In this document: positions 1-64,000 of the stretch, piece by piece
How positions within the stretch are numbered: position 1 is the first letter of the stretch
How the letters are laid out: each line of letters starts with the position of its first letter
NCBI GenBank assembly: GCA_011109175.1
Contig: RDEW01000008.1
Location: 1,041,276 to 1,105,275 of the forward strand
Origin: Dicyema japonicum
Taxonomy: Eukaryota; Animalia; Dicyemida
Reading direction: 5' to 3'
Length of the DNA stretch: 64,000 nt
The notes under the pieces: model-generated
Database searches by the model: none
Told to the model about the DNA's origin: nothing
Seen by the model: only the letters and a program-made list of their open reading frames with translations
Translations under genes and position numbers: made by a program

Positions 1-429
1 GTGAACAAATTGAAAAAGTGGATTGTAATTTACCAATAAGGACAGAGAAAAGGGGTATTTCACGTTCTACAAAATGGTCATAATTTTTTCATAGCGGGCT
101 CATATTACGATCTCTTTTGTCACTTATCTTGTTCAACTTATTACAGAACGATATTCCACCTATATTTTAAGATACACTAAATGATATAATCATCAGAAAA
201 CCTATCTGGTTATATAAAGGCTGATCGCTTAGATAATTTATTAGACTTTTTAAACAGTTGGCTAATAAAAAACATATTATATATCAAAACTAACAAGCTT
301 TGTACCCCTTTTTGCCTCAGATGAAAATTAATTACATCATATCTATTAATTATTTAGATTAACATCTGATTACTTAATGAAAAAAATAAAAAATATAAAC
401 CTTTATAACTTTTTAAATAAATAGAATGG

Positions 430-1050
430 GACAAACCAAATTAATCAATTCCTTTATCTCATTATTTCTAAAAAAACCTTCACTCATTCACAGTGATCCA
501 AAAGCTTTGTCCGAGGAGATGAGGTCAATTCCAAAGATTCCAGAACTCGTCGTTAGGGAACAAAATTGTCTCCCGGTGGAATAAATTTATCGATCAATTC
601 GAAACCAGAACAAACATTATTCGTGACGTTTCAAGAAAGTCATAATTCTTTTCACTCCACCTCCACAGTATACAAACGGTTTTGAACGTAATGCCATTTT
701 CTATGATGTGAACTTGGCCAGATTCCTTATCGTGTACCACAAAATCATGTTCATTGTCTTTGACTAGCATCGCGTGTCATAGTAATTGGCATAACGCCTT
801 CACTTTTAATACCCCACCATCATCAACAACATACTTAGCAAACAAAAAAAGTTTGAATGTGCCTAGGTGAGTTTGCCTTGTTTTCTCGGTCGTTGCTATG
901 GCGTGCTTACTAGCAGCCACACTTGACCCTCCTAACAGGGTCAAATGCATTTGCATAAGAATACGCTCACGTTGTTGGAATACCCCACACAGTCTACGGC
1001 CGAATTTATCACTGAATAAATTTAGTCTCTCCTTATTGGCTGCCAGCATA
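430..1050 (-). mobile_element. R4/Dong-like RLE non-LTR retrotransposon, degenerate 3' fragment (RT thumb + restriction-like endonuclease)
   Basis: ORF 777-1049 has KERLNLFSDKFGRRL (R4-type ERLYxPRxxGGRGL). Downstream frames give xDxVVHDKxxGQVxIIENGIT...KxYDF, the PD..E..K RLE motif; many stops and frameshifts. Confidence 0.6.
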
Positions 1051-1846
1051 TGGACATGGTTATCCAGTTAAAAGCAGTATATTTACTGGTAAAATATACG
1101 GATAAAGAAATTGCCCCAGAACACTTGAGTCTATCATAGAGGCAACTGGTGTCAATTTCAGAAGAGAAGGGGAAAAAGACCCCCGTCCGTATATAAAATG
1201 TGTGTGGGTCACAGTCTGAGCATCAATTGAGAGATGCCGCAATCACCTGAATAATAGTTAATGGTTAAGACGGTGATACTTTTTGCATAAATAATAATAA
1301 TAATTATTATACCGATGTTGAAAAACATCAGAGAAGTCCTCCGTATCCCAAAACACCGAAGACTGTCTATAATCTACTACCAATGTCTTAAATTCTTCTC
1401 CCACGTAAACCACTTGGTTGCAAAAAAAAAGAAAAGATTCTCCCGCAGTACAGTGGTCAGATCCATCTTTGAAACTCTCAGGATAATCTACGATCAATAT
1501 ATCAGGACCACTTAGAACTACAGGAACCCCTCCTGGGCCTCATTTTTTTAGCATACAAAAAATTCAAAAAATCCCTAATAGAACTCCGAAAAATTTTGAC
1601 AAAGACAATACATGATCACATCTCTACTAAAGACATTCGAAGATTACTTTAAAACAATCTTTTAAATAGCCTTCCCCTATTAAAAAGATGAATAGCTAAT
1701 TTTCTTTCCGGAAAAAGAGGACGTGTCTTTGTAGGCCATACACGATAGAGGTACCGTCTTCTACCAAATGGCGGCCCTCAAGGATCGCCCATCTCTCCAG
1801 TCCTATTCAATTTATTCCCAAACGAACGGTTTAACATGTCCAGGAG

Positions 1847-2690
1847 CAGAGGTCTCAACGAGTGGCGAATCGCCCCTTTTGGACGACTTTTTGTTTTGAC
1901 AAGGAGGCGATGGTCCTCAAAGAGCTAATTGTCATATGAAAAATTACAGACGGATAAATATTTGAGTCTTATATTATTCATTTCATTTCATAAAACGAAA
2001 GACTAGAGAGTAAATAGTTATTTAGAAGCAGCCATAACATAGTGTATATACCCTCTCAGAATTGCGATTAAGATTTGCTCAAATAAGCTGAAGATAACAT
2101 TATATTATAGTTCATTATTATTTTTATTATTATTATTATTAAACCAGAAAACCACAGCATATCCAAAATAAACAAATTCAGGTGATCCAAGCCTCTTTAC
2201 AACTGCCTTCACTTGAATGTTGCAGATCTTTTCCAAATTTGTTTCTGCAAAGTTAAATCACAAGACATTACATGCGTATCCTATTGTAGACTCGGTGAAC
2301 TGTTTGTATATGGCATGCAGTCCTGGTTCAATAATAATAATTAAAATTCATTTAAAATTATAATCGTGATTTTTAATACTTCGTGATGAGTCTTTTTTAA
2401 TTAAATTAGAACCTATAAAAAGGAATATCTTTTTTTTAAATTAATAAAAAAATTTTCAAGGTTCTTCATAAACCGCTTTGTTTGAAATGTGGTACAGTAT
2501 TTCCCAAAGAGGCGATGAAGCCATCGCGCGCAATCGAACATTTTAAAATACCAACTCAACTAAAAAAAAAGAATTTTTTAAATTAAAAAAAATTATGAAA
2601 ATAAGAACACTTTAATTTCAAAATTTGTTATCTAATTGCGAATAATATTTTCTCAATTCTCCGAGAAATTGTATCGTTGCTTAGAAGTAA
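1847..2690 (+). mobile_element. hAT (Buster/Charlie-type) DNA transposon 5' portion
   Basis: CAGAGGTCTCAAC TIR-like end at 1847 with GGCGA subterminal motifs. About 2470-2690 translates as LCLKCGTVFPKEAMKPSRAIEHFK (Buster BED-finger NExMKPSxLxxH). Confidence 0.6.
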
Positions 2691-2692
2691 GT

Positions 2693-3060
2693 TTATAACA
2701 TTTTTTTTAATTTCTGAAGAACAACATTTTTCAGTAAATATAAGGATAGCTTGCTTAATAAATTTACTATCTGAATACTGTTCATATTTTTTGAAGTAGA
2801 TAACATTTTTTTGAAAGAAGCTATTGAGGCGAATATTGATGACATGTACTGTTTAAACAAAGTGGTTTGTAGTTTGCGATTTGATTTCATAGATAGAAAT
2901 TTGATTTTTTTGATTCACCTTGAAATGAATCATATTCTGAAGAATGTTTCATATAATGCCTCTCGACATTATATAACTTAAAACATTTAATAACAAAATG
3001 ACAAATCATTCAATCTGCATTGCCATATTCTTCAAAAACGAAAAATTGTTCCTCTCATTC
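2693..3060 (-). mobile_element. hAT transposase N-terminal fragment (SPIN/GTF2IRD2-like)
   Basis: Minus strand gives EEQFFVFEEYGNAD.MICHFVIKCFKLYNVERHYMKHSSEY...SIASFK, matching EWEExYFF/CxxC/YNxxRHYxxKH/ASF pattern; disrupted. Confidence 0.55.
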
Positions 3061-3071
3061 GTGATTAAATT

Positions 3072-3341
3072 CACGATTTTCTTGAAGAAGTATTCTACTT
3101 CTATTATCACGTTTTCTAATATCACAAGCAATATTAATTAAAATTTAATACAAAAAATATTTAATTTAAAAACAATAGTTAAATTATGTAAATTTTTTAA
3201 CCATTACACGATTTTCTTGAAGAAGTATTCTACTTCTATTATCACGTTTTCTAATATCACAAGCAATATTAATTAAAATTTAATACAAAAAATATTTAAT
3301 TTAAAAACAATAGTTAAATTATGTAAATTTTTTAACCATTA
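3072..3341. repeat. 135 bp tandem duplication (2 copies, apparently identical)
   Basis: CACGATTTTCTTGAAGAAG...TTAACCATTA at 3072-3206 and 3207-3341; could be an assembly artefact. Confidence 0.85.
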
Positions 3342-3639
3342 AAAGTTTATTGTACAAAAATAACAGAAAGAAAAATCACAAGTAAAATAGCTGCATTATG
3401 TAAATTTTGTAATATTTTTTTTGTAATTTTAAGTGGGCCGCAACAAAATCCTGGGGAGCCGCCGTTAAGAATTTTTGCTCTTAAAGATGCCAATTAGAAA
3501 ACAGTTCATTTTACAACTAAACACTGCACCAAAATTTTAGAATTCTGGAACGATTCTAAAATTATTGCCAATTCTCAAAATAACTCTTCAGTATCAAACT
3601 GATGTGGTTATAATAACGAATACAAATAAAATTTAAACA

Positions 3640-3920
3640 TCATTCTATCCATTACGATAACAACCTCATCTGTGCCAGACATTATTAAAAATACCTGATA
3701 ATCAACTGCTTTGGCCCCGAGTGAGTTAAACAACCTTAGACATTGGGTGATATAGACACTCACTACTATGAGACTTGGTGAAATTAAGTCCTTGTCGAAC
3801 TCTTATACCTCATGCTGAGGACCATACTTCAATGCTATATTTTCATTCCAAAGATACTCTTATCTTTATGTATGCCGAAGACAAAATCGATATTTCACTG
3901 TATAGTATCAATCTTGAATA
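3640..3920 (+). repeat. Copy of unknown low-copy repeat family P (possible spliced gene fragment)
   Basis: Inverted relative to ~5540-5840, direct relative to ~15630-15920; candidate 35 nt intron GTGAGT...TATAG at 3721-3755. Confidence 0.55.
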
Positions 3921-4892
3921 TGAGAAAGTATATCGCACACACGTCTTTTAAGAGAAGAAGAGGGATTACCAGCGATCTGGATTAAAATCCATTAATTAGA
4001 TAATTTACTTGTTTTACTTTGATGTTATAATTTTATTACGAAATTAGTAAATTATTATATGATTGCAATCAAAGTAAGATAGAGTTCAGTAAGATGACAG
4101 TTGTAATTGTTGAAAAGTAGCATAATAGTGCAATTGTTGAAAGGAATTGTTAAAAGCTAGCATTGTTGTAAGTTGTAATTGTTGAAAGGTAGCATAATAA
4201 TAATTTTTTAAAAAAAATTTAAATATTTCAAAAATAAATTTGTTCTTGAATATAGCGCAATTTATGTTGTTAATGAGGAAAGTAGTCTTCGAAAACGCTT
4301 AATTCGTGATGTCAGGAGCCGCTCTCCCACATAGTTTAGAAAAATAAGAATTTTTATTGTAGATAATATTTTTAATAATTGAAGGAGTTCCATCCATGAA
4401 AGTAAATCTTCAAATCATCACCCCCTTGTTTAGTCCAACGTGTATAAGGACTTTTGATGGTAACAAGATATGCTACATCGGGACCGGGCAGTTTACAGTC
4501 CTTTAAGAAATAGTATAAACTCAAGAAAAAAATACTGAGCCATGTTGAGTGTTCTGTTAAAGGCATGACGAGATCTCATAAATTTGTATTTATGGTTTAT
4601 TGGAATGGCATACAGTTTGATTCCACGCATGTTCTGTGATATTTCAGAAAAAATGTGGGATCTAGGAAAGAACACTGAGCTAAGAGTGGAAATTATTAAA
4701 AATGACCAGGATCACGTATGGGTGCATTAATTAATTAGTAATTTCTTGGTCTTACAACATTTCTTGAAATCTTCGTGTGAAAAGAAAATTGAGATATGTC
4801 AAAAAAATCGATGATCTAATGATTCCAATTTGTTACCTATTAACAATAAATAGAATGCTTAGTAAATAGAATTTATCAGTATCTCTAACAAT

Positions 4893-5069
4893 GCATTGAT
4901 ATGACTATTTTCCCACCACCTATAACTGAAAATACAACAATCCATACCAAACCTTACTTTTCGAAAACTTAAAAACAAACAATGAATTGATATGACTATT
5001 TTCCCACCACTTATAACTGAAAATACAACAATCCATACCAAACCTTACTTTTCAAAAACTTAAAAACAA
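4893..5069. repeat. ~90 bp tandem duplication
   Basis: TG(C/A)ATTGATATGACTATTTTCCCACCAC...CTTAAAAACAA twice; single copy in the inverted paralogue near 16430-16520. Confidence 0.8.
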
Positions 5070-5840
5070 CACTGTGCGAGAGAGAAGACTTCCGCATCAT
5101 TGGATGACATATTGTTCCTACATAATCAACATTTTGCTTTTTATGTAATAAGGATTAATAATTAATTTTATGTCTTCACAGGTTACCATATATTTTTTTT
5201 TCAGATAGCTAAGACATGATGCGTGAACTGAGACTCCAAGTTTGTTGACAATTTAATATACGTAGAAAAATTCTAATAGAAGCAGCAGCGTAGTTACCTT
5301 TCCAAAAGTAATTTTGCCGAGTTGGTTGATGGGGGAGAACAATCAAATCCAGAAAAAAAATCACTCGAGTAGTGATATGATTGTGGAAAGCTTTCGACCT
5401 CTTAATTCCAAAAGAGATGATGAGACAATGGTAAGAAGCTTATTTGATAACTGCGATGGTTAGCATCTTCTGGAGATTACTAGAATCGATCATGGTGTGA
5501 AAGACCTTGAAAATATATACTTGTTGGCTAAGTCAAGATGTTTCGAAAATTTCTTTGTGAATTCAAGATTGATATTATACAGTGAAATAACGATTTTGTC
5601 CTCTGCATACATAAAGACTAGAGTATCCTCGGAATGCAAAGAGAGAATTGAATGTATGGGCTTCACATAAGGTTTAAGAGTTCTACGTGGACATAGTTCA
5701 CCAAGTTCATTACTAGTGAGTGTCTGAAAACTAGTAAGTGTCTGTATTCCCAAAGTGATTAGGTTGTTTAACTTACTCGGGGCCAAAGCAGTTGATTATC
5801 AGGCATTTTTAATAAGGTCATCGATAGGTTGTTGTCGTAA
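5070..5840 (-). pseudogene. Family P copy: unknown spliced coding fragment
   Basis: Removing a 35 nt GTAAGT...TACAG intron (5742-5776) joins ...MTLLKMPDNQLLWPR in frame to TLTSFQTLT... of ORF 5490-5786; inverted paralogue at 15630-16450. Confidence 0.35.
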
Positions 5841-6109
5841 TGGAGAGAAAGACGATAAATTTTATTCTAGATTTTTGAGCATATGCGGTTTAGTCCATCT
5901 TCATAAGTGCGATGAATAAATAGAAGGTCATTAGTAGGCAATTTAAGTGCTAAAATGCTATTTTTATTATTTATACTTTTTTAAATATACGATTGAATTT
6001 GGAATAATTATTTTTTAATTTTGCTTAAAAAACATACATTATAAATGCTATAAGTGCTATTTTTAATTTTAAATGCTAATTTTTGTTTAACTGCTAATTT
6101 AAATTGCAG

Positions 6110-6752
6110 TTAATAATGTGTTTACGGATTCCGAAATTCGCGGAGCACTCCTTCGGCTGAATAACAACAGAGCAACTGGCTATGACAATATTTGTTGGGA
6201 GTCGTTAAAATACGCACCAACCCGACTAGCAGAAAAGATAACTTTCATATTCAACAAGATATTTAGGTCTCATTGTTCAATTGACATCGCGATGGGAGTT
6301 CTACTTCCTTTACAAAAACCTGGCAAACCTGCAGGTCCAATTGAAAATTTCAAGGCGATCGTGCATTTGACCACTTTGCGAAAAACATTGTCGATTACAA
6401 CATGTTTTTCGAAAAGATGTGGAGTATTTAGACTCGCAGAAAACTTATCTCCTTAAATCTTCGGATGCGCTTATATAGCGCGTTCATACAACCAGTCCTA
6501 TTATATAACTCGGGAACATGGGGAACATCAAAAACGGACCGTGACTGAAAGACACATTTCATAGAAATCAATTGATAAAATTTGCGGGAACTAAATGGCC
6601 ACAGATTATCAAAAAAGACACTCTCTACAAATTATGTACATGCAAACCGATAAGCAGAGAAGTAATTACCTCACGCTGGCTACTTATCGGACATGTTCTG
6701 AGAATGGACGAAGTGATTCCTTGCAATCAAATGATGGAAGATTACTATTATA
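6110..6752 (+). mobile_element. RTE-like non-LTR retrotransposon RT fragment with internal deletion
   Basis: ORF 6118 has LNNNRATGYDNI...PLQKPGKP...NFKAI...LRK (RT domains 0-2); downstream has LYSAFIQPVLLYNSGTW and RWLLIGHVLRM (RT C-terminus). Confidence 0.75.
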
Positions 6753-7047
6753 NNNNNNNNNNNNNNNNNNNNNNNNNNNNNNNNNNNNNNNNNNNNNNNN
6801 NNNNNNNNNNNNNNNNNNNNNNNNNNNNNNNNNNNNNNNNNNNNNNNNNNNNNNNNNNNNNNNNNNNNNNNNNNNNNNNNNNNNNNNNNNNNNNNNNNNN
6901 NNNNNNNNNNNNNNNNNNNNNNNNNNNNNNNNNNNNNNNNNNNNNNNNNNNNNNNNNNNNNNNNNNNNNNNNNNNNNNNNNNNNNNNNNNNNNNNNNNNN
7001 NNNNNNNNNNNNNNNNNNNNNNNNNNNNNNNNNNNNNNNNNNNNNNN
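6753..7047. other. Assembly gap (N run)
   Basis: 295 N. Confidence 1.
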
Positions 7048-7049
7048 TT

Positions 7050-7440
7050 AATAAATACTGGTACACTAAAAATATTTATAATTACAGACGAAAAAGTTGT
7101 TAAGCTCTACGAATTTAACTCATCATTCTCAGAAATTACCGAAATGTATATGAAAAATGATTTTAATTTCTCAGTAGTTTCGAAATATTACATTTAGACT
7201 AAATTTATAAAGCAAATTGACCTTTATAAAGAAAATCAAGTCTGACTTAATTTTTTTAAAAGAATGACTGTACGAATAACTTCGAGAGTAGTCGACTACA
7301 ACCAGCCGATATCTCATTTTGAGATGTACAGAGAGCCGAAACAGGAGGATAGCGACATTTTAATGGCTACTGAATAGATCAAGAGAACCATCATCATGAT
7401 CTCACAGTGGAGACTAGAGCAATGGCGCCGTTATCCTTCT
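7050..7440. repeat. Segment duplicated in inverted orientation at ~14805-15190
   Basis: Reverse-complement match read by eye (ATAAATACTG(G/A)TACACTAAAAATATT...GAGCAATGGCGCCG). Confidence 0.8.
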
Positions 7441-9109
7441 CCTGTTTTAGCAGTGAATCAAGTCTACAGTAGACGAGTAGATTAAAGAAAAGATTAAGTG
7501 TGTAATACATTGTAAAGATCGGGAAGAGCGTGAAATTCAAAGTGGTTGAAATAAAGTCTGATGGAAAGATCTCGCATATGATGTACGGGATAGACCAGAG
7601 GATCTAGAATTCTCGAAACAGTGAGGAAACTTCTTAAATGGCTATGGAGGACATATAATTGTCGATTAATTCTTACATTCACTTTCGTCCAATGTAGACA
7701 TACACCGTCCTCAATGGCTGAAACAAATGTCTTCTTCCTATCGATTCGATATGGCCCAGATGAGGGCAAGAATCTGCATGCGCATAAACCAACCAATAAT
7801 AGACCTTGATGAAAATTGCTACGACAATTCTTCAGAAGTACCCTATTTAAATTAGATTAGACGATGAATTGGATATTGAACAGGTCAAAAAACGTCCTAC
7901 TTTTTTTCGTTACTATTCGAATATTTCCCACGGCAATTCATCTACAATTTAGATAATAAAGGCTGTGTTCAGATTACATTTCTAGAATCCTGAAGAATCT
8001 CTCAACCAGTTAGCGATATTGCAGATTTCGTTGATTAAAGAACGACGAGAAATAAATCAACAGGTGAGGAAATTTCGACGGGTTCCAACAAAGACGGCAT
8101 AGATGTTGCACAGATGTGGATAATTCCATAAACGACCGTAATTTTTTCAATAATTTTAGAAAGTAGGCATCAGTTCATTTCAGCTTTCTAAGTTGGATAC
8201 AACATTAAGGAACTGGAGGAATGGAAGATACAAATTACGTCCCACAAGACTGGAGGAAAGTATCCAGCAAGATCCCTAATTGAGTAGATAAACACAGTTA
8301 CCATTACGTAACTGAAACACGAGCTGATCAAGGCGATCCTAGACAACCATTTTCTGATTGTAATCAAGGAAGACGACCCAGATAACACAGAACGGCCACG
8401 AGGCCGGTTCTACCGCTTATGGGAAGATTAAATGCACTCAGCTTCGTAGAGTACCTGCGATTTCCGTTTCAAACGAGCTTCAGATTGTTTACACTATTCG
8501 ATTTGAAAATTGAACTTCTAAGGACAACGATATCAAGTATATGGCTGATGTAATGTTGTTGAGAGTGCTTGATTGACCCTGAATTGGAGCAATATTTGTT
8601 AATCACTATGGAGGAGCCTCACGAGTGAACGGTAAACACTGACGTTCTGTTCGGACTCCTGAAGGATACTATGCTAAAAAGAAAGATTCTGAAGTTGATT
8701 GTAGCCTCTTTGATGTTGAAATCTGTTATATCTTCCAAGTATTTCTACCAATCCGTGAGATTTGGGACTTATTTAGCCGATTTTCATTACGTCTTTGATC
8801 TCTGCTTTGTAAAGCAGTAGATTTAAAATCTTTAAAAACGTGCATAGACCACCTGAAAATCACTCTACTAGCCAAGGCACAGGCGAAGAAACGGGCGCCG
8901 AGATCTGTTACTGATGGTCCAAGGAAGTACTTCAGATTATACACTGAGCGAGAAATGTTATAGGCTTAAGTAATGCTGTGGATTATGATTATTAAGTACC
9001 CGAGATTAGAAAAATAAACTTTGCTGCTACAAAACTCCAACTGAAGTCCACGGAAATTAATCATCTTATCTTTTTCAACTTTATGGACCCTTGCCCTGTG
9101 CAATACCTC

Positions 9110-9383
9110 TTGTCTACGATTGAGCAACGACACGCATTGAACGCATTGAACGAGCATAAGGTTTCTTCAATATCAAATAATTTTTATCAATTCTGGAGAA
9201 GACACAAGTATTACTGAAAGGAATTGATGAAATTATTTGATCAGTATCATAATTAACCATTAAATCAAGTATTTCGTTGACAGCTGGAAATATTAAAGAC
9301 TCTCCAATAGTGTGAAATTTTTTCTTATTTGCTATCAATTGCGATATTTTGTATGATGCTAATAGATCTTTTTCAAACATCAT
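9110..9383 (-). mobile_element. hAT Buster/Charlie-type transposase fragment
   Basis: ASYKISQLIANKKKFHTIGESLIFPAVNEIL...IISSIPFSNTCVFSRID then DIEETLCS matches ZBED5/SCAND3-like ASYxxSxLIAKxxKPHTIGE. Confidence 0.75.
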
Positions 9384-9384
9384 N

Positions 9385-10840
9385 AAGATTACTTATTCAA
9401 TGTATCGTTTCATATGATTAGTTTAGCAAGGATCTGACTAATTACAAGAAGTACATTAATGAACTTCAGTCTTTGTTGGAACAAAAAGATAACTTGATGT
9501 TAATCTACCGATACGCATTTTAATGCATTTTTGAAACCATACTCACAAATTGATGTTAATTTACCGATAAGGATTTTAATGCATATTCCACCTCTCGTTG
9601 TGTTTCACAGACGACAGCGTATAGTGTAATTCGGAATGCAGAGATTTGTCACTATCTCAAATGCTGGAATTTATTAAAAAAATGAGACAGGCTGCATCTT
9701 AGAATAGACACAATTAGATGCAGGTAGAGACTGCAACATTAACGTTGCTTGCAAAGAGAAAGTCTTTGACAGTGCAGTGAGTCCAATTTTTACTTGTCTC
9801 CATGATTTCTCGTTGACCCGATTCGAAAATCCAATCGATGTATGCTTCTAGTGATCTCAATTTTCAGATTTTACGATACAATGACGGATCAGACACTGAA
9901 TATGTGGATGTGTGCTCGCGAAGTCTGCACGTGATTGAGTGTGGGATTGCCGAAGAACGCTAATAAACAACGAGAGTGGGACAAGATTTTATGCCCAAAC
10001 ATCATAGACGAGATTAAACTAGTGCTTGATCTGCATCGTTTGACTTATCTGGCTTCTGCATAAACGAACGAGAGTTGTATATGGCTCAGAGCATTACCAT
10101 GCACTTCATTTGGGACACTTTTGGATGACGACGAGACGAGGATTGAGGTATCTGTTTTCCTCTGTTTTGAGTTCGAGACGAGGATTAATAAGAAATTATG
10201 TTTATTCAAATAACAACTAGGTAGTCGGAGAGACATGTTGTTCTAAACACATAACTCGATCTAAAAACCAGTTACTTTAATTCTCCAATATATTATCCTT
10301 TTATAGGAACCATGCAATGCAATGGAATAGTAATTTTATGCAATCTAGACGATAGAAACCACTTCGTTGTTTCAGGCTCACAAAAAAAGAACCGTTATTA
10401 ATTTCCATGATAATTTAAAACAAATCAACTTTTATTATTATTTACGAGATATTTAATTTATTTGTTAAACGACTGGTTGATATCTGTTATTGAGATATTT
10501 TTTAATGACTATTATCACTTTATAATGATTTCGTCGTTTCTTATGTTATCCGTTAAGAACTTAGATTGTTAGTCTTAACCTTCTAGTTTCGGAATGAATT
10601 ATAAGAATTCTATGAAATATTTAATGAATACTTTAAAAATCCTCAGTCATCCTTGGACTTGAAGCTCGTTATGGAGATTAATTAAGATGCCGTATTCTTA
10701 CTGGCCTCTTACGTGTCAGGGTGTCAGACTTCATTATTTAACAAAAAGCTCCTCAAAGTTTGCCACCAATAGGGGAAGGCTATTTAGCAGATTGTTTTAA
10801 AGTAATCTTCAAATGTCTTTGGTAGAGATGTGATCATGTA
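9385..10840 (+). repeat. ~1.45 kb direct repeat, copy 1 (copy 2 at ~19455-20907)
   Basis: Collinear high-identity match; contains a candidate 28 nt intron at 9840-9867. Confidence 0.9.
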
Positions 10841-12520
10841 TTGTCTTTGTCAAAATTTTTCTGATCTTTATTTAGGATTTTTTGAATTATTTGGATGCTT
10901 AAAAAGATGAGCCCAGGAAGGGTTCTTGTATTTCTAAGTAATCCTGATATATTGATTGTAGATTATCATGAAAGTTTCAAAGATGGATCTGACCACTGTA
11001 TTGCTGACGTTCATTATCTTGTTTGCTTTTGCAACCAAATGGTTTACTTGGGAGGAGAATTTAAGACATAGGTAGTAGATTACTGAAAACTTTCCATGTT
11101 TTGGGATTCGGAGGACTATTCTGAAGATTTTCAGAATCGGTATAATTATTATTATTATTTAAGCCAAACAAATCACCGTCTTAACCATTAACTAATATTC
11201 AGGTGATTGCGGCATCTCTCAATTGATGCTCAGACTGTGACCCCACACATTTTATATACGGACGGGGGTCTTTTTCCCCTTCTCTTCTGAAATTGACACC
11301 AGTTGCCTCTATGATAGACTCAAGTGTTATGTGAGCAATTTCTTTATCCGTATATTTTACTAGTAAATTTACTCCTTTTGACTGGATATCCTAAATTTTT
11401 ATAATATTTAGCTTTAAATCGGTCGGAAGTTAATATCTCGTGCTTTTAGTTTAAATTTTTGATTATTTCTTTATGTGTTCGGTTATTTATTTTTTTATTA
11501 AAAAAGTATCCTCAATTTTTCAATTTTGAATCTGAATGGATTTTTCTAACTACAAATTTCCATTTAGTCCTGAGATAAAGCGACAAGTACCATAGATATT
11601 AGTAGAAAAGCAACGCTATTATGTAAGACATGCAAGGAAATTGTCATAGCATTAATTGAGTGTGCTATCTCAGTGCTAAACTACTAAATAGGTGTTGTTG
11701 AGTTTGAGCACAAAAAGTAGTATAAAATGATTTATGAGCACAAAAAGTACTATAAATACCATTTCTATGTGCTGCAGCGAATTAGGAAAAAGAAATTTAC
11801 TCCGTGAAAAATCGAAAACCATGTCCATATGCTGGCAGCCAATAAAGAAAGACTAAATTTATTCCGTGATAAATTCGGCCGTGGACTGTGTGTAGTAGTC
11901 CAACAAAGTGACCATATTCTTAGAAAATGTATGAGATCTTGATAGCTGGGTCAAGTGTGTCTGCTATGAACCACGCCATAACAACGACCGAGAAAACAAG
12001 GATAACTCACCTAGGAACTATCAAACCTTTTGTGTCTGCTAAGTATGGTCTTGATATGGTGGGCTATTAAATGTGAAGGCGTTATGCCACTCAATATGCC
12101 ACTCTATGCTAGTCAAGCACAATAAACCTGATATTGGGTACACGATAAAGAGTCTGGCCAAGTTCTTATCATAGAAAATGGCATTACGTCTCAAGACCGC
12201 TTGTATACTGTGGAGGTGAAAAGGAAAGGAAGTATGACTTTCTAGAAACGTCTCTAATAATGCCTGTTCTGGATTCGAAAGGATCGATAAATCATTCCAC
12301 CGGGAGACAATTTTGTCCTTGTCGACGAGTTCTGGAATCTCTGGAATAAACTTTATCTCCTCGGACATAGCTTTTTGGATCACTGTGAATAAGTGAGGGT
12401 TCTCTAGAATTAATGGGATAAAGAAATTAATTAATTTGGTTTGATCCTTTGTATTTATTTTAAAAATTATAAAGGTTTATATTTTTTAGTTTTTTTTCAT
12501 GAAGGGGTCAGATGTTAATC
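10760..12520 (-). repeat. Inverted duplication of ~380-1690 with extra R4 sequence
   Basis: Reverse-complement matches, e.g. 11170-11390 vs 1052-1270 and 12150-12500 vs 380-730. Confidence 0.85.
11480..12470 (+). mobile_element. R4/Dong-like RLE element fragment
   Basis: Same degenerate RT-thumb/RLE sequence as 430-1050 and 52865-53700. Confidence 0.55.
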
Positions 12521-12529
12521 TAAATAACT

Positions 12530-13310
12530 TAATAGAAATGTATTTTTTCGCGTTGAATGGAAACTAATTTGTACTTAAAGGAGATAAAGATTTCTAGACA
12601 CAGGAGATCAAAGATTCACCAAAAAATTATCTAGAAAATTTTCGGATATTTCGAAAAAAAAATATTTTCAAAATTAAAAATAAATGAAATATTTTTTAAA
12701 TGTTTATAATAAATAAAAATTATAATTTAAAAATTTCGGAATCTACTTATTAAAACACATCTGAGTTTCATTTATATTAACATACTGGTTTGACGAGAGA
12801 TCCCGTCATTAGTGAACATATCACTGCGCAACCGATCGATACCGAATGACTCACATCTAACAAAAAAAGTAGTAGATTATTATTTATTTAAGATTACTTA
12901 TGATAACTGTTCTTTGCTTGTCCTGCCTGGGAGGCTCTGCTAATAAGGCTCTGCGTAAAGTGCAGTATTATTAACAGACTTGGCAATTTAATATGATTAC
13001 AATCTAAGTAAGAATTCAATCAACCGAGTTGAGAATCCTAGATTGACTAAAATGTAAAAACATTAAAAAAATCCAGTCCTCTTAAAGTTACTTCAATATT
13101 ATTCAACATCAATGATGCGTATCAAATACGTCACAAAGCAGTAATAAAGTGACAAAATAACTAACTATACGAGTTACTTTAGGTTTTTAGTGTCGAATAT
13201 ACACATCAATTAACATCGAGTAGTTCAGTTTTGATAGTTTTTTTAACAAATTTAAAAAAATACTCGTAACTATGTTTTACATTAACTTTTTCTGAAAATT
13301 AATTAAATTT
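12530..13310. repeat. Block duplicated inverted at ~18530-19450
   Basis: Reverse-complement collinear match. Confidence 0.8.
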
Positions 13311-13535
13311 TTTTTAACAATTAAACAATGTCAGTTGTGAAGCCTGCTGCGTGGAAATCGAACGAGTTCCCTCGGAATATGGCTTTTCCAATCTTTTGTC
13401 TTAGCCAAAACCATTTACGTTGATCCCTTTTCTTTCTGGCAAACAATCCTCCGAGTTTCCGCAAGAACTCAGCCGTTATTGGACCAACTGCTCCCGATGA
13501 TTCGGTCGCAACAGGAGTAAATCGGTAGCGATCCC
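13310..13535 (-). mobile_element. 5'-truncated CRE-like retrotransposon 3' end with A-tail and 11 bp TSD
   Basis: Matches 33820-34040 in reverse; T-run at 13308-13315; TTAATTAAATT at 13299-13309 and 13549-13559; empty site in paralogue at ~18520-18550. Confidence 0.8.
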
Positions 13536-13729
13536 ATATAAAATTTTGTTAATTAAATTACATATAAAATTTTGTAAGCATAATTCCTAAATTGGAACAT
13601 TGGTAGAACCTACTTAAAATTGAGTTTCCAGTTGAGGTATGCCATATAGACAAACGAGAAGTCTGGATGAGGAAGAGAAAATAAATTTTTTTGGTGTTAT
13701 TCGAACCTGAGCGCCACCATAAAAGGTGA

Positions 13730-13922
13730 ACCACATGACGGTACGCTAACATTATTCCAAGATGGAGATCTAATCTTAAATTAGGTTAATTAATTCATAA
13801 GTTACATATTAAACTTTTTTTAATAACTTAATTTATTTTTATAAAATAATTATAAGATTAATTAATTTTCTTATAATAATTTTTTATAATTAATTATTTA
13901 TGAATAATTAATTATTTCACTA
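13730..13922 (+). promoter_or_regulatory. Conserved upstream cassette of the LAMP-like family (CCACATGAC motif + hyper-AT-rich ~150 bp)
   Basis: Same sequence precedes the ATG of paralogues at 25424(-), 31343, 39524 (CRE-interrupted) and partly 55404; regulatory role is inferred from position only. Confidence 0.45.
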
Positions 13923-14547
13923 ATGATCATTATGATTAGAGGTTTGTTTGAATTTAATAATTTCGTAAAAATTGTGTTGTTTTTCGGTTTAATTCCACTT
14001 GAAATCACTACTGGAGAATTGTTAAATCCAGTTCCAATGTGGATCATTCGCGTACATAACAAATTTTCTATATTATTTTCTGGAGAGATTTAGGTATTGA
14101 TTAAACATAAGCAATTCGTAAGTGAATAACATAGTAGTAGAATCGAGTTATTAAATTCAACTAGGCAGAAGTCAAATTTGTGAAACGAAGAAAAAACAGT
14201 TCTACATCAAACTTGAATTTGAAAATACAATTGTTGGATTTGAAATCAATGTGGATTCTAATTTTATTAATCTAAAACAGATTTATGTTAATGTTTTCGG
14301 TATCTTGATATTTTAGATACCAGATTTTGGTGATTTTGATGCATTATGATCAAACTTTTTTGATTAAGAATTATTATTGTCACATTTTTAAATTGGACTA
14401 TGTTAGAATTATTCTTTACATATTCAATTTACAACTACAAGTATCACAAACATCTGAAATTACATCATTTTCTAAAACCGGTTATATTAATAATAATTTT
14501 AAGCTGATTTTTGCAATAAAAATCTGTTGTGTAATGAACCTATTGAA
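13923..14547 (+). pseudogene. LAMP-like/mucin family copy A (exons 1-5, truncated, premature stops)
   Basis: Collinear with copies B-E. Intron-1 acceptor lost, in-frame TAG in exons 2 and 3, ends after NEPIE where it is fused to an inverted 5' fragment. Confidence 0.7.
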
Positions 14548-14552
14548 TGAAC

Positions 14553-14788
14553 CTAGTGGAGATTTCAAGTTGAATTTAACCGAAAAACAACACAATTTTT
14601 ACAAAACTATAAATTCAAACAAACCTCCAATCATAAAGATCATTAGTGAATAATATTATTATAATAAAATTAATTAATCTAATAATTATTTTATAAAAAT
14701 AAATTAAGTCATTAAAAAGAGTTTAATATGTAACTTAATAATTAATTAACCAAATTTAAGATTTGATCCGCATCTTGGAATAATGTTA
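14553..14788 (-). pseudogene. Inverted 5' fragment (upstream cassette + exon 1/start of exon 2) of the LAMP-like family
   Basis: Reverse complement of 13747-14012; forms a fold-back with copy A. Confidence 0.75.
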
Positions 14789-15479
14789 AACCAGGAGAAA
14801 AAAACGGCGCCATTGCTCTTGTCTCCACGGTGAGATCATGATGATGGTTCTTTTGATCTCTCCAGTAGCCATTAAAATGTCGCTATCCTCCTGTTTCGGC
14901 TCTCTGTACATCTCAGAATGAGATATCGGGTGGTTGTAGTCTACTACTCTCGATGTTTTCGTACAGTCGTTCTTTTAAAAAAATTATGTCAGACTTGATT
15001 TTCTTTATTACGGTCAATTTGCTTTATAAATTTATTCTATATGTAATATTTCGAAACTACTGAGAAATTAAAATCATTTTTCATATACATTTCGGTTATT
15101 TCTGAGAATGATGGGTTAGATTCGTAGAGCTTGACAACTTTTTAGTCTGTAATTATAAATATTTTTAGTGTATCAGTATTTATTAATATTTTACCACCAA
15201 AGTTATCAATTTCATCATCTACTTTCGATATTTTGATAATCTTTCCAACTGTATAAACTCATCCATTAATAAACACTAACCAACAAAATGATTTGAATTA
15301 ATTTAGTCTAATAAAAAAATAATTTGAATAATTTTCTAATTTTTAATATACCGATATTGTATTGTTTAATTAATCCCTCTGCCCACATGGCATTTCCAGG
15401 CTCTACCTACACTCTCACATAGTTAACCCTTTTTTTACCAATAAACTCAATCAATTAATAAAGAAAGGCACGCCTTCAA

Positions 15480-17360
15480 AAGACACAGAAAATTCAGTTT
15501 CTCACTCAAAAAATTGCATAGTGAATAGTGAACTCTCTAAAAAATGCCAATTGTAATTAATTCATATCTAACTAAACACTGCACTAAACTAAACCGCCTA
15601 TGCTCAAAAATCCAGAATAATATTTCATAGTCATTCTATTATTTAAATAACAACCTCAGCTGTGGCTGATCTTATTAAAAATGCCTGATAATAGACTGCT
15701 TTGGCCCCGAATAAGTTAAACGACCTTATCCTTTGGGGAATACAGACACATACTACTTTTCAGACACTCACTACAAAGGGACGTGGTGAAATTATGTCCT
15801 TGTTGAACTCTTAAACCTCATACTGAGGTCCATACTTCAATTCTCTCTTTTCATTCTGAGGATACTCTTGTCTTTATGTATGTCGAGGACAAAATCGTAA
15901 TTAAACTATAAAATATCAATTTTGAATCCGCAAAGAAATCTTCGAAACATCTTGACTTAGCCAACAAGTATATATTTTCAAGGTCTTTCACCCCATGATC
16001 GATTCTAGTAATCTTTAGAAAATGCTGACCATCGCAGTTATCAAATAAGCTCTTCTCCCGTGTCTCACCATCTACCCTTGGAATTAAGAGGTCGAAAGTT
16101 ATCCACAATCATATCACTACTAGAGTGATTTTTTTTCTAAATCATAATATGATGCTTGATTGTTCTCCCCCATCTAACTACTCGTCAAAAGTACTTTTGG
16201 AAAAGGAACTACGCTGCTGTTTCTCTCATATCTCTCTACGTATTTCAAATTGTCAATAAAGTCGAAGTCTTAGTCCACGCATCATGTCCTAGCTATCTGA
16301 GTAAGAAATATATGTTACTCTTTGAAGACATCAAAGTAATAATTAATCCTTATTACATAAAAAGCAAAAAGTTGATTATGTAGGAACAATATGTCATTCA
16401 ATGATGCGGAAGTCTGCTCTTTCGTACTGTGTTGTTTTTAAGTGTTCAAAAGGAAATGTTTGGTATGGATTGTTGTATTTTCAGTTATAGACGTCGGGAA
16501 AATAGGTATATCAATGCATTGTTAGAGATACAGATAGACATTTAATTTACCAAGCATTCTATTTATTTCCATCATAGGTAATAAATTGAAATCATTAGAT
16601 CATCGATATTTTTGACATTTCTCAATTATCGTTTCACACGAAGATTTCAGGAAATATTGTATGACGAAGAAATTTCTAATAAATTGTCACCATTACGTGA
16701 TCCTGGTCTCTCTTAATAATTTCCACTCTTAGCTCAATGTTCTTTTCTAGATCCCACGGACTTTCTTAAATATCGCTGTACATGCGTGGGATCAAACTGT
16801 ATGCCATTCCAAAAAACTTTAGATAGATATTTATGAGATCTTGACATGCTTCAACAGAACACTCAACATGGCTCAGTATTGTTTTCTTGAGTTCATACTA
16901 TTTCGTTAAGGACTGTAAACTGACCGGTCCCGATGTAGCATATCTTGTTTCCATCAAAAGTCCTATATGAAATTTAAAGCATATCTTGTTTCTATCAACA
17001 GTCCTTATACACGTTGGACTGAACAAGGGAGTGATGATTTGGAGATTTATTTTCATGAATGGAACTCCTTTAATTATTAAAATTTTATCTTCCAAAAGAA
17101 TTCTTATTTTTTTAAAAAACTATATCTTCTGAAAAAAGAATTATTATTTTTTAAACATTCCTCATTTTTTTAACAAATGTAAAAAATTTGTTAACAACAA
17201 AATATTATTTATTAACTATTGGGGAGAACGGCTCCTGACATCACGAAGTAAGTGTTTCCGTGGACAACTTTCCTCTTAGAACATAAATGGCGCTATATTC
17301 CAGAACAATTTTATTTTTAAAATATTTAAATTATTTTTTAAATTATTATTATACTACCTT
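15480..17360. repeat. Paralogue of ~3490-3920 (direct) and ~4180-5840 (inverted), includes family P copy
   Basis: Collinear matches by eye; 17450-17580 additionally repeats 3920-4050. Confidence 0.8.
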
Positions 17361-18049
17361 TTTACTAATGAAACTGATATTCAGTAGGGACATCCTACTG
17401 AACTCTAAAAGAGATATTTCGACTGACTCTGACATAAGATGTGGTTTATGAGAAAGTATATCGCACACACGTTTTTTAAGAGAAGAAAAGAGATTACCAG
17501 CGATCTGGAATAAAATCCACTTAATTAGATAATTTACTCGTTTTAATTTGATGTTATAATTTTATTACGATATTACTAACAAAATCTCTCCTTTCCACAA
17601 GATCAACCTTCTGTAATTATTAGATACATTTTGTTGGCCATCGGTTCCTTTAATTTAAGGGTCCGGGAGTGAATAATAAATGATCTACAGTCTATTAATA
17701 ATAGAAGCCCCAAATCAAACGATATTTTGTATTATTGAAATTTTGATTTTTATATCCTATATCTAACAGATATTTCCACTTGTAACTCATTTTCTACTAT
17801 TCACATACATTTGGTACCTTTTCTTTATTCAAGACTAGGCAGAGAATTTGTCTTCAAATAGCATTATTTTCCAAAAAACAACACATGTATCCGTTAAAAG
17901 TACGTTTCTAGTGTTAAGCTAATAGATAAACTTACTCTGTTTTTCCATTACAAAGAAGAAACCGCTTTTTAGAGTTTTTCAGTTGCTCAATGGCCGTTAC
18001 AGCAGTAATCTAGGTAAACAGCACAATATTAAATTATTAGAAAGACCAA

Positions 18050-18330
18050 GGGTAAAACCAAACAAAATAATAACGTGATCTTAACGCGTCCAGAACTCTC
18101 ACACAACTACAGTAATCCAGAGAACATTCTCCAGGAAGCTGAAGTCGATGTCAGAATTCGTTTTCGGGAAGTTAGATAGTTTTCCGATGGAATGTAGAGA
18201 TGCATGCTTGTGTGTGTCGGCTTGGCATCGGCATATATTTTTTTCTTCCTTACTCGGAGACTTATCTTTCTTGGTCCCTGAATTTGCTTCGATACCAAGA
18301 AATCTTTAAAATCAATATGATCAAAAGACA
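18050..18330 (-). mobile_element. Possible degenerate Ty3/Gypsy integrase fragment
   Basis: One minus frame reads NICRCQ...LHSIGKLSNFPKTNSDIDF...WITVVV.EFWTR, weakly like CxxCQ...IDF...LVVVDxFxK; heavily decayed. Confidence 0.25.
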
Positions 18331-19204
18331 CAAAGACTCGGAAATATTCAATCCTTCAACCTTACGTGGCTCTCATCATATTTTAACCACCTGATATCAG
18401 CGTTTATTTTTAATATTATTTCAAAAAAATAGTTTTCGATTAAAAAAGATCAAATAAAGTAGGTTCTATTTTTGAAATCATTCCAATGTTCCAACTTAGG
18501 AATTATGCTTACAAAATTTAATATGTAATTTAATTAACTTTCAGAAAAAGTTAATGTAACATAGTTACGAGTATTTATTAAGTTGTTCAAAAAACTATCA
18601 AAACTGAACCACTCGATGTTTATTGATGTATATATTCGACACTAAAAACCTAACTCGTATAGTTAGTTATTTTGTCAGTATATTACTGCTATGTGACGTA
18701 TATGATACGCATCATTGATATTGAATAATATTTAAGTAATTATTAGAGGACTGGATTATTTCAATGTTTGTACATTCTAATCAATCTAGGATTCTCGACT
18801 CGGTTGATTGAATTCTTACATTCATTGCAATCATATTGAATTGCCGAGTCTTTCAATAATACTGCACTTTACGCAGAGCCTTATTAGCTATAGCCCCTCC
18901 CCGGCAGGACACAATTTATTTTAAGCAAAAAACAGTCATCATAAGTAATCTTAAATAAATATCATAATCTACTACTTTTTTGTTGGATGTGAGTCTTTCT
19001 GTAGACGATACGGTTAAGCAGTGATATGTTCACTAATGACTGGATATCTCGTCAAACCAGTATGTTAATATAAATGAGAACTCAGATGTGTTTTAAATAA
19101 GTAGATTCCGAAATTTTTAATATTTATAAACATTTAAAAATATTTTAAATATTTTTAATCAGAAAAAAAAGGCTTCAACGAGTAGTGTTATGGTTAAGAC
19201 AAAA

Positions 19205-19300
19205 TATTGGAATAACCATACTCCGAAATAACTCATTCGCAATCCACGCAGCAGGCTTCCTCAGCAAACATTTGTTTAATTTTTAAAATAATTATTTTAT
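19205..19300 (+). mobile_element. CRE-like element extreme 3' end
   Basis: GGAATA(A/G)CCATACTCCG...GCAATCCACGCAGCAGGCTTCCTCA matches 33955-34012. Confidence 0.75.
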
Positions 19301-19454
19301 TAAAAAAATAATAATAATATTTTTAATTATAATAAATATATTTTTTTCGTAATATCCGAAAATTTTCTGTATAATTTTTTGGTGAATCTTTGATCTCCTA
19401 TTTCTAGAAATATTTATCTCCTTTAAGTACAAATTAGTTTCTATTCAACGCGGC

Positions 19455-20907
19455 CTGAGAGATTCTTATTCAATGTATCAGTTATATGATTAGTTTAGCA
19501 AGGATCTGACCAATTACAAGAAGTACATTAATGAACTTCAGTCTTTGTTGGAACAAAAAGATAACTTTATGTTAATCTACCGATACGCATTTTAATTCAT
19601 TTTTGAAACCATACTCACATTTTGATGTGAATTTACCGATAGCATTTTAATGCTAATTCTACCGTTCGTTATGTTTCACGAAGACAGCGGAGAGTGTCAT
19701 TCGGAATGCAGTGGATTGTCATTATCTCAAATGCTTGAATTTATTAAAAAAATGAGACAGGCGGCTTCTTAGAATGGACACAATTAGATGCAGGTAGAGA
19801 CTGCAACATTAACGTTGCTTGCAAAGAGGAAGTCTTTGACAGTGCAGTGACTCCAATTTTTACTTGTCTCCATGATTTCTCGTTGACCCGATTCGAAAAT
19901 CCAATCGATGTATGCTTCTAGTGATCTCAATTTTCAGATCTTACGATACAATGACGGATCAGACACTGAATATGTGGATGTGTGCTCGCGAAGTCTGCAC
20001 GTGATTGAGTGTGGGATTGGCGAAGAACGCTAATAAACAACGAGAGTGGGACAAGATTTTATGCCCAAACATCATAGACGAGATTAAACTAGTGCTTGAT
20101 CTGCATCGTTTGACTTATCTGGCTTCTGCATAAACGAACGAGAGTTGTATATGGCTCAGAGCATTACCATGCACTTCATTTGGGACACTTTTGGTACGAC
20201 GAGACGAGGATTGGGGTTTCTGTTTTCCTCGGATTAATAAGAAATTATGTTTATTCAAATAACAACTAGGTAGTCGGAGAGACATGTTCTTCTAAACACA
20301 TAACTCGATCTAAAAACCAGTTACTTTAATTCATTAATATATTATCCTTTTATAGGAACCATGCAATGCAATGGAATAGTAATTTTATGCAATCTAGACG
20401 ATAGAAAACATTTCGTCGTTTCAGGCTCACAAAAAAAGAACCGTTATTATTTTCCATGATAATTTAAAACAAATCAACTTTTATTATTATTTACGAGATA
20501 TTTAATTTATTTGTTAAACGACTGGTTGATATCTGTTATTGAGATATTTTTTAATGACTATTATCACTTTATAATGATTTCGTCGTTTCTTATGTTATCC
20601 GTTAAGAACTTAGATTGTTAGTCTTAACCTTCTAGTTTCGGAATGAATTATAAGAATTCTATGAAATATTTAATGAATACTTTAAAAATTCATTAATATA
20701 TGAAATATTTAATGAATAAAAAGTCCTCAGTTATCATTTAACTTGAAGCTCGTTATGGAGATTAATTAAGATGCCGTATTCTTACTGGCCTCTTACGTGT
20801 CAGGGTGTCAGACTTCATTATTTAACAAAAAGCTCCTCAAAGTTTGCCACCAATGGGGGAGGCTATTTAGCAGATTGTTTTAAAGTTATCTTCGAATGTT
20901 TTTGGTA
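19455..20907 (+). repeat. ~1.45 kb direct repeat, copy 2
   Basis: Matches 9385-10840; runs into the gap. Confidence 0.9.
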
Positions 20908-21213
20908 NNNNNNNNNNNNNNNNNNNNNNNNNNNNNNNNNNNNNNNNNNNNNNNNNNNNNNNNNNNNNNNNNNNNNNNNNNNNNNNNNNNNNNNNNNNNN
21001 NNNNNNNNNNNNNNNNNNNNNNNNNNNNNNNNNNNNNNNNNNNNNNNNNNNNNNNNNNNNNNNNNNNNNNNNNNNNNNNNNNNNNNNNNNNNNNNNNNNN
21101 NNNNNNNNNNNNNNNNNNNNNNNNNNNNNNNNNNNNNNNNNNNNNNNNNNNNNNNNNNNNNNNNNNNNNNNNNNNNNNNNNNNNNNNNNNNNNNNNNNNN
21201 NNNNNNNNNNNNN
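20908..21213. other. Assembly gap (N run)
   Basis: 306 N. Confidence 1.
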
Positions 21214-21451
21214 GGGTTTTCCGACCAGTTCCCATGCAGACACTGCAGTTCCAAAGGCAGAGCGAGCACGCAGCCCGCTGAGACATCTTTATGCATCCAA
21301 GGTGGAAAAAGTCACGGCAAGACGAGCAGAAAAGTCCATATTTGCGTGCATTGGCAAAACCGCATGTAGAGCATGTAGTGTCCAGTCTCTCGGGTGTAAT
21401 GTGTGTTGATCCATTGTATGAACGACGCTCCATGATGATACAATTATTCAC
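21214..21451 (-). mobile_element. PHD-finger coding fragment, probably the N-terminus of a CRE-like retrotransposon ORF
   Basis: CSTC...CSSC..FFHLGC...WNCSVC (C4HC3 with W-x-C). A decayed homologue sits at ~57090-57200 directly 5' of CRE RT. Confidence 0.6.
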
Positions 21452-21589
21452 AACAAGACCACACGTGATTTTCAGAATTGCCTTAAATAAATTACTGTTT
21501 TGTTATAAAAAATCATAATGCACAATATTTGGATTTAATTCAAATTCGTTGAAAATTAAAAATCCAGTAGATTGAATTAAAAAATAACC

Positions 21590-22560
21590 TCATATTAAAA
21601 AAGTATCCTCAATTTTTCAATTTTGAATCTGAATAGATTTTTCTAACTACAAATTTCCATTTAGTCCCTGAGATAAAGCGACAAGTACCATAGATATTAG
21701 TAGAAAAGCAACGCTATTATGTAAGACATTCAAGGAAATTGTCATAGCATTAATTGAGTATGCTATCTCAGTGCTAAACTACTAAATAGGTGTTGTTGAG
21801 TTTGAGCACAAAAAGTACTTTAAAATGATTTTATGATTCGTGGAGTAACATGTCTATGTGCTGCAGCCAATCAGGAAAAAGAAATTTACTCAGTGAAAAA
21901 TCGAAAACCATGTCCATATGCTGGCAGCCAGTAAGGAGAGACTAAATTTATTCCGTGATAAATTCGGCCGTGGACTGTGTGGAGTAGTATAAAAACGTGA
22001 GCGTATTCTTATGCAAATGCATTAGACCCTGTTAGCTAGGTCAAGTGTGGCTGCTAGTAAGCACGTCATAACAACGACCGAGAAAACAAGGCAAAATCAC
22101 CTAGGCACTATCAAACCTTTTTTGTTTGCTAAGTATGTTGTTGATGATGGTGGGTTATTAAAAGTGAAGGCGTTATGCCACTTACTATCACACTAGATGC
22201 TAGTCAAAGACAATGAACATAATATTGTGGTACACGATGAGGAGTCTGGCCAAGTTCACATCATAGAAAATGGCATTACGTCTCAAGACCGTTTGTATAA
22301 TCTGGAGGTGTAGAGAAAAGAAGTGTGACATTCTTGAAACGTCACTAATAATGTTTGTTCTGGATTCGAAAGGATCGATAAATTTATTCTACCGGGAGAC
22401 AATTTTGTTCCCTGACGACGAGTTCTGGAAACTCTGGAATAGATCTTATCTCTTCTGACAAAGCTTTTTGGATCACTGTGAATGAGTGATTGTTTTTTCT
22501 AGAAATAATGGAATAATGGAATTGATTAATTTGGTTTGACCCTTTGTATTTATTTAAGAA
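21590..22560 (+). mobile_element. R4/Dong-like RLE element fragment
   Basis: Paralogous to 11480-12470; contains KERLNLFRDKFGRGL and VVHDEESGQVHIIENGITSQDRL motifs. Confidence 0.6.
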
Positions 22561-23916
22561 ATTATAAAAATTTATATTTTTTAATTTTTTTCATGAAGTG
22601 GTCAAATTTTAATCTAAATAACTTAATAGAAATGAATGTAATTAATTTTTATCTGAAGCATAAAGGAGTACAAAGTTAGTTAGTTTTGATATATAATAGG
22701 TTTTTCATAAGCTAACTATTCAAAAGGTCAAATATATTATTTAAGCGATCAGCTTTTATATAACCACATAGGTCTTCTGATGATTATATCATACATTGTA
22801 TCGAAAAATATATAATGGAATATCGTATAGGAAAGATTTGAACAAGATAAGTGACAGAAGAGATCCTAATAGGAGCCCGTTAGGCAAAACTTATGATGAT
22901 TTTGTAGAACGTGAAATACCCCTCCTCTCTGTCCATTTTGGAAATTTACGATCCACTTTTTCAAATCGTTCACGAAGACATAGACAAAGAAGTTTTTTTA
23001 AGTATCTTACCTAAACAGTGAGTGTTTCTAAGCTCGCTCTTCAAAACGGAAAGGTAAAAAAGACATTACTGCAGAGATGTCATTGTCAATCAACAAATAA
23101 ATTAAATTTTGTCGTAAATAATAATAAAAAGGTAAATTGTTTTAAATTCTCATGGAAAATAAAAACGGTATTTTTTTATGAGCCGTAACCAAAGTCGTAG
23201 TTTTACCGTCACAACTAGTTTCAAATAGATGCCAAAAATAGGTTTGATTGATTTATCTATTAGTCAACCCGTGAAGATAAGGCAAAGTGTTTTTTTCTAC
23301 TAAATGACACCACGTCGTCGACAAGCGACATGACATTTGATTGAATTAATGATATCTTGATTCAAACGGGTAATTTAAATATTTTAAAAATTATTTAGTT
23401 TGCATTAATTAAATTAACATAATTACTTTGAAATATTTCATAGAATTGAGATAATTCATTTCCAAAACAAACAAATTAACTCATATGATCACAAAGTTCT
23501 AACGGGGTAGCTTAAGAAATAACAAAAATCTTTGAAAATTAATATTATTCAGTATGAGATCATCATAATAACAACTTATCAAGCTTTCAATTTATTATAC
23601 TCATTTCTTTTTTCAATTCAATTCTTCGTTAACAATAAGTCCAATTTCAGGAAAACATCAAATAGATCATATTTCTCATATGACAACAGATAATCTCTAG
23701 GAGAATGTCTATCACTGTGGTTTTGGAACGAATTATGTGTTTAAATATAACAACAGATAATCTCTAGGAGAATGTCTATCTCTCCGACTACAACTTAATC
23801 GTTGGAAAAACATAATTGATTATTAATTACATACTTTTTTCTTTGTGTGTCCTGAGTTAAATAATTAATAAATTAGTCTCAGAAAATAATTTAACTAAGA
23901 TATCTGCTAGTTTAAG

Positions 23917-25424
23917 TTAAATTAGTATGTTAATTAAAATCCATCCAAGTAGGAGGAATGATAATTCCACTGGACGAGAAACGGAGGAAGTACTGAATTT
24001 TCGGGCATGCGTGCTTACTATCAAATTAGAGTTAATTATTGAACTTGTTATGCTCAAATCTTCAAATAAAAATATTAAAATGATTAAATGTTNNNNNNNN
24101 NNNNNNNNNNNNNNNNNNNNNNNNNNNNNNNNNNNNNNNNNNNNNNNNNNNNNNNNNNNNNNNNNNNNNNNNNNNNNNNNNNNNNNNNNNNNNNNNNNNN
24201 NNNNNNNNNNNNNNNNNNNNNNNNNNNNNNNNNNNNNNNNNNNNNNNNNNNNNNNNNNNNNNNNNNNNNNNNNNNNNNNNNNNNNNNNNNNNNNNNNNNN
24301 NNNNNNNNNNNNNNNNNNNNNNNNNNNNNNNNNNNNNNNNNNNNNNNNNNNNNNNNNNNNNNNNNNNNNNNNNNNNNNNNNNNNNNNNNNNNNNNNNNNN
24401 NNNNNNNNNNNNNNNNNNNNNNNNNNNNNNNNNNNNNNNNNNNNNNNNNNNNNNNNNNNNNNNNNNNNNNNNNNNNNNNNNNNNNNNNNNNNNNNNNNNN
24501 NNNNNNNNNNNNNNNNNNNNNNNNNNNNNNNNNNNNNNNNNNNNNNNNNNNNNNNNNNNNNNNNNNNNNNNNNNNNNNNNNNNNNNNNNNNNNNNNNNNN
24601 NNNNNNNNNNNNNNNNNNNNNNNNNNNNNNNNNNNNNNNNNNNNNNNNNNNNNNNNNNNNNNNNNNNNNNNNNNNNNNNNNNNNNNNNNNNNNNNNNNNN
24701 NNNNNNNNNNNNNNNNNNNNNNNNNNNNNNNNNNNNNNNNNNNNNNNNNNNNNNNNNNNNNNNNNNNNNNNNNNNNNNNNNNNNNNNNNNNNNNNNNNNN
24801 NNNNNNNNNNNNNNNNNNNNNNNNNNNNNNNNNNNNNNNNNNNNNNNNNNNNNNNNNNNNNNNNNNNNNNNNNNNNNNNNNNNNNNNNNNNNNNNNNNNN
24901 NNNNNNNNNNNNNNNNNNNNNNNNNNNNNNNNNNNNNNNNNNNNNNNNNNNNNNNNNNNNNNNNNNNNNNNNNNNNNNAAAAAAAGTTTGATTAACTAAT
25001 GCATCAGAATCACCAAAATGTGGTATCTATAATATAAAAATACCGACAACATTAACATAAATATATTTTAGATTAATAAAACTAGAATCTATTTTCATGT
25101 CAAATCCAACAAGTATATTTTCAAATAGAAAATTGATGTAGAACTCATTATTTCTTCTATTCACAAATTTGACTTCTGTCTGTTTGAATTTAATATCTCG
25201 ATTCTACTACTATGAAATTCACTTACGAATCTATTATGTTTAATCAATACGTAAATCTCTCCAGAAAATAATATAGAAAATTTGTTATGTACGCGAATGA
25301 TCCACATTGGAGCTTGATTTAATAACAGTTCATCAATAGTGATTTCAAGTAGAATTAAGCCAAAAAACAACACAATTACTACAAAATTAATAAATTCAAA
25401 CAAACCTTCAATTATAAAGATCAT
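23917..25424 (-). CDS. LAMP-like domain + mucin stalk + GPI-type tail surface glycoprotein, copy B (best candidate intact gene; middle in assembly gap)
   Basis: Exons 25424-25406, 25378-25227, 25203-25051, 25026-(gap) and terminal exon 24059-23917; introns 27/23/24 nt GT-AG. All sequenced exons are open, ending ...FSTSSVSRPVELSFLLLGWILINILI*. Confidence 0.65.
24093..24978. other. Assembly gap (N run) inside copy B, where the tandem stalk exons are expected
   Basis: 886 N. Confidence 1.
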
Positions 25425-25899
25425 TAAGTTAAATAATTAATTATTCATGAATAATTAATTATAAGAAATTAATATAATATAATAAATTTACTTAATAATT
25501 ATTTTATCTCAAGGAGAGACTCTCGTTGGCTGTTGTCCGTGGGAATAGCTTGTGCATCTCCCAACAGCTGAATTAAAATTAATTATAAGAAATAAATATA
25601 ATATAATAAATTTACTTAATAATTATTTTATCAAAATAATTTAAGTTATTAAAAAAAAGTTAAATATGTAACATATGAATTAATTTACCTAATTTATGAT
25701 TAGATCTTCATTTTGGAATAATGTTATCGTGTCGTCATGTGGTTCACTTTTATGGTGGCGCTCGATGTCTAATAACAACAAAAAGAATTATTTTCTCTTC
25801 CTTATCCATACTTCTCGTATCTCTGGATGTTATACCTTAACAGAAACTCAAAATTTTATTTGTTCCCGTGGATTCTATTTCTTTCTGGAGATATTGCAC

Positions 25900-26540
25900 A
25901 TACCATAGACCAAATCCCTTTGTTATTGTGCATATCAATGCTACCAAAATAAAAACAAAGATTTTGGATGTACGATGTCTATTATCGTAGCACAATTTTC
26001 ATATTTGCCTTATCTAGGAGTCAAAACTTTTTACAAAGAATACAACCCCACTTTTCCTTGATACATCTCTATCAGAAAAGGCCGTATCGGACGTGGTGGC
26101 GGATTACTTCCTATTAATAAAAACGGTTTATCCTTCGACTATGTAAGCTCACAAGTAGATGATTTAATTTTACACGACAGGACCGCGGAACGAATTTCTA
26201 TTGATCTTATTAATAGGTCAGAACATCTTTTTTTTAATCTACATTTACATTCCACGGCAGTGATTCTATCCTAAGAGATCTTATACGTATGGTCCTGACG
26301 GTATTTCGGAAATTTTTCTTAAACACCTTGCTAATGTTGCAATCAATTCGAATACGTCAATTTTTTATCTGTCTTCTAACAGAATGTCATCCTATGCAAA
26401 TAGAACAACTCATTTATAATACCCCTTTTTAAAAACCAGGAAAACCGGAAACCTGACCTTCTTCCTACTGTCCAAATTCATTGACATGCGAATTATTGGG
26501 CTTACTAAAAAAACTCGTACTTTGTAAAATCAAACCCCAT
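25900..26540 (+). mobile_element. Degenerate APE-RT LINE (Jockey/I/CR1-like) fragment
   Basis: HINA.KIKTK, ESKL, GRGGGLL...KNGLSF (APE), then GPDGISEIFLKHL and KPGK...PNSLT (RT); continues after the hAT remnant. Confidence 0.6.
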
Positions 26541-26554
26541 TTGCCGGCTGCCCT

Positions 26555-26998
26555 GACTGCGTGGCTATTCCTTCTCAGGGTAGGGATCGAGATTCGCTCA
26601 AATAAACAGCAGATATATAAGAATTATTGATTTACGAACATTAATTACATATTCTTCATTAATAAAGTCTGTAGAAATGTAGAAATAGTACAAAGTCTAA
26701 CTTTTAAAAACCTTTTAGTAAGGAAAAATGTCATCGGGAAAAAAGAAACAAAATTAATATACAAGAAACAGGAGATATAATTGCACTTACGGAAAAAACG
26801 GCAAATTTAGAGAATTTTGTGATTACTCATAAACCACAGAGATCTCATTAAAACTATAATTTTTAAATAAAAATTTCTCTTAAATAATTCCTGTACGTGG
26901 TAATAACTTTTTGACTTCTGAAATAAAGGGCGATAAATGATTGAAAGGCGAAAAAATAATTTGCGGAGGCAATTAGATAAAAAGGTTGAGAACCACTG
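26555..26998 (+). mobile_element. hAT deletion derivative with intact 3' TIR
   Basis: GGTTGAGAACCACTG (26984-26998; reverse complement CAGTGGTTCTCAACC) preceded by GGCGA-type motifs; 5' part shares GAGATTCGCTCAAATAA with hAT copies at 2060 and 28800. Confidence 0.6.
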
Positions 26999-27019
26999 CC
27001 CTGGAGGATCAGATTCATG

Positions 27020-27560
27020 CTTCTTAAATATGCTGACGACATAATTATCGCTAGCATAGCAAATAAGTGGATATGGCAAAATCAGAGCTTCAGTCACATA
27101 TTGATGACCTATTATTTTGGAAGTGACTTTCGACCCTTTGATAACATTTTCTTAACATGTGAAAAACGTTTTGACAAAGGGTCTTAGAAAACTGAATGTA
27201 ATGAAATCGTTCTTAAAGTCCATGCCATCACGGTAATTCGCTGTTGTCTTGTATAATTAACTTTTAAAATCGACGGTAGAGCATGCTAGTACCTCAGCTT
27301 ATGGAGTATCAATATCCGATTTGTACAAGATCAATTCCTTAACATTCTAGTTGGTACCTCTAACTAATCCACTTGCCGATCTCCCCATGCTTTAATCGAA
27401 AAAAACGTCTCCAACAAGTCGTTTCTTCCATTCAAGACTAGAAGCCTCAAATATACGTAAATTGGCGAAAAACCCACCTCTCTTCAAATCTTAATGAACG
27501 GTGAACGCCATCGATACAGGAAAGCCGTGGGTACTATGGAGTAACATAAGAAAAACTCTA
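27020..27560 (+). mobile_element. LINE RT fragment (YADD region and C-terminus)
   Basis: KYADDIIIAS at ~27027; decayed continuation of 25900-26540. Confidence 0.5.
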
Positions 27561-28239
27561 TTTTTTTGAACTGTACCAAGATAATTTAATAACTCGGTCT
27601 TTCTTGGTGTTCTCTACTCGAGGTTATTAAATAATAATAAATCCCTATCTTACACGACTCTTACACATCGTAAAATCAATAATTTTCAGTGAAACTCCAA
27701 AATATCAAAGTAAATTGAAAAATATATAATAAATTTGACATTCCGATAAGTTCTTCATGATTAAAAGTTACGTAATAAATTAATTAATCAAGGAATTATT
27801 TAATAAAACATTGAACATTCTTGCACGTTAATAATGAAGAAATAATAAGGTGAAAAAAAAACATACAAGACCACAAGAGGCAATTTTTTTTATCATTTCT
27901 TTATCTTTTCTTGTTTCACAAGAATTGCGTCATGTTATTCAAATATAATTTATTCAGTGTTTATCCACAGTATTTGTAGAATTGAGTATATCATCGAAGC
28001 CATCGTCTCATCCGACATGATGACTTTATAGATCTAAATTGAGGATACTTTATCCGCATCAAATTAGGCATGACGGCGAATCAACGAAAGTGATCTAAAG
28101 TCGTGGATTCAAAAGATTCTAAATAGTTCTTTACCGAATTAAAAAATCAACGATTTCGTATAATTTTAAAAATCGTAAAACCTGTTTTTTTCAATTATCT
28201 CTGCAACTTTAAATGAATAAAATAATCCAGAAACATTTT

Positions 28240-29045
28240 TTCAATATATTTTTATTAAAACTAGAAATTAAATTGTTCTTATTTTCATAATTCTTTTTTA
28301 ATTCAAAAAATTCTGTTTTTTTCCAATTGAGTTAAGATTTTAAGCTTAAAATGTTCGATTGAGAGCGATGGCTTCATCGCCTTATTGGAAAATACTATGT
28401 CACATTGCAAACAAAGCGGTTTATGAAGAGCTTTGAGGATTTTTTTATATATTTAAATGAAAGATATTTCTCTTTATTTGTTCTAATTTTATTAAACAAG
28501 ACTCATTACGAAGTATTAAAAATCACGATTATAATTTTAAATAAATTATAATTATTATTATCGAACCTGGACTACATTCCATATACATACAGTTCACCGA
28601 GTCTACAATAGGATACGCATGTAATGTCTGAGGTTCTAACTTTGCAGTAACGAATTCGGACAAGATCAGCAACATTCAAGTGAAGGTAGTAGTTAAGGAG
28701 GCCGGAATCACCTGAATTTGTATATTTTGGATATGCTGTGGTTTTCTGGTTTAATAATAATAATAATATAAATGAAATATAATATAATGCTATATATCTG
28801 CTGGTTATTTGAACGAATCTCAATTGCCATCCTGTGAGAATATAGCCACGAAGTCAAGGAAGCTTTTATATAACCGTTTACTCTCTAGTCTTTCTTTTTA
28901 TCAAATGAAAATGAATAATATAAGACTCAAATATTTATTCGTCTTTAATTTTTCACATGACAATTAGCTCTTTGAGGACCATCGCCTCCTTGTCAAAACA
29001 AAAAGTCGTCCAAAAGGAGCAATTCGCCCCTCGTTGAGACCTCTG
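28240..29045 (-). mobile_element. hAT Buster-type 5' portion (inverted paralogue of 1847-2690)
   Basis: TIR GTTGAGACCTCTG at 29033-29045; NKAMKPSLSIEHFK-type sequence near 28350-28400. Confidence 0.65.
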
Positions 29046-29414
29046 CTCCAGGACATGTTAAACCGTTCGTTTAGGAATAAATTGAATAGGACTGGAAAGA
29101 TGGGCGATCCTTGATGGCCGCCATTTGGTAGAAGACGGTACTATCGTGTATGGCCTACAAAGACACGTCCTCTTCTTCCGGAAAGAAAATTAGCTATTCA
29201 TCTTTTTAATATGGGAAGGCTATTTAGCATATTGTTTTAAAGTAATCTTCGAATGTCTTTGGTAGAGATTTGATCATGTATCGTCTATTTCAAAATCTTT
29301 TGTAGCTCTATTTGGGATTTTTTGAATTTTTTGGATGCTAAAAAAATGAGGCCCAGGAGAGGTTCCTGTAGTTCTAAGTAGTCCTGATATATTGATTGTA
29401 GATTATTAATAACG

Positions 29415-30430
29415 ATTTCGAATTAAAAAATCAACGATTTCGTATAATTTTAAAAATCGTAAAAACTGTTTTTGCAATTATCTCTGCAACTTTAAATGAA
29501 TGAAATAATCCAGAAACATTTTTTCAATATATTTTTATTAAAACTAGAAATTAAATTGTTCTTATTTTCATAATTCTTTTTTAATTCAAAAAATTCTGTT
29601 TTTTCTAATTGAGTTAAGATTTTAAGCTTAAAATGTTCGATTGAGAGCGATGGCTTCATCGCCTCATTGGAAAATACTATGTCACATTGCAAACAAAGCG
29701 GTGTATGAAGAGCCTTGAGGATTTTTTTATATATTTAAATGAAAGATATTTATCTTTATTGGTTCTAATTTTATTAAACAAGACTCATTACGAAGTATTA
29801 AAAATCACGATTATAATTTTAAATAAATTATAATTATTATTATCGAACCTGGACTACATTCCATATACATACAGTTCACCGAGTCTACAATAGGATACGC
29901 ATGTAATGTCTGAGGTTCTAACTTTGCAGTAACGAATTCGGACAAGATCAGCAACATTCAAGTGAAGGTAGTAGTTAAGGAGGCCGGAATCACCTGAATT
30001 TGTATATTTTGGATATGCTGGGTTTTCTGGTTTAATAATAATAATAAAAATAATAAATGAACTATAATATAATGTTATATATCTGCTGGTTATTTGAGCA
30101 AATCTCAATTGCCATCCTGTGAGAATATAGCCACGAAGTCATGGAAGACTTTATATAACCGTTTACTCTCTAGTCTTTCTTTTTATCAAATGAAAATGAT
30201 TAATATAAGAATCGAATATTTATCCGTCTTTAATTTTTCATTTGACAATGAGCTCCTTTAGGCCAAGAAGGGCAATTCGTCCTTGTAGACCACTGCTCCA
30301 GGACAGGTTAAAACGTTTAGGAATAAATTGAATAGCACTGGAGAGATGGGCGATCCTTGATGGACGCCATTTGGTAGAAGACGGGTCCTCGATCAGGCAT
30401 AACCTACACATACACATCCTCTTCATCCGG
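29415..30430 (-). repeat. Tandem second copy of ~28130-29200 including hAT 5' portion
   Basis: Collinear; ORF 29492-29692 QCDIVFSNEAMKPSLSIEHFK; TIR remnant GACCACTG ending 30295. Confidence 0.8.
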
Positions 30431-30469
30431 AAAGAAAATTGGCTATCCATTTTTTCAACCCGGCTGATT

Positions 30470-31050
30470 GGTGGTATCAAAACACTTTTTTGTGAGTAAT
30501 GTTCTCGGGACATAATCGATCGCCTTCTAGATATCCAGAAAGACTAATTTTGTCCGTAAATTGCGTTTCGGTTAGTTTTACTATTCTGACATAAATGAGA
30601 CAATTAAGTCAAATGTGTCGTAGTTGAACGCTCACATTTGAAACCATGTTAAAGTGACAGTCGAGCAAATGGGGTTTAATTTAACAGAGTCCAGTCGTCA
30701 TGTCGCTGGAGTCCTGTCGTGTAGAATTAAATCATCCATTTGCGAGCTCACGTCGTGGAAGGATAACCGTTTTTAAAAAAGGTAAGTAATCCGTTACCAC
30801 ACCTAATACGTTCTTTTCTGATATAGATGTATCCAGGAAAAAGTGGGGTTGTATTCTTTGTAAAAGGTTTTGACACCTAGATAAATAAAATATTTATATT
30901 CTGCTTCGATAATAGACATCGTAAATCCAAAATCTTTGTTTTTATTCCGTAGCATTGAGATGCATAATAACAAAGGGTTTCGGTCAATGGTATTGTTCAA
31001 TATCTCCAGAAAGCAATAGAATCCACGTTAACAAACAAGAACTCTAGTTT
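30470..31050 (-). mobile_element. Degenerate APE-RT LINE fragment (paralogue of 25860-26220)
   Basis: Reverse match to 25860-26220; VFLDI.KAIDYV RT motif near 30500-30560. Confidence 0.55.
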
Positions 31051-31342
31051 CCAGTTAAGATATACCATCTAGACAAACGAGAAGTGTGGATGAGGAAGAG
31101 AAAATAAATCTTTTTGGTGTTATTCGACACTGAGCGCCACCATAAAAAATGAACCACATGACGGCACGCTAACATTATAGCAAAATGAAGATCTCTCATA
31201 AATTAGGTTAATTAATTCATAATTTGCAAATTAAACCTTTTTTAATAACTTAATTTATTTTTATAAAATAATTATTAGATAATTAATTTTATTATAATAA
31301 TTTTTATAATTAATTATTCATGAATAATTAATAATTTAACTA

Positions 31343-32442
31343 ATGATCTTTATGTTTGGAGGTTTGTTTGAATTTAATAATTTTGTAGAAATTGTGTTGT
31401 TTTTCGGTTTAATTCAACTTGAAATCACTACTGAACTGTTATTAAATCAAGTTCCAAAGTGGATCATTCGCGTACATAACAAATTTTCTATATTTGTTTC
31501 TGGGGAAATTTACGTATTGATTAAACATAAGAGATTCGTAAGTGAATTTCATAGTAGTAGAATCGGTTATTAAATTCAAATAGACAGAAGTCAAATTTGT
31601 AAATCGAAGAAATAATCAGTTCCACATCAATTTTCAATTTGAAAATATATTTGTTGGATTTGTCATGAAAAAGGATTCTTAATTTTATTAATCTAAAACA
31701 GATTTATGTTAATGTTTTCGGTATCTTGATATTTTAGATACCAGATTTTGGTGATTTTGATGCATTAGTTAATCAAACTTTTTTGATTAAGAATTATTAT
31801 TTTTGTCTCATTTTTAAATTGGACTATGTTAGAATTATTCTTTACATATTCAATTTACAACTACAAGTATCACAAACATCTGAAATTACATCATTTTCTG
31901 GAATCGGTTATATTTATAATAATTTTAAGCTGATTTTTGTAATAAAAATCTGTTGTGTAATGAACCTATTGAACAAAATAATCAATACTTTAAGTTGTTT
32001 TATTAATATTTATTTTCTTTTATTTTTTTATTATTTTTAGAAAACACAACGACTATTTCCACAACTACAACTGAAAGTATATATATTTTAATTTCATATT
32101 TATAAATTCATGCATTCAAATAATATTTTTATTCATAGAAATGGCCACTACACTTACTCCCACAAGTACATCTGAAGGTACAAAATCTTCAATTATTGAT
32201 TAATCAATTCATATAGTGAAATGTTAGATTCATCCACAGAATTGGCCACTACACCTACTCCCACAAATACAACTGAAGGTAAAATATCTTCAATTAATGA
32301 TTAATCAATTCATATACTTAAATGTTAGATTCACCCACAGAATTGGCCACTACACATTCTCCCACAAATAAAACTGAAGGTAAAATATCTTCAAATTATG
32401 ATTAATAAATTCAAATGGATTTTAATTAACATACTAATTTAA
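31343..32442 (+). pseudogene. LAMP-like/mucin family copy C (frameshifts; most of terminal exon deleted)
   Basis: Same micro-intron structure; stalk exons 32041-32076, 32139-32177, 32228-32278, 32329-32379; last intron jumps into the final codons of the GPI tail. Confidence 0.7.
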
Positions 32443-33099
32443 ATTAAACTAACAGGTATCTTTGTTAAATTATTTTTTGACACTAATTTATTTATTTTTT
32501 AACCCATACACATAAAGAAAAACTTCAGTGATTAATAATCAATTAAGTTTATCCAATGACCAAGTGTTAGTCGGAGATAGAGATGTGTTTCTAAACACAT
32601 AACTCGTTCCAAAACCACACTGATAGACATTCTCCAAGAGATTATCTGTTGTCATATGAGAAATATGATCTATTTGATGTTTTTCTAAAATTGGAATTTT
32701 TGTTAACGAAGAAATGAATTGAAAAAAAGAATCAGTATAATAAATTGAAAGCTTGGTAAGTTGTTATTATGATGGTTTCATATTGAATAATATTAATTTT
32801 CAAATATTAGGTTGTATCTTATTTATTTATTTATTTATTTAATAACCCCGAAAAGGGAACACCAAGAAAGAAGGAGTAATCCAACTTATTAAGTGATCCC
32901 GGTACGCCTCAACAGGATCGAGAGGTTTGTATCTTAAGCTGCCCAATTAGAACTTTGTGATCATATGACTTAATTTGTTTGTTTTGGAAATGAATTATCT
33001 CAATTCTATGAAATATTTCAAAGTAATTATGTTAATTTAATTAACGCAAACTAAATAATTCCTAAAATATTTAAATTTTTAAATATTTAAATTTTTAGG

Positions 33100-34060
33100 T
33101 ACCTATCATCTCTCTCAAGCTGCAGTCATTTGACACGGCAAGTCCTTCATAACACAATTGGACTTTGCTGGAATGAGTCATTTGACGAAGCTTGTCGGAA
33201 ATGGAACGGGTCCGGACTCAAAATCCCAGAAGACACAACGAAGCAAAGAAATTGGGATGACATTGTCTGCTCCAAAATTTTGAAGGACCTTAAGAAAGAA
33301 GCAAATCAACATCGTCTGGCTTGTTTGGTGTCAGCTTCAAGTCGAGGGAGTGGAGCATGGCTTGGTGCAATACCTTGCCCAAACCTCGGGACCTTTTTGG
33401 ACGACGATTCTTTGAGGATTGGAATCGGACAAAGGCTGGGACTAGACGTTTGCCAGGAGCACCGATGCCGATGCGGGAAAACAGTCGATGTGAAAGATTG
33501 CACCCGCTGTCCTGCAGAAGAAGCGCCGGAAGGGGACCACGTCATGCTGCTTTGAATGATGTGATCGTCAGAGATCTGAAGGCTTCAGGCATCCCAGCAC
33601 AGCTTGAACCAGTGGGTCTTGATCGAGGAGATGGGAAGAGACCTGACGGGATGACCCTTTTCCCCTTCACGTCTGGAAGATCTTTGGTCTGGGACGCAAC
33701 TTGCATAGACACGTTCTCAAGTACGAACATTTTTAAATCTGTTCAGAAAACCTGGAGCAGCTGCTTCGACCGCGGAAAACCTAAAAATCAAGAAATATTC
33801 TTGCCTCGGGGATCGCTACCGATTTACTCCTGTTGCGACCAAATCATCGGGAGCCGTTGGTCCAATGACGGCTGAATTCTTGCAAGAACTCGGAGGATTG
33901 CTTGCCAGAAAGAAAAGGGATCAACGAGAAGGGCTATGGCTAAGACAAAAGATTGGAATAGCCATACTCCGAGGGAACTCGTTCGCAATCCACGCAGCAG
34001 GCTTCCTCAACTGATATTTGTTTAATTGTTAAAAAAAATTTTTAATTAAAAAAAATAAAA
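33100..34060 (+). mobile_element. 5'-truncated CRE-like retrotransposon (CCHC finger + RLE) with A-rich tail and 13 bp TSD
   Basis: [15 protein letters not shown]...RHAALNDVI...[21 protein letters not shown]...WDATC; AAAATATTTAAAT at 33064-33076 and 34060-34072; empty site in paralogue ~23365-23400. Confidence 0.85.
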
Positions 34061-34719
34061 AAATATTTAAATCACCCGTTTAAATCAAGATATCCTTAAA
34101 TCAATAAAATGTCATGTGGCTCGCTGACTACGTGGTGGCATTTAGTAGAAAAAAACCACAATTTCCCCTATCTTCAAGTGTGGACTAATAGATAAATCAA
34201 TCAAACCTATTTTTGGCATTTATTTGATGCTAGTAGTTTACAGTAGAACTACGACTTTAGTTACGGCTCATAAAAAAGACCGTTTTTATTTTCCATGAGA
34301 ATTTAAAACAATTCACCTTTTTCTTATTATTTACTACAAAATTTAATTTATTTGTTGATTGACAATTACATATTTGCAGTAGTGTCTTTTTGACTATTCC
34401 TTTTTGAAGAGCGAGCTTAAAACACTCACTGTTTATGTAAAATACTTATATAAAAGTTCTTTGTCTATGTCCTCGTGAACGAATTGAAAAACTGGATCGT
34501 AAATTTCCAAAATGGACAGATAGGAGGGGTATTTCACGTTCTACAAAATCATCACTAAGTTTTGCCTAACGGGCTCCTATTACGATCTCTTCTGTCACTT
34601 ATCTTGTTCAAATCCTTTCTAAACGATATTCCACCTATATATTTTTCGATATACTGAATGATATATTCATCAGGAGACCTGTGTGGTCACATTAATGCTG
34701 ATCGCTTAGATAATATATT

Positions 34720-35380
34720 TGACCTTTCGAAAAAGTCATACTTTTTTTCTCTCCACCTCCACAGTATACAAACGGTCTTGAGACGTAATGACATTTTCTA
34801 TGATGTGAACTAGGCCAGACTCTTCATAGTGTACCACAAAATCATGTTCATTGCTTGACTAGCATAGAGTGTCATAGTAATTGGCATAACGCTATCACTT
34901 TTAATAACCCACCATCATCAACAACATACTTAGCGAACACAAAAGGTTTGAATGTGCCTAGGTGAGTGGGCCTTGTTTTCTCGGTCGTTGTTATGGCGTG
35001 CTTCCTAGCAGACACACTAGACCCAGCTATCAAGGTCTCATGCATTTGCATAAGAATTCGCTTCACCTTGTTGGACTACTCCTAATTGGCTGCCAGCACA
35101 TAGACATAATACTCCACGAATCATAAAATCATTTTATAGTACTTTTTGGCTCAAAATCAACAACACCTATGTAGTAGTTTAGAACCGTAATAGCATACTC
35201 ATTTAATGCTAGGACAACTTCCGTGCATGTCTTACATAATAGCGTTGCTATTCTACTAATGTCTTTAGTTACTTATCGCTTTATCTCATGGACTCAATGG
35301 AAATCTGTAGATAAAAAATCCATTCAGATTCAAAATTGAAATATTGAGGATACTTTTTTATAAAAAATAAATAACCGGAC
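34720..35380 (-). mobile_element. R4/Dong-like RLE element fragment
   Basis: Paralogous to 52865-53700 with additional deletions. Confidence 0.55.
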
Positions 35381-35509
35381 AAATAAAGAAATAATCAAAA
35401 ATTTAAACTAAAAGCACGAGATATTAACTTCCGACCGATTTCAAGCTTAATATTATAAAAATTTAGGATATCCAGTCAAAAGCAGTAAATTTACTAGTAA
35501 AATATACGG

Positions 35510-36698
35510 CTTTAAAAGTTTTCCTAAGTGGGCAGCGATAATTTCCGCCACTTCCCTCTGGTCCACAATTTGCGTTCTTTGTCATCTTTTATAATTATCG
35601 GTTGATGGGGTCTTTCCCTTCATCTGTTTCACAGCCTCGTAGAATCTAGCGTTGTCCTTGAGAGATTCTATCTTCTTAATCTGGTCCAGTGCTCGATTTC
35701 TGTTATGCTGGCGCATAGTTTTTCTTATTTTTGCTTTGATAGTTATTCTTTCTAGCCTCAATTTTGATTTTACGTTCGAATCGTCAGTATCTTGATATAG
35801 CATCCATATGGTCTTCTGTTTATTGGCAAGGTCCTTCACCGTGTACATGTCATTGTGCGATGGGATTTTCTCATTTTCTTTCATAGATGCAGATTGGCTT
35901 TTTTATGTATTGACTGTTTTACAAAATCCCAGGATTTTCCGGGCGGCAAATCTGTAGGCATGTATTCTAGTTCTGCATCCAGATATTCTCTGAATGCTAG
36001 GGCCCCTTCTGATTGACTGATTAAGGATTCCAAGTTATAACGTCTATAGCTGGGTTCTGTGGTTTTAATTTGCTTTCATTTCGTTCTTTGTAGTACCATA
36101 AATCTTTTTTGAGAAAGTCTAGCAATAACCATTTTCTGGTCGCTGTCGATAATCGATCCATTATAAGCTCGTGCATCAAGTATAATCCCTCGATCTTTTT
36201 GCCTGCATATGATATAGTCGATCTGGTTGTACATATTTATCACTCACCTTCGAGATTTGTTCTGTGTACCGACCACGTAGATTTATGTCTGGCTGGATGC
36301 ATGAAGGTGTATTGCATAAAAATAGGTTGTTCGTTTGACAGAAGTTAGCTAGTAGAGTTCCCGGGGAATTTCTTTTCTCCCTTCCATGCTTTCCCATGAA
36401 TATATCATCGGTCGTAACCTGGGTGCCATTTTTCGCATTTAGGTATCCTGCGATCATTACTAATGTCGAGAAAGCATACTTGGAAAAGACGGCAGAAAGA
36501 TTGGTGTAAAAGTCATCAATCTCCCCAGGGTTTTTATTAAGACATCCACTGTGAAGGCCGTAAACGTTTATTATAGTTATATATTTTTTCGACGGGTTGA
36601 GGTCATCCAGTTTCAATTGCAACACCCCGATTCTATCATTCACACTGTAATATCGGCAGACTCTTGGATAAATCATTCCTGACGGCAAATCCTAGCCC
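35510..36698 (-). mobile_element. RTE-like LINE APE endonuclease and linker fragment
   Basis: NDRIGVLQL, IINVYG, AGYLNAK.G, GKHG...RNSPG..LANFC..NNL, YNQIDYIIC motifs; near-identical to 53838-55019. Confidence 0.8.
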
Positions 36699-36759
36699 AG
36701 TGTGCTTGAAACTGAAACGAATCATAATGAATTTTAGCAGTCATAACATACACGCAATA

Positions 36760-38480
36760 CGTGAACAGCCACTTAATGTCAATGAGGTCGAAACCAGAGG
36801 AGCATACATCAAATATGTCCCCAACAAACTAAAGGAAGAGTAAACCGGAAACTTCTGGAGGCGACGTGCGGGCTGCCTTACGGTTATCACGTCCGGTGAC
36901 ACAGTATTGTCTTGTACCTCCGAGTTCCTGAATACCTTAATACTGAAACACTCAGATGCACCGATGACTATGAAAAGTTTTTGAATCCTGATGGAACTCC
37001 GGAGATTATCATTACCAAATCCGAAGTGCGCCACATAATAGCCTCCTTTGCGCTAGCAGCGGAGGAGGCTTGGAAGGGTTACGTCCTGGCCATATTAAAA
37101 ACCTTACGTCTACTTACAACTCAGAAGCTGAACGCTGTTTGTCAAATTAATTTCCGACCTAATCAGAAAAATGGATAACGGCGACATCAAAATTTGCAGA
37201 GAACTCTTCTCCGCAAGGCTCTTGCTGTCAAAAAACCCAATGGAGCAATCCGCCCATTGCGGTGGAAATATTATAAACACTTGCAGCAAAGGAAGCATCG
37301 ACCTGGTGAGCCGACAACTTGGAGAGGAGTTCGTTCCTAAACAAATGGGTGTTAGTATCCAGAACGGATGTGAGGATGCGGTTCATGCAGCAAGGCGTTT
37401 CTTCACACAGAAAAATATTTCAAATGAATGCATTGGAATAAAGTTGACAAAACGAATGCATTCAATTTTCTCAGAAGAATAAAATTATGGAAACGTGTTG
37501 GAAGAGGGCTCCAAAGCTTTTCCCTCTTGTCAATTATCTTATGGGGAAGATACGTCTCTGGTTTTTGAAAATGAAATTATTAAATCAAAAACGGGTGTCC
37601 AACTAAGGAGATCCGCTCGGACCTCTTTATTTGCACTGACCATTGATGAGGTTGTGAGATCAATTGATGCTCAGCTAAATCTCTTGTACTTCGATGATGC
37701 CACAATTGGAGGATCATTAAGGAAAAATACAATTCATTACGTAAAGCGTTACCCGCTTTAAAACACTTGGGCTTTGACATCAATGTTAACAAATCAGAGC
37801 TAATAGATGTCTCATATCCAAACACCGAGTTCTCTCTATCAAGGAGTCCTTAAACGAACTGCTTCCTGGGATCCTGACAGTTCCAGTTGATAAATTATAT
37901 TTCCTCGGATGCCCACTCAGCGAAGAAAAACTCAAGAATTATATACTTTCCAAAAATGAAGAATTAACACGCCTCACGAAAAGATTGTCATGTCTGGAAT
38001 TTCACACATTTTTCTTCCTGATGAAAAACAACATCGGACTACCCAAGCTTTTATATCTCCGGACTCAAAATCCCGAAGAGACAATGAAGAAAGTAATTGG
38101 GATACCATTGTCTGCTCCAAAATTTTGGAAGACCTTATAAAAAAGCAAATCAACTAGTTTGGTGTCAGCTTCAAATGGAGGGAGTTGACCATGGCATGAA
38201 GCAATACCTTACCCAAACCTCGGGACTTTTTTGGACGACGATTATATGAGGATTGGAATCGGACAACGTGTAGGACTACAAGTTTGCCAGGAGCACCGAT
38301 GCCAATGCGGGAAAACAGTCGTTGCGAAGGGATTGCACCCGCTGTCCAGCAGAAGAAGCGCCGGAAGTGGACCACGTCACGCTGCTCTGAACGATGTGAT
38401 CGTCAGAGCTCTGAAAGCTTCAGGCTTCCTAGCACAGCTTGAATCAGTTGGTCTCGATCGAGAAGATGGAAAAAGACTTG
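36760..38480 (+). mobile_element. CRE-like retrotransposon, degenerate RT + CCHC/RLE
   Basis: QMGVSIQNGCEDAVHAARRF, SKTGVQL, LLYFDDATIGG and QEHRCQC...RHAALND...DGKRLD; many frameshifts. Confidence 0.8.
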
Positions 38481-38599
38481 ACGACACTGATCGCCACCAT
38501 AAAAGGTAGACCACATGACGCCAAGCTAACATTATTCCAAGATGGGGATCTTATCTTAAATTAGGTTAATTAATTCATAATTTACATATTAAAAATTTT

Positions 38600-39270
38600 T
38601 TTTAATATAAGTTTTTTTAACAATTAAACAAATGTCAGTTCAGGAAGCCTGCTGCGTGGATTGCAAACGAGTTCCCTCGGAGTATGGCTATTCCAATCTT
38701 TTGTCTTAGCCATAACCCTTCTCGTTGATCTCTTTTCTTTCTGGCAAGCAGTCCTCCGAGTTTTCGCAAGAACTCAGCCGTCATTGGACCAACGGTCCCG
38801 ATGATTCGGTCGCAACAGGAGTAAATCGGTAGCAATCCCCGAGGCAAAATATTTCTTGATTTTTAGGTTCTCCGCAGTCGAAGCAGCTGCTCCAGGTGTC
38901 TGAACCGATTTGAAAATATTCGTGCTTGAGAACGTGTCTACACAAGTTGCGTCCCAGACCAAAGATCCTCCAGACGTGAAGGGGAAAAGGGTCATCCCGT
39001 CAGGTCTCTTCCCATCTCCTCGATTAAGACCCACTAGTTAAACTGTGCTGGGAAGCCTGTAGCCTTCAGAGCTCTGACAATCACATCGTTCAAAGCAGCA
39101 TGACGTGGTCCCCTTCCGGCGCTTCTTCTGCAGGACAGCGGGTGCAATCCTTTCACATCGACTGTTTTCCCGCATCGGCATCGGTGCTCCTGGCAAACGT
39201 CTAGTCCCAGCCGTTGTCTGATTCCAACCTTCAAAGAATCGTCGTCCAATTAGGTCCCGTCCAAAAAGGT
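38600..39270 (-). mobile_element. 5'-truncated CRE-like insertion into the upstream cassette of copy D
   Basis: ORFs 39034-39249, 38774-39034 and 38635-38847 encode CCHC/RLE; flanks rejoin to give the conserved upstream cassette; its 5' junction is tandemly duplicated (~39233-39520). Confidence 0.8.
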
Positions 39271-39523
39271 TAAGTTTTAATAACTTAATTTATTTTTATA
39301 AAATAATTATTAAATTAATTAATTTATTATAATAATTTTTTATAATTAATATTCATGAATAATTAATTATTTAACTCAAAGAATCGTCGTCCAATTACGT
39401 CCTGTCAAAAAGGTTAAGTTTTAATAACTTAATTTATTTTTATAAAGTAATTATTAAATTAATTAATTTTATTATAATAATTTTTTATAATTAATTATTC
39501 ATGAATAATTAATTATTTAACTT

Positions 39524-41140
39524 ATGATCTTTATGTTTGGAAGTTTGTTTGAATTTAATAATTTTGTAGAAATTTTGTTGTTTTTCGGATTAATTCAACT
39601 TGAAATCACTATTGATGAATTGTTATTAAATTCAGTTCCAATGTGGATCATTCGCGTATATGAAAAATATTCTATATTATTTTCTGGAGATATTTACTTA
39701 TCGATTAACATTATGAATTAGTAAGTGAATATCAAAGTAGTAGAATCGAGTTATCAAATTCAACCAGACAGTCAAATTTGTGAAACGAAGAAATAATGAG
39801 TTTCTATCAAATTTCAATTTGAAAATACACTTGTTGAATTTGTCATGAAAAAGAATTCAAGTATTATTAATCTAAAACAGATTTATGTTAATGTTGTCGG
39901 TATCTTGATATTATAGATACCGTATATTTGTGAGTCTTATGCATTAGTTGATCAAACTTTTTTGATTAGCAATTATTATGATTGTCCTATTTTTAAATTG
40001 GACTATCTTGGAATTATTCTTTACATTTTCAATTTAAAACTACAAGTATCTCAAACATCTGGAATTACATCATTTTCTGAAACCTGTTGTATTTATTATA
40101 ATTTTAAGTTATAATTGCAGTAATGACTTGTTATGTGATGAACCTAGTGAACTAATAATCGGTACTTTAAGTTGTTTTATTAATATTTATTTTCTTTTAT
40201 TTTTTATTATTTTTAGATAACACAACAACTACTTCTACGACTAAACCTGAAGGTAAATATCTTCAATTAATGATTAATCAATTCATATACGTAAATTTAG
40301 ATTCACCCACAGAATTGGCCACTACACCTTCTCCCACAAATACAACTGAAAGTAAAATTTCTTCAATTAATGATTAATCAATCATATAATTAAATGTTAG
40401 ATTCACCAACAGATTGACCACCACACTAACTCCCACAAGTACAACTGAAGGTACAATATCTTCAATTAATGATTAATCAATTCATATACTTAAATGTTAG
40501 ATTCAACCACAGAACTGACCACCGAATCTACTCTCACAAACAACTGAAAGTACAATATCATCAATTAATGATTAATCAATTCATATACTTAAATGTTAGA
40601 TTCACTTACAAAACTGACCACCACATCTACTCTCACAATTACAACTGAAGGTACATTTTCTTCAATTAATGATTAATCAATCATATAATTAAATGTTAGA
40701 TTCAACCACAGAATTGACCACCACATCTACTCCCACAAGTACAACTAAAGGTACAATATCTTCAATTAATGATTAATCAATCATATACTTAAATGTTAGA
40801 TTCATTCACAGAATTGGCCGCTACACCTACTCCACAAGTACAAATGTAGGTAAAAAATTTTAATTAACATTTAATCAATTCATACACTTAAATGTTAGAT
40901 TCACCCACAGAATTGGCCACTACAACGACTCCACGACTATAATTGAAAGTAAAATGTTTTAATTCAACATTTAATCAAGTTTATTATTTTAATTTAAGAT
41001 TCGAGCTTAACAAGTTCAACAATAAACTCTAATTGATAGTAAGCATGCATGCCCGAAAATTCAGTACTTCCTCCGTTTCTCGTCCATTGGAATTATCATT
41101 CCTCCTACTTGGATGGATTTTAATTAACATACTAATTTAA
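39524..41140 (+). pseudogene. LAMP-like/mucin family copy D with 8 stalk exons (several 1-2 nt indels)
   Basis: Stalk exons at 40217-40252, 40301-40351, 40401-40450, 40501-40549, 40600-40650, 40700-40750, 40800-40849, 40899-40948; terminal exon 40999-41140 has a 1 nt deletion. Confidence 0.7.
40253..40948 (+). repeat. Minisatellite of seven ~100 bp units, each intron (GT...TTAG, ~48-50 nt) + Thr/Ser exon (~51 nt)
   Basis: Unit e.g. GTACAATATCTTCAATTAATGATTAATCAATTCATATACTTAAATGTTAG / ATTCAACCACAGAATTGACCACCACATCTACTCCCACAAGTACAACTAAAG. Confidence 0.9.
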
Positions 41141-41315
41141 ATTACACTAACAGATATATTTGTTAAATTATTTTCTGAGACTAATTTATTAATTATTTAA
41201 CCCAGGACACATAAAGTAAGTAGTCGGTGATTACCTGTTGTCATATTAGAAATGTAATCTATTTAATGTCTCCTGAATTTGTACTTCATGGTAACAAAGA
41301 AATGAATTGAGAAGA

Positions 41316-41861
41316 GGACTCAAAATCCCAAAAGACACAAAGAAGCAAAGTAATTGGGATTCCATTGTCTGCTCCAAAATTTTAGAAGATTTTAAAAAAA
41401 AAGTAAATCAACTTATTTGTCGTCAGCTTTAAGTGGAGGGAGTAGAGCATGGCTTGGTGCAATACCTTATCCAATCCTCGGGACTTTTTTAGACGACGAT
41501 TATTTGATGATTGGAATCGGACAACGGCTAAGACTAGACGTTTGCCAAAAGCACTGATGCCGATGTGGGAAAACAGTCGATGCGAAAGGATTGCACCCGC
41601 TGTTTAGCAGAAGAAGCGCCGTAAGTGGACCACGTCACGCTGCTCTGAACGATGTGATCGTCATAGCTCTGAAGGCTACAGGCTTCCCAGCACACCTTGA
41701 ACCAGTGGGTCTCGATCGAGGAGATGGAAAGAAACCCTTTCACATCCGGAAGATCTTAGGTCTGGAACGCAACTTGTGTTGACACATTCTCAAGCACGAA
41801 TCTTTTCAAATCAGTTCAAGACACCTGGAGCAGCTGCTTTGACTGCGGAAAACCTAAAAAT
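41316..41861 (+). mobile_element. CRE-like CCHC/RLE fragment, 3'-truncated by junction with Jockey-like element
   Basis: [25 protein letters not shown]; matches 58221-58766. Confidence 0.8.
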
Positions 41862-44500
41862 GACTTTCTCGACTTTTTCATGAGAACATTATCAATCCTT
41901 TTGACGAGAGAAAAACTACGCTTCACACCCGTATAGTAGCTCTGGTAGAATAATCTTTATGAAGATAAACAAGAAGGTCTTCAAGCTTACGAACAACTTG
42001 CTCGTACAGAGAAGCGCTTGTACCGCCTTCTTCCTTCTTCGTCTGATATTTTCCATTAAGGAACCTTCTCCTTCAATAACTACTTTGAGGTAACAGAGTA
42101 AGTTTACTTTTGGAATATCAAGTGAGTAGGGCTGTGTACGGTGTCTCGTAGACGGCTAACTCTCAAGTAGCTGGACTTCTCCGTAGATAGTCTTATCCCT
42201 CTCTTGGAGCACCAATTTTGCACTTGGTCGATGAATGACTTGATTCTTCTTTCCGATAGAGTTTACTTCCAAGACATATCTGTAATTAGAATATCGTCTG
42301 CGTATATCAATAGTTTGGTGTTCGCATCCAGAGGAATTGGAAAGTCTGATAGAAACACGTTGAACAGAAGCGGGCTCAAGGTAGAGCCTGTGGAACGCCC
42401 CTCTTCAGAAAGATATCTTTTGACATACTCGTCCCAACACGTATTTGGGAAGTCCGTCCTGTTAATAAGTTTTTTATCCATATGAAAAGTTTCCTTTGGA
42501 TAGTGACAGCCGCTAGCTTTGATAGCAGTGCATCATGCCACACGCTATCGAATGCCTTGGTCAGGTCCAAACATACTATGTTAACTTGCTTCTTGAATTC
42601 AGACCTCTCAATACCACCGAATGTATGTGGTGGATGCAATCCGTGCAGGATTTCCCAGGTCTGAAGCCACATTGTTCTGCGAAAGGAAACCACTTCTTAT
42701 ATGTGCTCGTTTAGCCTCTTGAAGATAATTCGCTCAACAATCTTGGAAATAGAGCAAATGAGGCTGATCGGCCTATAGTTGAGAGGGTCCCTCCCCGACT
42801 TTCCAGGTTTCAGGATCATTCTAACTATGGAGGTTTTTCAGTTTGGGGACATACACATAATCTATGCTCGCGTTGACTAAATTCTTCAGCACGAGCAGCA
42901 GATCATCTGGGCCTTCCTTGAACATTCTCTTGCTAATATGGTCATGTCCACGGGCGTTAGCTTTGTACACTCTATTGGCAATCACGATGTCCTCTGTCGT
43001 TATCTTCATAACAGTATCTTTGAAATCGTCCGGGAATAAGTAATAAGTTCTTTTGAAGCTCTCAACTCTTCCCTCGGATCAGCTCCGTCGGGTTGACTTC
43101 CTGGATACGGTCTAGTTGCTTCTTAAAGATTTCCAGTACTTCTTCCATAGAATATGATCTACCTTCCAGTTTGTTCAGAGAGATTTTCACATCATTCCAC
43201 TTCTGGCCTGTTATTTTTTTGTAGATCTTCCAGATCGAAGGGTTTTGCTTGTTTCGACCCTCCAACATTGTTCTATTGCCAGTCTTGTTCCCTCTTCAAT
43301 AGCTTTTTTGATTATTTTTAGTTGGCCAGTCAATGTAATCGGTCCATCCAGTCGACACATCATCTGCGTTTGTTCCTCAGTCGGTTTCTTTCTTTAATCA
43401 TAGATAGTGTAGAAGGGAGAAATTAATGCTCTTCTTATAATTGGTATCGGAGAGTCTCCTCCTGGCGTAAAGTGATAAGTATCTCTTCCAGAAAGTTGTC
43501 TATGTTGTCAATATCATTTCGGGAATAAGGTCCCTCCTTCCATTTTTTGAGATTTCAAACATGTATCTTCATAGTGTTCCCAATTTAATCTTGATTGGTC
43601 TGTTCCCTTAGCCTGTGAACACTGACTCGTAGTGTCCGGAGCCAGGTTCAGTGACATCTCTTGAGGGATGCGGTCGCTCCCGATGTCCCACATGATCATC
43701 GGTCTCTCCACATAAGTGTAGAGCAGTGATGACACCAGGAACACTTCAAGCATGTCTCCACCGTAGTGCGAGAAGTGATTCGGCTTCTCCGATGTCAAAA
43801 TCTCGAAGCCAGTCTAGTAACTCAATTTTCTTAGCCTGATTCCATCCTCGTTGGTTCCAAGGCATCCATGTTTAATGTTCTTGGCGTTTAGATCTCCCAC
43901 TAGGACAGACATATCGTTTCCCGCGAAGAATTCTTCAATTTCTGTGGAGCACTTTCTGAGGACCTTTGAATACAATCCTCCAACGTGTATCCAACGGCCA
44001 CAGCATCTCACCTAGACGAAAACAAATTCACAATGTGTATTCATAATTACTTTTGGCTCACGTATCTGTAGAACATCACTGTAGAAAATGTGGTTCCAGT
44101 ACTAGCCTCTGCATATTCGACCCATGGTATTTCTATAGAATTACATCCCCGTAGCATTGTAGTGTTGGTCTTTTTCACCTTAGTCTCGTTGACCACCAGG
44201 ATGTCAATCTTGGTGGCCGACAGAAGTAGTGCCAGGTCATGACGCCTATTCCTCAGTGATCGGGCGTTCACCAGCTATCTTCAGGTTTCTTCTCAATTTT
44301 CTTTTTGGTGAACTGGCTCTCCATGGCCAGGTCCACCATTCTTTTTAAATCCACTCCAAGTTCAGTTCTTCAGTCTATATTATTTCTTCCAGTTCTTTTG
44401 CAAATCTCCTGGTATCTTAGAAGAGGAGCTGGTTCATTCTTGTTAGTCCTTGGGACAATTATTCTTTTTTGGGTAGGAGTTTCACTTTGTTATAACTTAT
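41862..44500 (-). mobile_element. Jockey/I-like LINE ORF2 (APE + RT), frameshifted, both ends truncated
   Basis: NARSLRNRRHDL..ETK, VGDLNAK, NYRPISL, LDLTKAFDSVWH, RGVPQ, YADD motifs. Confidence 0.85.
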
Positions 44501-44524
44501 ATCTGTTCTAATTGTCTGTTCTAA

Positions 44525-44611
44525 ATAAAAAAGTTTTAAGGGTCGATTAAATAATATGGGGGTCAAAAAAAGTCAAGGGGTCGACGAGCAAAAAAAGGTT
44601 GAGAACCCCTG
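44525..44611 (+). mobile_element. hAT right-end remnant
   Basis: GGTTGAGAACCCCTG (44597-44611) preceded by repeated GGGTC(G)A subterminal motifs and followed by CTCTAAAT; absent from paralogue at ~62105. Confidence 0.7.
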
Positions 44612-45124
44612 CTCTAAATCATCCCACCCACAGAGAAGTTGCGTTGGATCCCAGAAGAGGCACAAGGAGAGAATGAGAATTCGGTGTAAGATAATAAGCC
44701 TGGAGGTAATGGAGTCTCGCTGGAGACAATTCTGGCACTTCTTGAAGATGGAATTGGTATTCTTGCTTAACAGAGATATAGAAGACTACTATGTTTGTTT
44801 CCGACGACCCCCCGTTCTTACTGAGAAAAATGACGTCACTTCTAAACACTAACTTTCCAGAAAAAATAGATACCCCTTGGATCTTGGCTACTTCCTATCC
44901 AGAAACTAAACGATTCCCAATTCATGTGTATACGAGTTCGAAAAGTTATTGTCTCATCTAGATCAATGGAGATGACTTCACCGGGAGGACCATACAGTAG
45001 CTTGTTTTTTTAGCCAATAATTTAAGCCAAATACTCTACTTCAGTGTGTTTTAACAATTCTTGAAAGTAATTCAAATCTTGATGTTTGATATTTTTCGGT
45101 ATTAAGAATTTGAAGATGACTAAT

Positions 45125-45197
45125 GCCTCCGTGGCGCAACGGTTAGCGCGTGTGGCTGTTAACTGCGAGGTTGCCGGTTCGAATCCGGCCGGAGGCG
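45125..45197 (+). tRNA. trnN: tRNA-Asn (anticodon GTT)
   Basis: 73 nt cloverleaf: acceptor GCCTCCG/CGGAGGC+G, D-arm GCGC, loop CTGTTAA, T-arm GCCGG-TTCGAAT-CCGGC, T-run just downstream; anticodon stem is G-U rich. Confidence 0.9.
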
Positions 45198-45559
45198 AAT
45201 TTTTATCTAAACAAAGTTACTTTTTTTGCAAATTGCCAAATTATAAAAAAATATACCGTATTCCTTATACTAAAATATTTATAAACATCTATTTTTTCCT
45301 GTTTTCTTTCTAGGCAAAAATTAATTTTTTAAAAAAAACATATTCTTAGAAATTATACTTCATTGCTAAACTAAGTAAAATCATTCGGGTCACTCAACTT
45401 AGATTCAATAAAATAATATTTTTTTATTTCAGGATGGCTTTAAGCGACACTCTGTGTTTACAGATATATTCACAATTTCACTAGTAAAGTTATACATAAA
45501 CAATTTTTTTTTAAATCAAAATAAATTTTTCTACTTGCTGCTCTCAGAATCCAAGACAA

Positions 45560-46170
45560 ATTAAGTTAATGAAAGCCATATTAACCATGTCAAGATAAAT
45601 ATTCATCCAATGGGCCCCCAACTACTTCACTCATCGTCCTCTAATGGATTTCTTTGTGGTCAAATAGTGACGATGATCTATTCATTTATTTCATTTGCAC
45701 TTTCATCTTCATAAAAGACGCAGTTACTTCTTCCTCTTTTTTGACTTATAGCTTTCCAAAATAATAATCCCTTCATTGCCGAGAAGGGTCTAAGTGTTTG
45801 GCTGTACTTCATAAACAAGATATAGTCAGACGTTCGAGATGTACAGTAGGACATGTGTGGTTGATAACTCCTTGAAACATCGCCATAAATTTATCATCTG
45901 CATAAACTTGAACAGTATGTATGGATCATTGAAGTATGGAATATCGGATAAAAACAAATTTAATAATAAAGTGAACAGTGGATGTCTTTGAGGAACATTG
46001 TTCGGTAAGAAGCGAGATATTGATAACGTACTCTCCGGCGTCGCACGGAAAAATTGTTATCTTAGTATTATATCGGATTCGAATGTCTTTTGAATATCAC
46101 TACAAATCCGAGATGTGTCACAGTAAAGCGACCCGGTTTGTAGTCGTATTGGAAGGAAGATGACAAAAGA
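45560..46170 (-). mobile_element. Highly degenerate non-LTR RT fragment
   Basis: Paralogue at 63080-63690 gives VDIQKTF, NGVPQ, LNLFLSDIP, VQVYADD. Confidence 0.5.
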
Positions 46171-49169
46171 TCTGGGAAAATAATTTTTAAAACAAGCTTT
46201 GTGCATGTGAGAAAGACCGGGCTAGAGAATTAAGAGTAATAGGATTTATTTTTTTTAATTTAAAAATATTATTATTAATATTTAATCGATCTTAAATATA
46301 AAGTAAATGAACGTTTATATTTCTTTATGTGTTTTGGTGGTGCACTGAGATCTCCATTTTAATTAGTTAAAATGGTCGAAAAGTGCAATATTATTCTACA
46401 CTTAACGTTGCTACTATCTTAGTAGTTAGTATAGTGTACTACATTCATTTTTAAACTTGTATATTGCCGATGATACTCGATATCCAGTAGAATCCATGAA
46501 TCCACCATTTGTGATTTATACACTGAAATTTCTCACATATGCCCAAGAATATTCATATTCTCCTTTATTGTTCAACCTTTCTCTGGTTGTTTTTAGCTGC
46601 TTTATTAGGTCGTTGTTTAGGGTGTATCCCAAAAATATTTCGTCGGGATGTGTTCTTTAATTACCATCTTCGAAAGTGATTCAAGCACACGTGACATTTT
46701 GAATTGAAATCGAATTTCCCAGCAATTGTATGATAACGTGTCAGATCACTGTGTAGATATGACATCCTAACGACAGCAGTTATTTCTTCAATTTGGAAAT
46801 GTTCGCCAAATCGACACATTAAATTCGAATCCAGAGATCACTATATTCCGTCCATCTGTATGAGAAATTCGACTTTCTGTGTAGACACAAGCAGAGACAC
46901 TTCTGACAGAGGTTAGGTTTTTCGATGAACACAGGATGGAAATAGCATGAGCGATAGGGGGAACCAGGTACATATAACTAGAACGGTTATCATTATCTAA
47001 GGGGTTGACTGGATGGCTATTCCCCTCAGGATGGCTAGCTAGATTCGCTCAAAATAACCAGCGTCGCTGACGGGGATCTCCTGTTCATGCGAAATCAGAT
47101 TTCCTAGACGACTCAAGAATTTTAGCATCACAGGAGCAATGGAACTTGACATTCAAAAGTGTGCAAGACTAACAAAAAATATGACCGTATACTCTCAGTT
47201 TCATATCAGCCGATTGAATTATTTATTTAACTTTTCAAGGATAAGTTGAGGTACTAACCTTTTTTGCACTAAAACCACACATCTGGTTTTAGATAGACTT
47301 TTGTAATATTGGAAGAACTGTTTCTGCAAAAATTGAAAGTAATGTATCTCTCTTGCTTCGTCTACTCTCCATATCTTCGATTCTTAGAATATTGTGTGGA
47401 AAGTAGAAGTCAAGAAAATTATTTTTTTTATTTTCAAGTAAGTACTACTTCACATGAAAATACTAACCATCCAACAAGATTTCCAACATTGAACTCGACA
47501 GGCCAGCCCAGCATGAAAAATAATTTTTTCAAAAACCAATCCTGTCTTCTGAGTTAAATCTGAGTTGCCCAAGAAGACTTTTAACTATACCGTGAAAGTT
47601 CAATTGTGAGGATTTCAAAAGACAGTTACATGTCTGGTTGGGGGAGATGACTTTTAAAGGTATCAAATCGAAATTCGTGGAAATTGGTAATGTTAACAAA
47701 GGTTCCTTGGTTTTCTGAGGCATTGTTAAAACCCATGAACGGGTTTTCCCTCAATCGCCTGACGTGATCTGAAAATTGTAGTCATGATAGATCCGCTACT
47801 TTCCGCAAAACTATGTAAAATCTGTAAACAACTTCGAAGACAAAGATTTGGATATCGAATCGATCCTGATGCCTTTTTAGGGATATCATCTAAACATGGC
47901 ATGCTACCAATTGACTCTTCAAGTCTGATCATAAAATACTCACAAATATAGTAAGGCAGTCGAGTTCTGCATTCGATACGTGATTATTACTGAAAAAAAT
48001 CTCAGAAAGTGATATATGTCAACTGTAAAAATGAGAAAGAACAGTTCTCCGATTAACAAGGTACTCATCAAAGGGGGTTCATTCATAGTCGTTTGTGAAG
48101 AAATGACAAAAAATCGTTGGGTATTCGACTTTTGGAAATTTCTAGTGCCTGGACGCCATATTAAGAGGATCTCGTTTTTCCATACTCCCCTTGAGGGGTT
48201 TCAAGTGGCGGATATGATGCATGGAAAATGCATCTCATTCTGACCGCTGGAACTGGGATTACTTTGTTAGTTGAGTACTCTCTTTCTCTTTAACCAGTGA
48301 TCCTGAGTCAATAAATATAGAATGTCTTGTTTCAATATTTTTAGAAATATTATGATGCTTTGTTAGAAATCAATGAGGCAAATAATTCCATATGTGGGGA
48401 ATCTTGGAGTCGTTTAGCTACAATAGCGCTAGAGATAAAAGACAACGATCCTTGTTTCCAAATAATTCCAGAGTATTACCCCCATCTACTTAGAGTGCGC
48501 ATCAAATTTGATGGAAATAAATGGCATTGTTGTACAATTGGAGAGAGCGAAGAGCTCAATTCCCCAGATTCAACAAAAATTAATTTACCACCTGTCCATT
48601 CAAGTGAAGGAAACCGGTGGTGACTTTTTCTCTCAGTTTTGTATAAATAGGCGTTGAGACCCACGTGATGACCGCAGCGGAGGCGCGAGAGTTTACCCGA
48701 ATTTTAAGAGGAAGGCAATTATTCTGTCGGGGTGCGATTTTTGAATTAATTTTTTTTTAAATTGTTATATATTTATAATTAAATTTCAAATAATTAAATA
48801 ATGTAGCATGCAGCTTTCTGGTGTGACCTGTTAAAAGTAAGAAAATATGTAGACAACTATTTATCTTTTGTTTTCATTTAAAATATCTACTTAAAACCAT
48901 GTGTTTTGCAAATGTGGTGTGAATTTTTTCTAACAAAGCGATTTAGCTATCTCGCTTATTGGAACACACACAACGCACGCATTCGGAATCACTAGGAAAA
49001 GTTATTGAATGTTTTTTAAATTTAAAGCAAAACTATGGCAAAGTGATAAACATAACGTCATTAATAAATACCTGAAGACCCACAAATTATTCATGTCTTT
49101 TGTATTCACATAAAGATGGAGAAATTATCGCCAATGCTGGTTTTTTATCTTTTTTTAATTTATAAGACA

Positions 49170-49290
49170 CTATTGGATGACAACGCTATGAGGATTGGGG
49201 TTTTCCGTCCGTTTCAAAAATAGATATTGCACGATCCATCGCTGTAGATGCGGAGGAATGGTCGAGGATAAAGTTTATCGAGGTTTCCCA
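49170..49290 (+). mobile_element. Diverged CRE-like CCHC-region fragment
   Basis: LLDDNAMRIG...CTIHRCRCGGMVED resembles [10 protein letters not shown]...[13 protein letters not shown]. Confidence 0.5.
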
Positions 49291-52200
49291 ATGGACGGTG
49301 ACATAATTTATATTTATTTTGACGATGACTGCCATTTTATGAGGTTATTTTTAAAATTATTAAAGATTTTTAATTTTCAAAGAATTTGAATTATATCTAA
49401 ATATTGTGCATTATGATTTTTTTTAAAAAACAAAACTGCCCAAATATAATATCTATTCATTGCATTTACATAGGCACAGTCAATAAAGATATTTATTACG
49501 GCGTGGTCTCCCTTATGACTTGCAGGCATTGAGTACACAATCGGAGTTACCACACATGATCGAAGCCCAATGTTCTGGAAGAGCCAATTTATCATTCTGG
49601 GCTCTCCCTTTTGCAGTTTTGCAAGCTGCTCGATTAACTGATTAACTCAGACTTGCTCGGTCCAAAAACGCGAGAAGTCTCAACGGATATCGCTTGGAAT
49701 GCGAACAGAATTGGAAGAACTAGACACGAGCCTAAACATCGTTCAAAATGAGAAAATTAACAGGTTTCTTAGCTGTAAAATAGAAGTCCAATTTGAGGGT
49801 ATGAAGTTGCTTGGATCGCTATTGAGTTCCCTGAGTATTTGCTGCAACATAGCCTCGCCTTAGAAGATTCTATTGTGGGACAGTTTTCCAACAATTCCCT
49901 GACGAATTAATGAATAATGTGGTTGAAGCAAATTCACTATGGTCAGGGATTCTTTTCTTCTGCCTTTAATTGTGACTAAATGCCTAATACGACTGTAATA
50001 CAGTCTTGACCCCCTAAATACGAATTATCCACCTTGATCACGTCAAGATTGAAGAACTTGTGAGCTGTTACACAGTTGTTGTATTATATGACAATTTATT
50101 ATTCTTAATCATGTTTTTTGCTTTTAATTGTTATTTTACTCGAATTTTGAAATTACAGAGGGGAAGCGGGAAAATTTAGTTGGATAAGTCGCATTAACTC
50201 TAAATTACCAAATGCAAAACCAATGAGCAAAGCCATCGACCACAGGTAAAAAAACTGGAATCCTATTCAAGGTCATTTTCGCCGATTATACTGACCATCA
50301 AGCGAACTCGACGTTGGGCTTTTATAAACAATAGTTGCTCCGACCATCGAATACGCCTATTCCGCCTGGTTCAGATCCTTTGGAAAAGCACTCTGTCAGC
50401 CATCCGAAAATTGTTGAAAAGAATTAAGTACCTGACGAAGGAGAAAGACAAAATAGTTACTTCTGACATCCCTAGTTCTATACAAGAGAAACAATGGAGA
50501 CCACAGTACTAATAGGTCTAGTAGAAATCTACAAGCAAAAGCCTGCGACTCTGTTTCGAGGTCGCACCTGACAGGCGCTAAAGAAGTCATGGTAAAGGAA
50601 TTCCGAAAGTGAATTTTTTTGAAGGCTATTGGACAGAAAAGCCCTATCCCTCTTGTGACGTGTAGCAGTAGTTTTTATCATCAAATAACCGATTATCGAA
50701 TACGCTTCTTCCACATGAAGATTAGCGTTTTCTCTTCGAAAAATGAACATATCAACTCACTTAAAGGAAAATCTTGCATCTTTTTCCCTCATACAAAGGC
50801 CATCTCTTGAAGGTATCCGTGCATGTAAAGTCCTGGACCATAGACTTACCGACTTCAAACGGAAAGATGAAGATCCCATTTTTAAATTTTTCATAACTCC
50901 CACACAAGCAAAGAGGAATAACCATTTATAGTCGTCTGATGGCCTTATGTCTAGAACTTCCACTACTCCTACAGGCGAGTGATGAATACAATAACCGTTG
51001 ATCTGGTCATTTACTCGCCACGATGTGGTACAAAATCAAGACCTAATGAAAATATCAAATTAACATAAAATAGCCAAATTTCAAAGTCATTAAACTTTTA
51101 ATTAATGTTTTTTACCTTTTCTAACTTTGTCTCTTCTAAAGCGGACCGATATTCTCTAACTTGCCACTATTATCATAAAGATCACTTTTACATTTTTCTG
51201 AGCCCATTTATGGAAAATTAACTTTGTAGTAAGATCTTTTATCCCTCGTTATTTTAATCAGATTTCACTAAGTTTCGACCTTACATTAAATTGTAAACCC
51301 TAAAATCGTAAACATGGACAAAATAAAAGGCCATTAACAAGTACGCCTCAAGATAAGTCGTTTAAGAGTTAATCAGCTTCCAAGCCGAGTCATAGCCAGC
51401 TTGGGCAAGCAAAGAGATCTCGAACTTCTCTTCACTCAAGATTGACTATATCCACACCGTAGATGTGCGAGTCTCACTTTGACGGTAATTGGAGCAGCTA
51501 TTCTGAATCCCTCCTTGTATGGCGGTAGAAAAAACTTTCAAAATTTAATGACACGTGACTTATCAATTGTTAGTAATGAAATGCTATTTATCACAATTTT
51601 TAACTAAAAAATGTCTCCGAGGAATACGGAGATATCCTTTCCCCACAACGGTCTGGGCTCACTTAGTTAGGTGAAAACATTTTCTTTTATAGAAGTAAAG
51701 TATATCAAGTAGAGTAAATACCAGTGACTGACGGGCAGTTTATCTTCTTCTAACCGTCTTTTATTAAAACGTCTGAAGTGTTTGACGTCAGGAATATGGA
51801 ATCCGTCAAACAATCGTCGACCTGCAGAAACACTTAAGAGTGAACCCAGATATACGTAAATGCTCTTCCAAATACATTGGCCTCTCAATCATGAGAAATC
51901 ATATTTCCCATAATTCTTGAGCAATAGACTGTCTGTTTCTTCTTAAATGAAGAAGTTAGACACATCATAGCGGGACTTTTTGTCACCAGACCCTTTTGGG
52001 TAAACCATATGTGGATAATACATAGGAATGCAGTCCCAAGTCCGTTAGGTAAACCTTATATGGATAATACATAGGAAACAGGATACTATGTCGCATTTAA
52101 TATAACATTAATTACTTTCTTGTATTTTTCTTTGACTAATTTAGTGGGAAGACAACTTGTTTACATCAGAAAAATATTTGTACGATAATTTCGATTATTT

Positions 52201-52864
52201 ATTTATTTTTTAAATAATTATTTTTTAAATAATTTTTATTATATATCTTGTCAAGAAGATTCTAACTCGCTCGCTGAATTCTCTACTAACCTGGACGCGG
52301 CCATGCTCGTGAGACCTTCAGCTTTCCCACGTTCTCTCAGTGGTGCCTGGACGATGCTGTATGGCTGAATTCTTTTGAAGATCCCTAGTGTCATCTAACC
52401 AACATTACCGTGCCTGTTTGTTGTCAGGGGCATCTTCCGATTTTCCATGAGAATTTAAAACAATTCACCTTTTTATTATTATTTACTACAAAATTTAATT
52501 TATTTGTTGATTGACTATAACATCTTTGCAGTATTGTCTTTTTGACTTTTCCGTTTTGAAGAGCGAGCTTAGAAACACTCACTGTTTAGGTAAGATATTT
52601 AAAAAGAACTTCTTTGTTTATGTCTTCGTGAACAATTTGAAGAACTGGATTGTAATTTACCTATGTGGAAAAAGAAAAGAAGTATTTCACGTTCTACAAA
52701 ATCATCACTAAGTTTTGCCTAACGTGCTCCTATTAGGATCTCTTCTGTCACTTATCTTGTTCAACTTTTTTCTGTACGATATTCCACCTATATATTTTAC
52801 GATATACTGAATGATATAATCATCAGGAGACCTGTGTGGTCACATTAATGCTGATAGCTTAGAT

Positions 52865-53700
52865 AATTTATTAGACATTTCGAAAAAGTCATACTTTTTT
52901 TCTCTCCACCTCCACATTATACAAACGGTCTTGAGACGTAATGCCATCTTTCATGATAAAAACTTGGCCAGAATCCTTATCGTGTACCACAATATCAGGT
53001 TCATAGTGAGTTGCATAACGCCTTCACATTTACTAGCCCACCATCATCAACACCATACTTAGCAGACAAATAAGGTCTATAGTGCCTAGGTGGGTTGCCC
53101 GTGTTTTCTCGGTCGTTATTATGGCGTGCTTCCTAGCAGCCACACTTGACCCTCCTAACAGCGTCAAATGCATTTGCATAAGAATACGCTCACGTTTTTA
53201 TAATACTCCACACAGTCTACGGCCGAATTTATCACGGAATAAATTTAGTCTCTCTTTACTGGCTGCCAGCATATGGACATGGTTCTCTCTGAGTACTCCA
53301 CGGATCATAACATCCATCTCATCATACTCCTTTTGCTCAAACTCCACAACACCTATGTAATAGTTTAGCAGCAAGACAGAATACTCATTTAATGCTAGGA
53401 ACAAATTCCTTGCATTTAGAGACGTCTTACATAATAACGCTGCTCTTTTACAAATGCCTTCAGTAATTTGTCGCTTTGTCTCAGGTGTTATAAGGGACTT
53501 TGGAGTTTCGGTAACACCCAGATACTTATATCCTTCGTGTTCCTCTAGGACTTTTCGTAACACCAGATACTTATATCCTTCGTGTTCCTCTTTAGTTACT
53601 TGTCGATTTATCTCAGGGACTCAATTGAAATCTGTCGATAAAAAATCCATTCAGATTCAAAATTGAAATATTGAGGATACTTTTTTATTAAAAAATAAAT
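52865..53700 (-). mobile_element. R4/Dong-like RLE non-LTR retrotransposon fragment (best-preserved copy)
   Basis: GYKYLGV...LCKTSLNARNLFLALNEYS..LNYYIGVV...KERLNLFRDKFGRRL, then EPDIVVHDK...GITSQDRLYNVEVERKKYDF; ~47 bp local duplication of the YKYLG segment at ~53510-53590. Confidence 0.75.
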
Positions 53701-53837
53701 AACTGAACAAATAAAAAAATAATCAAAAATTTGAACTAAAAGCACGAGATATTAACTTCCGACCAATTTCAAGCTAAATATTATAAAAATTTAGGATATC
53801 CATTCAAAAGCAGTAAATTTACTGGTAAAATATACGG

Positions 53838-55253
53838 CTTTAAAAGTTTTCCTAAGTGGGCAGCGATAATTTCCGCCACTTCCCTCTGGTCCACAATTTG
53901 CGTTCTTTTGTCATCTTTTATAATTATCGGTTGATGGGGTCTTTCCCTTCATCTGTTTCACAGCCTCGTAGAATCTAGCGTTGTCTTTGAGAGATTCTAT
54001 CTTCTTAATCTGGTCCAGTGCTCTATTTCTGTTTTGCTGGCGCATAGTTTTTCTTATTTTTGCTTTGATAGTTATTCTTTCTAGCCTCAATTTTGATTTT
54101 ACGTTCGAATCGTCAGTATTTTGATATAGCATCCATATGGTCTTCTGTTTATTGGCAAGGTCCTTCACCGTGTACATGTCATTGTGCGATGGGATTTTCT
54201 CATTTTCTTTCATTAGATGAAGATTGGCTTTTTTATGTATTGATTTCTTTACAAAATCCCAGGATTTTCCGAGCGGCAAATCTGTAGGCATGTATTCTAG
54301 TTCTGCATCCAGATATTCTCTGAATGCTAGGGCCCCTTCTGATTGACTGATTAAGGATTCCAAGTTATAACGTCTATAGCTGGGTTCTGTGGTTTCAATG
54401 TGCTTCCATTTCGTTCTTTGTAGTACCATAAATCTCTTAAGAGAAAGTCTAGCGAAAACCATTTTGTGGTCGCTGTCGCTAATTGATCCACCATAAGCTC
54501 GTGCATAAGTATAATCCCTCGATCTTTTTGCCTGCATATGATATAGTCGATCTGGTTGTATATATTTATCACTCACACTTCGAGATTTGTTCTGTGTCCC
54601 GACCACGTAGATTTATGTCTGGCTGGATGCATGAAGGTGTATTGCATAAAAATAGGTTGTTCATTTGACAGAAGTTAGCTAGTAGAGTTCCCGGGGAATT
54701 TCTTTTCTCCCTACCATGCCTTCCCAAGAATGTCTCATCGGTCGTAACCTGGGTGCCATTTTTCGCATTTAGGTTTCCTGCAATCATTACTAATGTCGAG
54801 AAAGCATACTTGGAAAAGACTGGTGTAAAAGTCATCAATCTCCCCAGGGTTTTTATTAAGCCATCCACTGTGAAGGGCGTAAACGTTTATTATAGTTAGA
54901 TATTTCTTCGACGGGTTGAGGTCATCCAGTTTCAATTGCAACACCCCGATTCTATCATTCACACTGTAATATCGGCAGACTCTTTTGGATAGATCATTCC
55001 TGACGGCAAATCCTAGCCCATAGAGCTTGTTTCTACCTGGAAGGAAGATTAGTCGAAAGTTCTCATGTTGTTCTTTGATCCCGTTGATTAGTTTAATCTC
55101 CTGAAGGCAGGCGATTGAAATCATGTATTTTGTTAGATCCTCGACCAGTTCCTTCCGGTTCCGAACGCTAGAAAGTCCCCTGACGTTAAACGTGAAAAAG
55201 GAGAGTCCAATAGCTTGATACTGTGTTTTCCAGACATTGAGTTCAAGAGCCAC
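53838..55253 (-). mobile_element. RTE-like LINE 5' part (ORF start, APE endonuclease, linker); RT deleted
   Basis: TFNVRGLSS...IACLQEIK, LGFAV, NDRI, YNQIDYII, SDHKMV motifs across ORFs 54735-55253, 54569-54868 and 53911-54606. Confidence 0.85.
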
Positions 55254-55403
55254 GTTAAATTAGGTTAATTAATTCATAATTTACATATAAAACTTATTTT
55301 AATAACTTAATTTATTTTTATAAGTTAAGTTATTAAATTAATTAATTTTATTATAATAATTTTTTAAAATTACTTATTCATAAATAATTAATTATTTTAC
55401 TTA

Positions 55404-56533
55404 ATGATCTTTATGATTGGAGGTTTGTTTGAATTTAATAAGTTTGTAGAAATTGTGTTGTTTTTCGGTTTAATTAAACTTGAAATCACTATTGATAAAG
55501 TGTCAAATAGTCAAATTCCAATGTGGATCATTAGTGTAAATGACGAATTTTCTATTTTATTTTCTGGAGAGATTAACGTGAGGATTACAGATAATGGAAT
55601 GGTAAATGAATATGATAGTAGTAGGATCGAGTTGTCAATTTCAACGAGACAGTTGTCGGTTATGAGAATCTAGGAAATAATGAATTCTATATCAATTTAC
55701 AAGTTGGAATTACACTTGTTAGTTTTAAATTGAAAATGGATGATAATCTTAATTATTTAAATCTAATTTATGTTATGGTTGTCGGTATCTTGACATTATA
55801 GATACGGGGAATTGGTAGTTCTTCTATTAATATTAATGAAATATTTTTGATTAGAAATTATTATTATTGTCATAATTTAAAGATAGAATTTCCTCCATTT
55901 ATTTTACACATTCTACTTTAAACTACAAGTATCTCGAACACCTGGAATTACATCATTTTCTGAAACCTGTTGTATTTATTATAATTTTAAGTTGATAATT
56001 GCAGTAATGATCTGTTAAATAATGAACCTATTGAACCAATAATCGGTCCTTTAAGTTGTTTTATTAATATTTATCATCTTTTATTTTTTTATTTATTTTT
56101 AGGACACACTACAGCTACTTCCACTACTACAAGTGAAGGTAAATATTTTAATTTCATGTTTATAAATTAATGCAATTAAATAATATTCTTATTCATAAAA
56201 TTGATAACTACAGCTACTCCCACAAATACAGCTGAAGGTAAAATATCTTCAATTTATGATTAATCAATTCATATAATTAAATGTTAGATTCACCCACAGA
56301 ATTTGCCACTACAACTACTTCCACTACTACAATTGAAGGTAAAATATTTTAATTCCCTATTTAATCAATTTATATCATTTTTATTTTAAGATCCGAGCAT
56401 AACAAGTTCAACAATTAACACTAATTTGATAGTAAGCATGCATGCCCGAAAATTCAGTACTTCATCCGTTTCTCGTCCAGTGGAAGTAACATTCTTCCTA
56501 CTTGGATGGATTTTAGTTAACATACTAATTTAA
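55404..56533 (+). CDS. LAMP-like domain + mucin stalk + GPI-type tail glycoprotein, copy E (complete; one 2 nt frameshift, real or sequencing error)
   Basis: Exons 55404-55422, 55450-55601, 55625-55777, 55802-55968 (2 nt short near 55905-55925), 55992-56045, 56103-56138, 56288-56338, 56391-56533; introns 1-4 are 27/23/24/23 nt; a 39 nt stalk exon near 56199-56237 has lost its AG. Confidence 0.6.
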
Positions 56534-56964
56534 TTTAAACTAACAGATTTCTTTGTTAATTTTATTTTCGGAGATTAATTTAATAATTATTTAACCCAGG
56601 ACACACAAAGAAAGATATCGGTGATTAATAATTAATTATGTTTATCCAAGTACAAAGTTGTAATAGGATAGAGACATGAACCTCTATACAAACAACTAGA
56701 TCCGAGATCACAGTGAGAGACATTCTCCATGAGATTAACTGTCGTCATATGAGAAATGTAATCTATTTGATGTCTTCCTGAATTTGGACTTCATGGTAAC
56801 AAAGTAATGAATTGAGAAGAGAAGTAAGTAAGATGAATTGAAAGCTTGATGAACTGTTATTAGGATGACATCATACTGACTAATAAAACTTTTCAAAGAT
56901 TTGGTTGATTCTTAAGCTGCCCCGTTGGAACTTTGTGATCATATGACTTAATTTGGTTGTTTCG

Positions 56965-58766
56965 GAGATCAATTATATCAATGGTTTTGAAAAACGAGTG
57001 ATATGGTGTGATCAATGAAAATCTCAGATGGAAATTAAAGAACGAAAAGAAGACGAAGTCTAGAAACAAAGCCAGTAGAGACAACTCAGGTATGTCTCTT
57101 ATGTGGACATTCGAAACTCAGGAAATTTAGAATTAATTTCACGCAATATGAACCATTCGTCCATTTGGGCTCGTAAAAATCAGTAAAGCTTGCGCCGAGA
57201 CGCTGTCGGGTTATCTGTCCATTCTTGTATTGGAAAAAAGCTCCCCAGGCTGGAAAAAATAGCTCAGCCAAACTTTACACTGACACATACTGAGCAAACT
57301 ATCTTGCGAACCTCCGGAAAGTCAGGAAGATCCCAGTAAAAATCCGTAAAGGAGTAAGAATTGCAGAAGCAACGTGTCAGATGCCATTGATCACGGACTG
57401 TAATGAGGTCGAAACTAGAGGAGCATACACCAAATATGTCCCCAACAAACTAAAGGAAAGAGTAAAACTGAAACTTCTGGAGGGCGACGACGTGCGGGCT
57501 GCTTTACGGGTTATCACGTCCGATGACACAGTATTGTCTTGTACTCCTGAGTTCTTGAAAACCTTAATACTGAAAAACCTTAATACTGACTATGAAAAGT
57601 TTTAGAATCCTGAATGAACCCGCTAAATCTCTGGTACCTCGATGATGCCACAATTGGAGGATCATTCAAGGAAACATACAATTCATTACGTGAAACGTTA
57701 TCCGGTTTAAAACACTTGGGCTTGGACTTCAATGTTAACAAATCAGAGCTAATGAATGTCTCATATCCGAACACCGACATTCTATCTATCAAAAAGTCCT
57801 TTAACGAAATGCTTCCTGGAATCCCGACTGTGCCAGTTGATAAATTATATTTCCTCGGATCAGCGAAAAACTCAAGAACTATCTACTTTGCAAAAATGAA
57901 GAATTACACGGTTCGCGAAAAGATTGTCATGTCTCGACTCTCACACATCCTTCTCCCAGATGAGAAACAACATCGGACTACCCAAGCTTTTATATCTACT
58001 ATGATGTTCACTTTGCTACGAACAATACGACAGTCTACTTTCGATAGACAAATTTCTCAAATAAAATGTTGAATCACCTAATTAACGTCCGCTTCGACGA
58101 ACTTAGTTAGAAGCAATGTAAGCTTCTTTCTGGAATTGATGTTGTTGGTCTAAGATCGGTGCTGGAAACCGCGTACCTGGCATATCTATCGTCTCTCTCA
58201 AGCTGTACTGGAACGGGTCCGGACTCAAAATCCCCAAAGACACAATGAAGCAAAGTAATTGGGATTCCATTGTCTGCTCCAAAATTTTAAAAGATTTTAA
58301 AAAAAAAGCAAATCAACTTATTTGTTGTCAGCTTTAAGTGGAGGGAGTAAAGCATGGCTTGGTGCAATACCTTATCCAATCCTCGGGACTTTTTTGGACG
58401 ACGATTATTTGAGGATTGGAATCGGACAACGGCTAAGACTAGACGTTTGCCAAAAGCACTGATGCCGATCTGGGAAAACAGTCGATGCGAAAGGATTGCA
58501 CCCGCTGTTTAGCAGAAGAAGCGCCGTAAGTGGACCACGTCATGCTGCTCTGAACGATGTGATCGTCATAGCTCTGAAGGCTACAGGCTTCCCAGCATAC
58601 CTTGAACCAGTGGGTCTCGTTCGAGAAGATGGAAAGAAACCTTTTCACATCCGGAAGATCCTTGGTCTGGAACGCAACTTGTGTTGACAGATTCTCAAGC
58701 ACGAATCTTTTCAAATTAGTTCAAGACACCTGGAGCAGCTGCTTTGACCGCGGAAAACCTAAAAAT
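56965..58766 (+). mobile_element. CRE-like retrotransposon, long degenerate copy (PHD remnant, RT, CCHC/RLE)
   Basis: VCLLCG...RKF...FVHLG, RKIPVKIRKGVRIAEA, LNLWYLDDATIGG, RHAALND; internal deletions. Confidence 0.75.
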
Positions 58767-61700
58767 GACTTTCCCGACTTTTCCATGAAGAACATTATCA
58801 ATCCCTTTGACGAGAGAAAAACTACGCTTCACACCCGTATAGTAGCTCTGGTAGAATAATCTTTATGAAGATAAACAAGAAGGTCTTCAAGCTTACGAAC
58901 AACTGCTCGTACAGAGAAGCGCTTGTAGCGCCTTCTTCCTTCTTCGTCTGATATTTTCCATTAAGGAACCTTCTCCTTCAATAACTATCCTGAGGTAACG
59001 GAGTAAGTTTACTTTTGGAATATCAAGTGAGTAGGGCTGCGTACGGTGTCTCGTAGACGGTTAACTCTCAAGTAGCTGGACTTCTCCGTAGAGAGTCTTA
59101 TCCCTCTCTTGGAGCACCAATTTTGCACTTGGTCGATGAATGACTTGATTCTTCTTTCCGATAGAGTTTACTTCCAAGACATATCTGTAATTAGAATATC
59201 GTCTGCGTATATCAATAGTTTGGTGTTCGCATCCAGCGGAATTGGAAAGTCTGATAGAAACACATTGAACAGAAGCGGGCTCAAGGTAGAGTCCTGTGGA
59301 ACGCCCCTCTTCAGAAAGATATCTTTTGACATATTCGTCCCAACACGTATTTGGGAAGTCCGTCCTGTTAATAAGTTTTTTATCCATATGAAAAGTTTCC
59401 TTTGGATAGTAGCAGCCGCTAGCCTTGATAGCAGAGCTTCATGCCACACGCTATCGAATGCCTTGGTCAGGTCCAAACATACTATGTTAACTTGCTTCTT
59501 GAATTCAGACCTCTCAATACCACCGAATGTATGTGGTGGATGCAATCCGTGCAGGATTTCCCAGGTCTGAAGCCACATTGTTCTGCGAGAAGGAAAACCA
59601 TGTACTCGTTTAGCCTCTTGAAGATAATTCGCTCAACAATCTTGGAAATAGAGCAAATGAGGCTGATCGGCCTATAGTTGAGAGGGTCCCTCCCCGACTT
59701 TCCAGGTTTCAGGATCATTCTAACTATGTAGGTTTTTCAGTTTTTGGGGACATAGACATAATCTATGCTCGCGTTGACTAAATTCTTCAGCACGAGCAGC
59801 AGATCATCTAGGCCTTCCTTGAACATTCTCTTGCTAATATGGTCATGTCCACGGGCGTTAGCTTTGTACACTCTATTGGCAATCACTCTGTCGTTATCTT
59901 CATCACAGTATTTTGAAATCGTCGGGAATAAGTAATAAGTTCTTTTGAAGCTCTCAACTCTTCCCTCGGGATCAGCCCCGTCGGGTTGACTTCCTGGATA
60001 CGGTCTAGTTGCTTCTTAAAGATTTCCAGTACTTCTTCCATAGAATATGATCTACCTTCCGGTTTGTTCAGAGAGATTTTCACATCATTCCTCTTCTGGC
60101 CTGTTATTCTTTTGTAGATCTTCCTGAACGAAGGGTCTTTGATGTTTAGTTTGCTTGTTTCGACCCTCCAACATTGTTCTATTGCCAGTCTTGTTCCCTC
60201 TTCAATAGCTTTTTTGATTATTTTTAGTTGACCAGTCAATGTAATTCGGTCCATCCAGTCGACACATCTTCTGAGTTTGTTCCTCAGTCGGTATCTTTCT
60301 TTAATCATAGATAGTGTAGAAGAAGGAAATTAATGCTCTTCTTATAATTGGTATCGGAGAGTCTCCTCCTGGCGTAAAGTGATAAGTATCTCTCCATCAC
60401 AGTTGAAAGTTCTCTGTCTATGTTGTCAATATCATTTCGGGAATAAGGTCCCTCCTTCCATTTTTTGAGATTTCTAAACATGTATCTTCATAGTGTTCCC
60501 AATTTAATCTTGATTGGTCGTAGCCTGTGAACACTGACTCCGTAGTGTCCGGAGCCAGGTTCAGTGACATCTCTTGAGGGATGCGGTCGCTCCCGATGTC
60601 CCACATGATATCAGTCTCTCCACATAAGTGTAGAGCATTGATGACACCAGGAACACTTCAAGCATGTCTCCACCGTAGTGCGAGAAGTGATTCGGCTTCT
60701 CCGATGTCAAAATCTAGAAGCCAGTCTAGTAACTCAATTTTCTTAGCCTGATTCCATCCTCGTTGGTTCCCAGGCATCCATGTTTAATGTTCTTGGCGTT
60801 TAGATCTCCCACTAGGACAGACATATCGTTTCCCGCGAAGAATTCTTCAATTTCTGTGGAGCACTTTCTGAGTTCCTTTGAATACAATCCTCCAACGTGT
60901 ATCCAACGGCCACAGCATCGCACCTCGACGGAAACAAATTCACAATGTGTATTCATAATTATTATTGCTCACGTATCTGTAGAACATCATGTGGTTCCAG
61001 TACCAGCCTCTACACATTCGACCCATGGTATTTCTACAGGAATTACATCCCCGTAGCATTGTAGTGTTGTCTTTTTTCACCTTAGTCTCGTTGACCACCA
61101 GGATGTCAATCTTGGTGGCCGACAGAAGTAGTGCCAGGTCATGACGCCTATTCCTCAGTGATCGGGCGTTCAGCAGCACTATCTTCAGGTTTCTTCTCAA
61201 TTTTCTTTTGGTGAAACTGGCTCTCCATGGCCAAGTCCACCATTCTTTTTAAATCCACTCCAAGTATGCCGCTTAGTTCATTCAGTCTTGATATTATTTC
61301 TTCCAGTTCTTTTGCAAATCTCCTGGTATCTTGAAGAGGAGATGGTTCATTCTTGTTAGTCCTTGGACAATTATTCTTTTTTGGGTAGGAGTTTCACTTT
61401 GTTATAACTTATAACATTCATCTGTTTCGGTTCCGTATTGTTGTTGATTCGGGGACTTCGCTTTCGCCTGGCCTCCACAAGCACAGGGAATCCTCCATAT
61501 TTTGCATCGTGTTTTGTTGATCCGCAGTTAACACAATTAAGGTTCAAGACCCGGATCCGCATTGCACCTGGAGGTGTCATGCTCTCCCGCGCAACGAAAG
61601 CATTTCTTCTTTCCCGTGCACTGGTATGCAAAGTGACCGACATGCTGACAGTTGTAACATATTGGCGGTCCTCTTCTCATCCATTCACAGGAGATCTTGT

Positions 61701-62500
61701 TCGTTCCAATGTAGAAGCCACAGCGTATTAGTGATGTGGCCTCGATTTAACCGAGGCCTTCTCCATTGGCATCGGCTGCGATCCTCTGGACATTCGGGTA
61801 ACTTTGTAGTTGAGGGAACCATCTCCTGAAGGTAGTCCAAGAGGTCGTCCTCATTCGCCTTGAAAGGCAGGTTCCTGAATACAATCACAGACGGTTTTGT
61901 TAAGAGTGTTCTGAATTGGTGTTTGTCGGGACCAAAAAGACAGATCTCATTTACGGCCTCTATATAAGTGGCCATGTAGAAGTTGAACTGAAAATCCAGT
62001 CGGAAGGAGCCCGGTCCTCTGTGGCTCATTCTCATAGATCCGTAGTGGTCATACACAGGCAGGATATGTCTTAAGTGAAAGATGTAAATCACCACTCTCT
62101 AATTTCTATTTTCTAAATCAACCCACCCACAGAGAAATTGCGTTGGATCCCAGAAGGGGCACAAGGAGAGAATGAGAATTCGGTGTAAGCTAATGAGCCT
62201 GGAGGTAATGGAGTCTCGCTGGAGACTATTCTGGCACTTCCTGAAGATGGAATTGGTATTCCTGCCTAACAGAGATATAGAAGACTACTATGTTTGCTTC
62301 CGACGACCCCCCGTTCTTACTGAGAAAATGATGTCACTTCTAAATATTAACTTTCCAGAAAAAATACCTGCCTCTTGGATCTTGGCTACTATTTCCTATC
62401 CAGAAACTAACGATTCCCAATTCATGTGTATACGAGTTCGAAAAGTTATTGTCTCACTTAGATCAATGGAGATGACTTCACCTGAGGACCATACAGTAGC
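58767..62500 (-). mobile_element. Jockey/I-like LINE: gag-like ORF1 with zinc knuckles + ORF2 (APE, RT); frameshifted, 3'-truncated
   Basis: CYNCQHVGHFAYQC, CFRCAGEH..C, CVNCGSTKH knuckles (~61500-61670); ORF2 motifs as in 41862-44500; 5' boundary (~62100-62500) uncertain. Confidence 0.8.
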
Positions 62501-62622
62501 TTGTTTTTTTAGCCAATAATTTAAGCAAATACTCTACTTCAGTGTGTTTTAACAATTCTTGAAAGTAATTCAAATCTTGATGTATGATATTTTTCGGTAT
62601 TAAGAATTTGAAGATGACTAAT

Positions 62623-62695
62623 GCCTCCGTGGCGCAACGGTTAGCGCGTGTGGCTGTTAACTGCGAGGTTGCTGTTTCGAATCCGGCCGGAGGCG
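62623..62695 (+). tRNA. trnN: tRNA-Asn(GTT) duplicate with two T-stem substitutions (possible pseudogene)
   Basis: Identical to 45125-45197 except T-stem GCTGT vs GCCGG, giving a G-U pair and a U-C mismatch next to the TTC loop. Confidence 0.7.
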
Positions 62696-63079
62696 AATTT
62701 TTATCTAAACAAAGTTACTTTTTTTGCAAATTGCCAAATTATAAAAAAATATACCGTATTCCTTATACTAAAATATTTATAAACATCTATTTTTTCCTGT
62801 TTTCTTTCTACGCAAAAATTAATTTTTTAAAAAGAGCCTATTCTTAGAAAATATACTTCATTGCTAAACTAAGTAAAATCATTCGGGTCACTCAACTTAG
62901 ATTCAATAAAATAATATTTTTTTATTTCAGGATGGCTTTAAGCGACACTCTGTGTTTACAGATATATTCACAATTTCACTAGTAAAGTTATACATGAACA
63001 ATTTTTTTTTAAATCAAAATAAATTTTTCTACTTGCTGCTCTCAGAATCCAAGACAAATTAAGTTACTGAAAGCCATAT

Positions 63080-63690
63080 TAACCATGTCAAGATAAATAT
63101 TCATCAAATGGGCCCCAACTACTTCACTCATCGTCCTCTAATGGATTTTTTGTGGTCAAATAGTGAGGATGATCCGTTCATTTATTTCATTTGCACTTTC
63201 ATTTTCATAAAAGACGCAGTTACTTCCTCCTCTTTTTTGACTTATAGCTTTCCAAAATAATAATCCCTTCATTGCCGAGAAGCGTCTAAGTGTTTGGCTT
63301 TACTTCATAAACAAGATATAGTCCGACGTTAGAGATGTACAGTAGGACATGTGTGGTTAATAACTCCTTGAAACATCGCTATAAATTTATCATCTGCATA
63401 AACTTGAACAGTATGTATGGATCATTGAAGAATGGAATATCGGATAAAAACAAATTTAATAATGAATGGGTACAGTGGATGTCTTTGAGGTACACCGTTC
63501 GGTAAGAAACGAGATATTGATACCGTAGTCTCCTGCGTCGCGCGGAAAGAAATTGTTGTCTTTGTATTATATTCGGATTCGAATGTCTTTTGAATATCCA
63601 CGACAAATCCGAGATGTGTCACAGTAAAGCGACCCGGTTTGTAGTCGTATTGGAAGGAAGATGACAAAAGATTGGGAAAATAATTTTTAA
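63080..63690 (-). mobile_element. Highly degenerate non-LTR RT fragment (paralogue of 45560-46170)
   Basis: VDIQKTF, NGVPQ, VQVYADD motifs in shifting frames. Confidence 0.5.
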
Positions 63691-64000
63691 AACAAGCTTT
63701 GTGCATGTGAGAAAGACCGGCCAGAGAATTAAGAGTAATAGGATTTATTTTTTTAAATTTAAAAATATTATTATTAATATTTAACAGATCTTAAAAATAA
63801 AATAAATGAACATGTCTATTTCTTTATGTGTGTTTTTGTGGTGCACTGTGATCTCCATTTTAGTTAGTTAAAATGGTCGAAAAGTGCAATATTATTCTAC
63901 ACTTAACATTGCTACTATTTTAGTAGTTAGTACAGTGTACTACAGTATTTGTTAACATGTATATTGCTGATAATACTAGATATCCTATAGAATCCCATGA

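Follow-up and report, generated by a model that had tools for sequence, protein, structure and literature searches.

Does the tandem array at 40217-40948 belong to a gene, and could a repeat of this kind set the length of a protein? The array lies on the forward strand of the window, by which we mean the whole stretch of 64,000 nucleotides of the Dicyema japonicum genome that we analyzed, and the original prediction held that it encodes a mucin stalk whose length is set by duplication of whole exon-plus-intron units. With a probability of about 0.75, our preferred reading is that the array represents the stalk-coding part of a decayed paralogue in a lineage-specific, clustered, mucin-like gene family, and that this paralogue, copy D, expanded to seven units before it decayed and is not a working gene. 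Under the mechanism that we propose, each repeat of the stalk would occupy one exon, with 17 residues encoded on a 51-nt phase 1-1 exon that is followed by a 49- to 50-nt GT..AG intron. This cassette of exon and intron would itself be the tandem repeat unit, and because the two coincide, changes in copy number would leave the reading frame undisturbed. Specifically, the gain or loss of cassettes through unequal exchange, gene conversion, or out-of-register duplication with breakpoints inside introns would lengthen or shorten the stalk by 17 residues at a time with the frame kept. Intact members of the family would comprise a hydrophobic N-terminus, a head of ~185 residues for which no relatives were detected, a Thr/Ser/Pro-rich stalk, and a short tail whose hydrophobic C-terminus would anchor the protein in the membrane. 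We infer splicing of the spacers, O-glycosylation of the stalk, and a cell-surface location of the protein.

The anatomy of copy D shows this arrangement in a decayed form. Tandem Repeats Finder (TRF) places an array at 40247-40955 with a period of 99, 7.1 copies, 85% matches, and a score of 935, and we set the unit borders by aligning each unit separately to the unit consensus. The stalk (40217-40948) begins with a 36-nt phase 1-1 exon (40217-40252, forward strand) that, read directly, encodes NTTTTSTTKPE and is homologous to 36-nt exons in copies F, C, E, and G. Seven units of ~100 bp follow on the same strand (40253-40998, from TRF and the per-unit alignment), each made up of a Thr/Ser/Pro-rich exon of ~51 nt in phase 1-1 and a 48- to 50-nt GT..AG spacer. 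The exons of units 1 (40301-40351), 4 (40600-40650), and 5 (40700-40750) are 51 nt long, while those of the other four are short by 1 to 2 nt: unit 2 (40401-40450, 50 nt, with a TGA at 40415-40417 in the phase-1 frame), unit 3 (40501-40549, 49 nt), unit 6 (40800-40849, 50 nt, ending in TAG at 40847-40849 in the same frame), and unit 7 (40899-40948, 50 nt). Every spacer starts with GTA and ends with AG, and the 3' ends read TGTTAG in six, ATTTAG in the first, and TTTAAG in the last. The earlier description of the repeat as an intron joined to a 51-nt exon is thus borne out by TRF and unit alignment, and the two peptides that accompanied it were correctly read (DSPTELATTPSPTNTTE for unit 1 and DSTTELTTTSTPTSTTK for unit 5). 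Its statement that all stalk exons are phase 1-1 and 36, 39, or 51 nt long needs correction for copy D, in which only four of eight stalk exons have a clean length of 36 or 51 nt.

A genome-wide search with the array led to a far longer one, copy F, located 26 kb upstream of the window (L001:2409-5907; G000:C356:1011408-1014906), which provides the strongest support for reading the units as exons and introns. Here, a 36-nt exon and a 39-nt exon are followed by 24 unit exons, all of which are exactly 51 nt long (24/24). When 31 GT-AG introns are removed, copy F becomes a single open frame of 671 to 687 codons that runs from ATG to TAA over 32 exons, with predicted introns of 23, 23, 23, 56, and 60 nt and the remainder of 49 or 50 nt. 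The head of this model is not unique, as dynamic programming gave many alternative three-intron models; we chose the one with 23-nt introns because its sites are conserved among copies and match the intron size of the genome. The predicted stalk of ~450 residues consists of 37% T, 13.5% S, 11% P, and 12% E, and the model therefore has the Pro/Thr/Ser-rich tandem repeats by which mucin (PTS) domains are recognized. The joined translation served as a check on frame and composition, and the database searches used the exons separately. A stop in the exon frame is present in 23 of the 25 spacers of copy F and nearly all spacer lengths are not multiples of three, from which it follows that the spacers cannot be coding. 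Within the copy, exons vary more than spacers (pi of 0.106 versus 0.079). Furthermore, where a rough scaling from copy D leads one to expect ~3.4 frameshifts, copy F has none (Poisson p of about 0.03), an absence that may partly reflect the youth of its units, which are 0 to 4% apart.

The remaining members of the cluster are less complete. Copy A (13923-14547, forward strand) is a head-only fragment that is frameshifted and truncated before the stalk. On the reverse strand, copy B (23917-25424) has an open visible head and an intact tail exon, coding from 24057 to 23920, and a gap of 886 Ns (24093-24978) replaces its stalk and the rear of its head. The gap had been judged wide enough for about six units; arithmetic gives room for about 5 to 6, a rough number, given that N-run lengths are scaffolder estimates. 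Copy C (31343-32450, forward strand) comprises a head and stalk exons of 36 nt (32041-32076), 39 nt (32139-32177), 51 nt (32228-32278), and 51 nt (32329-32379). Indels of 1 nt disrupt its head near 31565, 31679, and 31975, and most of its tail exon has been deleted, so that only the last 36 nt remain (32415-32450). Copy E (55404-56533, forward strand) has a head, a 36-nt stalk exon (56103-56138), a 51-nt exon (56288-56338), and an intact tail exon (56391-56533). A 2-nt deletion relative to copy F lies in its third head exon, and its 39-nt exon homologue has lost its acceptor, with CATAA in place of CATAG. Copies C and E thus each carry a unit of the 39-nt type in addition to those of 51 nt. 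Copy G, the seventh of the cluster, immediately precedes the window; stops interrupt its head, and its gap of 1,202 Ns (L002:1775-2976; G000:C356:1040074-1041275) cuts the stalk, opening 55 nt inside the intron that follows the first stalk exon and running to the window's first base.

The surroundings of the cluster are rich in other repeats. Copies D and E lie at the start of a large segmental duplication (39419-46499 versus 55297-64000) that bears retrotransposon-like open reading frames (ORFs), and within it two pairs of segments match at 95%, namely 41316-44501 with 58221-61413 and 44613-46499 with 62112-64000. Fragments of ORFs resembling the endonuclease and reverse transcriptase of non-LTR retrotransposons lie between the copies, at 53911-55253, 36176-36688, and 59168-59578 on the reverse strand and at 6118-6456 on the forward strand. 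A 135-nt AT-rich unit is present as two tandem copies at 3072-3341 that are 100% identical. The published D. japonicum assembly has 377 scaffolds that total 67.5 Mb, repeats make up 49% of it, and introns average 38 bp (PMC6736024); the ORF fragments agree with this repeat content and with the abundance of LINEs reported for the genome. A genome-wide search gave about 20 relatives of the tail exon, and our comparison set took in 15 further loci. Most members of the family are broken, with intact tails only in copies F, E, and B and in loci L003, L006, and L008, and the family may be largely decaying.

How, then, does the number of units change? Alignment to the unit consensus confirmed the counts of 51-nt units that had been given for copies E (1), C (2), and D (7), to which we can add locus L003 with none and copy F with 24. 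That unit number is set in the DNA by tandem duplication of whole exon-plus-intron cassettes, as the original prediction proposed, is upheld by this range of 0 to 24 among paralogues and by two scars of duplication. The first, in copy F, is a tandem pair (L001:4284-4550 and 4549-4815) that is 97% identical and spans 266 nt, or 2.65 units, out of register. It extends from the final 9 nt of a spacer to a point 6 nt inside a different one, with a 13-nt spacer at the junction (L001:4545-4557). The second, in locus L004, is an independent duplication of another kind of cassette, 113 nt long and comprising a 36-nt exon and a 77-nt intron, with 94% identity. Its 77-nt intron is chimeric, with the 5' part of the downstream intron joined to the 3' part of the upstream intron.

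Distances among units point to where growth may have taken place. The last units of three arrays (F24, E2, and D7) are mutual nearest neighbors across arrays, and the first units, of the 39-nt type (F1, C1, and E1), likewise group across copies. Interior units, in turn, resemble their own array: they are 0 to 4% apart in copy F and 6 to 11% apart in copy D, where they have shared substitutions of their own. Judged by these distances, edge units are positional orthologues and the interiors of F and D expanded separately. Kinship at the edges combined with homogeneous interiors is the pattern expected of growth from within by unequal exchange. Moreover, exon types and spacer types occur in shuffled combinations along copy F, which points to exchanges at many positions. 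A search of the copy F units for a higher-order repeat found none that was clean, the units instead forming a mosaic.

An argument can be made that differences in unit number largely reflect collapse, expansion, or mis-joins during assembly of the repeat, and we regard this as unlikely. The units of F and D hold many distinguishing substitutions and array-specific signatures, the units of copy D have decayed one by one in a manner that assembly collapse would not yield, and dispersed, well-diverged paralogues with zero to three units differ in number too. These observations outweigh the fact that N gaps begin in or beside the stalk in two of the seven cluster copies (886 Ns in B and 1,202 Ns in G), the possibility that the 13-nt junction in F is a mis-join, and the precedent of Schistosoma, in which near-identical equivalent repeats blocked assembly (PMC2576457). 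Assembly errors could still affect individual unit counts and the 13-nt junction. Loci L004 and L005 were considered as a candidate haplotig pair in what is a single haploid assembly; being 80% identical, they were rejected as alleles and are paralogues.

Exons and spacers also differ in the way in which they vary. Across the paralogues, we surveyed every AG..GTA segment of any length that was Thr/Ser/Pro-rich and open in the phase-1 frame. Among paralogues that are 70 to 80% identical, stalk exons measure 30, 33, 36, 39, 45, 51, and 63 nt, all of them multiples of three, as is a 54-nt fused stalk exon of L003 that was counted by hand. They are phase 1-1 family-wide, with exceptions in the broken copies D, L005, and L008. 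The spacers of the same paralogues measure 46, 49, 51, 57, 77, 95, and 100 nt and take any phase. Between positional homologues of F, C, and E, exons have diverged by 20 to 25% with gaps in 0 of 75 columns, compared to 9 to 10% with gaps in 10 of 176 columns for spacers (Fisher p of 0.003, 0.06, and 0.007 for substitutions and of 0.036 for gaps). Rapid substitution under a strict ban on indels is the look of coding sequence on which selection is relaxed or diversifying. The 63-nt stalk exon of L006 (L006:1988-2050), L011, and L012 seems to extend across sequence similar to the 5' part of relatives' spacers (GTATTCTCTTCTACG versus GTAAAATCTCTTCTACG in L009), and it may represent the start of a spacer that was turned into exon or else the loss of an intron.

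The same comparisons weigh against the view that we are dealing with an ordinary non-coding minisatellite that does not contribute to any spliced message, perhaps one carried along with repeat-rich segmental duplications, and whose exon and intron look is coincidental. A minisatellite of this sort would not be out of place in a region full of retrotransposon fragments and segmental duplications, where most family copies are broken. Two of the three frames of the Thr-rich segment are open, and an open stalk by itself therefore says little in favor of coding. Nevertheless, in copy F one GT-AG rule leaves ~680 open codons over 32 exons, with head, stalk, and hydrophobic tail in one phase. Such an alternative would also have to account for exons whose lengths shift by threes only, while spacer lengths shift freely, and that lack indels despite a substitution divergence about twice that of the spacers. 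We therefore consider it improbable and return to a coding stalk as the reading that we favor.

For copy D in particular, the coding frame has been lost. Its head (39524-40216, forward strand) comprises exons and micro-introns, opens with an ATG at 39524, extends through the intron that precedes the stalk, and is 86% identical to that of copy F, relative to which it has 1-nt deletions inside exons near 39706, 39804, and 40110, with stops following. Its last exon, encoding the tail (40999-41140, forward strand), is 91% identical to that of F and is frameshifted to a premature TGA at 41034-41036, such that translation ends after 11 codons compared to 46 in intact copies. With four damaged unit exons, there are eight frame-breaking lesions in all (three in the head, four in the units, and one in the tail). 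Because the deletions in the head and the frameshift in the tail add to the damage in the stalk, copy D is a dead gene whatever happens to its stalk. It had been suggested that units with deletions of 1 to 2 nt could be skipped without killing the gene, a suggestion that fails on the three frameshifts of the head and on the last exon. The idea that copy D still functions, with a shorter in-frame stalk left after frameshifted units are skipped during splicing, is highly improbable, for although the intact units are all phase 1-1, so that any one of them could be skipped in frame, and units 1, 4, and 5 are intact, rescue would call for selective skipping of four units by a genome with minimal splice signals (PMC13644364) in a gene whose head has early stops and whose tail is frameshifted.

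Splicing in the family would have to proceed with few cues. The splice signals reported for D. japonicum amount to no more than a 5' GTa and a 3' AG (PMC13644364), with which the GTA..AG spacers agree throughout. HSP70 genes of this genome are interrupted by gaps of about 23 to 51 nt, as expected in a dicyemid, and the stalk spacers, at 49 to 50 nt, are longer than the median intron of 27 bp published for Dicyema sp. (PMC6543705), a point against our reading. The exons also contain signals of their own. The second in-frame acceptor that had been noticed 12 nt inside most 51-nt exons corresponds to an inner AG (exon positions 11-12, mostly within CACAG) that is present in six of seven units of copy D, 24/24 of F, 2/2 of C, and 1/1 of E. 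At the other end, GTACAA, which is the commonest real donor hexamer, precedes the true donor by 12 nt in 11 of 24 units of F, and GTA occurs there in three of seven units of D. Use of the inner AG or of the inner GTACAA would keep the frame. In the first cassette of each gene, the 39-nt exon aligns with the 51-nt exon consensus from position 13 onward, and its acceptor is thus the counterpart of the inner AG.

These inner sites raise the prospect that a cassette contributes 51, 39, or 27 nt to the message or is skipped altogether, which would create combinatorial stalk lengths on top of change in DNA copy number. We consider this doubtful. The genome has been described as having very short introns and minimal splice signals (PMC13644364, PMC6543705). 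In intron-defined splicing, such features would, by our own inference, favor intron retention over exon skipping. The 13-nt junction spacer of copy F offers a special case, as it is probably too short to be spliced. There, use of the inner acceptor gives a 25-nt intron and stays in frame, as does exon skipping; retention does not.

Searches at the protein level returned little. A profile of six intact tail exons, run against 1.84 billion representative proteins, yielded two spurious repeat proteins and no true relatives, an outcome that neither supports nor refutes the model, and a Pfam search with four exons of copy F gave no match. An intronless retrocopy, which was sought among the genome matches and not found, would have recorded the spliced message, and its absence therefore counts against our model. 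With respect to the machinery of glycosylation and anchoring, a genome search for the GT2 domain (O-glycosylation machinery) gave generic matches only, and a search for the Gpi16 subunit gave no match, with a control that was likewise empty.

The tail itself allows more than one reading. Intact tails end in STSSVSRPVEVTFLLLGWILVNILI, which we compared to the GPI pattern of small residues, a spacer, and a hydrophobic end. After the codons for GWIL lies a 31-nt segment that starts with GT, ends with CTAACAG, and is nearly invariant among paralogues that are otherwise ~75% identical (L001:5890-5920 in F, 56516-56546 in E, and the equivalent site in L003, L004, L008, and L013). Downstream of it runs a short frame of 10 to 16 codons with a shared start (ISNLVHCF, ISHLVHYF, or ISWLNYF). 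Judging from these features, the segment could be a further micro-intron, in which case the protein would end in a transmembrane helix and a short basic tail and would have no GPI signal. Locus L006 speaks against an intron here, as its frame would stop after three codons. The tail exon also holds TGATAGTAA (56428-56436; L001:5802-5810), which is three consecutive stop codons in one alternative frame. Most of the frameshifted paralogues that we read (D, L005, L007, and L016) end at TGATAGTAA, and L009 and L010 stop earlier.

The cassette design is already known from the polymorphic mucins of the blood fluke Schistosoma mansoni (SmPoMuc). In these genes, a 27-bp exon 2 and its flanking intron form a genomic tandem repeat of ~1 kb that is present in 1 to about 20 copies per gene and varies in number among clustered paralogues, pseudogenes included; the intronic part is highly conserved, and the repeat has been likened to spider Flag silk (PMC2576457). 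The dicyemid family resembles SmPoMuc as a putative parasite mucin in which one small exon encodes each protein repeat, exon and intron make up the tandem unit, clustered paralogues differ in unit number, and pseudogenes are present. The spacers, too, are about half as diverged as the exons. Together with exons that are symmetric and a unit number that varies among paralogues, this places the family within the exon-per-repeat mucin design. In contrast to SmPoMuc, however, the dicyemid unit is ~100 bp (a 51-nt exon and a 49- to 50-nt intron) as opposed to ~1 kb with a microsatellite spacer, its repeat has 17 residues rather than 9, and the repeats separate the head from the membrane tail, where those of SmPoMuc are found at the 5' end. 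Variation among transcripts has been shown in SmPoMuc; in the dicyemid family, the genomic sequence shows the anatomy, frame logic, paralogue differences, and duplication scars. The likeness to SmPoMuc that we describe is one of design; the tail profile and the Pfam search on four exons of F gave no relatives.

Other systems are similar in part. In classical mucin VNTRs and in human LPA kringle IV-2, the copy number of a tandem unit sets protein length. The former sit within one large exon, while the kringle IV-2 unit, with exons and introns spread over about 5.5 kb, codes for a folded domain. Spider flagelliform (Flag) silk, as far as the account in the SmPoMuc paper goes, likewise has repeats made of exons plus introns, concerted evolution, and introns that are more homogenized than exons (PMC2576457). 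Unlike the dicyemid genes, Flag encodes a structural protein, has kilobase units, and has no membrane anchor. Finally, the micro-exon genes (MEGs) of schistosomes encode secreted proteins through short symmetric exons of 3 to 81 bp, any of which can be lost with the frame intact (bioRxiv 10.1101/2023.06.21.545858). They share with the dicyemid family the use of short symmetric exons in parasite proteins, but MEGs combine short exons with long introns of up to 5 kb, and their exons do not form an array of one cassette. The dicyemid introns are 23 to 60 nt and the cassette is a minisatellite, which sets the family apart from MEGs.

Our findings carry a warning for annotation, in that genes of this kind resemble satellites, are repeat-masked, and break assemblies. 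If splicing takes place as we propose, the cassette would be the most compact exon-plus-intron repeat that we know of, at 100 bp compared to ~1 kb in SmPoMuc. Dicyemids are animals of ~30 cells with extremely short introns, and the family would, as far as we know, be the first surface mucins described from them. On the same condition, it would provide a natural test bed for the choice of splice sites with GTa and AG as the sole signals. More generally, it would mean that an exon-per-repeat mucin that recombination can tune in frame arose independently in two parasitic lineages of spiralians.

Follow-up and report, generated by a model that had tools for sequence, protein, structure and literature searches.

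The locus at 55404-56533 lies in a 64,000-nt stretch of Dicyema japonicum DNA that was analysed as a whole and is referred to here as the window. The window is AT-rich (~30-36% GC) and highly repetitive, contains four N runs and shows a patchwork of LINEs and further repeats; its GC, gap content and LINE load are in line with the published D. japonicum assembly (PMC6736024). A blastn search of the whole window with 55301-56650 as the query returned five homologous units, named c13, c25, c31, c39 and c55 (Table 1), while tblastn with the spliced c55 model detected no copy within the window beyond these five. The blastn matches and the translations agree on a conserved ATG in every unit, at the positions and on the strands given by an earlier note on this DNA, and the multicopy family which that note had described fits the sequence.

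Table 1. Copies of the family in the window and features of the gene model built on c55 (coordinates are window positions).
Feature	Position	Strand	Length (nt)	Remarks
c13	13623-14547	+		Pseudogene, truncated at 14547; ATG at 13923
c25	26183-23445	-		Split by N run 24093-24978; ATG at 25424
c31	30711-32821	+		Pseudogene; ATG at 31343
c39	39419-41316	+		Pseudogene; ATG at 39524
c55	55255-56982	+		Reference copy for the gene model; ATG at 55404
5' flank	55255-55403	+		Presumed promoter and 5'UTR; 7% GC; homology with other copies starts at 55255/55297
Exon 1	55404-55422	+	19	ATG is the first Met past an in-frame TAA; conserved in 5/5 copies
Candidate intron 1	55423-55449	+	27	GTTTGT..TGTAG; 89-100% identity among copies
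Exon 2	55450-55601	+	152	Remainder of the signal-like segment, start of the variable domain
Intron 2	55602-55624	+	23	GTAAAT..AGTAG; GT..AG and length kept in 5/5 copies
Exon 3	55625-55771	+	147	Most divergent exon; carries the NET sequon
Intron 3	55772-55801	+	30	Conserved in 5/5 copies
Exon 4	55802-55968	+	167	NYYYC ... LQVS ... SFSE
Intron 4	55969-55991	+	23	Conserved in 4/4 copies that reach it
Exon 5	55992-56045	+	54	DNCSNDLLNNEPIEPII; ends in phase 1
Intron 5	56046-56102	+	57	AT-rich, pyrimidine tract; 93-96% identity to c31 and c39
Stalk region	56103-56338	+		Three micro-exons encoding a Thr-rich peptide, introns of 75 and 50 nt between them
Stalk micro-exon 1	56103-56138	+	36	Phase 1-1
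Stalk micro-exon 2	56214-56237	+	24	Phase 1-1
Stalk micro-exon 3	56288-56338	+	51	Phase 1-1
Last intron	56339-56390	+	52	Acceptor AG ends at 56390
Last exon	56391-56533	+	143	Ser/Thr-rich, then STSS-VSRPVE-VTFFLLGWILVNILI, TAA; GPI-signal-like end
3' flank	56534-56982	+		Presumed 3'UTR; 79-89% identity to c25 and c31

Gene organization and state of the copies

The micro-introns of the model measure 27, 23, 30 and 23 nt, lengths that are invariant in every copy; their GT..AG termini are conserved as well, and the indels sit in the exons. The conserved GT-AG micro-introns proposed earlier are thus borne out as candidates by the preservation of both lengths and splice sites among the copies. Candidate intron 1 is in frame and contains no stops, so that its splicing is optional for the frame; the frame is maintained only if intron 2 is removed, and the terminal TAG of intron 3 is an in-frame stop when that intron is retained. 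Across the c55 model the exons have a GC content of 30.5% as compared with 17.6% in the introns, and within the stalk the corresponding values are 39-46% and 12-16%. An intron length of 20-30 nt would be out of the ordinary in most animals. In D. japonicum and in myxobolid myxozoans, introns shorter than 30 nt are the norm (PMC13644364).

None of the five copies can be shown to be intact: c13, c31 and c39 are dead, and c55 and c25 are doubtful. The c55 frame is open through exons 1-3 and again from exon 5 to the end, and a 2-nt deletion near 55902 breaks it in exon 4, which measures 167 nt, 2 nt less than in c31 and c39 (169 nt). In c25, exons 1-3 are open, as is the last exon, and the middle part falls within the N run. 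Lesions in c31 include -1/+1 indels and two stops in exon 3, loss of the intron 5 donor and shortening of the last exon by a 135-nt deletion (in the region 32380-32440), which takes out the last-exon acceptor and the omega region. In c39, indels are found in exon 2 (-1 nt), exon 3 (-4 nt), exon 5 (-1 nt) and the last exon (a 1-nt deletion), and at least four of its eight stalk units are frame-broken (38-, 49-, 38- and 50-nt exons). In the truncated c13, exon 2 is interrupted by a stop, and exons 3 and 4 carry indels. The architecture that had been described after removal of the introns is visible in the c55 model, but the broken exon 4 of c55, the lesions of c13, c31 and c39 and the gap in c25 keep it from being read intact in any of these copies. 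Likewise, the designation "expanded cell-surface coat" is overstated, because most copies in the window are pseudogenes and any expression is hypothetical.

Several features of the surroundings touch on the history of the copies, which are 5'-truncated at differing points. Copies c39 and c55 lie inside a collinear duplication of ~12 kb (34288-46499 vs 52440-64000), each segment of which also contains a tRNA-Asn(GTT) gene (45124-45198 and 62622-62696); the second of these has two T-arm changes (GCCGG to GCTGT) and scores 52 vs 62 bits with Rfam, a search that identified tRNAs only. Upstream, the c55 5' flank is interrupted at 55254, where a LINE fragment (53589-55253, minus strand) with a weak Exo_endo_phos match abuts the presumed promoter region. 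A 95%-identical copy of this fragment lies upstream of c39 (35262-36708), and its endonuclease ORF has no word-sharing relative in a collection of 5.8 billion proteins. Just downstream of c39 and c55 is a decayed non-LTR retrotransposon (41316-44300, minus strand, and 58221-61413) with broken frames, in which the reverse transcriptase motifs ..FDSVWHDALL.. and ..YADDILI.. and an endonuclease motif can be read. Partial copies of the family 5' flank and first exon occur as an inverted fragment head to head with c13 (14555-14759) and as a tandem fragment upstream of c39 (39275-39382) with a 42-nt insert, the latter being found also as a loose end in reads before 55297. The 5' flank of c25 is interrupted by an insertion of ~125 nt (25450-25575, minus strand) ~50 nt upstream of the ATG and is otherwise conserved and extremely AT-rich.

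Sequencing runs provided a view of the family beyond the window. The word depth in runs X1-X3 was 181 for the copy-specific contig, 7754 for the conserved 5' end (55403-55453), 7000-9000 for the last exon and 3'UTR and 139,000-180,000 for the stalk unit (56219-56320), so that the conserved ends, 5' as well as 3', reach ~40-fold and the stalk ~770-1000-fold the copy-specific depth. If the runs are DNA, these ratios suggest that the family comprises tens of copies with ~20 stalk units each. The 100-nt stalk unit, which consists of an intron and the start of an exon, is among the most abundant short repeats of these runs. The truncated form of the c31 type (joint 56371 to 56507) is multicopy, being present in all three runs at several-fold unique depth, and the dead subfamily with the 135-nt deletion is itself amplified. 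A contig in the same runs, 98% identical, carries an extra TA behind 55902, which leaves exon 4 open at 169 nt. This contig is a near-identical allele or paralog of c55, and an intact version of exon 4 is thus present in the sequenced material.

A 703-nt contig assembled from runs holding the locus spans 55446-56145 with its introns retained. Since depth scales with run size and this contig retains introns, runs X1-X4, the only ones in which the locus was present, look like DNA; no GT-AG joint was found in them, the only joints being non-GT-AG repeat or deletion variants. These runs are uninformative on splicing if they are DNA and would be contrary to the gene model if they were RNA. From the conservation of splice sites and lengths, we infer that the introns of the family would be spliced.

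Divergence among the copies

The exons and introns of the family differ at unequal rates, and of the signals that bear on whether the unit is a gene or a repeat this contrast is the strongest. Between c55 and c39, the domain exons (E2-E5) differ at 121 of 514 positions (23.5%), while introns 1-5 differ at 11 of 158 (7.0%; Fisher p=1e-6 for the exon-intron contrast), the 5' flank by 6.2%, the last exon by 7.0% and the collinear flanks by 3.1-4.3% over >6 kb. The two genes are 20% different overall inside a duplication whose flanks have diverged by 3-4%. An excess of exon over intron divergence was repeated in the comparisons of c55 with c31, c13 and c25 and of c31 with c39, and was absent in the closest pairs of copies. 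Exon 3 of c55 retains 70-71% nucleotide and ~39% amino acid identity to the other copies.

Exon differences fall in the order 1 > 2 > 3 by codon position, and NG86 estimates of omega for the mature domain range from 1.2 to 1.6. Synonymous divergence (0.17-0.28) is as high as non-synonymous divergence and far above the intron rate, and purifying selection on the protein was not seen by this measure (omega ~1). With omega ~1 and synonymous divergence this high, the data fall short of proving positive selection and agree equally with relaxed constraint in combination with constrained introns; patchy conversion from divergent paralogs, again with constrained introns, fits the rate contrast as well. 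What the contrast among exons, introns and flanks does exclude is uniform neutral decay, leaving selection or patchy conversion. The overall pattern, with conserved signal, introns and tail and hypervariable mature exons, is that of fast-evolving secreted families.

Predicted protein and the LAMP question

When c55 is read with an X at its single frame break, a protein of 263 aa is predicted, whose hydropathy profile has hydrophobic stretches only at residues 1-20 and 249-263. The first of these is the sole N-terminal hydrophobic stretch and has no positively charged n-region. It is followed by a domain of ~160 aa rich in I, N, F, Y and V, with NET and NCS sequons and two Cys at residues 129 and 165 (in NYYYC and NCSND); the other copies have two or three Cys in the same C-terminal region of the domain and none in exons 2-3. 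Next comes a stalk of ~55 aa, 49% of which is Ser+Thr, with 17-aa units of the type DSPTELATTPTPTNTTE. These Ser/Thr-rich tandem repeats are mucin-like, and the Thr-rich micro-exons agree with the Thr/Ser stalk that had been proposed. The stalk micro-exons (24, 36 and 51 nt) are symmetric and lie between ordinary end exons, as in micro-exon genes (MEGs), a likeness of architecture without homology; in MEG-like genes each symmetric micro-exon has a length divisible by 3 and no greater than 81 nt.

The c55 protein ends in ...STSSVSRPVEVTFFLLGWILVNILI (in a longer reading, ...KFSTSSVSRPVEVTFFLLGWILVNILI), and nothing follows the hydrophobic stretch, so that the proposed terminus without a cytosolic tail is indeed seen in the spliced model. 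In GPI signals the omega and omega+2 residues are small and are followed by a polar spacer (5-10 aa) and an uncharged hydrophobic end of 12-20 aa, with nothing beyond. Judged by eye and hydropathy, as was the N-terminal signal, and by this rule of thumb only, the c55 terminus has the layout S-T-S / SVSRPVE / VTFFLLGWILVNILI / stop, which is conserved in c25, c39 and c55. The last stretch, 15 aa and uncharged, is short for a membrane-spanning helix, and the stop codon (TAA in c55) is conserved in c25, c31, c39 and c55, in keeping with the GPI-signal-like C-terminus suggested in the earlier note. A 31-nt GT..AG pair that would skip the stop was considered and rejected as a sign of a hidden exon encoding a transmembrane (TM) helix and tail, because it is limited to c55, the G being replaced by A in the other copies.

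The earlier note had further regarded the domain as derived from the LAMP luminal fold. In such a reading, the ~160-aa domain would be a diverged LAMP luminal domain (a beta-prism, PF01299) that lost its TM helix and tail and acquired a mucin stalk and a GPI anchor. The motifs on which it was based can be found in the sequence, Y-x-C being followed after ~36 residues, with L-Q-V and S-F-S among them, by C-x-x-D. Their order and spacing are LAMP-like when set beside the membrane-proximal LAMP domain, and this offers a lead rather than a test. As in LAMPs and CD68, the domain is also beta-prone, bears N-glycosylation sequons and adjoins a Ser/Thr-rich region. However, the motifs are short and of low information, and ten exon pieces, including the motif-bearing exon, gave no match at E<=10 to any Pfam model, including PF01299. 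Nor did profiles of exons 1-2, 3 and 4 match any PDB sequence at E<=10, though LAMP structures have been solved, and the ESM Atlas neighbours of exon 4 did not include a LAMP cluster. In addition, the two Cys of the c55 domain allow a single disulfide, while a LAMP domain has four Cys in two disulfide loops, and the 15-aa stretch and TAA take the place of a TM helix and GYxxPhi tail. These results lend no support to a LAMP-derived fold, which we consider improbable; the domain is better treated as a putative orphan, and the evidence so far does not justify calling it LAMP. The profile of exons 1-2 likewise retrieved no true relative from 1.84 billion representative proteins, its sole match, to a 4357-aa bacterial repeat adhesin (P0001), being a spurious one to a low-complexity "DFNNF" stretch. 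The ESM features of exon 4 resemble those of non-genes, with a low recognition score (near 1200).

Interpretation and comparison with known systems

We favor, at a probability of about 0.55, the explanation that the units belong to a lineage-specific, birth-and-death gene family encoding secreted mucin-like glycoproteins, most likely GPI-anchored. The hydrophobic N-terminus would bring the protein into the ER, where the C-terminal signal, with its small omega and omega+2 residues, polar SVSRPVE spacer and uncharged 15-aa hydrophobic end, could be cleaved at a Ser of STSS and replaced by GPI. The Thr/Ser stalk, presumably O-glycosylated, would then lift the variable and probably beta-rich domain of ~160 aa above the membrane. 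Stalk length could shift by the duplication or loss of whole 100-nt exon-plus-intron units, and the variable-domain exons outpace the introns, signal, tail and flanks by far in their divergence, as a result of diversifying selection or else of patchy conversion among paralogs.

A less probable competitor takes the family for a relic that is dead or was never expressed, in which decaying copies of a once-coding gene were scattered over repeat-rich DNA by segmental duplication, the 100-nt stalk is effectively a minisatellite and there is no functional coat. Lesions or gaps in five of five copies, omega ~1, the retention of introns in the contig together with the absence of spliced reads from runs that look like DNA, the satellite-like depth of the stalk unit (~1000-fold), the multicopy c31-type truncation and the non-protein-like ESM features of exon 4 all speak in its favor. 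Yet neutral decay cannot yield exons that are 3-6 times more divergent than the adjoining introns and flanks, and splice sites and intron lengths are preserved in every copy. Moreover, 106 codons of exons 1-3 are kept open in both c55 and c25, indel-free over 73 substitutions (simulated neutral P ~0.03), and exon 4 is open in a near-identical allele or paralog. A different objection would take the unit for a satellite or a mobile element, its open frames and GT..AG pairs having arisen by chance in AT-rich DNA, as might be suspected from the repeat mosaic of the window, the differing truncation points and the very high read depth of parts of the unit. Here the low chance probability of a 106-codon open frame in this base composition (~4e-4), the GC contrast between exons and introns, the invariant intron lengths and the position of copies inside larger collinear duplications point the other way. 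Neither terminal inverted nor long direct repeats were found around the unit, and no transposase, RT or other Pfam domain lies in it; on these two grounds the transposon reading was rejected, and we regard chance origin in a mobile element or satellite as the least probable of the explanations considered. Hardly more credible is the fullest form of the LAMP proposal, namely tens of GPI-anchored glycocalyx genes in an ultra-short-intron parasite lineage, with a hypervariable head that is a diverged single-disulfide LAMP-type beta-prism under diversifying selection at the host interface and a stalk tuned by exon-plus-intron slippage. If it were true, a lysosomal fold would have been redeployed as a variable surface coat.

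The favored secreted, mucin-like family has counterparts elsewhere, and the traits of T. cruzi, S. mansoni and the venom and conotoxin genes used here for comparison are established knowledge. The mucins of Trypanosoma cruzi (TcMUC/TcSMUG) form a large family in which a conserved signal peptide and GPI signal surround a hypervariable region with Thr-rich repeats; many members are pseudogenes, as in the window, and the proteins make up the surface glycocalyx of the parasite (reviewed in PMC6817596 and PMC8591177). Unlike the family described here, to which they have no sequence relation, the T. cruzi genes are intronless; here a globular-looking domain of ~160 aa precedes the micro-exon stalk, and both anchor and surface site are putative. 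A second parallel is found in the SmPoMuc genes and MEGs of Schistosoma mansoni, which are clustered, fast-evolving and accompanied by pseudogenes, recombine among members, set the number of repeats by duplicating a short symmetric exon in tandem along with its intron and encode secreted products, secretion being a prediction in our case. SmPoMuc differs in that it repeats 27-nt exons on the N-terminal side and its protein is secreted rather than GPI-anchored, and MEGs are without a comparable globular domain; searches of the exon pieces against Pfam and representative proteins detected no sequence similarity to either.

The LAMP family (LAMP1/2, DC-LAMP, CD68 and LAMP5; PF01299) shares with the D. 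japonicum units the Y-x-C ... C-x-x-D order and, as far as can be predicted for the latter, a glycosylated and beta-rich luminal-type domain next to a Ser/Thr/Pro-rich region, and is set apart from them by the lack of any profile or sequence match of the exon pieces, by its four rather than two Cys and by its TM helix and tyrosine-motif tail. Compared with CD68, moreover, the order is reversed, the domain lying N-terminal to the mucin part here. With respect to rates, the closest parallels are snake-venom PLA2 and conotoxin genes, whose mature-protein exons diverge at several times the rate of signal peptide, introns and UTRs and whose synonymous sites also exceed the intron rate; these genes belong to another protein class and another biology, and in our case patchy conversion between paralogs is an equally plausible cause.

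In summary, the family appears to be a real, orphan and fast-diversifying one of putative secreted or GPI-anchored mucin-like proteins. It is similar in type to parasite mucins and to the micro-exon and polymorphic-mucin genes of schistosomes, with no sequence relation to any of them. To our knowledge, the interface between these highly reduced parasites and their hosts has hardly been described. If expressed, the family would represent the first variable surface coat to be described from animals whose introns measure 20-30 nt and would offer a clean natural case both of protein length set by tandem exon-plus-intron duplication and of exons diverging several-fold faster than the introns embedded among them. 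Such genes are easily missed, hidden as they are by repeat masking and tiny introns, and none was present in the public protein collections searched; the gene counts of genomes of this kind may therefore understate their surface repertoire.
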